DNA of 47,495 nt from assembly GCA_913044235.1 (NCBI GenBank), contig CAJWOS010000001.1:1-47495 (forward strand). The letters are read 5' to 3'. Position numbers and translations under genes: made by a program. The notes beneath the pieces are model-generated. The model searched no databases and was not told the origin of the DNA. It saw only the letters and a list, made by a program, of their open reading frames with translations. This DNA comes from an uncultured Pseudomonadota bacterium. GTDB lineage: Bacteria; Myxococcota_A; UBA796; UBA2385. Of this stretch, positions 1 through 47,495 are shown piece by piece (within the stretch, counting starts at the first letter, position 1; each line of letters opens with the position of its first letter).

Positions 1-3
1 CGA

Positions 4-855
4 GTGATGCAAGACCAGAGCGTGGTCATCGCGCCCCATGGTCGTACGCCCGCCCCTGGACAGACCGACCCCGAGCAGGAGCTTGCCGGTGGGGCTCTCG
101 GGGTGCGGGGTTGTGTGGCATGGTCGAAGCTTCCCGATCGAAAGGCCCGTCCGGTGGAGCGACTGATGGTGGTGGACGATGGCGATGCCGCGCTGCGGGT
201 GTTTGCACCGAGCGCTCGAGCGGCCGATGCTTTGCCACGGGTTGGGGCCTGGGCCTTCACTCCGTCTTCGCGGCGGCGGCCGCGCACCGTCATGGTGGTC
301 TATACGTCACCCCACGTGGTGTCGGGTGCGCCCTGGCTTCAGGAGACGTCTCTACCGGAGCGGATGAGTGGTCTGTCGACTCTGATTCCCACGGGCTACA
401 CCGCCGCTCCGGGACAGGTTCGGGCATGGTTCGATGATGTGGTCGGAGCGGCGATGGCAGTGGTCATCCCCGTGATCGACCCGGCGGGTAGACCGGCAGA
501 GGTCAGCACTCTGCTGGGTGATGTTCAAGAGCGGTTTGGGCTGCCTGGTGAGGTGGAGCCGGAGGGGAATGGGGGCCGGCTTGGCACTGCCGGAGGTGTG
601 GCCATTGGCGCCCTGCCCGGCGCCCTCGTGTTGTCGACAGACGCCGAGATTCTGCTGGACATACTGCATCGCCGTGGCACGGACTGGGCGCGTCCTCCTG
701 CCCATCCGACCGCTTCAGCTGCTTGGTGGCTGGCACCGCGCAACGGTGCGCCGGCCGTGGGTGGTCGACTCACCATCGAGGACCGCATGTGGCGGGTGGA
801 TGCGAGTGGTGGGCTGCCGGCGCTGAATCGGGCCACCGACTGGGCCGGCCTGTAG
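4..855 (+). CDS. hypothetical protein (possibly 5'-truncated by window edge)
   Basis: 283-codon ORF; frame stays open back to nt 1 so the true start may lie upstream. Residue composition is protein-like, whereas the overlapping frames are R/S/P-rich shadow ORFs. No motif recognised. Confidence 0.45.
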   Translation: MMQDQSVVIAPHGRTPAPGQTDPEQELAGGALGVRGCVAWSKLPDRKARPVERLMVVDDGDAALRVFAPSARAADALPRVGAWAFTPSSRRRPRTVMVVYTSPHVVSGAPWLQETSLPERMSGLSTLIPTGYTAAPGQVRAWFDDVVGAAMAVVIPVIDPAGRPAEVSTLLGDVQERFGLPGEVEPEGNGGRLGTAGGVAIGALPGALVLSTDAEILLDILHRRGTDWARPPAHPTASAAWWLAPRNGAPAVGGRLTIEDRMWRVDASGGLPALNRATDWAGL

Positions 856-878
856 ACCGCTGTGCTCGGCACCGCCGA

Positions 879-1910
879 TCAGACGCCATCGTCTCCTTCG
901 ACTCGGACTGTTTGTCCGGGGCGAACCCGCTCGTTGCCGCGCACCACAATCACGTCGCCCACGGAGAGCTCGGCAGCCTGAACGAGGACCTCGGTCTGGG
1001 TGGAGACCAAGATCTCCACGGGCACGACGTCGGCCTTGCCGTCGACCACGCGGACCAGTCGCGCCTGTTCCGGATCCGCGATCAGAGCATCGCGGGGCAC
1101 TTTCACGCCCCGGTCAGTCCACTCCACGGGCACGGTGACATCCACCGCTTCTCCCACCACGCTGTGCGCGGGCGCCTCGATGCGCACGAGTGCCGTGCGG
1201 GTGGTGGTGTCGAGCGTGGGCACCACTGCCAGGACCGTCACTGAACGATCGCCGATCGAGACGGTGTCTCCCGCCGTAAGGTGCTGGGCGATGGTCTCGG
1301 GTACTCTCAGATGCACCTCAGACCGGTCGGTCGACACGACGCTCAGCAGCGCCTCTCCTGTGCGAACCCAATCGCCCGGATCGGCGCTGCGCTGCGTGAT
1401 CACGCCGGAGAATGGGGCACGAAGGCGTTGCTGCTCAAGGCTCGCTTCCGCTCGGCGGGCCTCGGCTTGCCGCCCGGCCACCCGCGCCCGCTGGGCGGCC
1501 ACGGCCTGGGTCACTTCTTGGAGCGCTTCCTGCCCCAGAACCTTCTCTCCAACGCGCTCTCGTCGGTGGAGGGCGTCTTCCAGTCGAGCCAGCTCCGCGG
1601 TTGCCTCGTCGATGGCTGCCCGTGCAACGCCCGCTTCCGCCTGGGCCAGCGACAGGTCCAGCTCAAGGAGTAAAGCGCCCTTCTCGACCGGGTCGCCTTC
1701 TCGCACAAGAACGCGCGCCACAGGACCATCGGCGCCCACAGCAAGCGAGGCCTGCTCGAGGGCTCGAACCTCGCCGACGCTGTGCCAAAACTCGGTGAGC
1801 GTGCCCTCCTGCACTGTGGACACCCGCACGAGTGCTGCGGATGGGGACCGGCCTTCAACGGCTGCACCTCCGCAAGCGGTCAACCACACTGCCAGCCACA
1901 GTCGTCGCAC
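879..1910 (-). CDS. RND-type efflux periplasmic adaptor (membrane-fusion protein, HlyD family) lipoprotein
   Basis: Signal peptide plus lipobox (WLTAC|GG). Alpha-hairpin coiled coil (AEAGVARAAIDEATAELARLEDAL ... AEARRAEASLEQQRLRAPFSGVI), then beta-barrel/MP-proximal pattern. GTG start with GGAGG 5 nt upstream. Confidence 0.85.
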   Translation of the reverse strand: MRRLWLAVWLTACGGAAVEGRSPSAALVRVSTVQEGTLTEFWHSVGEVRALEQASLAVGADGPVARVLVREGDPVEKGALLLELDLSLAQAEAGVARAAIDEATAELARLEDALHRRERVGEKVLGQEALQEVTQAVAAQRARVAGRQAEARRAEASLEQQRLRAPFSGVITQRSADPGDWVRTGEALLSVVSTDRSEVHLRVPETIAQHLTAGDTVSIGDRSVTVLAVVPTLDTTTRTALVRIEAPAHSVVGEAVDVTVPVEWTDRGVKVPRDALIADPEQARLVRVVDGKADVVPVEILVSTQTEVLVQAAELSVGDVIVVRGNERVRPGQTVRVEGDDGV

Positions 1911-2111
1911 GGGAACCTCCGCGGGGGGGCTATCCCATGCAGAACCGAGAGGGAAACCACTGTGTTTCGCGGACCTGCCTGCCCGATCGCGCAGTGGGGG
2001 CGGTGGTGCTCAGTGACGAGGCGCCATGTATCTACGATGCCGCAGCGATTCGGTCGAAGGCATCGCTCAGGTGGAAGCGGTGCTTGCGGCACGGGCATCG
2101 CACTGAGGTGG

Positions 2112-3710
2112 TCAGAAGGAACCTTCCGAGGGGGAGGGGGTATCCGGAGGCGATGCCGCAGGGCAGGCCGCACCGATGGTGAGCTGGATCGAGTCATAGG
2201 GGTCGCGTCCCAAGCCAAACGGGGCGTACACCTCGATAGGTGGCGACGCAGACAGCACATGTGCATGGATGTTTCCGGCGATCTCGGCGGTGTGGGAGCG
2301 CAGTCGCCAGCCGGAGGGAGCTCGCTCGAATGTTTCGATGGGTGTGCGGCAGCCGGGACCGGGGTCTTGGGGCCAGGCCACCGAGGTCCGGGCCCAGGCG
2401 ACGCCCGGCGGAATGGGGCTGTCTTCTTCGAGGGCACTCCAGCCGCGGGCTTCGAGGTGGTGCTGAAGACCCCAGTGGCCCGAAAATCTGCGGTCCTCGA
2501 TCCCGAGCGCGGTCACCGCTGCATCGACCTCTCGTGCAAGAGTCTCGTGCGCGCGGGCCATTGCGTGGTCGTCGAGCGAGATCGCAAGAGCGAGGGCCGT
2601 GGTGGCGACGACCGCAGTGGTGCGCAAGGAGCGACTCGCGAGGGGCAGTACGGCGAGAATGGCTGGAGCTGCGAACGGGAGCCAGTACCGAGTGGCGGTG
2701 AACCGAAGCTTGAGCAAGAAGAGCAGCCCGCCGAACAGCCAGCAGACGAAGAATACATCCAAGCGCTGCGTGCGAGACAGGACCGAGCCAAGCACTGCGC
2801 CACCGGCCGCGGTCCAGAGCAGAGTCCAGGCAGCAGTGGCACCGGCTTGGGCAGACAACAGAGCGCCCACACAGCCCAGAGCAAGTCCCACGAGTGCGCC
2901 TCCGAGGGCGCGTCGCGGACGGGCAGCAGCCAGGATGGGGAGGGCCAGTCCGCCGCCGAGTGTGGCGATGGCTGCGATGAGCTTGCGTGTGATGTCTCGT
3001 GGCGTGTCGGCGATGCCTTGAAACCGGGTCATGGCCAGCACATGCCACTCTCCATAGACGGCAACATCGTGGAGGGCGAGCGCCAGCGTGGGTAGAGCGG
3101 CGGCGATGGTGAGCTGGGCAGCTCCGCGGGCGTCCCGGCGCAGTGCAGGCCAGAGTCCGGCGAGGGGAATCAGGGCGAGCCCACTGTAGCGAAAGCAGGC
3201 GCCCATCCCGAGCAGTACAGCCCAGGGCAGTCGAGAGCCACCGGGTGCACGCGGTGCAAGCAGCCCGGCCATTCCTGCGAGGGTGCATGCGAGCAGGGGA
3301 AGATCGGGTGTCCAGGCCGTGGCAGCGAGCATCGCGGCGGGAGAAGCGCACAGCAACAGGATGGCGACGGCCGGACGTCCGGCAACGCGGTCTCCCAGTC
3401 GCCCGGCGCCCCAGCAAGCCAGCAGCAGCCAAGGCCACATCCAGAGGTGGCGGACCAGGTCGGAGGCATCCACGACCGGTGCGAGCCACCACGCGATGCC
3501 GGGTGGGTTCGACAGCACATCGAAGGCTCGCTCGGTGGTGCCCTGCCAGTTGATGGAGATGGCGTGTGGGCGGAGCGGGTCGAGGCGGGCTCCGCGGGCC
3601 AGGATCAGAAAATTCGCGTCATCGACGTGTGGTGGGCGGTCGAGCGCCGGCACGGTGCAGAGCAGCACGGCGAGGGTGGCGACAAAGGACGACGAGAACC
3701 GACGAAGCAT
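2112..3710 (-). CDS. GT-C fold integral-membrane glycosyltransferase (ArnT/PMT, GT39/GT83-like)
   Basis: 532 aa. About a dozen hydrophobic helices, an acidic first-loop motif (PPHVDDANF) typical of polyprenyl-phosphate-sugar-dependent GT-C enzymes, and a soluble C-terminal domain of about 140 aa. Confidence 0.6.
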   Translation of the reverse strand: MLRRFSSSFVATLAVLLCTVPALDRPPHVDDANFLILARGARLDPLRPHAISINWQGTTERAFDVLSNPPGIAWWLAPVVDASDLVRHLWMWPWLLLACWGAGRLGDRVAGRPAVAILLLCASPAAMLAATAWTPDLPLLACTLAGMAGLLAPRAPGGSRLPWAVLLGMGACFRYSGLALIPLAGLWPALRRDARGAAQLTIAAALPTLALALHDVAVYGEWHVLAMTRFQGIADTPRDITRKLIAAIATLGGGLALPILAAARPRRALGGALVGLALGCVGALLSAQAGATAAWTLLWTAAGGAVLGSVLSRTQRLDVFFVCWLFGGLLFLLKLRFTATRYWLPFAAPAILAVLPLASRSLRTTAVVATTALALAISLDDHAMARAHETLAREVDAAVTALGIEDRRFSGHWGLQHHLEARGWSALEEDSPIPPGVAWARTSVAWPQDPGPGCRTPIETFERAPSGWRLRSHTAEIAGNIHAHVLSASPPIEVYAPFGLGRDPYDSIQLTIGAACPAASPPDTPSPSEGSF

Positions 3711-3827
3711 GGTGGGACCGTACCGCAGTGCGACCGAGTCCGGTTCTGGCGGATGCCTCTCGCGGAGGATTGGTGGCTGGCGTCTGGGAGAGATGTGGCG
3801 GAGATTTGGGGCCCCGTCTCTCGCCCG

Positions 3828-5225
3828 TCAGGCCGACTGTGGTGAGGCGCTGGGTGGTGGGCGTGTGCCTTCGGCCTTGGGCCCGGGGGTATCGAGAGGA
3901 CCAAACCGGTTGTGGATGACGCGGCTTCCGCGGTTCCATGTGAGGTAGCCCCACGCCCACTCGAAGAAGACCACCACACGATTGCGAAAGCCCACCAGTG
4001 CCATCAAGTGCACGATCAGCCACACGAGCCAGGCGATGCCGCCACCAAACTCGAGGCCGCCGATCCAAGCGATGGCCTTGGAGCGTCCGATGGTGGCCAT
4101 GCTGCCAAGGTCTCGGTACCGAAACGTGGCGCGCGGCCTGCTGGCGAGATCGGCCTGAATGCTGTGGGCCGCATGCACACCTCCCTGCAGTGCCACTTGG
4201 GCCATGCCTGGCAGGGGCTCGCCGTCGGCACCCATTGTGTGGGCCATGTCGCCGAGCACAAAAATCTCACGATGGCTGGCCAGGGAGAGGTCGGGGCCCA
4301 CACGCACGCGACCGGCACGGTCGGTGTCGCCAGAGACCTGGCTGCCGAGCGGCGAGGCTTCGATGCCCGCGGCCCAGATCATCGTGCCCGCATCCACGCG
4401 CGTGGGGGCCTCGTGTCCGCTGCGTTGGACGGTCACTCCCCCATGATCGATCTCGACCACGCGCGACTCGAGCCAGACCTCGACGCCGATCTGGCGCAGC
4501 TGCCGCAAGGCGCTCTCGCGAAGACCATCGGGGTAGGCGCCCAGCACGCCAGACCCGCCTTCGACGAGCAGCACTCTGGCTTCGGCCGGATCGATGTTTC
4601 GGAAGTCCTCCACCAGTGTGCGGCGAGCAATCTCGCTCAACGCGCCGGCCAGCTCCACGCCGGTAGGGCCTGCACCCACCACCACAAACGTGAGGTGCTT
4701 GCGCCGCACATCCGGGTCGCTGGTCCACTCAGCATGCTCGAACGACTGGAGTACCTTTTGACGGATTTGGATGGCATCTTGGATGGTCTTCAGGCCAGGC
4801 GCGTCGGCTTCCCAGCCGGCGTTTCCAAAGTAGGAGTGTGTGGCGCCAGCAGCGAGAACCAACCAGTCGTAGCTCAGGTCTTCATTGCGCTCCCGACCGG
4901 CGATGTGCACCGTCTTGCGCTCGGTATCGATCGCGGTGACTTCGCCGAGCCGCACCCGGGCGTTGCGCTGCTTGCGAAGCAAGCTCCGAATGGGCATCGA
5001 GATGGATGCTGGAGACAGCACCGCAGTGGCGACCTGATACAGCAGGGGCTGAAAGAGGTGGTGGTTGCGCCGGTCTACCAGCACCACGTCTACGTCTGCA
5101 TTGGCCAGAGAGCGTGTGGCCTGCAGACCGCCGAACCCTCCCCCCACCACCACCACTCGGGGCCGAGCATCGAGACGTCTGGGGATGACCGGTCGAGAAG
5201 ACCATCCGGTGGAAGGGTCAGGCAA
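3828..5225 (-). CDS. ndh: type II NADH:quinone oxidoreductase (NDH-2)
   Basis: Two dinucleotide folds (RVVVVGGGFGGLQATRSL; FVVVGAGPTGVELAG) and the GDMA...P..AQVA motif. Start placed at TTG 5225, with GGAGG 6 nt upstream. The maximal ORF extends to GTG 5351. Confidence 0.85.
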   Translation of the reverse strand: MPDPSTGWSSRPVIPRRLDARPRVVVVGGGFGGLQATRSLANADVDVVLVDRRNHHLFQPLLYQVATAVLSPASISMPIRSLLRKQRNARVRLGEVTAIDTERKTVHIAGRERNEDLSYDWLVLAAGATHSYFGNAGWEADAPGLKTIQDAIQIRQKVLQSFEHAEWTSDPDVRRKHLTFVVVGAGPTGVELAGALSEIARRTLVEDFRNIDPAEARVLLVEGGSGVLGAYPDGLRESALRQLRQIGVEVWLESRVVEIDHGGVTVQRSGHEAPTRVDAGTMIWAAGIEASPLGSQVSGDTDRAGRVRVGPDLSLASHREIFVLGDMAHTMGADGEPLPGMAQVALQGGVHAAHSIQADLASRPRATFRYRDLGSMATIGRSKAIAWIGGLEFGGGIAWLVWLIVHLMALVGFRNRVVVFFEWAWGYLTWNRGSRVIHNRFGPLDTPGPKAEGTRPPPSASPQSA

Positions 5226-5530
5226 GGCGGACCTCCGGAGAAGGCCCGATCGTAGACCCCCGCGCGAGAGAGACAAGGGGCGAGCGCCGCGATGCGAAGG
5301 GTTCGAACGGAGTTCCGTCGAATGCGCCGTACTGGACCACCCACGGTGCACACGCGCGCAATCATCTGGTCTCCTGCTTGGCTCCGTTACGGGTGATCAT
5401 GCCGAATAGGACTGTGCTCTGGGTGGTGCCGGCCCTTGGTGAGCGGGCAAGAGACACAAATCTGCCGGAGGGCCTGGAGTTGCGGAGGGTGCTTCGGTAC
5501 GGTCCTCCCGCCCAATCCAAGGAGCCCCCC

Positions 5531-5812
5531 ATGTACTACCGAATCACGAACGTTTCTTTCAAGCCCGAGAGCCGGGATGCCATCTTCGCCCAGGCCGACA
5601 ATGTGCGTGACCAGCTGGCGGCGATTGCGGGCTTGAGTGCTCTGCACACCGTCGAGACGGGCGAAGGCTCGATGATGCTCGTGGCGGTCTATGACTCACA
5701 AGCCAACGCGGAAGAAGGCGCAAAGGTTGCCCAGCAGGTCCTCGGCACGATGGCCGCCCACTTCACGGCCATGCCCACACAGAGTGTGGGTCCGGTGGTC
5801 TGGAGTCTCTGA
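5531..5812 (+). CDS. ABM (antibiotic-biosynthesis-monooxygenase/Dabb) fold small protein
   Basis: 93 aa beginning MYYRITNVSFKPESRD. AAGGAG lies 7 nt upstream of ATG 5531. The ORF-track extension back to 5378 has no RBS and is not protein-like. Confidence 0.7.
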   Translation: MYYRITNVSFKPESRDAIFAQADNVRDQLAAIAGLSALHTVETGEGSMMLVAVYDSQANAEEGAKVAQQVLGTMAAHFTAMPTQSVGPVVWSL

Positions 5813-5868
5813 GCAGCGGCAGCGAGCGGGTCGGTTCGAGTCCGCCACGGGCTTGGACCGGCCCCGGT

Positions 5869-6417
5869 TCACGCGTCGACCGGCCAGGTGAGTCGCTCCA
5901 GTGTGAAGGTGAACGACTCGCTGTCGGTGTCGAGATACACGGTGCCTTCGGTGCGGGTGAGCTGCCAGGTCACCCGGCGACTGAGCGTGTCTGCGATGCG
6001 CAAAGCCGTGGCGGGCTCAATGGCGAAGAGCGCAATCTCGGCGGCGTTGTAGACGGTCGCACCGGCGAGCGTGCGAAGCCAGGGCGCTGGGCGCTTGTGG
6101 CAGTACACGGCGACCCGGTCTGCGGCTTTGCTGGCCTTGTGTAGGCGGGGAGCACTCGGTGTGCCCACGTCGATCCACGCTTCGAGGCGTCCGGTCAGGT
6201 CGCGCTGCCATACGGGGGGCTGGTCGGTGCTGGCCAGTCCCGCGGAAAACGCCACACCTTCAGCGTATTCGAGCGCATAGGCCAGCACGCGGGTGATGAG
6301 GTAGGGCGCACTCTCGCTGGGATGTTGCGCAACCTTGAGCTCGAGCGTGTCGTAGATTCCGCGATCCACGTCGGAGAGCGCAATGGAGAAGGTGCGGATG
6401 GTGGAGGACAGGGCCAT
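5869..6417 (-). CDS. yaeQ: YaeQ family protein (PD-(D/E)XK-like fold)
   Basis: 182 aa beginning MALSSTIRTFSIALSDVDRGIYDT. It looks colinear with my recollection of E. coli YaeQ in length and N-terminal pattern. High GC3 from this ATG onward. Confidence 0.8.
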   Translation of the reverse strand: MALSSTIRTFSIALSDVDRGIYDTLELKVAQHPSESAPYLITRVLAYALEYAEGVAFSAGLASTDQPPVWQRDLTGRLEAWIDVGTPSAPRLHKASKAADRVAVYCHKRPAPWLRTLAGATVYNAAEIALFAIEPATALRIADTLSRRVTWQLTRTEGTVYLDTDSESFTFTLERLTWPVDA

Positions 6418-6849
6418 GGCGGGCTCCGGCGCGAGGAGATGTCGGAGCGCGTAGCGTGGTCTCCGCCAAGACGGAGTACACGGACAGCCATTGTCCGCGT
6501 GGTGGGAGCGATCGCTGTAGGCTTCCGCAGCGCACTCCTCGGGTGCAGGTGTACCGACGGGGTGCTCGGCGATCCCCTCGACCGCTGGGTGTCCGGTGGC
6601 GAGGCGACATCGCTCCAGTACAGACCGGATCGTGCGGTCTTCTGTCGCTTCGTTGCGTTCCATCGCTTCCCCACTTCAGCCACCCCCAGGAATGAGGGTG
6701 TTGTTTTTTCGCCCCGCGTCACGCGCGCGAACACCAGAGTCCGTCCTGGCGACCCCTCGAGCTGGGTTTCACCTGTCCGCAGACCGGTGCCCCACGCGTC
6801 TGGAACCCTGTCTGTCAGCCCTTCCCCTTCCTCGCTCCCGGAGCTCGCG

Positions 6850-7680
6850 ATGCCTTCTCTCGCTTCCCCCATCCCCATGCATTGGCTGGCGGTTCCCTGC
6901 GACTGGGAGCACCTCGCGTCGGCTGCCATCGAGGAAAGCGACGATGGAAAAGCCCTGGGTGCGTGGCTGCTCGACCTTCCTGGTGCCCGCACTCTGTCGG
7001 TCTCCCTGTGCGGTGCGCAGCGCAAGCTACGGCTCGGGTTTCCACAAGTGCCCTTTTCCCCCGACAGCACGCTACCCACCCGAGCGCCCGCACCTCTGAT
7101 CGGCGAGCTGCATACCGCTTTTGGCTGGGAGCTTCGTCTCGACGAAGCGCCGGTCAGCGTCGACCGGTGGCGTCGGGTGGTGGCGCCTCGACCGGGGATG
7201 TCCTTCGTTCGGTTGAGGGATCCAGTCCTCCTGCATGTTCGTACGCTGCAGGCCGAGCTGGCCCAGCGTGGAGTGCCGGTCGAACTGCGGGTCGACCTCG
7301 TGTGGGACTGTTGTAGTGCGGAGCTTGCAGAAGACGCGCGGCTTGCGATGCAGGCCGCCATTCGACGCCGGAGGTCGCGCAGAGAAGTGCTCGGGCTGAT
7401 GCGGATCTGGATGAAGGCGGTCGGGTTGCAGACTGTGCTTCGGCTGCATGCCCATGCAGATCCTGGTCGACTGGTGGAAGCTCGGTTGGTGCGCGCGTTG
7501 TCTCATGACTTTGGGGCACCGCTCACCACCGGTGCCCAGGCAAGGCCCGTTCACGCCACTCCTGATGTGCTGTTTGGGCTGCTCTCGCTGTGCTCGCTGG
7601 CAGAAGCATCGGCAGATGCGGGCCCCGTCGAGTCGCATCGTCGAGATGCGCGCACCGCACTGGCGGAAGTTCCGTTCTGA
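6850..7680 (+). CDS. hypothetical protein, C-terminus ...LAEVPF
   Basis: 276 aa from ATG 6850. The upstream in-frame stretch back to 6322 is R/S/P-rich and overlaps yaeQ. No domain recognised. Convergent with the PcfJ-like gene. Confidence 0.55.
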   Translation: MPSLASPIPMHWLAVPCDWEHLASAAIEESDDGKALGAWLLDLPGARTLSVSLCGAQRKLRLGFPQVPFSPDSTLPTRAPAPLIGELHTAFGWELRLDEAPVSVDRWRRVVAPRPGMSFVRLRDPVLLHVRTLQAELAQRGVPVELRVDLVWDCCSAELAEDARLAMQAAIRRRRSRREVLGLMRIWMKAVGLQTVLRLHAHADPGRLVEARLVRALSHDFGAPLTTGAQARPVHATPDVLFGLLSLCSLAEASADAGPVESHRRDARTALAEVPF

Positions 7681-7768
7681 GGGCGACGTTGAGTGGGGCG
7701 AGTTCACCGGTCGCACCCCTTGGGGAGCGCGCTGCCGTCTCTGGGCGCGTCACAATCGCTCCAGTCGA

Positions 7769-9211
7769 TCAGAACGGGATGTCGTCGTCTGCCATGATCC
7801 GCATCCTCGGGGCAGGTTCGGGCATGGGTGGGGGGTGGAGGATGGTTCGATCTGCATACGCGTACCGGCGCAGCCCAGCCAGCCACTCTGCGACGTCGAT
7901 GGACTCTGCGGGCAGCCAGTCGGAGTGGACGGGTGGGGCGAGCAGGTCGGCTTCGGTGTGCTTCCCTTCAAGGCGTAGGCCGCGGGCCTGGGTGGAGTGG
8001 AGCAGCCACCGCTCCACTCGATGACGCACAGCGAAGGGAACCGGTGTGTTGTTCGGTCCTTGAATCTGCTCGATGTAGAACGCGCCTGGACTCTGGTGGG
8101 AGGGCACGATCCAGGCAGTCGCCAATCGCTCCTGGGAGTCGAGGTCCCGCACGCTGTAGGCGTACCCCTGCCAGGCCCGAGCCCGCCGTGCAAAACCACC
8201 GCTACCGATGCAGTGGTGCATTTTCTCCCCTTCTTCGACCAGGGCTTCCGGGCTGGCGATCGGGATGATGCCGGGCACGGGCCCGAGGGGCGGTGGAGGA
8301 AAGGGTCGGTGGGCGGGTTCAGTGGCGGTGAGTCGGGCGGTGGCCTGTTCGATTGCTTCGAGGGAGTCGAGATGGGTGAAGGCTGGGCCGGTGTGTGGCG
8401 CGTGCGGAGCCGCAGCGTGTACAAACGAGCGAATCGCACCGGCGAGGTTGTTGCCGGTGTGGTGGTCGGAGACGTGAAGGAAGAGACGGGCTGGCAGGCG
8501 ACCTCCGTGGGCAGCGAGCTCCACCGATGCGACGAGGGCGGCGAGACGACCCGGCGTGAGCGCTGGCCCGTGCTGAAGAATCTTGCGGAGCCAGGGTATC
8601 GACCAGACCTCTCCGAGACGGGCGACATCGAGAAGGACCCACTGCTCGGGATCGAGGGGGCCAACCTTGCGGAGCATCTTGAAGAAGCTGCGCGTTCCGG
8701 GCCAGCCCACGAGGCGAGCGATTCGGGCCCACCGGTGGCGACTGCGGGGTGCGGCGAGTGCGCGACGGAGACTGCGCCAGGGCTTGGTGGGGATCGGACG
8801 CTCCTGCCAGCGCAGGATGGGCCGGAGGTTGGCGGCGGCAGCACCGAGGAGGGGAAGCTCCTGGACCAGCGCGGTGGCGGCGGGACAGCGGGCCAGCAGG
8901 CGGAGCGTGTTCCACTGCAGACCCGACAGGGAAGCCTGCAGCACATGTGTGCGGACGTCCTTGGGAATGGTGGACCACGCATCGAGCTCGAAGCGGTAGG
9001 GGTAGGGGGCTGCAGATCCCTGCTCGAGGAGGTCGAGGCGGAGGGAACAATGAGCACCCCGCCAGTGCTCGGTCTTCACCCAGCACAGAGCGGCGGGCCA
9101 GGGCTGGATCACGGTGATGTGGTGCTGGGTGAAGCGGTAGAGCCGCTGGCGGTCAGGCTTCCAGGTGACCCCAGGGGTACGGGGGCGCTTGGTTTTGGTA
9201 GAGGGGGACAT
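7769..9211 (-). CDS. PcfJ-like domain protein with SSB-type C-terminal tip (DDDIPF)
   Basis: 480 aa from ATG 9211. The core IIPIASPEALVEEGEKMHHCIGSGGF...GYAYSVRD...FYIEQIQGPNNTP matches the PcfJ pattern (L..EG..M.HC...Y ... i.Q.rG..N). A Pro-rich linker is followed by a terminal IMADDDIPF. Confidence 0.7.
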   Translation of the reverse strand: MSPSTKTKRPRTPGVTWKPDRQRLYRFTQHHITVIQPWPAALCWVKTEHWRGAHCSLRLDLLEQGSAAPYPYRFELDAWSTIPKDVRTHVLQASLSGLQWNTLRLLARCPAATALVQELPLLGAAAANLRPILRWQERPIPTKPWRSLRRALAAPRSRHRWARIARLVGWPGTRSFFKMLRKVGPLDPEQWVLLDVARLGEVWSIPWLRKILQHGPALTPGRLAALVASVELAAHGGRLPARLFLHVSDHHTGNNLAGAIRSFVHAAAPHAPHTGPAFTHLDSLEAIEQATARLTATEPAHRPFPPPPLGPVPGIIPIASPEALVEEGEKMHHCIGSGGFARRARAWQGYAYSVRDLDSQERLATAWIVPSHQSPGAFYIEQIQGPNNTPVPFAVRHRVERWLLHSTQARGLRLEGKHTEADLLAPPVHSDWLPAESIDVAEWLAGLRRYAYADRTILHPPPMPEPAPRMRIMADDDIPF

Positions 9212-9308
9212 GGTGTCTCGCGGGGTCGGTCGCTCTGTAGACGCCCGGCACCATCTCTGACGGACAGTTGGTGTCCGAACTGCGCGGTGATGCATCCGCA
9301 TTTTCCGG

Positions 9309-9314
9309 TACAAT
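9309..9314 (+). promoter_or_regulatory. candidate -10 box (TACAAT) for the giant gene
   Basis: TACAAT sits 30 nt upstream of ATG 9345, in the 133-bp divergent spacer. There is a weak -35 (GTGATG, 16-nt spacer). An imperfect palindrome GCGGTGATGCATCCGC overlaps the -35. Confidence 0.3.
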
Positions 9315-9344
9315 CTCGATCTCAGTTTCCTTCGAGCGGACCCG

Positions 9345-12300
9345 ATGCCCAAGAGCTTGTCCCGATCTGTGGCCGATGTTGTCGACCGAGCCACGCACAG
9401 CGCAGAGCGCGCCATCCGGGATGCAGCTTTTCGCAGCCTGTTGCAGGCCTCACCCCCACAGCCGCTGGCGATTGAGCAGGCGTTGCGGGAGACCGCTGGG
9501 ATCGTGGAGCGAAGCGATCGGCTTGTCGTTCTCGGGTCGGAGCTACACGATGTCGAGCTGCGTGTGGCACTGATGGGCTGGGCGGCTTGCCATGACCCGA
9601 GTCTGTACGTGCGCCTTGAAGCCGGACGCGGGCTCGTGGCGGCGGGTGCTTCCGCAGAGCCGATGTTGCTCAAGGTGCTGGAAGCGGCCCTGGCGCGGGG
9701 AGAGCGTCCCGGTCCCAGCGGGGTGGGTGATGCCATCACTCCGATCCTGCAGGTGATCTGTCTGTCGGGAGGGCCTGTGCTCGACCGACTCCTCGACCGT
9801 GTGGTGGAGGGAGTGCCCATCGTGGTGGGGATGCTTGTGGTTGACCTGCTGGTGGCCACGGGCCGACCGGCGGCCCTGAAGGCTCTGGGCGCTCGCCTCG
9901 TGCAGTCTTCCCACGGCAACCCCAACGATGCCCGTGAGTGGGGTCCGTTGCAGCTCCACCTCGCCGAGGCGGTTCTCGGTCATGGAGGGTCGTCGCCAAT
10001 GCTGCTGGTTTCGGTGGCTTGCTCGGCGCCGATCACCCGCCTTCGCATTCAGGCGCTCGATGCCCTCACCCATCCCGACCCACAGGTCATCGAGCCGCTT
10101 CGGGAGATGGTTTCGGGGCGAGACGGCCTTCTGTCGCGGGCTGCGGCCCGGGTTTGGGCACGGGCTGGGGCCGATGGGCTTGTGGTGCTGCGAGCGATCG
10201 CGGAAGCGGCTCTACCCACCCCATCAGCAGCTTGGTGGGTCCTCGTGGAGGCCGAGCCCACCTGGTGTGTGGCTTGCGTGGTCGCTCGGGAGCACACCAC
10301 CGGCGTGACCTTGCTGCCAGCGCGTGGCAACCGACCCGCCGGAGCCCGACTGCTCTACATGGTGGCTCGATCTGAAGCAGGGGTGCGCCTCCGCATGACC
10401 GCGACCCGCAGGCTGCTGGGGTTGGGGGCCGTCGGACGACTGCAGAGCGTGTCTCTGTGGCTGCATGGATGCACGCTTGGTCCACCCACCGACGGCTCGG
10501 GTGCATCGCCCGAACACACTGTGGCTGCGATGGTCTTCGAGGTGCCCGACACCCTGCTTGCGTGTGCGCCGAGCCTTCTCCTCAGCCTCGATGCCATGGC
10601 GTCCACGCTCACGTTTGGCGAGGTGGAACGATTGGCTGAGCACCTTTGTGTGGTTGCGGCACCCGATGCGGATGCACCAGCGGGAGCCTTTGCTGGCTTG
10701 CTCTACCACCGCGATGCGGGCGAGCGGCTGCGGGCCGGACTGGGCTTGTGTCAGTGTCCGATGCCCACGCTGTTCCATGATCTTGTGCAGCGAGCCGTGG
10801 GAGAGCGAGAGCCGCTCGTCCAACGATGGCTCTGTGCTGCGGCGTGGATGGCGGCACGAGCGCAGCCGGAAATCTCGAGCCTCTCGGAGGTCGTGCTCCA
10901 TCAGCTGGTTCAGATGAATCCCAAGCTGGCTGCTGCCCTGCGGCCGGCACCCGAGGGGCCAATCGACGGTCGCGATGCCCAGCTGGCAGAGTGGCTGGCA
11001 CTCGACAGTCCCGCGAGGGTCGACGCGCTCATCGCACTCAGTCGAGAACACCGAGGGCGGAAGCTCACCCGCATTCAGGCCCGTGACCTCTCCCGCGCCC
11101 TCACGCAGCCGGGCCGGGCCCGCCATGTGGTCGGTCTGCTGATGAATCCGAACAAGCCAGGGGCGCTCGCTCGCGCTTTGGTCGTTGCGCGGCGTGCCGG
11201 TGCGGGTCGCTCTCGGCGAGCGGCGTCTGCGGAGCTGGCTCTCGAAGAAGCCTGGGTAGACACGCAGCCGGAGCCGGTGGATGTTGGGCCGACCGTCGAG
11301 CCCACCGATGATTCGTCTGACATGCTGCCCTACAGCAACTACTTCACCGATGAGTTTGAGACCCGCCACGACCATCCCCGGCGACCCCTCCTGCCTTTCG
11401 TGGGGCGGGCACGGGTGCTCTCGCCCATACGACCAGACATCGGAGTGGTCCTGGAGCGCCTGGAGCTCATCGCCCGAGACGACGACGCGCTCTCCACATG
11501 GACTCTGGCAGAGCGAACCCCGATGCACCTGGGCCTACCGGCCCGAAGTATAGACGCCCTTCGTGCCAGCCTGAAAGCGGGGCCGCTGCAGCGTTGGGCT
11601 CGAATGTTTCCGGAAGCAAAGGGCCTCGAGTGGCCGGCTGAGCGGCCCTTGGTGCTCACCGAACCCACCGCGCTGGCGGCACTCTCCATTGTCTGCGATC
11701 TTGTCGTCTGGAGTCGTGTCGCCTCACCGGCGTGTGTCGAATTTGGTCGGCTCTGTGCGGATGCTTGGGACGCGGTCTTACAGGCTGCGCCGCCTGATGA
11801 GCCGGAGCTGTCGCACCTCGCCCAGACGCTCTTCGTCTTCGGCCGCTCCTTTCCGGTCGAGACCAGTCGCCTGCTGGAACGGCAACACGCACACCATCCA
11901 CAGTGGCGGCCGTTGCTCTATGCGGCTTGGCTGGCCTGGCGGGAGCGCTTGGACCGGAACCATTTCGCAGATGGTTTTCCAAGGGTGCGCCGGGTGCAGG
12001 ACTTTGTCGCCTGCAGCGTGCTGGCCCAGACCCTGGCCCGTCGGATTCCATCGCTGGTGGAGCCGCTGCCGTCGCACCGCTCGCGGCCTCGCCGACCGTG
12101 GCTCGAGCCGGTGGTTGCGGCTCCAGAGCCGAGCGAACCGTCGGCTCCAGAGGCAGATCCAGCGAGGCATCTCGCGGTTGTGGCGCCGGTCCTTGCTGCA
12201 GGCGCCTGGTCCATGGAAGGGCTGGACTATCCTTCGTTCCGCGTCACGGTTCGCGAGGGATTTTCTCCGCATCTGCGCGATCGGTGGGTGCAGCAGCGGA

Positions 12301-14060
12301 TTGCCGCTGGACTGGCCGTGATCGCTACCGTTCGACGGGTCGCCGAGCATGGCCGTCCCGTCGATCTGCTCCGGCTGTTGTGGTGCCGAGACTTGTGCCT
12401 ACCAGAGACCAGTCAGGGTCTACCATGGACCCGTGATCCGGTTGATGATGAGGGTCTTTTGGAGACGCAACCTACCTGGGAGCGACCGAGCCTTGACTGG
12501 AATCCCGTCGACGACTTCGACCTTCCTCCGCTCGACGACGTCGACCCCATCTTGAACGAGGATCGCAGTGGTCATACTTCGGCTGCGAAGGTCACAGATG
12601 TTCGGCCACGATGGAGCATCGAGGCGCTCCTGGCCCTTCCTGCCGACCACCCGCGCTCGGTTGCGCGCTGGATTCCGCCCGCCCATCGACGGCTGGTATT
12701 GCATGTGCTTCACTCGATTCGGAGTGCCGAGGAATGCACCGATGATCGGCTCTTTCGCGCTCCCTCCTGGTGGGTCTCCCCCGAGTGTGAAGGGGTCTTG
12801 CAACAGGTCATCGATGATGCCCGAGCTTACATGGTGCTGCGGGTTGAGCGTCCTGGACGCACACGCATTGCCCGCAAGACCCTGCGAAGGTTCTGGCGTC
12901 GACCCGATGCGGCCGACGTCCCGAGCCTGCATCGGCTGCGCGAACGCTTCGGTGCCGATCGGATGATCGAAGGACTGGTGCAGGGGCTGTTGGTACACCT
13001 CGTGGATGGTCCACCTCCCGCCTCCACCGCGCGAGCGGTCGACAAGCAGCAGGCCATTCGCACACTCCGACAGTTGTGTCTTGCCTGGAACTTCGACGAG
13101 CCAAGCGCCATCACGGTCCCATCAGAGCAACGCCAAGTCCTTGTGGATGGTGTCGCCGGGAGAGACAGCGGCTGGATGAGCAATCGCGAGGTCCACGAGG
13201 CGTTGCGCACTCTGCACCGCACTGTGGAGGGAAGACCCCGAGAGCTGGCGGTCACCCTCGGGTTGTCCGATGCCCAAGGCTTGCCGGCCCTCTTGGGTGG
13301 TGCGCGAACCTCCCTCGAGCGCGGATGTGCCGAGCTTCTCTCGAAGCTGGCTCCGGTGCTGTTCAACGAAGCGGAAGCGGATGATCAGTCCGTCGTCTTC
13401 GAACTCCGTCCGTTGACCAAGGCGGAGGCCGTGCATCGCGGCGATCGCGCTGGAGATTGCAGCTCGAACAGCGTGCCGTTTCGGTGCATGAGTCCGCACC
13501 ACATCTACTACGGCGTGTGGCGCGATGGCTTGCCCCAGCGAGGCTACCTCACCCTCTTCGAAGCCGCTGTGCTGCAAGACGACGACACGCGGGTGCCCAC
13601 ACTCGTTCTCGAGACCATCAACATCCCCATCCCGCTCTTCGACTTTGTCCAGCTCGACCTCGTGCACATTGTCGAAGCGATCGCTCACCATCGTGGGCTG
13701 GCCCTGCGCATCGCGATGGTCACCGAGTGGTGGGCCTGGAACTATGCGAACAAGACCATCCTGCGAAAGTCCAAGGCGGCTCGAGCAGGAACATCCGTTT
13801 GCCTCCAGCCCGCCGATCCCTGGTGCTGGGCCGTCTACCAGATCGTGATGCCTGAGGAGGCCAAGACCTACAGTCCGTTCCAGCACACCACCACCGCGGT
13901 GTTGCTCCAGTCTGTGGATCCCACGACGGACCTCTTGCAGCCTGAGAACGTTGGGGAGGCGGAGCGAATCCGTGCTCTGCCGCGCAAGACGATCGTTCCG
14001 ACTGCATGGGAGGGCGACACCGTGACGGGGTTCATCTCGTCCATGCCCGGTGCGCACTGA
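9345..14060 (+). CDS. very large (1571 aa) orphan protein, N-terminal HEAT/ARM-like repeats
   Basis: Uninterrupted 4.7-kb ORF. N-terminal helical repeats of about 300 aa (…HDPSLYVRLEAGRGLVAAG…, …THPDPQVIEPLREMV…). No Walker A or other catalytic motif seen. Cys/His-containing C-terminal module from about nt 13440. Confidence 0.8.
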   Translation: MPKSLSRSVADVVDRATHSAERAIRDAAFRSLLQASPPQPLAIEQALRETAGIVERSDRLVVLGSELHDVELRVALMGWAACHDPSLYVRLEAGRGLVAAGASAEPMLLKVLEAALARGERPGPSGVGDAITPILQVICLSGGPVLDRLLDRVVEGVPIVVGMLVVDLLVATGRPAALKALGARLVQSSHGNPNDAREWGPLQLHLAEAVLGHGGSSPMLLVSVACSAPITRLRIQALDALTHPDPQVIEPLREMVSGRDGLLSRAAARVWARAGADGLVVLRAIAEAALPTPSAAWWVLVEAEPTWCVACVVAREHTTGVTLLPARGNRPAGARLLYMVARSEAGVRLRMTATRRLLGLGAVGRLQSVSLWLHGCTLGPPTDGSGASPEHTVAAMVFEVPDTLLACAPSLLLSLDAMASTLTFGEVERLAEHLCVVAAPDADAPAGAFAGLLYHRDAGERLRAGLGLCQCPMPTLFHDLVQRAVGEREPLVQRWLCAAAWMAARAQPEISSLSEVVLHQLVQMNPKLAAALRPAPEGPIDGRDAQLAEWLALDSPARVDALIALSREHRGRKLTRIQARDLSRALTQPGRARHVVGLLMNPNKPGALARALVVARRAGAGRSRRAASAELALEEAWVDTQPEPVDVGPTVEPTDDSSDMLPYSNYFTDEFETRHDHPRRPLLPFVGRARVLSPIRPDIGVVLERLELIARDDDALSTWTLAERTPMHLGLPARSIDALRASLKAGPLQRWARMFPEAKGLEWPAERPLVLTEPTALAALSIVCDLVVWSRVASPACVEFGRLCADAWDAVLQAAPPDEPELSHLAQTLFVFGRSFPVETSRLLERQHAHHPQWRPLLYAAWLAWRERLDRNHFADGFPRVRRVQDFVACSVLAQTLARRIPSLVEPLPSHRSRPRRPWLEPVVAAPEPSEPSAPEADPARHLAVVAPVLAAGAWSMEGLDYPSFRVTVREGFSPHLRDRWVQQRIAAGLAVIATVRRVAEHGRPVDLLRLLWCRDLCLPETSQGLPWTRDPVDDEGLLETQPTWERPSLDWNPVDDFDLPPLDDVDPILNEDRSGHTSAAKVTDVRPRWSIEALLALPADHPRSVARWIPPAHRRLVLHVLHSIRSAEECTDDRLFRAPSWWVSPECEGVLQQVIDDARAYMVLRVERPGRTRIARKTLRRFWRRPDAADVPSLHRLRERFGADRMIEGLVQGLLVHLVDGPPPASTARAVDKQQAIRTLRQLCLAWNFDEPSAITVPSEQRQVLVDGVAGRDSGWMSNREVHEALRTLHRTVEGRPRELAVTLGLSDAQGLPALLGGARTSLERGCAELLSKLAPVLFNEAEADDQSVVFELRPLTKAEAVHRGDRAGDCSSNSVPFRCMSPHHIYYGVWRDGLPQRGYLTLFEAAVLQDDDTRVPTLVLETINIPIPLFDFVQLDLVHIVEAIAHHRGLALRIAMVTEWWAWNYANKTILRKSKAARAGTSVCLQPADPWCWAVYQIVMPEEAKTYSPFQHTTTAVLLQSVDPTTDLLQPENVGEAERIRALPRKTIVPTAWEGDTVTGFISSMPGAH

Positions 14061-14073
14061 ACCCAGCATCGAC

Positions 14074-15162
14074 TCAGAGCGAGACCGGCCCCATCAACGA
14101 CAGCAGCACAAGGCTGCCGATCGTGGTGCTGAGCATGGTGAGTACACCCACCCAAACCGGTGCGAGTCCCGTGCGGGCCAGCTGCCGGAAGTTGGTACTG
14201 AGGCCGACTGCGGCCAGGGCGAGCAGCACCATGCCCTTGAAGAGCTTCTTTGCGGCGCCGGCCAGATCAAAGTCAATGGCAGCACTGGCGGCGTCAATCC
14301 AGCCGAGGCTGTTGGCGGTGGCGAGCAGCAAGAAGCCGATCAAGAAGTTGGGAAACGACTTGGCGATGCGCTGTCGGAGCGACACGGGGGCACCGTCGGT
14401 ACGCTCGGGATCGAAGCGGCTGTACGCCAGGCCGAGACCGACGATGACGAAGGCCATACAGCCATTGCGGGTGAGCTTGACCACCGTGGCAACCTCGCCG
14501 GCGGTGGGGCTGTAGGCGAACCCTGTGGCCACTACCTGGGAGGTGTCGTTGACCGCCACGCCGGCCCAGGTGCCAAACCATGCATCGGAGAAACCGAGTG
14601 CGTGACCGACCAGAGGAAACGACAGCATCGCGATCGTTCCCAGCAGCGTGTTGATGGCAATGGCGAACGCCATCTCATCGTCTTTGGCCCGGATCACCGG
14701 TGCGATGGCCGCGATGGCGGTGTTTCCACAGATGGCGGCGCCGACAGCGATCAGCGTGGCGATGCGCACCGGGATCTGAAGCCACCGCCCCATTGCGTGG
14801 GCCATGGTGAGTGCCAGTGTCATGAGGGTGCCGATCAAGATCAACGCATGGGCACCCATGCCCACGATCTGATCGAGGGCCATTCGGGCCCCGAGAAGCA
14901 CAATGGCGATCGGCAGGGCGGTCTTTACGGTGAGGCGCAGACCGGGCGACCAGTCGATGGGTGGCGGGGTGAGGTTGGTCACCAACAGACCCAGAGCGAT
15001 GGCGAGCAACGCTTCACCGACCACAGCGCTTACGCTGGAAGGCAGGAGCTGGTGCAGTGCATGGGCGGCGAGCGCCACGAGTCCGGCCACCAAAATACCG
15101 GCGAGGATGCCCGGCTGGCGGAGTGTGGCAGTCGGAGACGGGGGCGCGGGAGGTTCGGCCAA
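14074..15162 (-). CDS. YeiH/UPF0324 family membrane transporter (putative sulfate exporter family)
   Basis: 362 aa, about 10 TM helices. Family-typical stretches: AICGNTAIAAIAPVI, GTWAGVAVNDTSQVVATG. Confidence 0.8.
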   Translation of the reverse strand: MAEPPAPPSPTATLRQPGILAGILVAGLVALAAHALHQLLPSSVSAVVGEALLAIALGLLVTNLTPPPIDWSPGLRLTVKTALPIAIVLLGARMALDQIVGMGAHALILIGTLMTLALTMAHAMGRWLQIPVRIATLIAVGAAICGNTAIAAIAPVIRAKDDEMAFAIAINTLLGTIAMLSFPLVGHALGFSDAWFGTWAGVAVNDTSQVVATGFAYSPTAGEVATVVKLTRNGCMAFVIVGLGLAYSRFDPERTDGAPVSLRQRIAKSFPNFLIGFLLLATANSLGWIDAASAAIDFDLAGAAKKLFKGMVLLALAAVGLSTNFRQLARTGLAPVWVGVLTMLSTTIGSLVLLSLMGPVSL

Positions 15163-15550
15163 GGATCGCCTGCAGCGGTAGAAGAAGAGGGCGTCGCCAA
15201 TCGGCGTGGGCCCCCCCTATTCCGTCTGGTGTGTGGGGACGCGGTCGTCTGTGCCTTCTGTGTGGGACCGCAGTGCCGTGGTGCCGCCAGCGGATGTTGG
15301 TGTCGTTGCGGCGCTCGCTCCGCCCGGACTGGGGCCGCTCAGGCTGTTTGTGTGAGTCACGTTTTGGTGGCGGATGCGGCAACGACGTTCGTGAAAAAGG
15401 GCAAGCGCTCGGGTGCCAGACTCTATATAACGATTGTAATGTACCGCGGGCGGCACCGTCCGTCGCCGCAACAGTGGGCGTGTGCACGGCCCCGGCTGGC
15501 ATTCCAGGCGCGCTCCCTGTCTCTTTCCATGCTTCTCAGAAGAGGCGCTG

Positions 15551-17551
<2,001 letters not shown>

Positions 17552-17739
17552 GTGTGCCCGTTCTTCCGGTTCGGTCTCCCGCGATCGGGCCACCGGTCGG
17601 CCACCCCATCGCTCGGTCCATTCATCTCGCGTCCTTCGGACGGAGGCCCGTGGGCAATCACGAAGCTCCTGCGGGGCGGTTGATGGGGAGGTATCCACCC
17701 TTGTGGGCAACCGGGCAGCAGCCGAATACAATAGGGACC

Positions 17740-17994
17740 ATGCCCAGACCCTATTTTCCGCACACGCTTCATGATGTCCTACGCAACGTTGATGGCGGAC
17801 TCGGTCTGATCGCAGCCGATCTGTCCGACGGCAGCTTGGTGGTGCTCAAGCGGAATCGGCGCGGTGGGGGCTATCGAATGACCCACTACACCGATACTGC
17901 ACGGACCGGAGTGCGCACCCAGGAGGAGTTTCCCGAACGCGTGGAAGCCATCAACGCCTACTCGCGGGTGATCGGCCTCGGGGAGTTTCTGTAG
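17740..17994 (+). CDS. small hypothetical protein (84 aa)
   Basis: ATG 17740 (MPRPYFPHTLHDVLRNVDGG...). TACAAT sits 7 nt upstream, suggesting a possibly leaderless transcript. Moderate GC3; no homolog recognised. Confidence 0.35.
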   Translation: MPRPYFPHTLHDVLRNVDGGLGLIAADLSDGSLVVLKRNRRGGGYRMTHYTDTARTGVRTQEEFPERVEAINAYSRVIGLGEFL

Positions 17995-18069
17995 CGAGCG
18001 GGCGGGCTTCCGGATGCTGTGCGGGCAACCTGCTGAAATGCTGGGCGCCCATCCGATGAAGCGCAAGAG

Positions 18070-19839
18070 CTACTCCATGTAGCCCAGGGCTTCGAGCTGG
18101 CGCTGCTGCAGGGTGCGCTCGGTGGCCTTGGATTTTTTGGTCCGATTGCCGGTGACACGCGGCAGATCGCGGCGTCCGGGGCGGTATCCGGAGATGACCT
18201 TGGGCGCGCCCACGGCAAATCCGGGCTGATCCCGGGTTTCCTGGGTGCGGTCGGCTCCGGAAGAGCGAATGCACATCTCCGCCTCCACATAGTTCCACGA
18301 GGAGTCCAGTCGCAGTCGCTCGCGGCTCCACTCGCCATCGGTCTCCAAGCTCACGGATTTTTCGAAGATGGTCTCGGGGGCCTCACCGGGCCGCGCCAAG
18401 GTGACCATCACGTTTCCGTTGGGCTCGAACTCGTCGGATTCGTCAGTCGCGGCCGCGAAGCCGTACTCGAACACCAACATGGCCTTGCCGGGCAGCATCA
18501 GGTCGTGACAGTTGTTGGGCTTGGCGAGCAACCGACGCTTCTTGCCCCCGATCTTGGCCTTCATGACTTCCTTCGACAGGGCAAAGTCGTAGAGTGCCTC
18601 ATCGATATAGGGCTTTGGTTGGCGGTTTGGCACCGCTTCGGTCTGCATGGGCGGCAACGCGGCGAGCTGGGGACAGAAGTCGGCCGCATACCGCTGCGAT
18701 CGCATCGGATGGTATGGCGGTGTCCACTGCCATACGATCTCACCGGCAGTCGTGACCTCGAAGATCCGCCCCCCACGACTCGAGGTGATCACGACATTGC
18801 CGTTGGGAAGCTTCTGCGCAGTGCCAGCAGTGTCGGAGAAAAAGCGCTCGTCGGTGTAGCGCCAGACCACTTCGTTGGTCGACGGGTCGATCTCCAACAC
18901 TTCGCTCTGGCGATTGTCGGAGTGGTAGCGGTTGTTGAACAGCAGCACGTTTCCGGCACCGGGAACGTCATCCCCCAGCAAGATCGCTTCGTGCTGCCAG
19001 TCGAGCCCTTTGGTGTGCTTCCAAGCCACGTCGCCTGTGTTGCGATCGACGAGGTAGACGGTGCTGAGATGCCGAGAGCTGACCAGGATGTTGCCCGCAT
19101 TGAAGCGGGTATCGCCGGATCGTGCGCGTGGGTTGTCGGGGATGGACTGTACTGAGTTGAAGTGAGTGAGGTCGTTGTCTTTGAACGCATCGCCCAGAAG
19201 ATCGTCTCCGAGGTGATCGCCGGAGGCCCAGGTCCATACGAGCTCTGAATTCTCGTCGATCACCAGGATGTTGTCGGTGGGCTCGCCTGGCGCTCGGAAG
19301 ATACCGAGGAGCTGGTTGTTCGGTGCCCATTGAAGGTCGTGGTGGGGGAAGTATCGTGAGTTTCCCGTATTGAAAGAGCGTACCGGTTGTCCGTCCCAAT
19401 CCACCTCGACGAGCGAGTCATCCACTCCGATGTAGAGCAGGTTGCCTTCGGGGGTCAGTCGGGCGCGGCCGACAGCGCGAACGTCGGGCCAGCCATGCAC
19501 CACGCGGCCGTTCATGTCGACGAGCATGGGCACTCGACGCTCGTAGAACAGCAGGGTGTAGCCTGCCCAGGCGCGATCGGGGTCGTACATGGAGAGCCAG
19601 TCGGTGGTGGGGAGTGCCGCGAGGTCGAGGTCTCCGTCGGCACTGGGCCGCGCCTCTGTTCGCTCGGTGGGGGCAGGCGCGGGGATGGCAGCCGGATCTG
19701 TGGCGGTCGGCGCTGCAGCTTTTGAGACCGTCTCTACAGTGGGCGGTCCTGGCGGCTGGCCGACGACGTACCCGATGCCGACTCCGAGGCCTCCGAATGC
19801 AACAATGGCGGCGCCGGCAGTGGTATTCGTCCAGTTCAC
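18070..19839 (-). CDS. arylsulfotransferase (ASST) family beta-propeller protein, N-terminal signal-anchor
   Basis: ASST pattern DLTHFNSVQSIPDN...GNILVSSRHLSTVYLVDRNTGDVAWK and FPHHDLQW. TM anchor AAIVAFGGLGVGIGYVV. Start set at GTG 19839 (GGAG 5 nt upstream), which aligns with the paralogue's N-terminus. The maximal ORF starts at 19947. Confidence 0.8.
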   Translation of the reverse strand: MNWTNTTAGAAIVAFGGLGVGIGYVVGQPPGPPTVETVSKAAAPTATDPAAIPAPAPTERTEARPSADGDLDLAALPTTDWLSMYDPDRAWAGYTLLFYERRVPMLVDMNGRVVHGWPDVRAVGRARLTPEGNLLYIGVDDSLVEVDWDGQPVRSFNTGNSRYFPHHDLQWAPNNQLLGIFRAPGEPTDNILVIDENSELVWTWASGDHLGDDLLGDAFKDNDLTHFNSVQSIPDNPRARSGDTRFNAGNILVSSRHLSTVYLVDRNTGDVAWKHTKGLDWQHEAILLGDDVPGAGNVLLFNNRYHSDNRQSEVLEIDPSTNEVVWRYTDERFFSDTAGTAQKLPNGNVVITSSRGGRIFEVTTAGEIVWQWTPPYHPMRSQRYAADFCPQLAALPPMQTEAVPNRQPKPYIDEALYDFALSKEVMKAKIGGKKRRLLAKPNNCHDLMLPGKAMLVFEYGFAAATDESDEFEPNGNVMVTLARPGEAPETIFEKSVSLETDGEWSRERLRLDSSWNYVEAEMCIRSSGADRTQETRDQPGFAVGAPKVISGYRPGRRDLPRVTGNRTKKSKATERTLQQRQLEALGYME

Positions 19840-20004
19840 TTGTGCTCCATCCAGGAGGTGGCCATCCGACGGGACGCACCCTTTCCATGCGCACGGGTTA
19901 TACCCCCTCGGCCTCGGCCCAGCCTCGGATGTACAATGGTTTCCCACACGAAGCCGGAATGTATGCTATAGTCGAGCCACCCGCAGACCGGTGAAGAAGA
20001 CACT

Positions 20005-20322
20005 ATGTCTCAAACACTACGAACTCCCGCTATCCTCGCCTTTTCCGTCGCGATTCTCGCTTCCACCGGTTGTGATGACCGCCTTGGACTTGAGTTGAAG
20101 GGCGTAGGCGACACCGCCAACCAAGACAGTGGCGTTGGCCCTGGTGACACCGGCGGCCCTGGCGGGTCGGACGGCACCACGGGCAACGGTGACACCGGCG
20201 ATACTGTAGACTCGGGCGGTTCATCCACTTCGCCCAACGTCAACCAGAACATGGAGTTCGAGGCGGAGAGCTGGCGGGACATCATGTGGCGCACTCGGAA
20301 GAGCCGTCGCAGCGGGTTCTGA
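20005..20322 (+). CDS. small lipoprotein with acidic G/D/T-rich region
   Basis: Signal peptide plus lipobox ILASTGC, then GDTGGPGGSDGTTGNGDTGDT low complexity. Followed by a clean intrinsic terminator. Confidence 0.6.
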   Translation: MSQTLRTPAILAFSVAILASTGCDDRLGLELKGVGDTANQDSGVGPGDTGGPGGSDGTTGNGDTGDTVDSGGSSTSPNVNQNMEFEAESWRDIMWRTRKSRRSGF

Positions 20323-20344
20323 TCAGCCTGCCTCAGTGGTTCAT

Positions 20345-20373
20345 GAGCCGCCTCGTGCGGCTCTTTTTTTTTT
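20345..20373 (+). terminator. rho-independent terminator
   Basis: GAGCCGC-CTCGT-GCGGCTC hairpin (perfect 7-bp stem) followed by T10, 22 nt after the stop at 20322. Confidence 0.85.
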
Positions 20374-20571
20374 GTTGGGGGGATGGCCGGAGCGTTTCCT
20401 GGTTGGATCACGACTGGATGGAGCCGCTCGGAACATGGGGAGGCAATGGCGCGGATCCCCCTTGGCAATCGAGGGGCCTCAGCGGTTGCGCCACTGAGGG
20501 GGATCGCCAGTAGGAGTGTGATCGAGCTCTCGGTTCTCGACGGGGCGCTGCAACATGGCACACGAGCGGCG

Positions 20572-23409
20572 CTACGGAGCGTCTCGCTCGCACCTTTGCA
20601 GCTTCTCTTGGGGCAGCACCATCGTGGGCCTCATCTCCCAAGCCCGCTGCAAAGCATCCCGGGCACGCCCGCAGTCTCCCATGGCCAAGAAGACTTCGCT
20701 TCGGCCCACCTGGGCTTCTGCACGTAGGTGGTTTCGGTCTTCTTCCAGCGCGTTGAGGGCTGCGTTGTACGCTTCGAGCGACGCTTCGGGCTGGTTCAAT
20801 GCGAGCAGTGCAGCGCCGCGTCCGAGCTCCGCACGACCCACATCAGCGTTGGACTGGATGGCTTGCGTGTAGCCATCCAATGCGGCGATGAGATCGCCCA
20901 GTTGCATGTGGGCGTCTGCGGCCTGCAGATGTGCGAGGCCAAAGTCTGGATCGGCATCGAGCACCGTGGCGTAGTAGTCGCGTGCCTTTGCGGGATTGCC
21001 AGCCTCCAGGTTGAAGTCGCCGATCCACATGGCCCACCGCTCCGGCTTGGCCAACAGGTCGGTCCCCAATGGTGGTGGCCCAGGCTCCTGGGTGTTTTGG
21101 ACAGCTCCGAACTGAGCCACAAGCGGCTCTTCGAGTCCGTTCGCACTCACAAGCAACCGGATCTCGAGGGGGGTCATCGGGTAGTCCACCCCGCGGAAGG
21201 TGTGTTCGCGATGCCGTACGGGAAGGATGTCTGCACCGATCTCTTCGAAGAGTGCACGTGGGTTGATCTCGAACTCACTCCACTGGCGTCGGGGCACTTG
21301 GAACATGCGATAGGGCACCTCGGCACCCTGGATGGTGAGGAAGCCGATGCGATCGGTGTCTCCGAACAGCACCATCAGTCGTGATCGGTCGGTGATGAAG
21401 TCGATTCCGTACAGCACATCGAGGTCGGGCAGGCGGTTGGCCTCCTCGGGCAGACGGATCGCAAAGGAAAGAGGAACATCGGGCAGCACGATGCGGGTGC
21501 TGAGCGAGACCTGTTCGCGCCGGCGAGTGTCTGCATCTGGTGGTGCTGCCCGCAGCTTGAAGTCGAGGGCGCTATCCTTGGGGCTGTCGAGTGCGGCGCG
21601 GATCGATCCGGCCGACAGTGGCTTGCTCCTCGCCGTCCATCGAACAGGCTCCAGCGGCTCGCTCGTCCAGAATCGGAAGTCGCCGTTGACCACCTGTCCC
21701 AGGTGCGCGTGCCCCTCGAGCGGTGGTATCCACACCGCACTTCGGCGCGCATAGTCGTCGCGGTCTGCGACCGTGAGGAGCCCGCCTTTGCGAAGGTCGA
21801 TTTGCTCGTACCAGACGTTGGAGTCGATCTGGTAGTCGGCAGTTTCACCAGGGAGCAAAGTCTCGGGGCCATCCACGATCGACCAGAAGAATGGCTGCTC
21901 CGATCCCGTCTGGACGGCGAAGCGAGGGACGAGCGGCTGGTCGGACCGGTTCCAGACCGTAGCGAAGAGAAAGTCGGCCCGGGAGCCGTTGGTATAGATC
22001 CGCGGGCCCAGTCCGACGCCGATGGGGGACTCGGCAAGGCTTGCAGTGGTCAGCAGCCCACCGAGGTACAGGAAAAATGCGCCCAGCACGGCCACTGTAG
22101 GCCAGACGGAGCGGCCCGACGGCAGCGGGCTCGCCTGTGCCTTCGGTTGGTAGGTACGGGCCAGATCGAGTGCGAGCGGAAGCACAAAGTAGTACCAGTA
22201 CGAGGTCAGGCTTCGATTTCCGAACCACAGCACGATCCCGGGCGCCACCCACATGAATGCCGCCAGCCGGCCAAAGTGCCGGTAGTAGACGATCAAGCTG
22301 ACAGCCAGCGACGACCAGACGAGTGCTCCATAGGACTCTTTGGCCAGGACCAGCCATCCCGCCATCGTGAGGCTGGAGAGCCCGTACCCGAGGGTGATCA
22401 TCGGTGCGCTGAGGGGCTCGGTGATGCCCGCCCACCAGGCCAGTGGGTCCCAAATGATGAATGGTCCGTTGACGATCAGAAAGACGATCGTGCTGACCCC
22501 GCCGTACCGGACCATCTCGCGGAGTCGATCGGTGGTGGTGCCGGGCGTTTCGTGCCAGATGCGGATCAAGAAGAAGGGAGCGAGGGGCCATACCGTCTGC
22601 TTGAACGAGCAGGCGAGGCCGTACCAGACGCCCCGAAGGTTGCGGCGGTTCCAGCTGGCCACCACCGCCACGAGCAGCGTGGCCCACACCACGTCACTCA
22701 CCCCACCGAGCACGGCCAGCACGTAGCGCTGCTCAAAAAACCAGGGCAGCAGGATCACGGGGCGAATGAGGGGTGGGCTCGCACGCCAAAGCGTGATCAT
22801 GGCGACGAGGAACACGAGTGGGTAGGCCCACTTTGTGGCGATCCCAGCCGCCAAGAAGGGCACGAAGAACACCGTGGATAGGACTGGATAGGCCATCCGT
22901 CCGGTGTAGTCTCCATCCAGGAGAGGCGTAGAGTACGTGAGCGCCGAGCCATGGAGCTCGAAAGCCGGTCGGAGATCGTGCAGGTACGGGTTTTCACCCT
23001 GCAGGAGGAGCCGCGCGGCGTAGTCCTGGAAGATCACCAAGTCGGTGGTGCCGGGACCGTACATCAGGGTGTGCAGGCCATGAATGTGCACAAATGCGAT
23101 CATCCCCACGGCAAGGGTGAGGGGTATCGCGTACAACGATCGTCGAGGTGGTCGTCGGGAGGCCGCGGCGATCAGCAAGCCGAAGCAAAGACACCACTGC
23201 GCCAACATGAGGCCCATGGAGAGGCTGTTGGCCGTGACTTCGCCGACGGCGGTGACGCGGGAAGCGGCACTGAACCCAGCGATCGCCGCACCGAACAAGC
23301 CGACTCTGAGGAGAATCTGTGAGACGGCAGAGTCGGAAGAGGGTGTGGAAGCCTCGGGCTGCGCATCAGCCTCGGGCTGCGCATCAGCCTCCACAGCGGT
23401 AACGCGCAT
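20572..23409 (-). CDS. GT-C fold membrane glycosyltransferase (DUF2029/GT87-like) fused to a soluble domain and C-terminal TPR repeats
   Basis: 945 aa. N-terminal polytopic region with QDYAARLLLQGENPY...RMAYPVLSTVFFVPF, the GT87/DUF2029-type loop. A middle domain of about 330 aa. C-terminal TPRs (NPAKARDYYATVLDADPDFGLAHLQAADAHMQLGDLIAALDGYTQAI...). Confidence 0.7.
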   Translation of the reverse strand: MRVTAVEADAQPEADAQPEASTPSSDSAVSQILLRVGLFGAAIAGFSAASRVTAVGEVTANSLSMGLMLAQWCLCFGLLIAAASRRPPRRSLYAIPLTLAVGMIAFVHIHGLHTLMYGPGTTDLVIFQDYAARLLLQGENPYLHDLRPAFELHGSALTYSTPLLDGDYTGRMAYPVLSTVFFVPFLAAGIATKWAYPLVFLVAMITLWRASPPLIRPVILLPWFFEQRYVLAVLGGVSDVVWATLLVAVVASWNRRNLRGVWYGLACSFKQTVWPLAPFFLIRIWHETPGTTTDRLREMVRYGGVSTIVFLIVNGPFIIWDPLAWWAGITEPLSAPMITLGYGLSSLTMAGWLVLAKESYGALVWSSLAVSLIVYYRHFGRLAAFMWVAPGIVLWFGNRSLTSYWYYFVLPLALDLARTYQPKAQASPLPSGRSVWPTVAVLGAFFLYLGGLLTTASLAESPIGVGLGPRIYTNGSRADFLFATVWNRSDQPLVPRFAVQTGSEQPFFWSIVDGPETLLPGETADYQIDSNVWYEQIDLRKGGLLTVADRDDYARRSAVWIPPLEGHAHLGQVVNGDFRFWTSEPLEPVRWTARSKPLSAGSIRAALDSPKDSALDFKLRAAPPDADTRRREQVSLSTRIVLPDVPLSFAIRLPEEANRLPDLDVLYGIDFITDRSRLMVLFGDTDRIGFLTIQGAEVPYRMFQVPRRQWSEFEINPRALFEEIGADILPVRHREHTFRGVDYPMTPLEIRLLVSANGLEEPLVAQFGAVQNTQEPGPPPLGTDLLAKPERWAMWIGDFNLEAGNPAKARDYYATVLDADPDFGLAHLQAADAHMQLGDLIAALDGYTQAIQSNADVGRAELGRGAALLALNQPEASLEAYNAALNALEEDRNHLRAEAQVGRSEVFLAMGDCGRARDALQRAWEMRPTMVLPQEKLQRCERDAP
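23351..23391 (-). repeat. 18-bp tandem duplication (x2.3) encoding EADAQP-EADAQP at the N-terminus of the GT-C::TPR gene
   Basis: GCCTCGGGCTGCGCATCA occurs twice, then GCCTC, read directly on the + strand. Confidence 0.85.
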
Positions 23410-24499
23410 CGACCAGAGGCATTTCTACAGTCATCCCAGCGGATTTGAGGGCGTTGAACGTGGTGGTGGGAAGCTGCACACGAGCGTCGGCAGCCTCTCG
23501 CTTCGGAGCCGCCCGCATGTAAAGCATCGCATGGGGTTTTCCCGCACCTGCAGGATCGCTCGAAACGGTGAGTCGTGCCCAGGAACGGCGGCGCTCGCGC
23601 TGTTTGCGTGCTTTACCGTTCTTTCCGGCCTTCGTCGCTTCGTTGCCTTTGGAAGGCATGGCTTGTTCTTCTTCTAGAACCCACTCTCGAATTGTGAGGC
23701 CCTGGCTGCAAACGGGTGCCAGTGTGACGGTTGCCTCTGGACCCCAGAACCGCGCTTTCATCGCCTGGCCAAGCCCGGTGGAGGTATCTACGGCAGATGC
23801 CGCTCCCCTCGAGCGCACTACCGACCGGACGACCAGGGTGGGTGCACCCTCAGGCGCGGAGGTGACGGACTCCACGGACACCTTCAGCTGGCTGTCCGTG
23901 GCGGTGAGCCCGAGCAGCTGTCGATGCGTGGCTTTTGCTGCTGCTTCATCGGTGGTGCGGTGCGCCACGAGCAGGCTGGAGCGCGATCGCTCGGATGAAG
24001 CACAAGTATCGGTTTCGAGCGAGTTTTGAATCGCGATAGAGGCGCCCTGCTTGTTCAGGGTGCCGTCGGCGCTGTCCCAGAGGGTCTCGGACGCACACGA
24101 TCGCAGAGTCCAGCGGAGCGCCACGCCGGCCACGGGCTGCACGGCCGTCATGATCTGCGCACGCACCTTCTCGGCATCGGAAGTCGCTGCGAGGACGGGG
24201 AACTGAAACACAGGTGCTTGGGCTGAGAAGTCGACTTTGCGCTGCTCGCGCCGGTCGGCGCGCCGTTGCTCGCGAGTATCTTTCCGATCGGCCTTGGCAT
24301 CCTTGCGGTCAGGCTTCGCCTCTGGAGGCGGCTCTGCGGCGGGGGGTGCCGCCTCGACCGCCGGAGGTGCGGCCGGAGGAGCAGCGTCGTTGCAAGTGCA
24401 TCCCGAGAGGGCCAGAAAGCCGATAGTTGGGACAACCAGAGCAAAGGTGACAGCAGAGCGGCTGTTGGGTTTGCGGACTGAAAGCTTGGATTCTTGCAT
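23384..24499 (-). CDS. lipoprotein of unknown function
   Basis: Lipobox FLALSGC, a Pro/Ala linker, and a charged repeat (PDRKDAKADRKDTREQRRADRREQRK). The 3' end overlaps the downstream GT-C::TPR start by 26 nt, implying an operon. Confidence 0.6.
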   Translation of the reverse strand: MQESKLSVRKPNSRSAVTFALVVPTIGFLALSGCTCNDAAPPAAPPAVEAAPPAAEPPPEAKPDRKDAKADRKDTREQRRADRREQRKVDFSAQAPVFQFPVLAATSDAEKVRAQIMTAVQPVAGVALRWTLRSCASETLWDSADGTLNKQGASIAIQNSLETDTCASSERSRSSLLVAHRTTDEAAAKATHRQLLGLTATDSQLKVSVESVTSAPEGAPTLVVRSVVRSRGAASAVDTSTGLGQAMKARFWGPEATVTLAPVCSQGLTIREWVLEEEQAMPSKGNEATKAGKNGKARKQRERRRSWARLTVSSDPAGAGKPHAMLYMRAAPKREAADARVQLPTTTFNALKSAGMTVEMPLVDARYRCGG

Positions 24500-24618
24500 T
24501 TTCCACCACCAGGAAGAGACTGGACGCCGGCGGGGTTAACCGGCCAGCCGGAGTTTTTCTGTACCAATCCCCGTCGGTTGTGATGTTGCACGGGCCGTGA
24601 CGCCAAATCAGTGCTACT

Positions 24619-26061
24619 ATGCCGGCAGTCGAATCCTGGATTGTCATCATGACTCGCAAATCTACCCGCGTCTTTGGACCCCTCGACCACAACAGTGCGT
24701 CGCGGCTCGTTTCACTGAATAACGCTTCCGGTTGGACTGGAGCGGGGCTCGCGCTGAGCTTTGTTTTGGGTGTTGGTTGTACCCAAGACTACGAAATCAG
24801 CGCCGTGGAGAGCGATGACGACATTGTCGACGCTTCCCCCACCATCACCCCGTCTGCTGCCCCGAACAGCGTTGTGGCCGGAACGGCGCAAGCGGTGGAA
24901 GACAACACCCGCGTGGGTGCAGGCTCCGCGGTGCCCAGTGCACCCGAGACGGGCACAACGGGTCCACGGCCGAAGCTGTCGAACTTCGATCAGAGCCTCT
25001 ACAGCTACGATCAAGTGGACTCCACCGACGACTCGGTAGACGCCTACGAAGACGTCGAGAACCGCGAGCGGCAAGAGCTGTACGACGTTGGCCCGCAGAT
25101 GCGAACCCCCGTTGTCGACTTTCTTTTCGTGGTGGACAACTCCACGAGCATGGGACGAATCCGGGACCTTGTGCGTTCGGGCCTTGTAGGCCTCTACGAC
25201 GAAGACCCCTTCCCGGCTGAAGCGCGCATTGCGGTCATGTCCACCATCCCAGCAGACCCGTCGAACTTCTCCCAGCTCCACCCGCGGGTCAACGACCAGG
25301 GCGCTCAGCGCTTCGAGCCTGGCTTCCTGCGCCTTGTGGATCAAGCCGGCATCCAGAAGTTCCGGAAGGAAGCGCCGGAGCTTGCTGCAAGCTTCGAGTT
25401 CGACGGATGCGAAGATGCTTGGTTTGAGCCGTGGCAGGAAAACGCCCAGGGCGTTCCCTGCATGATCGCGCACACCCAGATCTCGCGCACCCCGGTGCGA
25501 ATGGAAGCAGGCCTGTCTGCCTTCCAGCAGTTCCTTCAGAAGCGTGAGGGCCGCACAACCTTCCGCGAGGGCGCTGCTGTCCACGTGATCTTCGTGTCCG
25601 ACACGCACTCTCCCGGACTCTCCGGCGGCCAGAAGCGGCTGGAGCGCACGGGTCTCGAGGTTGACCCAATCACGTACTCCGACCTTCAGAAGCTCGTTGA
25701 TGCCGACAACATGGTTCGCTCCTTCAAGGTGCATGCCATCGCGCCGGCCACGGAGTGCGTGGAAGAGTGGGCGTACCTTGGCCCTCGGTACTTCAACGTG
25801 GCAGAGGCTTCGGGCGGTGTCACGCTCGATATCTGCACCGCAGACGACTACTCCACGTTCATTCACGACCTGGTCGAAGATAGTGGCCGAATCGAGCGTC
25901 CGATCCTCTCCCTTGGTCGCCCGTCCACGGTCGTGCACGAGGTGCTGCTCGACGGTGAGCCAGTGGCGTTCGACGTGGTGGGTGATGGAACTGCGGTTCG
26001 CCTGAAGGGTCTTCAGGATCCACGGGCCGATCGGAAGCTCACGGTCCACTACCGGTACTGA
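24619..26061 (+). CDS. von Willebrand factor A (VWA) domain lipoprotein
   Basis: Lipobox VLGVGC. MIDAS-type DxSxS motif in VDFLFVVDNSTSMGR. The alternative start ATG 24649 is equally possible. Confidence 0.65.
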   Translation: MPAVESWIVIMTRKSTRVFGPLDHNSASRLVSLNNASGWTGAGLALSFVLGVGCTQDYEISAVESDDDIVDASPTITPSAAPNSVVAGTAQAVEDNTRVGAGSAVPSAPETGTTGPRPKLSNFDQSLYSYDQVDSTDDSVDAYEDVENRERQELYDVGPQMRTPVVDFLFVVDNSTSMGRIRDLVRSGLVGLYDEDPFPAEARIAVMSTIPADPSNFSQLHPRVNDQGAQRFEPGFLRLVDQAGIQKFRKEAPELAASFEFDGCEDAWFEPWQENAQGVPCMIAHTQISRTPVRMEAGLSAFQQFLQKREGRTTFREGAAVHVIFVSDTHSPGLSGGQKRLERTGLEVDPITYSDLQKLVDADNMVRSFKVHAIAPATECVEEWAYLGPRYFNVAEASGGVTLDICTADDYSTFIHDLVEDSGRIERPILSLGRPSTVVHEVLLDGEPVAFDVVGDGTAVRLKGLQDPRADRKLTVHYRY

Positions 26062-28415
26062 TGCATCTATTGAACCGGACTGCCCGCTCCCTCACCAGGG
26101 GAGTGGGCTTCTGCGATCTTGGGATCGCTGCTCGCGCCTCTGTCGGTCTGCGAACCGACCGATGTCGAGCCTTGGCCATATTCCTTTGCGGCGCGGTTTT
26201 CGTTGGCTGTCGCACGGAAATGGTGGAGCAGCCGGGGCGTTCGGCCTCCGTGATCGGTTCTGGCTCGAGCTCTGCGGCTTCGTTCACCACCGATCTTGGT
26301 GCGTTGTTGTCGGTGCCGCCGCGTCTGGTTCAGCCAGGCGCCTTGCCAGGGCTGCTTTCGCTGAAGGGGACTGCCAACACGGAAACCGACAGGGACGGAT
26401 CGCTGTACACGTGGCAGGACAAGGGCGATCTCGTGATGGAGATTGAGCTTGCCGGTCAGGCTCGACCGCATGAGCTGCGGATCCGAGCGCAGCCGTTTCC
26501 GCTTCCGGATCGCTCTCCACAATCGATCACGCCCATCTTCAACGGTCAGCCTTTGAAGAAGCAGCGGGTCACCACGCATCGAGAGGAACTTTCCTGGACC
26601 GTCCCCGCTGATGTGCTGAGGGAAGGCAACAATAAGGTGGTCCTGCGAGCAGGCTACGCCATCGCACCGGCCTCGGTGAAGCCGAGCGCGAAGGACCAGC
26701 GCACGCTTGCCTATCGGGTGTACGGAATCAGCCTTTCGCCGGCTGGACGGCAAGGTCCGGCAGGGGGTCAAGTGGAGTTGATCCCGAAGGTTCCTGTGTC
26801 GATGCCGATTGAAGGCGCCCGTGACTTGCGCCTCGCATTCGGCGATGTGAGCGTCTCGGGCACAGCACCGGTTCTGCTGAATGTCTCTCTGAGTGTGGAT
26901 GGCAGCCCCACGCTGGAACATGCCTACCGCACGGTTCAGCCGCTTGTCTTTACCGAGGCGGGCCGCAAAGACTTTTCTGTCAACCTGCCACTGAAAGATG
27001 GCGAGTCTGCGATGTTGCAGCTTGAGACGGTCTCGGAGACGGGCGGGAGCCTGCTGGTGTCTGGGTTCGAGCTCACCGGTTCCCGGGAGGGTGGAGGGAT
27101 CGCGATCGCACCACCTGAGGTGGAACCCCCACCGCTGGTGGTGTTGTACATCTCAGACACCACACGGGCCGATCGGCTCTCGCTGTTCGGCTACGACCGC
27201 CTCACGTCACCTCGGATGTCGGCGTTGGTCGAAGACGGTGCACAAGCCTGGGTTGCGCACAGCAACTCGTCTTGGACTCGCCCATCGATAGCCACGTTGT
27301 TTACGGGTCTCGAGCAAGGAGCGCACGGGGTTCTCACGAAGTGGAACGCCCTGCCCAGTGATCTGCCGGTGCTGGCAGAGTCCTTGCGGGATGCCGGCTA
27401 CCGAACGGTGGCCTTCTCCGGATCGTCTCACGTGCAGGAGGGCTCGGGCTTTGCGCGGGGTTTTGCGCGGTTCGACGACGTGAGTGAGCCCAGAGTGGAA
27501 GCCGACCTGAAGCCCCGGATCGTGCACTTCATGGACGAGATCTTTGAAGAGATCGATCAGTCCTCGGGCAAGCCGCTGTTTGTGTTCATCCACTCGATCG
27601 GTCCGCACGATCCCTATCAGGCGCCGGATGAAGCACAGGCGGCGGTCGATCTGCCGCAGATTCCCACCGTCTTCGGAGAAGATCTGGCGGAAGGGCCCGC
27701 ACAGATCCGATGGATCGAGCTTGCGTTTCGCGATCGGATCGACATGAATGGCGCCCTCGTTGGTGGACTCTCTGCACTCTATGATGCAGAGATCTGGGAC
27801 GAAGATGTGCAGATTGGTCGCTTTGTGGAAGGCCTGAAGCAGCGGGGTCTGTGGGAGCGTTCGCTCTTCGTCCTCACTTCCGATCATGGTGAAGAGTTCG
27901 GTGAGCACGGTTCTCTTCGTCACGGCCGAACCCTCTGGGACGAGCAGCTGGAAGTGCCGCTGATCATTCACTGGCCCGAAGGAAGCAAGCCCAAGCAGGC
28001 AACGACAGCGGGTCTCTTGGATGTGCCGGCCACCATCACATCCATCGCGGGTGGCGATCCCCTCTCGGGGGCTCAAGGGCGTGACTTGCGCGCGGAGCCG
28101 CCTGCGCCTCGGTACTGGCATGCAGAGATCGGAGCGGAGAAGCTGTCAGCGCTGTGGGACGACCGGTACAAGCTCTTGGTCCGGGGCGGACGCGAAGCCT
28201 CAGTGGGGCTGTACGATCGGCTCGAGGATCCTGGCGAGACCTTCAATGTGTGGGCATCCCATCCTGCTCGAGTTGAGCTGATGATGGAGGCCCTCGAAGA
28301 GCGTCATCGCGAGAATGCTGAGCTGCGGAAGGGGCACCGCGAAGAGGCGTCGAACCTTACGGAGACGCAGGAAGATCGCCTTCGGATGCTTGGGTACGTG
28401 GACGAAGACCAATAA
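26061..28415 (+). CDS. sulfatase-fold (alkaline-phosphatase superfamily) lipoprotein with N-terminal accessory beta-modules; Thr at the nucleophile position
   Basis: Start overlaps the upstream stop (TGATG). Lipobox VFVGC. Catalytic domain: LVVLYISDTTRADRL ... SSWTRPSIATLFTG ... LTSDHGEEFGEHG. The C/S-x-P-x-R motif reads T-R-P-S-I. Confidence 0.75.
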   Translation: MHLLNRTARSLTRGVGFCDLGIAARASVGLRTDRCRALAIFLCGAVFVGCRTEMVEQPGRSASVIGSGSSSAASFTTDLGALLSVPPRLVQPGALPGLLSLKGTANTETDRDGSLYTWQDKGDLVMEIELAGQARPHELRIRAQPFPLPDRSPQSITPIFNGQPLKKQRVTTHREELSWTVPADVLREGNNKVVLRAGYAIAPASVKPSAKDQRTLAYRVYGISLSPAGRQGPAGGQVELIPKVPVSMPIEGARDLRLAFGDVSVSGTAPVLLNVSLSVDGSPTLEHAYRTVQPLVFTEAGRKDFSVNLPLKDGESAMLQLETVSETGGSLLVSGFELTGSREGGGIAIAPPEVEPPPLVVLYISDTTRADRLSLFGYDRLTSPRMSALVEDGAQAWVAHSNSSWTRPSIATLFTGLEQGAHGVLTKWNALPSDLPVLAESLRDAGYRTVAFSGSSHVQEGSGFARGFARFDDVSEPRVEADLKPRIVHFMDEIFEEIDQSSGKPLFVFIHSIGPHDPYQAPDEAQAAVDLPQIPTVFGEDLAEGPAQIRWIELAFRDRIDMNGALVGGLSALYDAEIWDEDVQIGRFVEGLKQRGLWERSLFVLTSDHGEEFGEHGSLRHGRTLWDEQLEVPLIIHWPEGSKPKQATTAGLLDVPATITSIAGGDPLSGAQGRDLRAEPPAPRYWHAEIGAEKLSALWDDRYKLLVRGGREASVGLYDRLEDPGETFNVWASHPARVELMMEALEERHRENAELRKGHREEASNLTETQEDRLRMLGYVDEDQ

Positions 28416-29745
28416 ACGATGGCGCCGCTCCGTCGGGCGTCTCGATGGTCAGTCGACTGAGGAGCAGCGACGACGCTTGCTCGCCCCGACGGGCGATGAG
28501 GGACAGCTGCACCACGCGTGAGGGCGTGTTGGGGTTGCTCAGTTGGATCTCGCCAGACTGATCCAGAGACCAGGAACGAATGCGGCCGTTGCGCATATTT
28601 TTGAGCTCAACCACGAGACTGGAGGTCTGGTCGACCATTTCCACATGGAGTGTGCTTCCAGCTGGCAGGTTGAGCATGTAGGCGGTGCGAATTCCCAGAG
28701 CGAGGTGCAGCTGGTCATTGGCTTGGATCGTGGGTGACACGAGCGGATTGATGGTCATCCAGTCCAGTGCCGCTGCGAGCTTTCGCTTGTCGTTGCCTGT
28801 TCCCACGGCCGATGGGCTGGTGGCGTGGCCAAAGGTCAAGGCCACAGTGTTGCGGCCCGACCGGAAGGCGGAAGCGGGCAGCTCCGCGGTGTATTCATGC
28901 CATCCCTCTTCGAGCTGCCAGGTGCTGGTTTGGGTTCCGTTCACCACCAAGTCGAGGGTCTGGGTTGGACCGTTGGGGTACGCGAAAGGTCGAGCTCGCA
29001 GCGAGAGTGTGGAGGGAGAAGGATGACCGAGATCGAGCGAGAGCTTCGCGGTCTTCTTCGTGACCCAGGCGTAGGAAACGCCTTTCGGACCGTGTTCACG
29101 TCCGCCCCAGCCAGACTTCAAGAGTGCTTTGCTGGCTGCAGTCCCGAAGTCCACGCTGGCAGGTCGTGGCCGGTCGTCGCTCCGACCCGGCGTGGTGGCA
29201 TCGGGGTCGAAAGAGATCCGGTCAAAGGCCACGGAAAGCGATCGCCGATCGTCGGACTCAGAGTAATCGCTGGGCACTGCCGACCAGGCATACTGGAGCT
29301 CCAGCGTGTTTTCGCCGTCGTGAAAGGTGCCTTCCGGCGCGACCACTGTGTATTGAGACCAGCCATCGTCCAGGGGAATGGTCCCGAAGGTTTTCTCATT
29401 GGCCACCAACGTGACCGTCTGTCCCTCGAGCTCGAATCCACCAAAAGGACGAGCCTGGAACGTGACCGCGACATTGCCGGGTTGACTCAAGGGAACCCGC
29501 ACCTGCGAAGACGAGCCCAGTCCCCACACGAAGTCGCGGTTGGGACTGTTGCCGTTTCGAGCCCATCCATGACCCAGGTATTGCCGGCTGTCGGGGGTTC
29601 CGAAGTCGATCTCGACGAAATCGGGACTGACCGAAGCCTGCTCCAGACCGTCGATGAGGTTCAGGGGGCCGGATGCAGTCTTTTGCGGTGTTGCAGAGTC
29701 GCTGCAGGCCACCAGGGCTGCAAAACCAACGGTCCATCCAAGCAT
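28357..29745 (-). CDS. lipoprotein made of tandem accessory modules homologous to the N-terminus of the 26061 sulfatase-fold protein
   Basis: Start at ATG 29745 (MLGWTVGFAALVAC|SD). Two modules have the pattern DFGT...GW...ARPF...Q(T)..L..N......GW.(E/Q)YT...P...F..G.N...L......D.R.L..A.D.(I/M). The 3' end overlaps the convergent gene by 59 nt. Confidence 0.65.
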   Translation of the reverse strand: MLGWTVGFAALVACSDSATPQKTASGPLNLIDGLEQASVSPDFVEIDFGTPDSRQYLGHGWARNGNSPNRDFVWGLGSSSQVRVPLSQPGNVAVTFQARPFGGFELEGQTVTLVANEKTFGTIPLDDGWSQYTVVAPEGTFHDGENTLELQYAWSAVPSDYSESDDRRSLSVAFDRISFDPDATTPGRSDDRPRPASVDFGTAASKALLKSGWGGREHGPKGVSYAWVTKKTAKLSLDLGHPSPSTLSLRARPFAYPNGPTQTLDLVVNGTQTSTWQLEEGWHEYTAELPASAFRSGRNTVALTFGHATSPSAVGTGNDKRKLAAALDWMTINPLVSPTIQANDQLHLALGIRTAYMLNLPAGSTLHVEMVDQTSSLVVELKNMRNGRIRSWSLDQSGEIQLSNPNTPSRVVQLSLIARRGEQASSLLLSRLTIETPDGAAPSFIGLRPRTQASEGDLPASP

Positions 29746-29876
29746 CCGTGCCCCCCGCAACCTGGAAGTCCAGCGGGGAATGGGAGTGGGATGGGTGGAG
29801 CGGGCTCGATGGCGCATCGGAAGACAACCTCCGAAGGGGGGAGAAAAAGCGTAATGCGCCGAGCCAGATGCGACCG

Positions 29877-31244
29877 CTACTCGACGTATCCGAGCTGTCG
29901 CAAGCGTTGGCGAGCAGCACGATCCTCTTGGATTGCAGACGGGGATGGGGACCGTTCCGTCACAGTGAGGGCGGTGATGCGGGACCGAAGCTGTCCCAGC
30001 AGTGGCTCCACTGTCGAGAGGGTGTCGCGCTCACCAGGGTCGATGCGGAGGTTGAAGCGCTCGACCCGGCCATCTGGGTGGAGGATCACCTTTTCCCGGT
30101 CGGTGATCAGCGCGTGCTCGTTGGCACGCTGCCGCACCTTGGAGAGGTCAGGTGTCTTGCCGTAGTAGTGGCTGGTTCGGCTGTAGACGGCTCCGCTGAG
30201 GGCAACCGGGATGCCCGTCGCGAGGGAGTGAAGCTCGAGGGTGGAGACCACGCGGGCCTCCGTCTCGATGGGAATCCCCGGTCCGACGGCAACGAAGGGA
30301 ACATGGATCAGTTCGTTGTAGAGGGTCCACTCGTGGCCGATGCGGTTTCGCTCGAGAAACTCCTCGCCGTGGTCGGCGGCAAACAGGATCAATGGCGCGG
30401 GGTCGGTCGGGAGCGCGGCGAGCAGTCGCCCGATGGCGGCATCGGTGGCATGGATCTCCGCTTCATGCAGCAGCTTGAGACAGGCCAGCTCCTCAGGAGA
30501 CAGCGTGCTTTCCATCTCACGAATCTCAGTGATGTCGAGCCCGTTGGTGACTCGACCGCAGCGTGCTTTTGAAAACCCCATCTGCTCCGCGAGGGCGGGG
30601 TCTGGTCGATAGTTGAAGTGAGGGTCGAAGTAGTGCACCCAGAGAAGGTACGGTGCTTGGCTGTGATCGGAGAGCCATGCGATCGCAGCATCGGTGACTT
30701 GGCTTGCGCCGAGGCCGCGGCGGTCCGTTCCAAAATTTTCGAAGACCTCGAATCCCCGCTGGATCACGGACGGCGGGTACACCGGAACTGCGGGGCTGTG
30801 CCCGAGGACATGGTGATCGGTGAATGCGGCCGTCTGCAGCCCTCTCGACTGCAGCACCTGCGCCAGGGTGGGAAGGGCATCGTAGTGCGCCACGAGGGTC
30901 TCGGGCGCTTCGTTGGCCACCTGGCTGTGGGTGAAGATGGATGTGAGGGCCGGCAGTGTGGCGGGGGCAGGACTGATGGCGTGGGTGTAGCGCCGCCCCC
31001 GTTCGGCCAGTGCGCAGATGTTCGGCGTGAGTCGAGAGGTGGCCCCCGAACACACCATTGAGTCGGCACGCATGGTGTCGACCGTGACGAGGACCACGTG
31101 GGGAGGCTGTTCGGGGGGGGGCTCGGGGGGAGCGGGCGTCACGGGAGCGGGCGTCACGGGAGCGGGCGTGCTCGGGGCTCCGGAGCATCCCACGCCGAGC
31201 GCGATGACCACGGTGCACATGGTGCGGTGGGGAGACAAGAACAT
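29877..31244 (-). CDS. sulfatase-fold (alkaline-phosphatase superfamily) lipoprotein; Thr at the nucleophile position
   Basis: Lipobox IALGVGC, Pro-rich linker. HVVLVTVDTMRADSM ... PAPATLPALTSIFT ... FAADHGEEFLERN. The motif reads T-L-P-A-L instead of C-x-P-x-R. Start at 31244 (MFLSPH...); the maximal ORF reaches 31301. Confidence 0.75.
   Translation of the reverse strand: MFLSPHRTMCTVVIALGVGCSGAPSTPAPVTPAPVTPAPPEPPPEQPPHVVLVTVDTMRADSMVCSGATSRLTPNICALAERGRRYTHAISPAPATLPALTSIFTHSQVANEAPETLVAHYDALPTLAQVLQSRGLQTAAFTDHHVLGHSPAVPVYPPSVIQRGFEVFENFGTDRRGLGASQVTDAAIAWLSDHSQAPYLLWVHYFDPHFNYRPDPALAEQMGFSKARCGRVTNGLDITEIREMESTLSPEELACLKLLHEAEIHATDAAIGRLLAALPTDPAPLILFAADHGEEFLERNRIGHEWTLYNELIHVPFVAVGPGIPIETEARVVSTLELHSLATGIPVALSGAVYSRTSHYYGKTPDLSKVRQRANEHALITDREKVILHPDGRVERFNLRIDPGERDTLSTVEPLLGQLRSRITALTVTERSPSPSAIQEDRAARQRLRQLGYVE
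31131..31169 (-). repeat. 15-bp tandem repeat (x2.6) encoding PVTPA-PVTPA linker
   Basis: AGCGGGCGTCACGGG occurs twice plus a partial third copy, read on the + strand. Confidence 0.85.
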
Positions 31245-31260
31245 GTGGGCTCCCGCAGGG

Positions 31261-32001
31261 TCAGCGAAAACGCATCCGAACGATCCCCAGCATGGCTTCA
31301 TGCATGATCCGGGGGCTCATTTTACTCTCTCCGACTGTGCGGTCGGGAAATACGATCGGAACTTCTGCAACGGTGAAGCCTGACTGGATGGCTCTCCAGG
31401 TGAGCTCGATCTGGAATCCGTAGCCCACACTCTGCACGGCGGAAAGATCGATGGTCTCAAGCACGCTCCGCCGAAAGCACTTGAAGCCGCCTGTCAGGTC
31501 GCGGAGGTTGAGGCCGAGGATGGTGCGGGCGTAGCGATTGCCCAGCCGGCTGATGGCTCTGCGGTGCGCGGCCCAGCCATCGACACCTCCACCTGGCATG
31601 TACCGACATCCCAGCACCAGGTCTGCTTCTTCGGCGGCCTTGAGCAGCTCGGGCAGGTACTTCGGCTGGTGGGAGAAGTCGGCGTCCATCTCCAGAATAT
31701 GGGTGCAAGTGGGGTCTTCCAGGCACAGACCAAAGCCGTGCAGGTAGGCGGGGCCCAGACCACGGGGACCGCTTCGGTGGCTCACGCGAACCCGAGGCTC
31801 GGCGGCAGCCAGCTGGTCGGCGATGTCGCCCGTGCCGTCTGGGCTGTGATCGTCCACCACCAGAATGCGCCCACCGGGGAGCGCGTCGAGAATTGCCGGC
31901 ACGATCCGGGGAAGGTTCTCGGCTTCGTTGAACGTGGGCAGTACGACTATCGGACCGTTGTGGTCACTGGACGATTGAGACAACGCTCGGTCCCCTTGCA
32001 T
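31261..32001 (-). CDS. polyprenol/dolichol-phosphate mannose synthase (GT2, Ppm1/DPM1-like)
   Basis: VVLPTFNEAENL, ILVVDDHSPDGT, EMDADFSH (DxD), GYGFQIE, and the SKMS tail are classic for polyprenol monophosphomannose synthases. Start at ATG 32001; the maximal ORF reaches 32067. Confidence 0.85.
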   Translation of the reverse strand: MQGDRALSQSSSDHNGPIVVLPTFNEAENLPRIVPAILDALPGGRILVVDDHSPDGTGDIADQLAAAEPRVRVSHRSGPRGLGPAYLHGFGLCLEDPTCTHILEMDADFSHQPKYLPELLKAAEEADLVLGCRYMPGGGVDGWAAHRRAISRLGNRYARTILGLNLRDLTGGFKCFRRSVLETIDLSAVQSVGYGFQIELTWRAIQSGFTVAEVPIVFPDRTVGESKMSPRIMHEAMLGIVRMRFR

Positions 32002-32085
32002 GGTGATTGCGGAGAGACCATACACGGCGCGGGCAGAAGCGTTCGGATTGGTTTGTGGGGCTTGCAAGCCATGCTGCAGAGCGAC

Positions 32086-33675
32086 TCACTCTCCGGTGAT
32101 CATCCAGACGCCACCCTGCCCGAGGAGAGCGCCGGCATCATCGTACTGCTTGGTGCCCTCGGCGAGGAATAGGTCCATGTCTCCGTCGGCGTCACCATCG
32201 GCGAAGCGCATTTCGGTTCCGCTTCCCTTCACCAACAGGCCGGGCGAGCCCGCCTCGCCGCTACGGGGCGTAAGGGTTCCCGAGACGGGGCCATACCAGA
32301 CCAGGCTGGCGGCGCCGAAGTCGCGAATGCGGCCCACCACGAGCTCAGCGGCGCCATCTCCATTCCAGTCGCCGAGCTCCACACCAAAACCCACACAGGA
32401 GCCGTCGCAGCTGCTTGGGGTCTCTGCGGTGTCGGGCACGTCGCCTGGGACGCTGGCCAGGAGCGCCGGAGAGTCTGTGATCGAGCCACCGCCCCATGCC
32501 GCGGTGCCGTCGAGCACCCACGCCATGCCGGCTTCCCGGTCGTGGTGGGGAGCACCGATCACCACATCATCCAGGCCATCACCGTTGATGTCGCCGGTCC
32601 GCATGAGACAGCGCCAGCCGTCGTCGAAGACACCGATCATGTCTCCAGGAGCCGTTCCGACCACGCGATTGTCGGCTTCGGTATCGTCGAGCTCCACTGG
32701 CAGGTCGGCCGGACCGCCGAGCAGCGGAACCCGGAAGATGGCGCCACGGCTGTCGCTCACGCCGGGCGCGGCGGCGTAGAGCACTGGGGCGCCAGACGCA
32801 TCGGTGGTGGATGTGTGGCAGCTCAGATGCGGCGGATTGTCGAAGGAGCCTTGGGTGGGGCCTCCGATGAGGCCGATGCCGTTCTGATCGAGACGGCCGG
32901 TGAACGGACCAGCGTGGATCCGCACTGCGCCGCGTCCGTCGAGGGTGAGCGGATCGCCGCTGAGCAGCCAGGTGTCGGTGGCGTGGGTGAGCCACGAAAC
33001 ATCTCGTCCCGCAAAAGCTGCGGTGCCGCTGGGGCTCGTATATTGAATGGAGCCGTCGGCAGCGGAGAGGGAGCCGGAAGCGGTGATGGGCCCATGCACC
33101 AGAAATACATCAGGTACGCTGATGTAAGAGCCGATCGCGACGACCGGGTAGTCCTCGGATGCAGGAGTGCCCACCTCAACGGTGAACCCGGCGTACTGAA
33201 TGCGATCGTCGCCATCGAGGCGCACTTCGTCGGCGAGTAGGCCATCTCCAGAGATGGGGCCTGCGGCGATGTAGACTGCGCCGTGGTCGGCAGGGTCAAG
33301 CCATCCCGGTGCCCCAACGACGGCCTCCGCTGCGCCGTCGCCGTTGAGGTCGGCGGTCGCGAGGTGGATCTTGGGCTGGAACGCGGTGAGCTCGCCGACC
33401 CGACGGGCAGTCCAGTCCCCTTCGCTGAGGTTGAGCGTGCCTTCCAACCGGTCCGGCCCATCGTCTGCGGTGTCCTCGCTGCCCGAGTCGTCGGTGTCTT
33501 CGCCTGAGTCGTCTGCAGAGTCGTCGTCGATGGTGTCGTCGGTGTCCTCGACGATGTCTGTAGTCGTGCCTGTATCGGGGCTCTTGTAGATGTTCCCCAC
33601 AAGCGTATGGTCGCTGCATCCGCACAGGGTCCACGCAAGCAGGACTACCGAAGGTGTCCGTAGTGCTCCGTCCAT
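32086..33675 (-). CDS. FG-GAP/integrin-alpha-like repeat lipoprotein
   Basis: Lipobox TLCGCS and a very acidic D/T/S linker. Repeated Ca-binding-type motifs: DLNGDGAAEAVVGAP, GDINGDGLDDVVIGAP, GDWNGDGAAELVVG, DGDADGDMDLFLAEG. GGAG lies 8 nt upstream of the ATG. Confidence 0.8.
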   Translation of the reverse strand: MDGALRTPSVVLLAWTLCGCSDHTLVGNIYKSPDTGTTTDIVEDTDDTIDDDSADDSGEDTDDSGSEDTADDGPDRLEGTLNLSEGDWTARRVGELTAFQPKIHLATADLNGDGAAEAVVGAPGWLDPADHGAVYIAAGPISGDGLLADEVRLDGDDRIQYAGFTVEVGTPASEDYPVVAIGSYISVPDVFLVHGPITASGSLSAADGSIQYTSPSGTAAFAGRDVSWLTHATDTWLLSGDPLTLDGRGAVRIHAGPFTGRLDQNGIGLIGGPTQGSFDNPPHLSCHTSTTDASGAPVLYAAAPGVSDSRGAIFRVPLLGGPADLPVELDDTEADNRVVGTAPGDMIGVFDDGWRCLMRTGDINGDGLDDVVIGAPHHDREAGMAWVLDGTAAWGGGSITDSPALLASVPGDVPDTAETPSSCDGSCVGFGVELGDWNGDGAAELVVGRIRDFGAASLVWYGPVSGTLTPRSGEAGSPGLLVKGSGTEMRFADGDADGDMDLFLAEGTKQYDDAGALLGQGGVWMITGE

Positions 33676-33982
33676 TGGTGCTGCTCCGAATGCTCAGCGA
33701 AGTGGTCTCGCTCACACGACCCTATACTAATCGGACCGTCGGCCGTTCGCTTTTTCGAGACGGGTTTCCCGTATGGAACAAACGATTGGTGCACAGGATG
33801 ACATGAATTTCATCGACTCGCGGGACGCCGCAGCGCTGTGGCTGTGTGTGGAGGGAGCATCTGCACGGTCAATCTGCGCTTCAAAGCGCCATTCCGTACT
33901 TGTGCTGTGCAACTGCAGCCGGTCAGAACGTCTGTGATCCGCTATACAGGGGTTCCTTCTCGACAACAGAATTGGATGTTCG

Positions 33983-35815
33983 ATGGCGGAGCGTCACCCG
34001 TGGAATGCCGGTACAGTGGGCACGGTCGCCGGTTTGGCGGGCGTCATTGGCGTGGGTATAGGCTACGGCCTGGCCCCGAAAGAGATCGGCAGCGCCGTTG
34101 CTGAGCCGGTCGCGACCGAGGAATTGGTTGAGGAAGCAACCCCGGCTGCCATCCCAGACGCCGAAATGCTTCGGGAGAAGCGGAACAAGCGTGGCAAGCG
34201 TGGCAAGCGGACCGATCGCCAGAGAAAGCGTGCAAAGCCGAGCACGATGGGCGTACCCAGTGGTCCGATTGATCTCAGCAGTGTTCCAGGAGAGACCTGG
34301 GTCACTCGCCACGATCCCGAACAGACCTGGCCCGGCTACACGATGGTGTTCTACCAGCGCCGCGTTCCGATGTTGATCGACATGGATGGGCGGATCGTGC
34401 ACTACTGGCCGGACGTGCGGGCCGTCGGACGCATTCGTCTCACGCCACAGGGCCACTTGGTCTACATCGCGCCGGACGACACGATCCGGGAAGTCGACTG
34501 GGACGGCAACCTGGTGCGTGAGTACAAGTCTGAGGTCGAGGATCGGTTCCCGCACCACGACCTCCAGTGGGTGCCCGATGGTCGCATCGCTGCGGTCTAC
34601 CGCACGAAGTCGGAGTTCACCGACGACATCATCTTCATCGACCCGAGCGGCGAGCTATCCTGGACATGGAAGTCGAAGGGCAATCTCGACGACGAGATCT
34701 CGGCGTCCCCGAGAGACCCGAACGACCTCACCCACTTCAACTCGGTACAGGTGATTCCAGACAACCCCCACCACAGGGCGGGTGATGCTCGGTTCAAGGC
34801 CGGCAACGTGCTGATCAGCGCCCGGAACCTCAGCTACATCTACATGGTGGACCCCGACACGGGAAATGTGGTCTGGAAGTATGGAGAGGGACTGGACTGG
34901 CAGCATGAAGCCGTTTTGCTGGGCGACGACCTGCCTTCGGCGGGCAACATCCTCCTGTTCAACAACCGCTTCCACTCAGAAGAGCGCCGCAGCGAGGTCA
35001 TCGAGATCAATCCGGTCACCAACGAAGTCGTATGGCGCTACGCGAGCGAAGGGTTCTTCTCCGATACAGCCGGCGTGGCGCAGAAGCTCCCCAACGGCAA
35101 CGTGCTGATCACGTCCAGTCGGGGTGGTCGCGTGTTTGAAGTGACGGCAGCGGGAGATGTGATCTGGCAGTGGCAGCCGCCATATCTGCCAATGCGCGTG
35201 AATCGGTATGCGCCCGATTACTGTCCCCAGCTGGAAGCGATGGGGCCGCCTTCGACCAAGTCGGTGGTCTCCCAGGAGACCCGTCCGTACATCGATGGGG
35301 CTCTGTATGACTTCAAGATGTCGGGCAAGGTGCAAAAGATCCCGGTCGATGGGAAGAAGCGAGAGGTGCTCACCGAAGGCAAGGTCTGTCTCGACGTGCA
35401 GTTTCCCGGCAAGCCGAACCTCACATTTGACTTGGGCTTCATTGTTCCCGGAGGCGATGCCACGGCCGCGATGGAAGGAACGATCACCATGACCGCCACC
35501 CCGGAAGTGGGCGAGGTGGAGAATCTCTACGACAAGACCATCACACTGGCCGAGAATGGGGCGTGGAACCGCGAGCGAGTGCGGGTTCCGAAGAAGCTGG
35601 CCTACATGAAGGCGGAGCTGTGCGTGGAGTCGACCGCCACGGACATCCGGAGTCGTGACGACCTTCGGCCCGGCTTGGTGGTGGGGATGCCCAAGATCAT
35701 GTCGGGGTACCGTACCCGAGGCAAAGACCTGCCCAACGCACGCGACAAGAAGACGCAGAAGGCCGAGCAGGAACTGCAGCAGCGCCAGCTCGAGGCTCTG
35801 GGCTACATCGAGTAA
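33983..35815 (+). CDS. arylsulfotransferase (ASST) family beta-propeller protein, N-terminal signal-anchor (paralogue of 18070..19839)
   Basis: About 60% identical by eye to the other ASST gene over its whole length. DLTHFNSVQVIPDN...GNVLISARNLSYIYMVDPDTGNVVWK. TM anchor VAGLAGVIGVGIGYGL. Confidence 0.85.
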   Translation: MAERHPWNAGTVGTVAGLAGVIGVGIGYGLAPKEIGSAVAEPVATEELVEEATPAAIPDAEMLREKRNKRGKRGKRTDRQRKRAKPSTMGVPSGPIDLSSVPGETWVTRHDPEQTWPGYTMVFYQRRVPMLIDMDGRIVHYWPDVRAVGRIRLTPQGHLVYIAPDDTIREVDWDGNLVREYKSEVEDRFPHHDLQWVPDGRIAAVYRTKSEFTDDIIFIDPSGELSWTWKSKGNLDDEISASPRDPNDLTHFNSVQVIPDNPHHRAGDARFKAGNVLISARNLSYIYMVDPDTGNVVWKYGEGLDWQHEAVLLGDDLPSAGNILLFNNRFHSEERRSEVIEINPVTNEVVWRYASEGFFSDTAGVAQKLPNGNVLITSSRGGRVFEVTAAGDVIWQWQPPYLPMRVNRYAPDYCPQLEAMGPPSTKSVVSQETRPYIDGALYDFKMSGKVQKIPVDGKKREVLTEGKVCLDVQFPGKPNLTFDLGFIVPGGDATAAMEGTITMTATPEVGEVENLYDKTITLAENGAWNRERVRVPKKLAYMKAELCVESTATDIRSRDDLRPGLVVGMPKIMSGYRTRGKDLPNARDKKTQKAEQELQQRQLEALGYIE

Positions 35816-35860
35816 CCGTGAGCCACACTCCCACCGCGTGATGCGGGCGGAGAGTGCCGC

Positions 35861-37009
35861 TCAGATGCCGAGCAGCCACCGGGCGATGAGCACGCGCTGC
35901 AGATCCGAGGTGCCGGAGTACAGGATTCCGCCCACGGCGTCTCGCAGGGCGCGCTCGACCTCGTACTCGGCGGTGTAGCCGTAGCCGCCAAGCGTGCGGA
36001 TGGTGTCGAGGGCACAGGAGACCAAGGACTCACTCACGAACAGCTTTGCGATGGCGGCATCGAGGGCCACGTCATGGCTCTGGTCGAGCTTGGTGGCGGC
36101 CTTGTAGGTGAGCAGGCGGGCGGCCTCCAGCTGGACCTTCATGTTGGCGATGCGATGGGAGACGGCTTGGTGCTTTCCGATGGGCACGCCGCCAGAGGTG
36201 CGCGTGCGGGCGTACCGGACAGCCTTGTCCAGCAACCGGTCCATCACACCCATGTGGCAAGCCACCAGCAGGGTGCGCTCCCAGTTCATGGACTCAAAGA
36301 ACATGGGACCACCGGCGCCGACCCGGCCGACGACGGCCTCCGGTCCCACCCGCACCTCGTCGAGGACCAGCTCGCCGATGGAGCAGGTGCGCAGTCCCAT
36401 GGTGTCAAAGGCCTGACCCCGCTCAAATTGGGGGTGCTCGAGCAGGAAGGCAGTGACGCCGCCGTGGTAGCCCTTGCCTTCTTCGGTTCGGGCGTAGACG
36501 AGTGCCAGATCGGCGACCGTGGCGTTGGAGATGAAGGTCTTCCGACCGGTGATGATCCAGCCGTCGCCGTCGGGGACCGCCTTGGTGGCCATGTCGTATG
36601 GGTCGGACCCCGCGCTCGGCTCGGTCATACCCACCGCACAGATGGAGCGGCCTGAACAGAGGTCAGCGAGGTACTTTTCGTGCTGGGCCTCGCTGCCATG
36701 CTTCCAGATCGGCACCACGTTGGCCAACAGGTGGGCTGAGATCGCCATCAGCAGGCCGCCGTCTGGACAGCCGCGGCCCAAGGCCTCGAGGGCGACCGCG
36801 CAGGAGAGCGGATCGAGTCCCAGACCACCCTTCTCCTCGGGCACCGGCATGCCTTGCAGGCCCATTTCGCCACACTTGTTCCAGAGGTCGCGGGGGAAGA
36901 CGCCGGCCCGATCCCGCTCTTCTGCTCCTTCGCTGAGCTCCGAGCGGCAGAAGGCCAGGATGCCCTTGCGGAGCTCTTTGTGGTCGTTCGTCAGGGAAAA
37001 GGGCATCAT
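35861..37009 (-). CDS. acyl-CoA dehydrogenase family flavoprotein (candidate acyl/aminoacyl-S-carrier-protein dehydrogenase)
   Basis: 382 aa with full ACAD architecture (CAVGMTEPSAGSD; GGYGYTAEYEVERALRDA). ATGA overlap with the upstream adenylase stop. By eye, the MCAD catalytic-Glu position reads YSGT, while an IVD-type Glu (NWER) is present. Confidence 0.85.
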   Translation of the reverse strand: MMPFSLTNDHKELRKGILAFCRSELSEGAEERDRAGVFPRDLWNKCGEMGLQGMPVPEEKGGLGLDPLSCAVALEALGRGCPDGGLLMAISAHLLANVVPIWKHGSEAQHEKYLADLCSGRSICAVGMTEPSAGSDPYDMATKAVPDGDGWIITGRKTFISNATVADLALVYARTEEGKGYHGGVTAFLLEHPQFERGQAFDTMGLRTCSIGELVLDEVRVGPEAVVGRVGAGGPMFFESMNWERTLLVACHMGVMDRLLDKAVRYARTRTSGGVPIGKHQAVSHRIANMKVQLEAARLLTYKAATKLDQSHDVALDAAIAKLFVSESLVSCALDTIRTLGGYGYTAEYEVERALRDAVGGILYSGTSDLQRVLIARWLLGI

Positions 37010-38550
37010 CGCAGGGCCTCCAGGGCGCGGTAGGCGACCTTGCCGGTCGAGGTCTTGGGGATGGCGTCGAGAACCTCGAAGCGATCCGGAATCATGTAGC
37101 GCGGGATGTGTTGAGCGCAGTGGCGCTTGAAGGCCACAAGAGAGATTCGGGGGCCCGGCTTTGTGGTGACATAGGCGTGGATCTTCACGCCCTGGGCTTC
37201 GTCGGGGTAGGCAACGAGGGCGGCTTCAAGTACCGAATCATGGGCGACGAGCGCATTTTCGATCTCCCCGAGCTCAATCCGGTATCCGAAGCGCTTGACC
37301 ATACGGTCGCGTCGACCTCGAAAGATGTAGTTGCCCTGTTCATCTTCCTCGACGAGGTCGCCGGTGCGGTACCACTGCTGTCCGTCGGTGTGTGTAAGGA
37401 AGGCCTCCGCGGTGAGGTCGGGCCGGTTCCAGTAGCCGACCATCACGGAGCCTCCCCGGATGCAGAGCTCACCGAGGGCCCCGCGAGAAACCACGGTGCC
37501 GTCGGTGTCGAGCACGATGGCAGCATCATCGGAGCAGCAGGTGCCGATGGGGTACGGCTCACTGCGCTCGGGGTCCAACACTGCGGGCACGGGGAACCAG
37601 GTGCACACATTGGTCTCGGTGGGCCCGTAGAGGTTGGCAAACTGCGCCGCGTGCCAGCGAGTGGCGAGCTCCCGCAGCTGCCCGGCCGAAAAGACTTCGC
37701 CGGCGTAGAGGACCACTCGAAGGTGGGTGTAGTCGAAGCGCTCGAGCTTGCCCCAGGCCAGCAGCATGCGCAGGGTGGACGGGGTGGAATACCAGACGGT
37801 GATGCCGAGGCGGTGTGTGGCCTCGGCGAGCCCCGCGGGATTCCGGCCGAGGGCCGAGTCGATGAGCACCAGGCTTCCACCGCTCGCCATGCTCACGAAC
37901 AGGTCGAAGATCGAGAGGTCGAAGTGGAAGGGTGCGTGGGAGGCGAAGCGGTCTTGGGCGGTCGTGTGGAATGCCGCTTGGGCCCAGTCCACGAATGCAA
38001 GTGCGCTGTCGTGTGTATGCACCACACCCTTGGGCGTTCCGGTGGAGCCGGAAGTGAACAGGATGTAGGCAAGGTCGGGGCGAATGTCGGCGGACTCGAC
38101 CACGTTGTTGGCCAGGGCCACGAGCAGGAGAGGGTCAGTCCCGATGGCGGGCACCCCGGCAAGGGTGGACTGTGCTTCGGCCTTGAGGCCCTCACCTGCT
38201 ACCGCTTCCCACCGGGATGCCGGCACGAAGAGGGCTTTGGCGCCGCAGGCTTGGATGATGCCTGCGTTGCGGTTGACCGGTGCATAGGCGTCGATCGGTA
38301 CGTAGGCGGCGCCGGCCTTGAGAATCCCGAACACCGCTGTGACCGATGCCAAGGACTTGGGGACCAGGATTGCCACCCGGTCGCCGGGCCGGACGCCTGC
38401 ACGGATGAGCGCTGCGGCGACGGCGTCAGATGTCTGGTCCAGGTCGCCATACGACAGAAAATCGCCGCTGGTCCCGTCGAGGACGGCGACCGCATTGGGG
38501 GTCTGGCTCGCACTATGGCGGAGCAGAGAATGCAGTCGCCGCTTGCTCAT
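37006..38550 (-). CDS. stand-alone amino-acid adenylating enzyme (DltA/PltF-like AMP-ligase)
   Basis: 514 aa from ATG 38550. A3 LAYILFTSGSTGTPKG, A4 HFDLS (Asp retained), A5 NLYGPTETN, A7 YRTGD, A8 GRRDRMVKRFGYRIELGEIE, A10 PKTSTGK. No C, T or TE domains. Confidence 0.85.
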   Translation of the reverse strand: MSKRRLHSLLRHSASQTPNAVAVLDGTSGDFLSYGDLDQTSDAVAAALIRAGVRPGDRVAILVPKSLASVTAVFGILKAGAAYVPIDAYAPVNRNAGIIQACGAKALFVPASRWEAVAGEGLKAEAQSTLAGVPAIGTDPLLLVALANNVVESADIRPDLAYILFTSGSTGTPKGVVHTHDSALAFVDWAQAAFHTTAQDRFASHAPFHFDLSIFDLFVSMASGGSLVLIDSALGRNPAGLAEATHRLGITVWYSTPSTLRMLLAWGKLERFDYTHLRVVLYAGEVFSAGQLRELATRWHAAQFANLYGPTETNVCTWFPVPAVLDPERSEPYPIGTCCSDDAAIVLDTDGTVVSRGALGELCIRGGSVMVGYWNRPDLTAEAFLTHTDGQQWYRTGDLVEEDEQGNYIFRGRRDRMVKRFGYRIELGEIENALVAHDSVLEAALVAYPDEAQGVKIHAYVTTKPGPRISLVAFKRHCAQHIPRYMIPDRFEVLDAIPKTSTGKVAYRALEALR

Positions 38551-38810
38551 CAAGCCGTCTTCTTTTCGACGACGAGTCCCACGATGCCGTTGACCGTGCG
38601 GAGAGGGCCTCCCACAACTTCGTGAGCGTCGATGGAGATCTGGTAGGTGTCTTCGAGGTAGGTGATCAGCTTGAGGGTGTCGATCGACGACAGGATGCCG
38701 TCGCCCACAAGTGGAGTGTCGTCTTCGAGTGTGTCGGACGGTTCGCCGGGAAGGAATTCGTTCAGAATGTAGCTTCGGATTTCCTGCTTCAGCTGCGGTC
38801 GGTTGGTCAT
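38550..38810 (-). CDS. acyl/peptidyl carrier protein
   Basis: 86 aa from ATG 38810. Phosphopantetheine-Ser context GDGILSSIDTLKLITYLE. Stop TGA overlaps the adenylase ATG (TGATG). Confidence 0.8.
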   Translation of the reverse strand: MTNRPQLKQEIRSYILNEFLPGEPSDTLEDDTPLVGDGILSSIDTLKLITYLEDTYQISIDAHEVVGGPLRTVNGIVGLVVEKKTA

Positions 38811-39075
38811 GGTCTGTTCCTCTGGCAACGAGTCCACGGCAACGTACCCCGACAGCGGTCATCTGACAGGTGGGACTCTTGCTCTGTGGCGCCGCCAGTG
38901 GGGCTAACGGGGGTTTCCAACCCGTCGGCGTCGCGGGGTTCAACCGAGCGCGGGAGGTGCACATCGGCTGTGGAGAGAGTGCTTTGGTTGCGTTGGGAGG
39001 CAACACGGCTGGCTGCCATGCACTCGCCGGGTCCTGCGGGTCGCGCTATACCTCCGCCTTGTTTGGAGTGCCGTA

Positions 39076-41610
39076 GTGGCTGAAAACCAGTCCGAGCTGG
39101 GGGCGGTGCAGAACCCCGCAGAAGTCGTCGAACCGAGTGCAGAACCTTGGGGCCCCTACCTGGTCACTCTTGTCCAGCTTGCGCTCGCTGGTGTTGCGAT
39201 CTTCTTGTTGGAGCTGGAGCAGCGCGCAGGTCTGCCCCAGCTGATCCCTGTGGTCGTGGTGGCATTCGCCATCCATGCACGCGCACCGATGCGCTACCGC
39301 CCCGCACTGTTTGTGCTCGCCTCGATCGCCGGGCTCTTCGCGGTGATGAAGGAGGATGCGGTCTGGGTGCTCGGTGCCGGAACGGTGCTGTTCGGGCTTT
39401 GCTCCCTGCCGGTGAAGGTGTGGGCACGGGCGGTACTCGTGGTGGGCGCCGCCGCGGCGTTGTCGCTGTACCGCATCGACGGCACCTTTGGCTGGACCGC
39501 AGCGGCCCTGCCCGTGCTGGGCGGGATGTTTATGTACCGCGGCATTGTGTTCCTGTTCGACGAAAACGCCTCGGGTCGTCAGTCCACACTGGCCCAGCGG
39601 TTCGGCTACTTTTTTATGTTGCCCGCGGTCTGCTTCCCCCTGTTCCCGGTGGTCGACTACCGATTGTGGCGCACGCAGTACTTCCGCGGTGAAGTTGCGG
39701 AGCTGTATCAGAAAGGCATCGGCTGGATCATCCGAGGGCTGATGCAGATGGTGCTGTATCGCGTGATCTACCACTTCCTGGTGCTGCCGGAGTGGGAGAT
39801 TGTGGACAGCACATCGGCCCTGCGGGCCATGGCCACCGTCTACCCCACCTACCTGCGCATCTCGGGGCAGTTCCACGTCATCGTGGGTGTGCTGCTCCTG
39901 TTTGGCTACAACCTTCCCGAGACCAACCGCCGCTACTTTTTTGCCACTTCCTTCCTCGATCTCTGGCGCCGAGCCAACATCTACTGGAAGGACTTCATGC
40001 AGAAGGTGGTGTTCTTTCCCTTCTTCCTGCGGCTTCGTCGGATGGGCGCGCCCAAGCCGATGATCCTCGCCATCGCGCTCACGTTCATCGCCACCTGGTT
40101 CCTGCACTCCTACCAGTGGTTCTGGCTGCGGGGCGATTTCCCGCTCACGATCCAAGACGCGGTGTTCTGGACGGTCATCGGCACCTTTGTGGCGATCGAC
40201 TCGGTTCGTGAGACCAAGCGTCCTCGTCGGCGCGGCGCGGCCGCATCGGGCTTTGTGGTGTCTGAGGCCGCCATCCATGTGATGAAAGTGGTGTGGATGT
40301 TCACCGCGATGTGTGCGCTGTGGTCGTTCTGGACCGCCCCGAGCCTCGAGATCTGGGGTGAGCTCGTCTCGCTGCTGGGCCAGGACTTTGAGTGGGTGTT
40401 CTGGTACCTGGGCGCGGTCGCGCTCGCTTTGGCGGTGGGGATCCCCGGACTGTACTTCTCCACCCGTGGGCCGAAGGGCTGGGACGGACTCTTCCCACCG
40501 GTCACCGTACGCACGTCGGCACCGGTCTTGGCCGGCTTGCTGGCCCTCGGTCTGCTGCCGCGGGCAGGGCTGGTCGAAGGGGATCGTGCCGAGGTCTTGG
40601 CCGCGCTCACCACGCAGAAGCTCAACCAGCAAGACGCGCTCACACAGGTGCGGGGCTACTACGAAAACCTCCTCGTGCGAAACGGCATGATGTCCGAGCT
40701 GGCGATGGCCGATGTCGGTCGTCCCGAGGTGTGGTCCACACTCAGCAATCCCGAGCACACCCGCAAGACCAACGACCTGCGGGGCAGCGAGCTGATGCCC
40801 AACGTCACGGCGGTCCACCGCGGCGAGACCTTCTCCACCAATCAGTGGGGCATGCGCGACAAGGAATACACGAAGAAGAAGCCCGCGGGCACCTTCCGGA
40901 TCGCCCTGCTTGGCTCCAGCTACGCCATGGGCGTGGGCGTGAAAGACAAGCACGTCTTCGAGAACCTGGTGGAAGACTGGCTCAACGACCGGTACGCCGG
41001 TGGCAAGTATGAGCGGTACGAGATTCTGAACTTTGCCAAAGAAGGCTACCTGTTGATCAGCACGGTCGGACAGTGCATGGAGATGGTGCCTTCGTTTGAG
41101 CCCGATCTCGTGATCCTGATCGACCATGCGATGCAGCCGAAGCGACTGGCGAAGCGGATGTCGCGCTCCGACGACCAGGTGAAGTTCTACCCGAAGCCCT
41201 GGCTCAACGAGTGGCTGGAGCGCAACGGCGTGACGGCCGGAACCAACGATCGCGAGGATCGCGAGCAGATGTGGGTGTCGTCGGCCGAGCTGCCGGGCAA
41301 CTTCCTGCGGGATGCCGTAGAGCTCTGCACCCGCGATGGCGCGAAGGCGGCCTGGATGTGGCTGCCGGTCAACAAGCCGTCGCACCCCGAGTATGCCGAG
41401 GTGCGCACTTCGCAGAAAGCCGTCGCAGAAAGCCTCGACATGGTCACACTCACGTTGGACGGAGCCTATGGCGATCACACCGTCGACGAGCTGTCGATTG
41501 CATCCTGGGATGAGCACCCCAACCCGCTTGGTCACCGACTGCTCGCAGACGCGATGATGCGGCAGCTGGAGCAGAACAGCGAAGCTCTGGGCCTGGGCTT
41601 GCGAAAGTAG
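39076..41610 (+). CDS. fused MBOAT-like polytopic acyltransferase :: periplasmic SGNH/DltD-like domain
   Basis: 844 aa, GTG start with GGAG 7 nt upstream. N-terminal half is MBOAT-like (MFMYRGIVFLFDE...FFMLPAVCFPLFPVVDY...RISGQFHVIVGVLLLFGYNLPETNRRYFFATSFLDLWRRANIYWKDF). Extra TM helices follow. C-terminal SGNH blocks are FRIALLGSSYAMG (block I Ser) and SWDEHPNPLGH (block V D..H). Confidence 0.75.
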   Translation: MAENQSELGAVQNPAEVVEPSAEPWGPYLVTLVQLALAGVAIFLLELEQRAGLPQLIPVVVVAFAIHARAPMRYRPALFVLASIAGLFAVMKEDAVWVLGAGTVLFGLCSLPVKVWARAVLVVGAAAALSLYRIDGTFGWTAAALPVLGGMFMYRGIVFLFDENASGRQSTLAQRFGYFFMLPAVCFPLFPVVDYRLWRTQYFRGEVAELYQKGIGWIIRGLMQMVLYRVIYHFLVLPEWEIVDSTSALRAMATVYPTYLRISGQFHVIVGVLLLFGYNLPETNRRYFFATSFLDLWRRANIYWKDFMQKVVFFPFFLRLRRMGAPKPMILAIALTFIATWFLHSYQWFWLRGDFPLTIQDAVFWTVIGTFVAIDSVRETKRPRRRGAAASGFVVSEAAIHVMKVVWMFTAMCALWSFWTAPSLEIWGELVSLLGQDFEWVFWYLGAVALALAVGIPGLYFSTRGPKGWDGLFPPVTVRTSAPVLAGLLALGLLPRAGLVEGDRAEVLAALTTQKLNQQDALTQVRGYYENLLVRNGMMSELAMADVGRPEVWSTLSNPEHTRKTNDLRGSELMPNVTAVHRGETFSTNQWGMRDKEYTKKKPAGTFRIALLGSSYAMGVGVKDKHVFENLVEDWLNDRYAGGKYERYEILNFAKEGYLLISTVGQCMEMVPSFEPDLVILIDHAMQPKRLAKRMSRSDDQVKFYPKPWLNEWLERNGVTAGTNDREDREQMWVSSAELPGNFLRDAVELCTRDGAKAAWMWLPVNKPSHPEYAEVRTSQKAVAESLDMVTLTLDGAYGDHTVDELSIASWDEHPNPLGHRLLADAMMRQLEQNSEALGLGLRK

Positions 41611-41826
41611 TGCACGGCAGGAATGGGGTCGGCTCGGTCCCCCACGGAGTGGCGGCGTGCCATTCCCGCTGGGTGGGGTGCTGGGCGATGAAGGGACGAT
41701 GAGCAGCCCGAGCCTGCCATTCACAAAGTCTGCTGCAAAAATCGGTACGATGTTGGGATATAGTTTGTACTGCCACAAAGGGGTGCGCTGATAGCTGACC
41801 GCACCCGAACACATGCGAGTTGCACC

Positions 41827-43368
41827 ATGCATGACGTCATCATTCTCGGTTCTGGTTTCTCGGGGACCATCCTCGGCGCGATTCTCGCCCGGCACGGGCA
41901 CGATGTGCTGCTTGTCGACGCTGGCCAGCACCCTCGCTTCGCGATCGGTGAGTCCACCATCCCGCAGACGTCGCAGGTGCTTTCTCTCCTGGCGCGGGAG
42001 TACAAGGTGCCCGAGCTCGATAAGATCGGTCTCGACTCGCCCTTCGGCGCACGTGAGGTCGCCGGTCCCTCCTCGGGCATCAAGAAGATCTTCGGCTTCG
42101 TCTACCATGGGCTCGGCGAAGAGCACAAGTCGGAGGAAGCGCAGCAGTTCGGGAACGTGTGGCGCGACGAAAATCACCTCTATCGGCCAGATGTGGACCT
42201 CTGGCTCTTCAACGTTGCGAAGAAGTATGGCTGCAAGGCTCTGGAGAACACGCGGGCTGACTCGGTGGAGATCGACGATGATGGAGTCACTGTTCATGCC
42301 GGCGGCGAGGTGCATCGTGCGCGCTACATCGTAGACAGCACCGGGGTGCGCAGTGTGCTGGCGAACCACTTTGGCCTTCGGCACGAGGAGCCCAACCAGC
42401 GGCTCAAGTCGCAGGCGATGTTCACCCACATGAAGGGCGTGAAGAACTTCGAAGATGTGGCTGAGAGCGAGATGTCGCACAGCTGGACCGACGGTACGCT
42501 CCACCACCTCTTCGACGGTGGCTGGATCTACGTGATCCCGTTCGACAACTGGGAAGGCGGCACCAACCATGTGTACAGCGTGGGCATGGCGTGGGATCCG
42601 GAGCGGCACAGCCCGAAGGACTTCAAGTCGTTCCTCGCGGAGCAGCTGCCCAGCGTGGCGCGGCAGTTTGCGGATGCTGAGCCTGTGCGCCCGTGGATCA
42701 AGACTGGCCGGATCCAGTACTCGTCCACACAGTCGGTTGGGCGTCGGTGGGCACTCTCCGCCCACGCCTCGGCCTTCGTCGACCCCATGTTCTCCCGCGG
42801 CCTCATCGGCGCGGTGGAAGTCATTCGGTCGCTGCTGCCACCCCTTCTCGGTGCACTCGAAGATGACAACTTCGAAGTGGAGCGCTTCGCACCGGTGCAG
42901 AAGCTTCAGGACCGCATGCTCGCTTACGCCGACCGCCTGGTGTGGGCGTCGTATGTGTCGTGGCGCGACTTCGACCTGTGGAACGCGTGGTACCGCGTGT
43001 GGGTGGTCGGCACGATGATGATCGAGACCAACCTCGGGTCGGTCATGCTGATGGGCCGCTTCAGCCGCCACCGTGCGCCCGAAGATCCGATCTCCACCGA
43101 GTTTGAAGATCCAGGCTTCAAGCCCTTCTTCAACCGCTGCTTCGCCATCATGGAGCGCGTCGACGCCGGTGAGCTGAGCTACAAAGACGCGGCCGCTGCG
43201 CTCTGGGCGGAAGTCGAGGGCTACGAGGTCGAGATCACCCTGCCCGACTACATGAAGGGCCAGGAGTACGCGGTGAAGAGCCCTCACGTGCGCGACATGT
43301 TCTTCGGCGACGTCGAGCAGCACGCCAGCTGGGTGGCCGGTCAGGAAGGCGCGATGGCCAGCAAGTAG
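41827..43368 (+). CDS. FAD-dependent halogenase-like oxidoreductase (PltA/tryptophan-halogenase family)
   Basis: 513 aa. GxGxxG VIILGSGFSGTILG; FAIGESTIP; Lys pair GIKKIFG; GGWIYVIPF, a degenerate WxWxIP; second FAD motif SAFVDPMFSRG. Confidence 0.7.
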   Translation: MHDVIILGSGFSGTILGAILARHGHDVLLVDAGQHPRFAIGESTIPQTSQVLSLLAREYKVPELDKIGLDSPFGAREVAGPSSGIKKIFGFVYHGLGEEHKSEEAQQFGNVWRDENHLYRPDVDLWLFNVAKKYGCKALENTRADSVEIDDDGVTVHAGGEVHRARYIVDSTGVRSVLANHFGLRHEEPNQRLKSQAMFTHMKGVKNFEDVAESEMSHSWTDGTLHHLFDGGWIYVIPFDNWEGGTNHVYSVGMAWDPERHSPKDFKSFLAEQLPSVARQFADAEPVRPWIKTGRIQYSSTQSVGRRWALSAHASAFVDPMFSRGLIGAVEVIRSLLPPLLGALEDDNFEVERFAPVQKLQDRMLAYADRLVWASYVSWRDFDLWNAWYRVWVVGTMMIETNLGSVMLMGRFSRHRAPEDPISTEFEDPGFKPFFNRCFAIMERVDAGELSYKDAAAALWAEVEGYEVEITLPDYMKGQEYAVKSPHVRDMFFGDVEQHASWVAGQEGAMASK

Positions 43369-43398
43369 ACGCTGGCTTCGTGCTGACCCGCACCGATT

Positions 43399-43439
43399 CG
43401 CCGCCTTCAGGCTTGCTGGAGGCGGCGTTTTGGTTTGTT
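43399..43439 (+). terminator. rho-independent terminator
   Basis: CGCCGCCTTCAG-GCTTG-CTGGAGGCGGCG (12-bp stem with one G.U wobble) followed by TTTTGGTTTGTT, 30 nt after the halogenase-like stop. Confidence 0.85.
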
Positions 43440-43520
43440 GGACTTGCATGCCCACGCGCAGGGGCGTGGAGAGGGTGGGTCGGTGCTCAGGGCGCCCACG
43501 CCGCTTCGCAGACGAGCCAG

Positions 43521-43535
43521 CAGTGTGCCACACTG
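43521..43535. promoter_or_regulatory. perfect 15-bp palindrome CAGTGTG-C-CACACTG immediately upstream of the EEP gene start
   Basis: Read directly. It ends 6 nt before ATG 43542, so it could be an operator half-site pair or an RBS-occluding hairpin. Confidence 0.25.
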
Positions 43536-43541
43536 TCCACC

Positions 43542-44420
43542 ATGCGCGACCCACTCCGATTCCTGCCTCTCTCGCTGGGGCTCCTTGCATGCGCCTCGCC
43601 CCCGCCGGACAAGGCGCCTGTCGATGATGTGATTCCCACCGAGGGCACGCTCCGGGTGCTCACCTACAACGTGGCAGGCTTGCCGGACGGCTTGTCGTCG
43701 GCCGATGGGGATCTGCTCGACCGCATGCCGGCGATCCAACCACTCCTGTCGGACTACGATCTCGTGGGTCTCCAGGAAGACTTTGACGAGATCGGCCACG
43801 CCGCACTCACCGAGGACACCCCACACGCCGAGGTGCGGTGGTTTTCCGCTCCGCTCAATGACCGGCGCTACTATGGCTCGGGCTTGTCTCTGCTGCTGCC
43901 CCAGCCGGCGGTCGAATACCAGGAAGAGCACTACACCGATTGCAACGGAGTGCTTGATGCAGCCTCGGACTGCCTCGCCTCGAAGGGCTTCCAGACCGCG
44001 ATGCTCACGCTCGGGGGTGAGTCACTGCAGGTGCTGAACACCCACCATGAGGCGGGTGGAGGAGATGCCGACGAAGCCGCGCGCCGCACCCAGGTCGACC
44101 AGGTGATCGCTGCCGTGGATTCCTATGGCGAAGGCCAGGCATTTTTGCTGACGGGCGACTTCAACCTCCGGCCGGGCGATCCAGCCGATGAAGCCAACCT
44201 GGCGCAGTACGACGACGCGGGGCTGCTGCGGGCCTGCGATCTGGTGGACTGCCCTGAGCCGAACCACATCGACCACATCCGTGTGCGCAGCTCGACCACC
44301 CTCACGCTCGAGGTGCTGGAGTGGTCGCGCTCCGAGGAGTTCGTGTCGGCATCAGGCGTGGACTTGTCCGATCATCCGCCGATCGAGGCGGTCATTGCGT
44401 GGTCGGTGGTGGCTGACTGA
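43542..44420 (+). CDS. endonuclease/exonuclease/phosphatase (EEP) family lipoprotein
   Basis: Lipobox LGLLAC. EEP catalytic motifs: LRVLTYNVAGL, LVGLQEDF, LLTGDFNLRP, DHIRV, SDHPPIEA. Confidence 0.8.
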   Translation: MRDPLRFLPLSLGLLACASPPPDKAPVDDVIPTEGTLRVLTYNVAGLPDGLSSADGDLLDRMPAIQPLLSDYDLVGLQEDFDEIGHAALTEDTPHAEVRWFSAPLNDRRYYGSGLSLLLPQPAVEYQEEHYTDCNGVLDAASDCLASKGFQTAMLTLGGESLQVLNTHHEAGGGDADEAARRTQVDQVIAAVDSYGEGQAFLLTGDFNLRPGDPADEANLAQYDDAGLLRACDLVDCPEPNHIDHIRVRSSTTLTLEVLEWSRSEEFVSASGVDLSDHPPIEAVIAWSVVAD

Positions 44421-44517
44421 GGGTGTGTGGTGTCGCATTTGGCGCGCGAAGCGGCCGCTCGAGGGTAGGGTCTGCACGAACGCAGCCCCCTCTGCACACT
44501 GTCCTGGAGAGACACCC

Positions 44518-44910
44518 ATGACCGAAGTGCCCGCGCACGATCTCGCTGCCCTCAACGCCTACATCGACGGGTGGCGTCGTGGGGATGCCAAAGCCATCCA
44601 TCGGGTGCAGGCGCCTGCCTACCACCTCAGTGGTGTGCCCGGTGTGCCGCCGGTACCCCGTGAGGCCTTCGTGGAATTTTTCGGTGCGTTCCGGGCCCAG
44701 ATCGCCGATGCCGGTGGTCCGGCGGTCGACAGCACCGCCTTCATGGAAATCCATGGTCAGATCCGCCGGCAGGTGGGCGACACCACGGTGGAGTCTGCGC
44801 TGTTCGTGGTGCCGGGCTTCGGGGCGGGTACCTACGCAGCGGCGGTGCGCGATGGGCAGATTCTGTGGGAAGAAGCCTGCATGCTGGCTCTGAAGATCGA
44901 AGCCGGCTGA
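44518..44910 (+). CDS. NTF2-like/SnoaL-like small protein
   Basis: 130 aa. LNAYIDGWRRGDAKAI... is typical of a SnoaL-like N-terminus. GGAGA lies upstream of ATG 44518. Confidence 0.5.
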   Translation: MTEVPAHDLAALNAYIDGWRRGDAKAIHRVQAPAYHLSGVPGVPPVPREAFVEFFGAFRAQIADAGGPAVDSTAFMEIHGQIRRQVGDTTVESALFVVPGFGAGTYAAAVRDGQILWEEACMLALKIEAG

Positions 44911-44947
44911 AGACGGCCGGCCCCCGCCCAGGTTCCCCCGTGGGGCC

Positions 44948-46603
44948 TTAGGGGTTGTGTCCTGGCAGGCGTGCGATCAAGTCGGCGGCTGACTCCAGTC
45001 GAGGCCTTGGCTTGGGCGGGAAGGGCGTGGTGCCGCTGAGCACCTGGGCACACCAGTACACGGTGCGCTGCTGGAAGGCCTCGAGCCAGTCGGTGAGGTC
45101 GGCGCTTTGGCTCACGAGATCGCGGTAGGCACGCAGCGCTGTGGTGAGCTCGGCAACCCAAGGATGGCCCCCCGGACCGAACACTCCGGCTTCGCTCGAC
45201 CGCTGCACGGCCTTCTCCAGCAGCTGCACGGAGGCAGAGATCCACGGCAAGGCCTCGGCATCCTGGCCCCCGCTGCGCACCGCGAGCGTGGCCCCATGCA
45301 CCAGGCGTGCGGCCGCTTCGCCCATCCAGATGTCGCCGTAGTTTACTGCCCAGCCCCAGCCGTCCTGGAGGTCTGCCGCTCGATGGAAGGTGTCGGCGGC
45401 TGTGACCCACTCGCCGTCGATCATCTGCTGCATCCCATCGATCCACAGGAAGCGCGCAGCCTCGAGGCGCCGCTTGCTGTAGCAGCCCGCGAGGTTCTGC
45501 TCCGCCATGCGGCGCACGTTTGGATCGCTGAACGTGAGGGCATGGCCCAGGTACAGCTCACACTCGAACAGGGTGTTTTCGAGCAGCTTGTGCACGTTCA
45601 TGTGGAAGCCGCCGAGCCAGAGCCACCACTGGCCACCATCGAGGCGGGGGTGTTGCTCGAGCAGGGACCGGAGGCGGTCCAGTGCGGCCAGGATCTGATC
45701 GCATGTGCGGCGGTTGCTGAGGGCCTGGCGCTCCCACAAGGCCCAGGTGTCGCTGATGTCATGCAGCAGGCGCTCGGCAGTTGTGCGGGCTTCCTGCTGG
45801 GTCTCCTCGAAGGCTGCACGGTCGAATTCGGCAGGCGCTGTGTTGCCCTCCACCACGAAGGCGATCTCCATGCGCACGATGCCCACGGCGGGATCGTCCC
45901 AGCGGGCCGTGCTCACGGCCACGAACTCGACCGCATAGGTGTCGCTCCGGTGCGGATCGAATTGCACCGTGCCGGTGAGCCCGCCGTCGTCTGAAAAGCG
46001 CAAGCCGGGTGGGAGCCGCACGAGCATGGGACTCTGCAGGAATCCCTCACCGCTTCCGGATGTGGCTCCAGGCGGATGGTGCACGGTGTCGCCCACCTGG
46101 AGTGTGCCGAGGTCGAACCCGCACTGCGTCACGGGGATGCCGTTGCGGGCGGCGCAGCGGTAGTGCTCGCTGTACAGCTCGGCGGCCGACCAGTGCTGGG
46201 GACACGGACCGCAGCACTCACACTGGCCGCTGCGGTAGCCGGGGCTGCCGGGAGCAGCCTCGGCGCTGGAGCAGTCGAGCCCGGTGCGGGCGCGCATCTG
46301 GGGTGCCGCAGGCGCAGGAAGGTCTCCTGCGGCGTCCGGGTCGGGCGGGAGTGCGGCGAGCGCATCCGGCCGGCGAGCGATGCGGCGGTCCTCGGGGGTG
46401 GCCTCACGACAGTACCGGGGGTCGTCTCTCGGCACGTAGATGAGCTTTTGGTCGGCCTCCAGGAGAACCTGGTAGGGGACCACCTGACCGGCGGGCCACT
46501 CGGGCTCGCGGTAGTGCAGCGCGATGATCCGACCAAGCTTCCAGCCGCTTGGGCCGAAGTTGCACAGGACGGTGGCACCGACGGCGAAGCGAAGCTCGGG
46601 CAT
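44948..46603 (-). CDS. hypothetical protein (SH3/Tudor-like N-terminal module, Cys cluster, putative Ig-like segment, helical C-terminal domain)
   Basis: 551 aa from ATG 46603 (MPELRFAVGATVLCNFGPSGWKLGRIIALHY...). QCECCGPCPQHW Cys cluster. LPPGLRFSDDGGLTGTVQ resembles the putative-Ig (He_PIG-type) motif. The ORF-track extension to 47113 is R/S-rich. Confidence 0.6.
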   Translation of the reverse strand: MPELRFAVGATVLCNFGPSGWKLGRIIALHYREPEWPAGQVVPYQVLLEADQKLIYVPRDDPRYCREATPEDRRIARRPDALAALPPDPDAAGDLPAPAAPQMRARTGLDCSSAEAAPGSPGYRSGQCECCGPCPQHWSAAELYSEHYRCAARNGIPVTQCGFDLGTLQVGDTVHHPPGATSGSGEGFLQSPMLVRLPPGLRFSDDGGLTGTVQFDPHRSDTYAVEFVAVSTARWDDPAVGIVRMEIAFVVEGNTAPAEFDRAAFEETQQEARTTAERLLHDISDTWALWERQALSNRRTCDQILAALDRLRSLLEQHPRLDGGQWWLWLGGFHMNVHKLLENTLFECELYLGHALTFSDPNVRRMAEQNLAGCYSKRRLEAARFLWIDGMQQMIDGEWVTAADTFHRAADLQDGWGWAVNYGDIWMGEAAARLVHGATLAVRSGGQDAEALPWISASVQLLEKAVQRSSEAGVFGPGGHPWVAELTTALRAYRDLVSQSADLTDWLEAFQQRTVYWCAQVLSGTTPFPPKPRPRLESAADLIARLPGHNP

Positions 46604-46810
46604 GGATCTCTCGCAGGGAGCGGGGTGGGGGCCTTCTACCCTGGGTGATCCCACCGGGTGGGTGCAGACGAGGATGGAGGGGTGAATCCGTGCTGGCCGA
46701 GCGGTCGATGGATGGATGGTGCCGGTGTCGATGAGGGGCCAGCGGACAGGCAGTGTCCGCTGTGTGCGTTCATGATCGTCTACACGTTCCCTCGCCTTCG
46801 GAGGTTCATC

Positions 46811-47065
46811 ATGCTCGCGCAGCTTACCCACCACCTGCTCTCTCAGCGTCGGCCTCTGCGGTTCCTGGTCTCGGCGCTGATCACTGTGCCGCTCGCCAGC
46901 GGGATGGCAGTGGGCACCGCGTACACCATGGGCGGTCTCATCGAGCCCCTCCTCGGCGCTTCCCTTGCACAGCCCGTGTTCCTCTTTGGCTACTGTGCTG
47001 GCGGCTACGGCACCATCGCTGCGGTCGACCGGGCTCTGCAAGTGGCCTGGCCTGCTCGGGGGTAG
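46811..47065 (+). CDS. small membrane protein (84 aa)
   Basis: GGAGG lies 7 nt upstream of ATG 46811. Two hydrophobic helices (LRFLVSALITVPLASGMAVG; AQPVFLFGYCAGGYGTIAAV). Confidence 0.4.
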   Translation: MLAQLTHHLLSQRRPLRFLVSALITVPLASGMAVGTAYTMGGLIEPLLGASLAQPVFLFGYCAGGYGTIAAVDRALQVAWPARG

Positions 47066-47168
47066 TCGGCAGGCGAGCATGGGCGACCGGCACCGGACCG
47101 CGAGCGGGCTCAAGGCGTTGCAGAACCGGCCTTTCCATATGGCTCATTCTGGATGCGGAGAGGTGACG

Positions 47169-47495
47169 TCAGATGGTAGGCAGGGCGAGTGCCAGCTGAT
47201 CTCGGAGAAATTCATTGATGCACCGAGGATACTGGAAGTGGCCTGTCGTATCGAGAAACTCTGTGGCGTCGATGTTGCAGAAACTGCGGTGCTCGGACGT
47301 GATCTGACGACAGCCGCACGCCCGTCGGTTGAGCTCGGCGAAGCGAAACAGCTTCGCGAGCACTGCGTCTCTGGCGTTGTAGACGTTGAAGAGTGTTCCC
47401 TGTACAGCGTCTCCCGCGCGCTTCCACTCCTTCTTGGCGTCACACCGGACCGCCCCACCAACCAGGTAGCAGTCATGGATCGCCAGGTTCTCCTG
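47169..47495 (-). CDS. partial CDS (C-terminal fragment; 5' end beyond window), DUF726/TMCO4-like alpha/beta-hydrolase tail
   Basis: Frame is open from the window edge: QENLAIHDCYLVGGAVRCD...GTLFNVYNARDAVLAKLFRF...NIDATEFLDTTGHFQYP. It resembles the DUF726 C-terminal pattern from memory. Visibly lower GC than the neighbours. Confidence 0.4.
   Translation of the reverse strand, partial: QENLAIHDCYLVGGAVRCDAKKEWKRAGDAVQGTLFNVYNARDAVLAKLFRFAELNRRACGCRQITSEHRSFCNIDATEFLDTTGHFQYPRCINEFLRDQLALALPTI

What the first reader, a model, noticed from the sequence alone, without database searches (positions are those of the whole stretch)
35861..43439. Dlt-like trans-envelope acylation machinery wired to a pyrrole-type cassette (adenylase, carrier, ACAD, flavin halogenase)
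Seen in the sequence:
- A minus-strand operon runs carrier protein (38810->38550), stand-alone adenylase (38550->37006), ACAD homologue (37009->35861). The genes are stitched by start/stop overlaps: TGATG at 38548-38552 and ATGA at 37006-37009.
- A divergent gene 265 bp away encodes an 844-aa protein. Its N-terminal polytopic half is MBOAT-like and its C-terminal half carries SGNH blocks I and V.
- A 513-aa flavin-halogenase-like gene follows, then a strong intrinsic terminator (43399-43439).
- The adenylase keeps the A4 Asp (HFDLS), which pairs with an alpha-amino/imino group. The cargo is therefore probably an amino acid, not a fatty acid.

Established knowledge:
- DltA, DltC, DltB (MBOAT) and DltD (SGNH-like) pass D-Ala from a carrier protein across the membrane. 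As far as I know, DltB is the only MBOAT with a known carrier-protein thioester donor.
- Separately, PltF/PltL/PltE/PltA-type quartets (also the Red, Pig, CloN and Bmp pathways) turn Pro into (halo)pyrrolyl-2-carboxyl-S-carrier protein. They use exactly an adenylase, a carrier, an ACAD-like dehydrogenase and an FADH2 halogenase.

Inference: this locus merges both logics. An amino acid is loaded and possibly dehydrogenated or halogenated on the carrier. It is then handed to a DltB::DltD-type fusion for esterification of an extracytoplasmic acceptor (LPS, glycolipid, EPS or lipoprotein glycan) in an apparent diderm. I am not aware of this combination being described.
Basis: partly seen in the sequence, partly recalled or inferred. 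Interest (0 to 1): 0.9.

Follow-up and report, generated by a model that had tools for sequence, protein, structure and literature searches.

The report
Proline-loaded carrier protein feeding membrane acyltransferase
This locus joins enzymes that build a pyrrole-type acyl group from proline on a small carrier protein to a membrane enzyme of the kind that decorates cell-envelope polymers; the same gene set recurs in many bacterial phyla and I found no description of it.

Summary

- **Adenylase:** it is PltF-like, not DltA-like. Its specificity code, DLFYLALVCK, matches PltF at 9 of 10 positions, so the predicted substrate is L-proline.
- **Dehydrogenase:** its best matches are prolyl-carrier-protein dehydrogenases (PigA, RedW, AnaB), and it has their active-site layout.
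- **844-aa protein:** it gives no Pfam MBOAT match. Its predicted structure matches DltB best, then other MBOATs. The C-terminal half is an SGNH domain. His344, Ser615, Asp812 and His814 are invariant in 97 relatives.
- **Co-occurrence:** of 41 reference-genome loci with full flanks, 34 carry the carrier protein, 29 the proline adenylase and 29 the dehydrogenase. These loci come from at least ten phylum-level groups.
- **Halogenase:** it is accessory. In the window it is CtcP/PltM-type, not PltA-type. Some distant loci carry true PltA/Mpy16-type pyrrolyl-carrier halogenases inside the operon, which supports a pyrrole cargo.

The acceptor molecule is unknown. Transfer from the carrier protein to the MBOAT is inferred, not shown. 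I found no description in the literature; a 2025 paper states that MBOAT/SGNH pathways other than Dlt lack a carrier protein.

The parts
35861..37009 (-). Flavin dehydrogenase of the acyl-CoA dehydrogenase fold, prolyl-carrier-protein dehydrogenase type (382 aa)
   Evidence: Three Acyl-CoA_dh Pfam domains. Best NCBIfam matches are PigA at 376 bits and RedW at 342 bits, both below their equivalog cut-offs. Best PDB match is the prolyl-ACP dehydrogenase AnaB, 4irn, at 294 bits. The 'WER' glutamate and the 'YSGTS' motif (Ser in place of the canonical C-terminal Glu, as in AnaB) are conserved in the orthologues.
37006..38550 (-). Stand-alone amino-acid adenylase, predicted to be L-proline specific (514 aa)
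   Evidence: TIGR01733 scores 374 bits, above the 317-bit cut-off. PltF (6o6e) scores 337 bits and DltA about 220 bits. The specificity code is DLFYLALVCK, against DLLYLALVCK in PltF. The ATGA overlap with the dehydrogenase gene is confirmed.
38550..38810 (-). Stand-alone carrier protein (86 aa)
   Evidence: PP-binding scores 19.2 bits, just below the cut-off. Best NCBIfam match is ACP_for_OlsHI at 90 bits, below the 130-bit cut-off. The FLPGE and GIL(D/S)S motifs, including the phosphopantetheine serine, are conserved in 62 orthologues. The TGATG overlap with the adenylase gene is confirmed.
38811..39075 (.). 265-bp divergent intergenic region between the two transcription units
   Evidence: Coordinates follow. 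No sigma-70-like site was found. In most other phyla the four genes are co-directional instead.
39076..40230 (+). Divergent MBOAT-fold membrane domain (about residues 1-385) of the 844-aa fusion. It holds H267, the WRRxN301IYWKDF motif and H344 (codon 40105-40107).
   Evidence: No Pfam hit. AlphaFold2 model with mean pLDDT 78.5. Top Foldseek PDB hits are DltB (8jem, 6bug; E about 1e-6), then HHAT, PORCN and LPCAT3. H344 is conserved in 97 of 97 relatives, H267 in 96 and N301 in 94.
40231..40752 (+). Three further transmembrane helices and a linker carrying the invariant G527-Y528-Y529-E530 motif (40654-40665). The motif is a candidate acyl-shuttle tyrosine.
   Evidence: Helices at 395-420, 439-464 and 478-497, followed by a low-confidence linker at 515-548. 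Y529 is conserved in 97 of 97 relatives; Y528 and E530 in 96 of 97. Charge distribution places loop 382-394 (4 Lys/Arg) in the cytoplasm, and therefore the linker outside. The shuttle role is an inference by analogy with the FXYXXF tyrosine of DltX and PatA (PMC12148441).
40753..41610 (+). SGNH-fold domain (about residues 560-844): block I G613-x-S615 (Ser codon 40918-40920), block III N652, block V D812-x-H814
   Evidence: Lipase_GDSL_2 scores 24.8-28.6 bits, below the 32.9-bit cut-off. Foldseek matches TesA, Axe2 and other SGNH enzymes with TM-scores of 0.6-0.8 relative to the target. The profile aligns block I and block V to GDSL esterases. S615, D812 and H814 are conserved in 97 of 97 relatives.
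41827..43368 (+). Flavin-dependent halogenase of the CtcP/PltM clade (513 aa). It is accessory and specific to the window's clade.
   Evidence: CtcP (7xgb) scores 354 bits, PltM (6bzt) 267 bits and PltA only 59 bits. The alignment shows GSGFSG, a lysine aligned with the 'GIK'/'GQK' lysine of PltM and CtcP, 'GWIYVIPF' (second Trp of WxWxIP replaced by Tyr) and 'FVDPMFSRGL'. It occupies the same position in the two close relatives L080 and L081. No terminator-like site lies in the 216-bp gap upstream.
43399..43437 (+). Intrinsic terminator closing the MBOAT-SGNH / halogenase unit
   Evidence: 12-bp stem with 9 G-C pairs and a 5-nt loop, followed by TTTTGGTTTG.

Best explanation
This is a carrier-protein-dependent system for moving a proline-derived acyl group across the cytoplasmic membrane.

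**Proposed steps**
1. The PltF-like adenylase activates L-proline and loads it as a thioester on the 86-aa carrier protein.
2. The PigA/RedW/AnaB-like flavin dehydrogenase oxidises the tethered prolyl group. The product is most likely pyrrolyl-2-carboxyl-S-carrier, or possibly only a dehydroprolyl group.
3. The carrier docks on the cytoplasmic face of the divergent MBOAT domain. The invariant His344 catalyses transfer of the acyl group to the outer face, possibly onto Tyr529 or Tyr528 of the invariant GYYE linker motif. This would parallel the acyl-tyrosine shuttle of DltX and PatA.
4. Ser615 of the fused SGNH domain takes the acyl group and passes it to a hydroxyl of an extracytoplasmic acceptor, most probably a glycan.
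5. In the window's clade, a co-transcribed CtcP/PltM-type flavin halogenase probably halogenates the pyrrole. The timing of that step is unknown.

**Shown here**
- the identity of each protein family
- the proline specificity code
- conservation of the catalytic residues
- gene linkage across many phyla

**Inferred**
- hand-over from the carrier protein to the MBOAT
- the tyrosine shuttle
- the periplasmic location of the SGNH domain
- the extent of oxidation
- the acceptor
- the halogenase substrate
For: **Proline as cargo.**
- PltF is the best single-domain structural relative of the adenylase.
- The window code is DLFYLALVCK; PltF's is DLLYLALVCK.
- Of 54 cassette adenylases, 30 have exactly the PltF code and 8 have the window's code.

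**Oxidation on the carrier.**
- The dehydrogenase's best hits are PigA, RedW and AnaB.
- Its AnaB-like active-site pattern is conserved in the orthologues.
- The Mesorhizobium orthologue scores 453 bits against PigA.

**A pyrrole ring.**
- In L016 a halogenase scoring 412-416 bits against PltA, Mpy16 and ChlB4 (pyrrolyl-S-carrier halogenases) lies inside the operon, between the MBOAT-SGNH and dehydrogenase genes.
- Halogenases with WxWxIP motifs occur in 15 of the 81 loci clustered, and some loci carry two copies.

**MBOAT and SGNH domains.**
- The fold search puts DltB first, and SGNH esterases match the C-terminal half.
- The catalytic His, Ser, Asp and His are invariant.

**Functional linkage.**
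- Of 41 reference-genome loci with at least 5 kb on both sides, 34 have the carrier protein (median 92 bp from the MBOAT-SGNH gene), 29 the proline adenylase, 29 the dehydrogenase and 27 all three.
- These loci come from Rhodothermales, Gemmatimonadota, Chloroflexota, Acidobacteriota, Verrucomicrobiota, Planctomycetota, Ignavibacteriaceae, Mesorhizobium, Accumulibacter and Pseudothauera.
- No other gene family is conserved around them.
- A minority of loci keep the MBOAT-SGNH and carrier genes but swap the loading enzymes for a fatty-acyl-AMP-ligase-like protein. That pattern fits a transferase that takes its acyl group from the carrier protein.

**A glycan acceptor.** Neighbouring genes in several loci encode GT4 and GT2 glycosyltransferases, carbamoyltransferases and LtaS/EptA-like sulfatase-family proteins.
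Against: - No biochemical evidence exists for any step.
- The MBOAT assignment rests on a medium-confidence model (pLDDT 78.5, pTM 0.63) and TM-scores of 0.55-0.60. No sequence profile links the domain to DltB.
- The dehydrogenase and the carrier protein both score below the NCBIfam equivalog cut-offs.
- AnaB, the best structural match, stops at a two-electron oxidation. A pyrrole is therefore not certain.
- The window's own halogenase is of a type known to act on free substrates. It may not act on this pathway. It also sits in a lineage-specific neighbourhood with an arylsulfotransferase.
- The GYYE motif is not the published FXYXXF motif.
- Six full-flank loci have the MBOAT-SGNH gene without any cassette gene nearby.
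- SGNH domains can hydrolyse as well as transfer.
Confidence: 0.6

Rival explanations
1. Export and release rather than decoration. The MBOAT-SGNH fusion takes the (halo)pyrrolyl group from the carrier protein, and the SGNH domain hydrolyses it. Free (halo)pyrrole-2-carboxylate, or a decarboxylated halopyrrole, is released outside the cytoplasm as a small-molecule toxin or signal.
For: The closest structural matches of the C-terminal half are hydrolases such as TesA and acetyl-xylan esterases. Halogenases occur in a subset of loci, as in halopyrrole natural-product pathways. No acceptor-synthesis gene is conserved with the core.
Against: All characterised bacterial MBOAT/SGNH pairs are transferases onto polymers (PMC12148441). 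A soluble cytoplasmic thioesterase would be enough for release. Glycosyltransferase genes recur next to the cassette. Fold alone cannot separate SGNH transferases from hydrolases.
Confidence: 0.17
2. Same machinery, but the cargo is not aromatic. The dehydrogenase performs only a two-electron oxidation, as AnaB does, so the envelope receives a dehydroprolyl or pyrroline-carboxyl group. In this reading the window's halogenase has nothing to do with the pathway.
For: AnaB is the best PDB match of the dehydrogenase (294 bits, against 259 bits for the other L-prolyl-[peptidyl-carrier protein] dehydrogenase entry, 5zw0). Most loci have no halogenase. The window's halogenase belongs to a clade that uses free phenolic or tetracycline substrates.
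Against: The NCBIfam models rank PigA and RedW, which carry out four-electron oxidation, first. True PltA/Mpy16-type halogenases, which need a pyrrolyl-S-carrier substrate, are embedded in the operon in L016 and related loci. PrnC, which chlorinates a free pyrrole, is most similar to PltM and CtcP (PMC10770391).
Confidence: 0.15
3. The adjacency has no shared function. The MBOAT-SGNH protein uses an acyl-CoA such as acetyl-CoA, like PatA or AlgI. The carrier, adenylase and dehydrogenase genes make an unrelated proline-derived metabolite.
For: The MBOAT half is very divergent, and there is no direct evidence of carrier-protein docking. Six full-flank loci have the fusion gene without cassette genes within 10 kb.
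Against: Linkage is tight, with a median of 92 bp between the fusion gene and the carrier gene, and it holds across at least ten phylum-level groups with otherwise unrelated neighbours. The carrier gene stays with the fusion gene even where the loading enzymes are replaced by a fatty-acyl-AMP-ligase type. The three-gene cassette has no condensation, ketosynthase or thioesterase partner that could off-load the product.
Confidence: 0.06

Closest known systems
Dlt pathway (DltA, DltC, DltB, DltX, DltD) for D-alanylation of teichoic acids
   Same: An amino-acid adenylase loads a small stand-alone carrier protein. An MBOAT-fold membrane protein (DltB is the best structural match) works with an SGNH-fold extracytoplasmic partner. 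According to PMC12148441, Dlt is the only MBOAT/SGNH pathway known to use a carrier-protein donor.
   Different: The adenylase has PltF's proline code, not DltA's. A flavin dehydrogenase modifies the tethered cargo. The MBOAT and SGNH parts are fused in one 844-aa protein, with three extra transmembrane helices between them. No DltX microprotein was found in the window; an internal invariant GYYE motif is present instead. The MBOAT half is not detectable as MBOAT by Pfam. The hosts are mostly Gram-negative or Chloroflexota lineages.
Pyrrolyl-2-carboxyl-S-carrier cassettes of natural-product pathways (PltF/PltL/PltE/PltA, RedM/RedO/RedW, PigI/PigG/PigA, Bmp, CloN4/N5/N3)
   Same: The loading and oxidation logic is the same: a proline-specific stand-alone adenylase with essentially the PltF code, a stand-alone carrier protein and an acyl-CoA-dehydrogenase-fold oxidase. 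Some family loci also carry PltA/Mpy16-type halogenases.
   Different: No ketosynthase, condensation, acyltransferase or thioesterase partner continues the pathway. The only conserved partner is the MBOAT-SGNH fusion. The window's halogenase is CtcP/PltM-type, not PltA-type. The dehydrogenase and carrier protein fall below the equivalog cut-offs.
PatA/PatB, AlgI/AlgJ/AlgX and WssH-type MBOAT/SGNH O-acetylation systems
   Same: They share the MBOAT plus SGNH division of labour across the membrane, an invariant MBOAT histidine and a serine nucleophile in the SGNH partner. Extra transmembrane helices follow the MBOAT core and bring a tyrosine-containing motif to the outer face.
   Different: Those systems use acetyl-CoA and have no carrier protein. 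The two proteins are separate, and the shuttle motif is a C-terminal FXYXXF. Here the proteins are fused, the conserved motif is an internal GYYE(x)L, and a dedicated carrier-protein cassette is linked.
AT3-SGNH fusion acyltransferases (OatA, OafA/OafB)
   Same: A single polypeptide combines a polytopic acyl-translocating domain with a C-terminal extracytoplasmic SGNH domain. They use an acyl-tyrosine intermediate.
   Different: The membrane domain here has the MBOAT fold, not the AT3 fold. The inferred donor is a carrier-protein thioester rather than acetyl-CoA.

Membership tests
MBOAT superfamily | Multi-helix MBOAT fold with a central funnel | tested here: met
   The AlphaFold2 model (pLDDT 78.5) matches DltB (8jem, 6bug) best, then HHAT, PORCN and LPCAT3. 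Foldseek probability is 1.0, E-values 1e-6 to 2e-4, and TM-scores relative to the target 0.52-0.61.
MBOAT superfamily | Invariant catalytic histidine, with a conserved Asn or His about 40 residues upstream | tested here: met
   H344 is conserved in 97 of 97 relatives and N301, in the WRRxNIYWKDF motif, in 94 of 97. Their equivalence to DltB His336 is inferred from motif position, not from a residue-level structural superposition.
MBOAT superfamily | Match to the Pfam MBOAT models (PF03062, PF13813) | tested here: not met
   The N-terminal half gives no Pfam family even at E = 10. A profile of 22 family members finds no MBOAT in the PDB sequences. Only one homologue in the list, P0084, carries a precomputed PF03062 hit.
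SGNH/GDSL hydrolase superfamily | Block I serine, block III asparagine, block V Asp/His | tested here: met
   G613-x-S615, N652 and D812-x-H814 are conserved in 95-97 of 97 relatives. Blocks I and V align to GDSL esterases. The Asp-His spacing is DxH, not DxxH.
SGNH/GDSL hydrolase superfamily | Pfam Lipase_GDSL_2 above the gathering score | tested here: inconclusive
   Scores are 24.8-28.6 bits against a 32.9-bit cut-off. The fold match to TesA and Axe2 is clear.
Dlt D-alanylation pathway | DltA: a D-alanine-specific adenylase | tested here: not met
   The DltA equivalog TIGR01734 scores 290 bits against a 560-bit cut-off. PltF scores higher than DltA. The specificity residues differ from DltA at positions 239, 278, 301, 322 and 331.
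Dlt D-alanylation pathway | DltX microprotein with a C-terminal FXYXXF motif | tested here: not met
   No such small ORF lies in window 33-45 kb. The family has an internal GYYE motif instead.
Dlt D-alanylation pathway | Carrier-protein thioester as the acyl donor for the MBOAT | not testable with these tools
   Supported only by gene linkage and by retention of the carrier gene when the loading enzymes change.
Pyrrolyl-S-carrier cassette (PltF/L/E/A type) | Stand-alone L-proline adenylase | tested here: met
   The code is DLFYLALVCK, against DLLYLALVCK in PltF. PltF is the best single-domain PDB hit at 337 bits. Substrate preference itself was not assayed.
Pyrrolyl-S-carrier cassette (PltF/L/E/A type) | Prolyl-carrier-protein dehydrogenase | tested here: inconclusive
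   The top hits are PigA (376 bits, cut-off 500), RedW (342 bits, cut-off 650) and AnaB (294 bits). The active-site pattern is shared with AnaB. The score is below the equivalog thresholds, and two- versus four-electron oxidation cannot be told from sequence.
Pyrrolyl-S-carrier cassette (PltF/L/E/A type) | PltA-type FADH2 halogenase acting on pyrrolyl-S-carrier | tested here: not met
   The window's halogenase scores 59 bits against PltA and 354 bits against CtcP. The feature is met in other family loci, for example L016, whose halogenase scores 412 bits against PltA.
Flavin-dependent halogenases | GxGxxG, catalytic lysine, WxWxIP and FxDPxFSxG motifs | tested here: met
   GSGFSG is present. 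A lysine aligns with the 'GIK'/'GQK' lysine of PltM and CtcP. 'FVDPMFSRG' is present. WxWxIP reads W-I-Y-V-I-P, with the second Trp replaced by Tyr; the close relatives L080 and L081 show the same change.

The most novel reading that the evidence does not exclude
A widespread and so far unrecognised envelope modification exists: pyrrole-2-carboxyl esters, in some lineages chlorinated or brominated, on extracytoplasmic glycans or lipids. It would be installed by a second class of carrier-protein-dependent MBOAT machines. In this class the MBOAT and SGNH parts are fused, the acyl shuttle is an internal Tyr-Tyr motif, and the cargo-loading module is exchangeable (proline adenylase plus dehydrogenase, or a fatty-acyl-AMP ligase).
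Probability: 0.45. Interest if true: 0.9.

Novelty: new variant of a known kind. Interest (0 to 1): 0.8.

Why it matters
- **A second carrier-protein-fed MBOAT route.** Dlt is currently treated as the only MBOAT/SGNH pathway fed by a carrier protein (PMC12148441). A second route with a heteroaromatic, proline-derived cargo would show that this acyl-transfer route across the membrane is modular and can carry natural-product-type building blocks to the cell surface.
- **Breadth and tractability.** The family forms 808 clusters at 50% identity with E of 1e-30 or better. A capped scan of GTDB reference genomes returned 536 confirmed loci, which is a lower bound. These include culturable Mesorhizobium species and Pseudothauera rhizosphaerae, and the wastewater organism Accumulibacter (known here only from metagenome-assembled genomes), so the hypothesis can be tested directly.
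- **A testable mechanism.** The fused architecture and the invariant GYYE motif offer a single-polypeptide model for studying the acyl-tyrosine shuttle.
- **A new surface chemistry.** Halogenated pyrrole esters on surface polymers would be a new class of envelope chemistry, with possible roles in defence, adhesion or symbiosis.

Tried and rejected
- **Sequence evidence for MBOAT.** Pfam and NCBIfam scans of the 844-aa protein and of its N-terminal half alone gave no MBOAT match, even at E = 10. A 22-sequence family profile against the PDB sequences found only weak SGNH matches and no DltB. The MBOAT call therefore rests on fold and motifs.
- **Ornithine-lipid lead.** The carrier protein's best NCBIfam hit is the 'ACP for OlsHI' model, at 90 bits against a 130-bit cut-off. 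I read the OlsH/OlsI paper (PMC12493201). No GH3-like or OlsI-like gene is present here, so I dropped the lead.
- **Exosortase-A-associated ligase.** TIGR03098 scores 243 bits against a 592-bit cut-off. Rejected.
- **Annotated example on a plasmid.** The only good hit, a Microvirga plasmid, carries no annotation in the collection.
- **Taxonomy of the window.** The window's NDH-2 has no named relative above about 57% identity, and the names that do appear are mixed. The lineage is unresolved.
- **DltX-like microprotein.** None was found in the window. Those found elsewhere sit next to carbamoyltransferase genes, so they are probably not core parts of this system.
- **Literature.** Six searches returned nothing that combines an MBOAT with a prolyl or pyrrolyl carrier system. 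The library lacks most subscription journals, so absence is not proof.

Full report
**1. The observation**

- an acyl-CoA-dehydrogenase homologue, 35861-37009 (-), 382 aa
- an adenylase, 37006-38550 (-), 514 aa
- a carrier protein, 38550-38810 (-), 86 aa
- an 844-aa protein, 39076-41610 (+)
- a 513-aa flavoprotein, 41827-43368 (+)

The minus-strand reads show CGATGATGCCC at the adenylase/dehydrogenase junction and GCTTGATGAGC at the carrier/adenylase junction. These confirm the ATGA and TGATG overlaps.

The terminator at 43399-43427 has a 12-bp stem with 9 G-C pairs, followed by a T-rich tail. No terminator-like site separates the 844-aa gene from the halogenase gene.

Pfam confirms Acyl-CoA_dh N, M and C domains, AMP-binding plus AMP-binding_C, a borderline PP-binding match and a weak Trp_halogenase match. 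The one element that ordinary profiles do not support is 'MBOAT-like'. The N-terminal half gives no Pfam or NCBIfam family, even at E = 10.

**2. What each protein is**

*Adenylase.*
- It passes the amino-acid adenylation model TIGR01733 (374 bits, cut-off 317).
- Against solved structures, the best single-domain match is PltF, the L-proline--[L-prolyl-carrier-protein] ligase, at 337 bits. DltA entries score about 210-220 bits.
- I aligned the A4-A5 segment to PltF and read the ten Stachelhaus positions. The positions come from my own knowledge of the GrsA numbering, mapped by motif.
- The window code is DLFYLALVCK and PltF's is DLLYLALVCK. DltA differs at five of these positions.

*Dehydrogenase.*
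- The best NCBIfam matches are PigA (376 bits) and RedW (342 bits), both prolyl-carrier dehydrogenases. Both scores are below the equivalog cut-offs.
- The best PDB match is the prolyl-ACP dehydrogenase AnaB at 294 bits.
- Like AnaB, it has Ser in place of the canonical C-terminal catalytic Glu ('LYSGTS') and keeps the Glu of 'WER'. Both features are conserved in the orthologues.

*Carrier protein.* It keeps the phosphopantetheine serine. Most orthologues read GILDS(I/L)ATLKLV; the window reads GILSSIDTLKLI.

*Halogenase.*
- It is closest to CtcP (354 bits) and PltM (267 bits). PltA scores only 59 bits.
- The alignment shows the nucleotide-binding glycines, a lysine aligned with that of PltM and CtcP, the FxDPxFSxG motif, and W-I-Y-V-I-P in place of WxWxIP.

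*The 844-aa protein.*
- A 22-sequence alignment (A1) gave an AlphaFold2 model with mean pLDDT 78.5.
- Foldseek against the PDB puts DltB first (8jem, 6bug; E about 1e-6), followed by HHAT, PORCN and LPCAT3 for the N-terminal half. TesA, Axe2 and other SGNH esterases match the C-terminal half.
- Across 97 family members, H344, Y529, S615, D812 and H814 are invariant. H267, Y528 and E530 are conserved in 96 of 97, and N301 in 94 of 97.
- Block V is D-x-H.
- Between the MBOAT core and the SGNH domain lie three more transmembrane helices and a flexible linker that carries the invariant G-Y-Y-E motif.
- Loop charges place 382-394 (RPRRRG...) in the cytoplasm. This puts the linker and the SGNH domain outside (inference from the positive-inside rule).

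**3. Comparative genomics**

*Size of the family.*
- The fusion protein has more than 1000 homologues of about 850 aa in the 90%-clustered database.
- It forms 808 clusters at 50% identity with E of 1e-30 or better.

*Linkage in the 79 loci.*
- tblastn with the window's proteins shows the carrier, adenylase and dehydrogenase genes next to the fusion gene in most loci. The usual layout is a co-directional operon: fusion, carrier, adenylase, dehydrogenase.
- Among the 41 loci with at least 5 kb on both sides, 34 have the carrier (median distance 92 bp), 29 the proline-type adenylase, 29 the dehydrogenase and 27 all three.
- The hosts span Rhodothermales, Gemmatimonadota, Chloroflexota, Acidobacteriota, Verrucomicrobiota, Planctomycetota, Ignavibacteriaceae, Hydrogenedentota, Mesorhizobium, Accumulibacter and Pseudothauera.

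*What else is conserved.*
- I added the two close-relative loci L080 and L081 and clustered all ORFs of the resulting 81 loci. No other gene family is conserved with the core.
- The next most frequent family is a flavin halogenase family, present in 15 loci, sometimes in two copies.
- Of 54 cassette adenylases, 30 carry exactly PltF's code and 8 the window's code.

*Halogenases in other loci.*
- In L016 (Anaerolineaceae) the gene order is carrier, adenylase, fusion, extra SGNH protein, halogenase, dehydrogenase. That halogenase scores 412-416 bits against PltA, Mpy16 and ChlB4, which are pyrrolyl-S-carrier halogenases.
- Another subfamily, represented in L041, is CndH/PltA-like.
- This is the strongest indirect evidence that the tethered intermediate is a pyrrole in at least part of the family.

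*The window's own clade.*
- The close relatives L080 (79% identity) and L081 (63%) keep the window's divergent layout. Both also keep the CtcP-type halogenase after the fusion gene and an arylsulfotransferase gene beside the dehydrogenase gene.

*A second cargo module.*
- Five loci (L012, L024, L030, L055, L065) keep the fusion and carrier genes. In place of the adenylase and dehydrogenase they have a fatty-acyl-AMP-ligase-like enzyme.
- The carrier stays while the loading module changes. This argues that the fusion protein takes its acyl group from the carrier protein.

**4. Mechanism**

The best-supported reading has five steps:
1. L-Proline is loaded on the carrier protein.
2. It is oxidised on the carrier.
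3. It is handed to the MBOAT domain.
4. It is moved to the outer face.
5. The SGNH serine transfers it to an extracytoplasmic acceptor.

The published mechanism for bacterial MBOAT/SGNH systems uses an acyl-tyrosine intermediate on an FXYXXF motif. That motif is carried by DltX, or by the C-terminus of PatA-type MBOATs on two extra helices (PMC12148441). Here the invariant Tyr528-Tyr529 in the external linker is the obvious candidate for this role. This is inference only.

Neighbouring genes in several loci point to a glycan acceptor without identifying it. They encode GT4 and GT2 glycosyltransferases, carbamoyltransferases, LtaS/EptA-like sulfatase-family proteins and extra SGNH proteins. The window itself has a GT2, several sulfatase-family genes and FG-GAP proteins nearby.

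The role of the window's halogenase is less certain. Its clade is known for free substrates. However, PrnC, which chlorinates a free pyrrole, is reported as most similar to PltM and CtcP (PMC10770391). A pyrrole substrate is therefore plausible.

**5. Rival readings**

Three alternatives remain:
- The SGNH domain hydrolyses the acyl group, and a free (halo)pyrrole acid is released.
- The dehydrogenase stops at a two-electron oxidation, as AnaB does.
- The adjacency has no shared function.

The breadth and tightness of the linkage, and the retention of the carrier gene, make the third unlikely. The first two cannot be excluded from sequence.

**6. Comparison with known systems and novelty**

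The system works like Dlt in using an adenylase, a carrier protein, an MBOAT and an SGNH domain. It is not a member of the Dlt pathway:
- The adenylase specificity test fails.
- No DltX is present.
- The MBOAT and SGNH parts are fused.
- A dehydrogenase modifies the cargo.

It shares its loading logic with the pyrrole cassettes of pyoluteorin, prodigiosin and related pathways. It lacks any downstream assembly enzyme, and in the window the halogenase is of a different type.

The 2025 JBC paper states that MBOAT/SGNH pathways other than Dlt lack a carrier protein. Six literature searches found no description of this cassette. I rate it a new variant of a known kind.

**7. Limits**

- There is no experimental evidence for any step.
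- The MBOAT assignment is structural and of medium confidence.
- The acceptor, the extent of oxidation and the halogenase substrate are unknown.
- The host lineage is unresolved.
- The literature library does not cover most subscription journals.

Noticed in passing
L016:1537-1719 (+); also L022, L027, L057, L074: Small membrane proteins of 50-70 aa end in ...GPFIYTLF, an exact FXYXXF 'acyl shuttle' motif like that of DltX. Each lies immediately after a NodU/CmcH-type carbamoyltransferase gene and next to the MBOAT-SGNH cassette. This may be a DltX-like shuttle for a carbamoyl or other group.
   Followed up: partly
L012:12797-14509, L024:5817-7691, and L030, L055, L065: A variant of the system keeps the MBOAT-SGNH fusion and the carrier protein. 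The proline adenylase and dehydrogenase are replaced by a fatty-acyl-AMP-ligase-like enzyme (PRK09192/PRK07768, 250-290 bits), which implies a different cargo.
   Followed up: partly
window 33983-35815 (+) and 18070-19947 (-): Two arylsulfotransferase (ASST) paralogues. The one beside the dehydrogenase gene is conserved in the same position in the close relatives L080 and L081 but absent from the 79 distant loci. A link to the halogenase, for example through a phenolic substrate, is possible but untested.
   Followed up: partly
window 26061-28415 (+), 29877-31301 (-), 31261-32067 (-), 32086-33675 (-): Two sulfatase-family proteins (one of 784 aa with a long N-terminal extension, LtaS/EptA-like in layout), a GT2 glycosyltransferase and an FG-GAP repeat protein lie upstream of the cassette. 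The same set flanks the cassette in L080.
   Followed up: partly
window 38550-38810 (-): The carrier protein's best NCBIfam match is the 'ACP for OlsHI' ornithine-lipid model (90 bits, cut-off 130). The window and L001 have Ser or Thr instead of Asp before the phosphopantetheine serine (GILSS or GILTS instead of GILDS).
   Followed up: partly
window 15482-17551 (+): An RPE65/carotenoid-oxygenase family protein with a weak collagen-like repeat match near its N-terminus.
   Followed up: no
window 9345-14060 (+): A 1571-aa ORF with no Pfam family at E of 1e-4 or better. Several other large ORFs in the first 25 kb are also without matches (2112-3710, 6322-7680, 14050-15699, 24619-26061).
   Followed up: no
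window 39046-43590 (-): A 1514-aa open frame runs antisense to the MBOAT-SGNH and halogenase genes. Antisense frames of the fusion gene also cluster across loci. I take this as a by-product of high G+C content, not a gene.
   Followed up: partly
L016:6806-7933, L026:13796-14923, and L019, L025, L031, L046, L047, L074: An extra stand-alone SGNH/GDSL protein of about 375 aa accompanies the cassette. It occurs mainly in Chloroflexota loci, several of which also carry halogenases.
   Followed up: no
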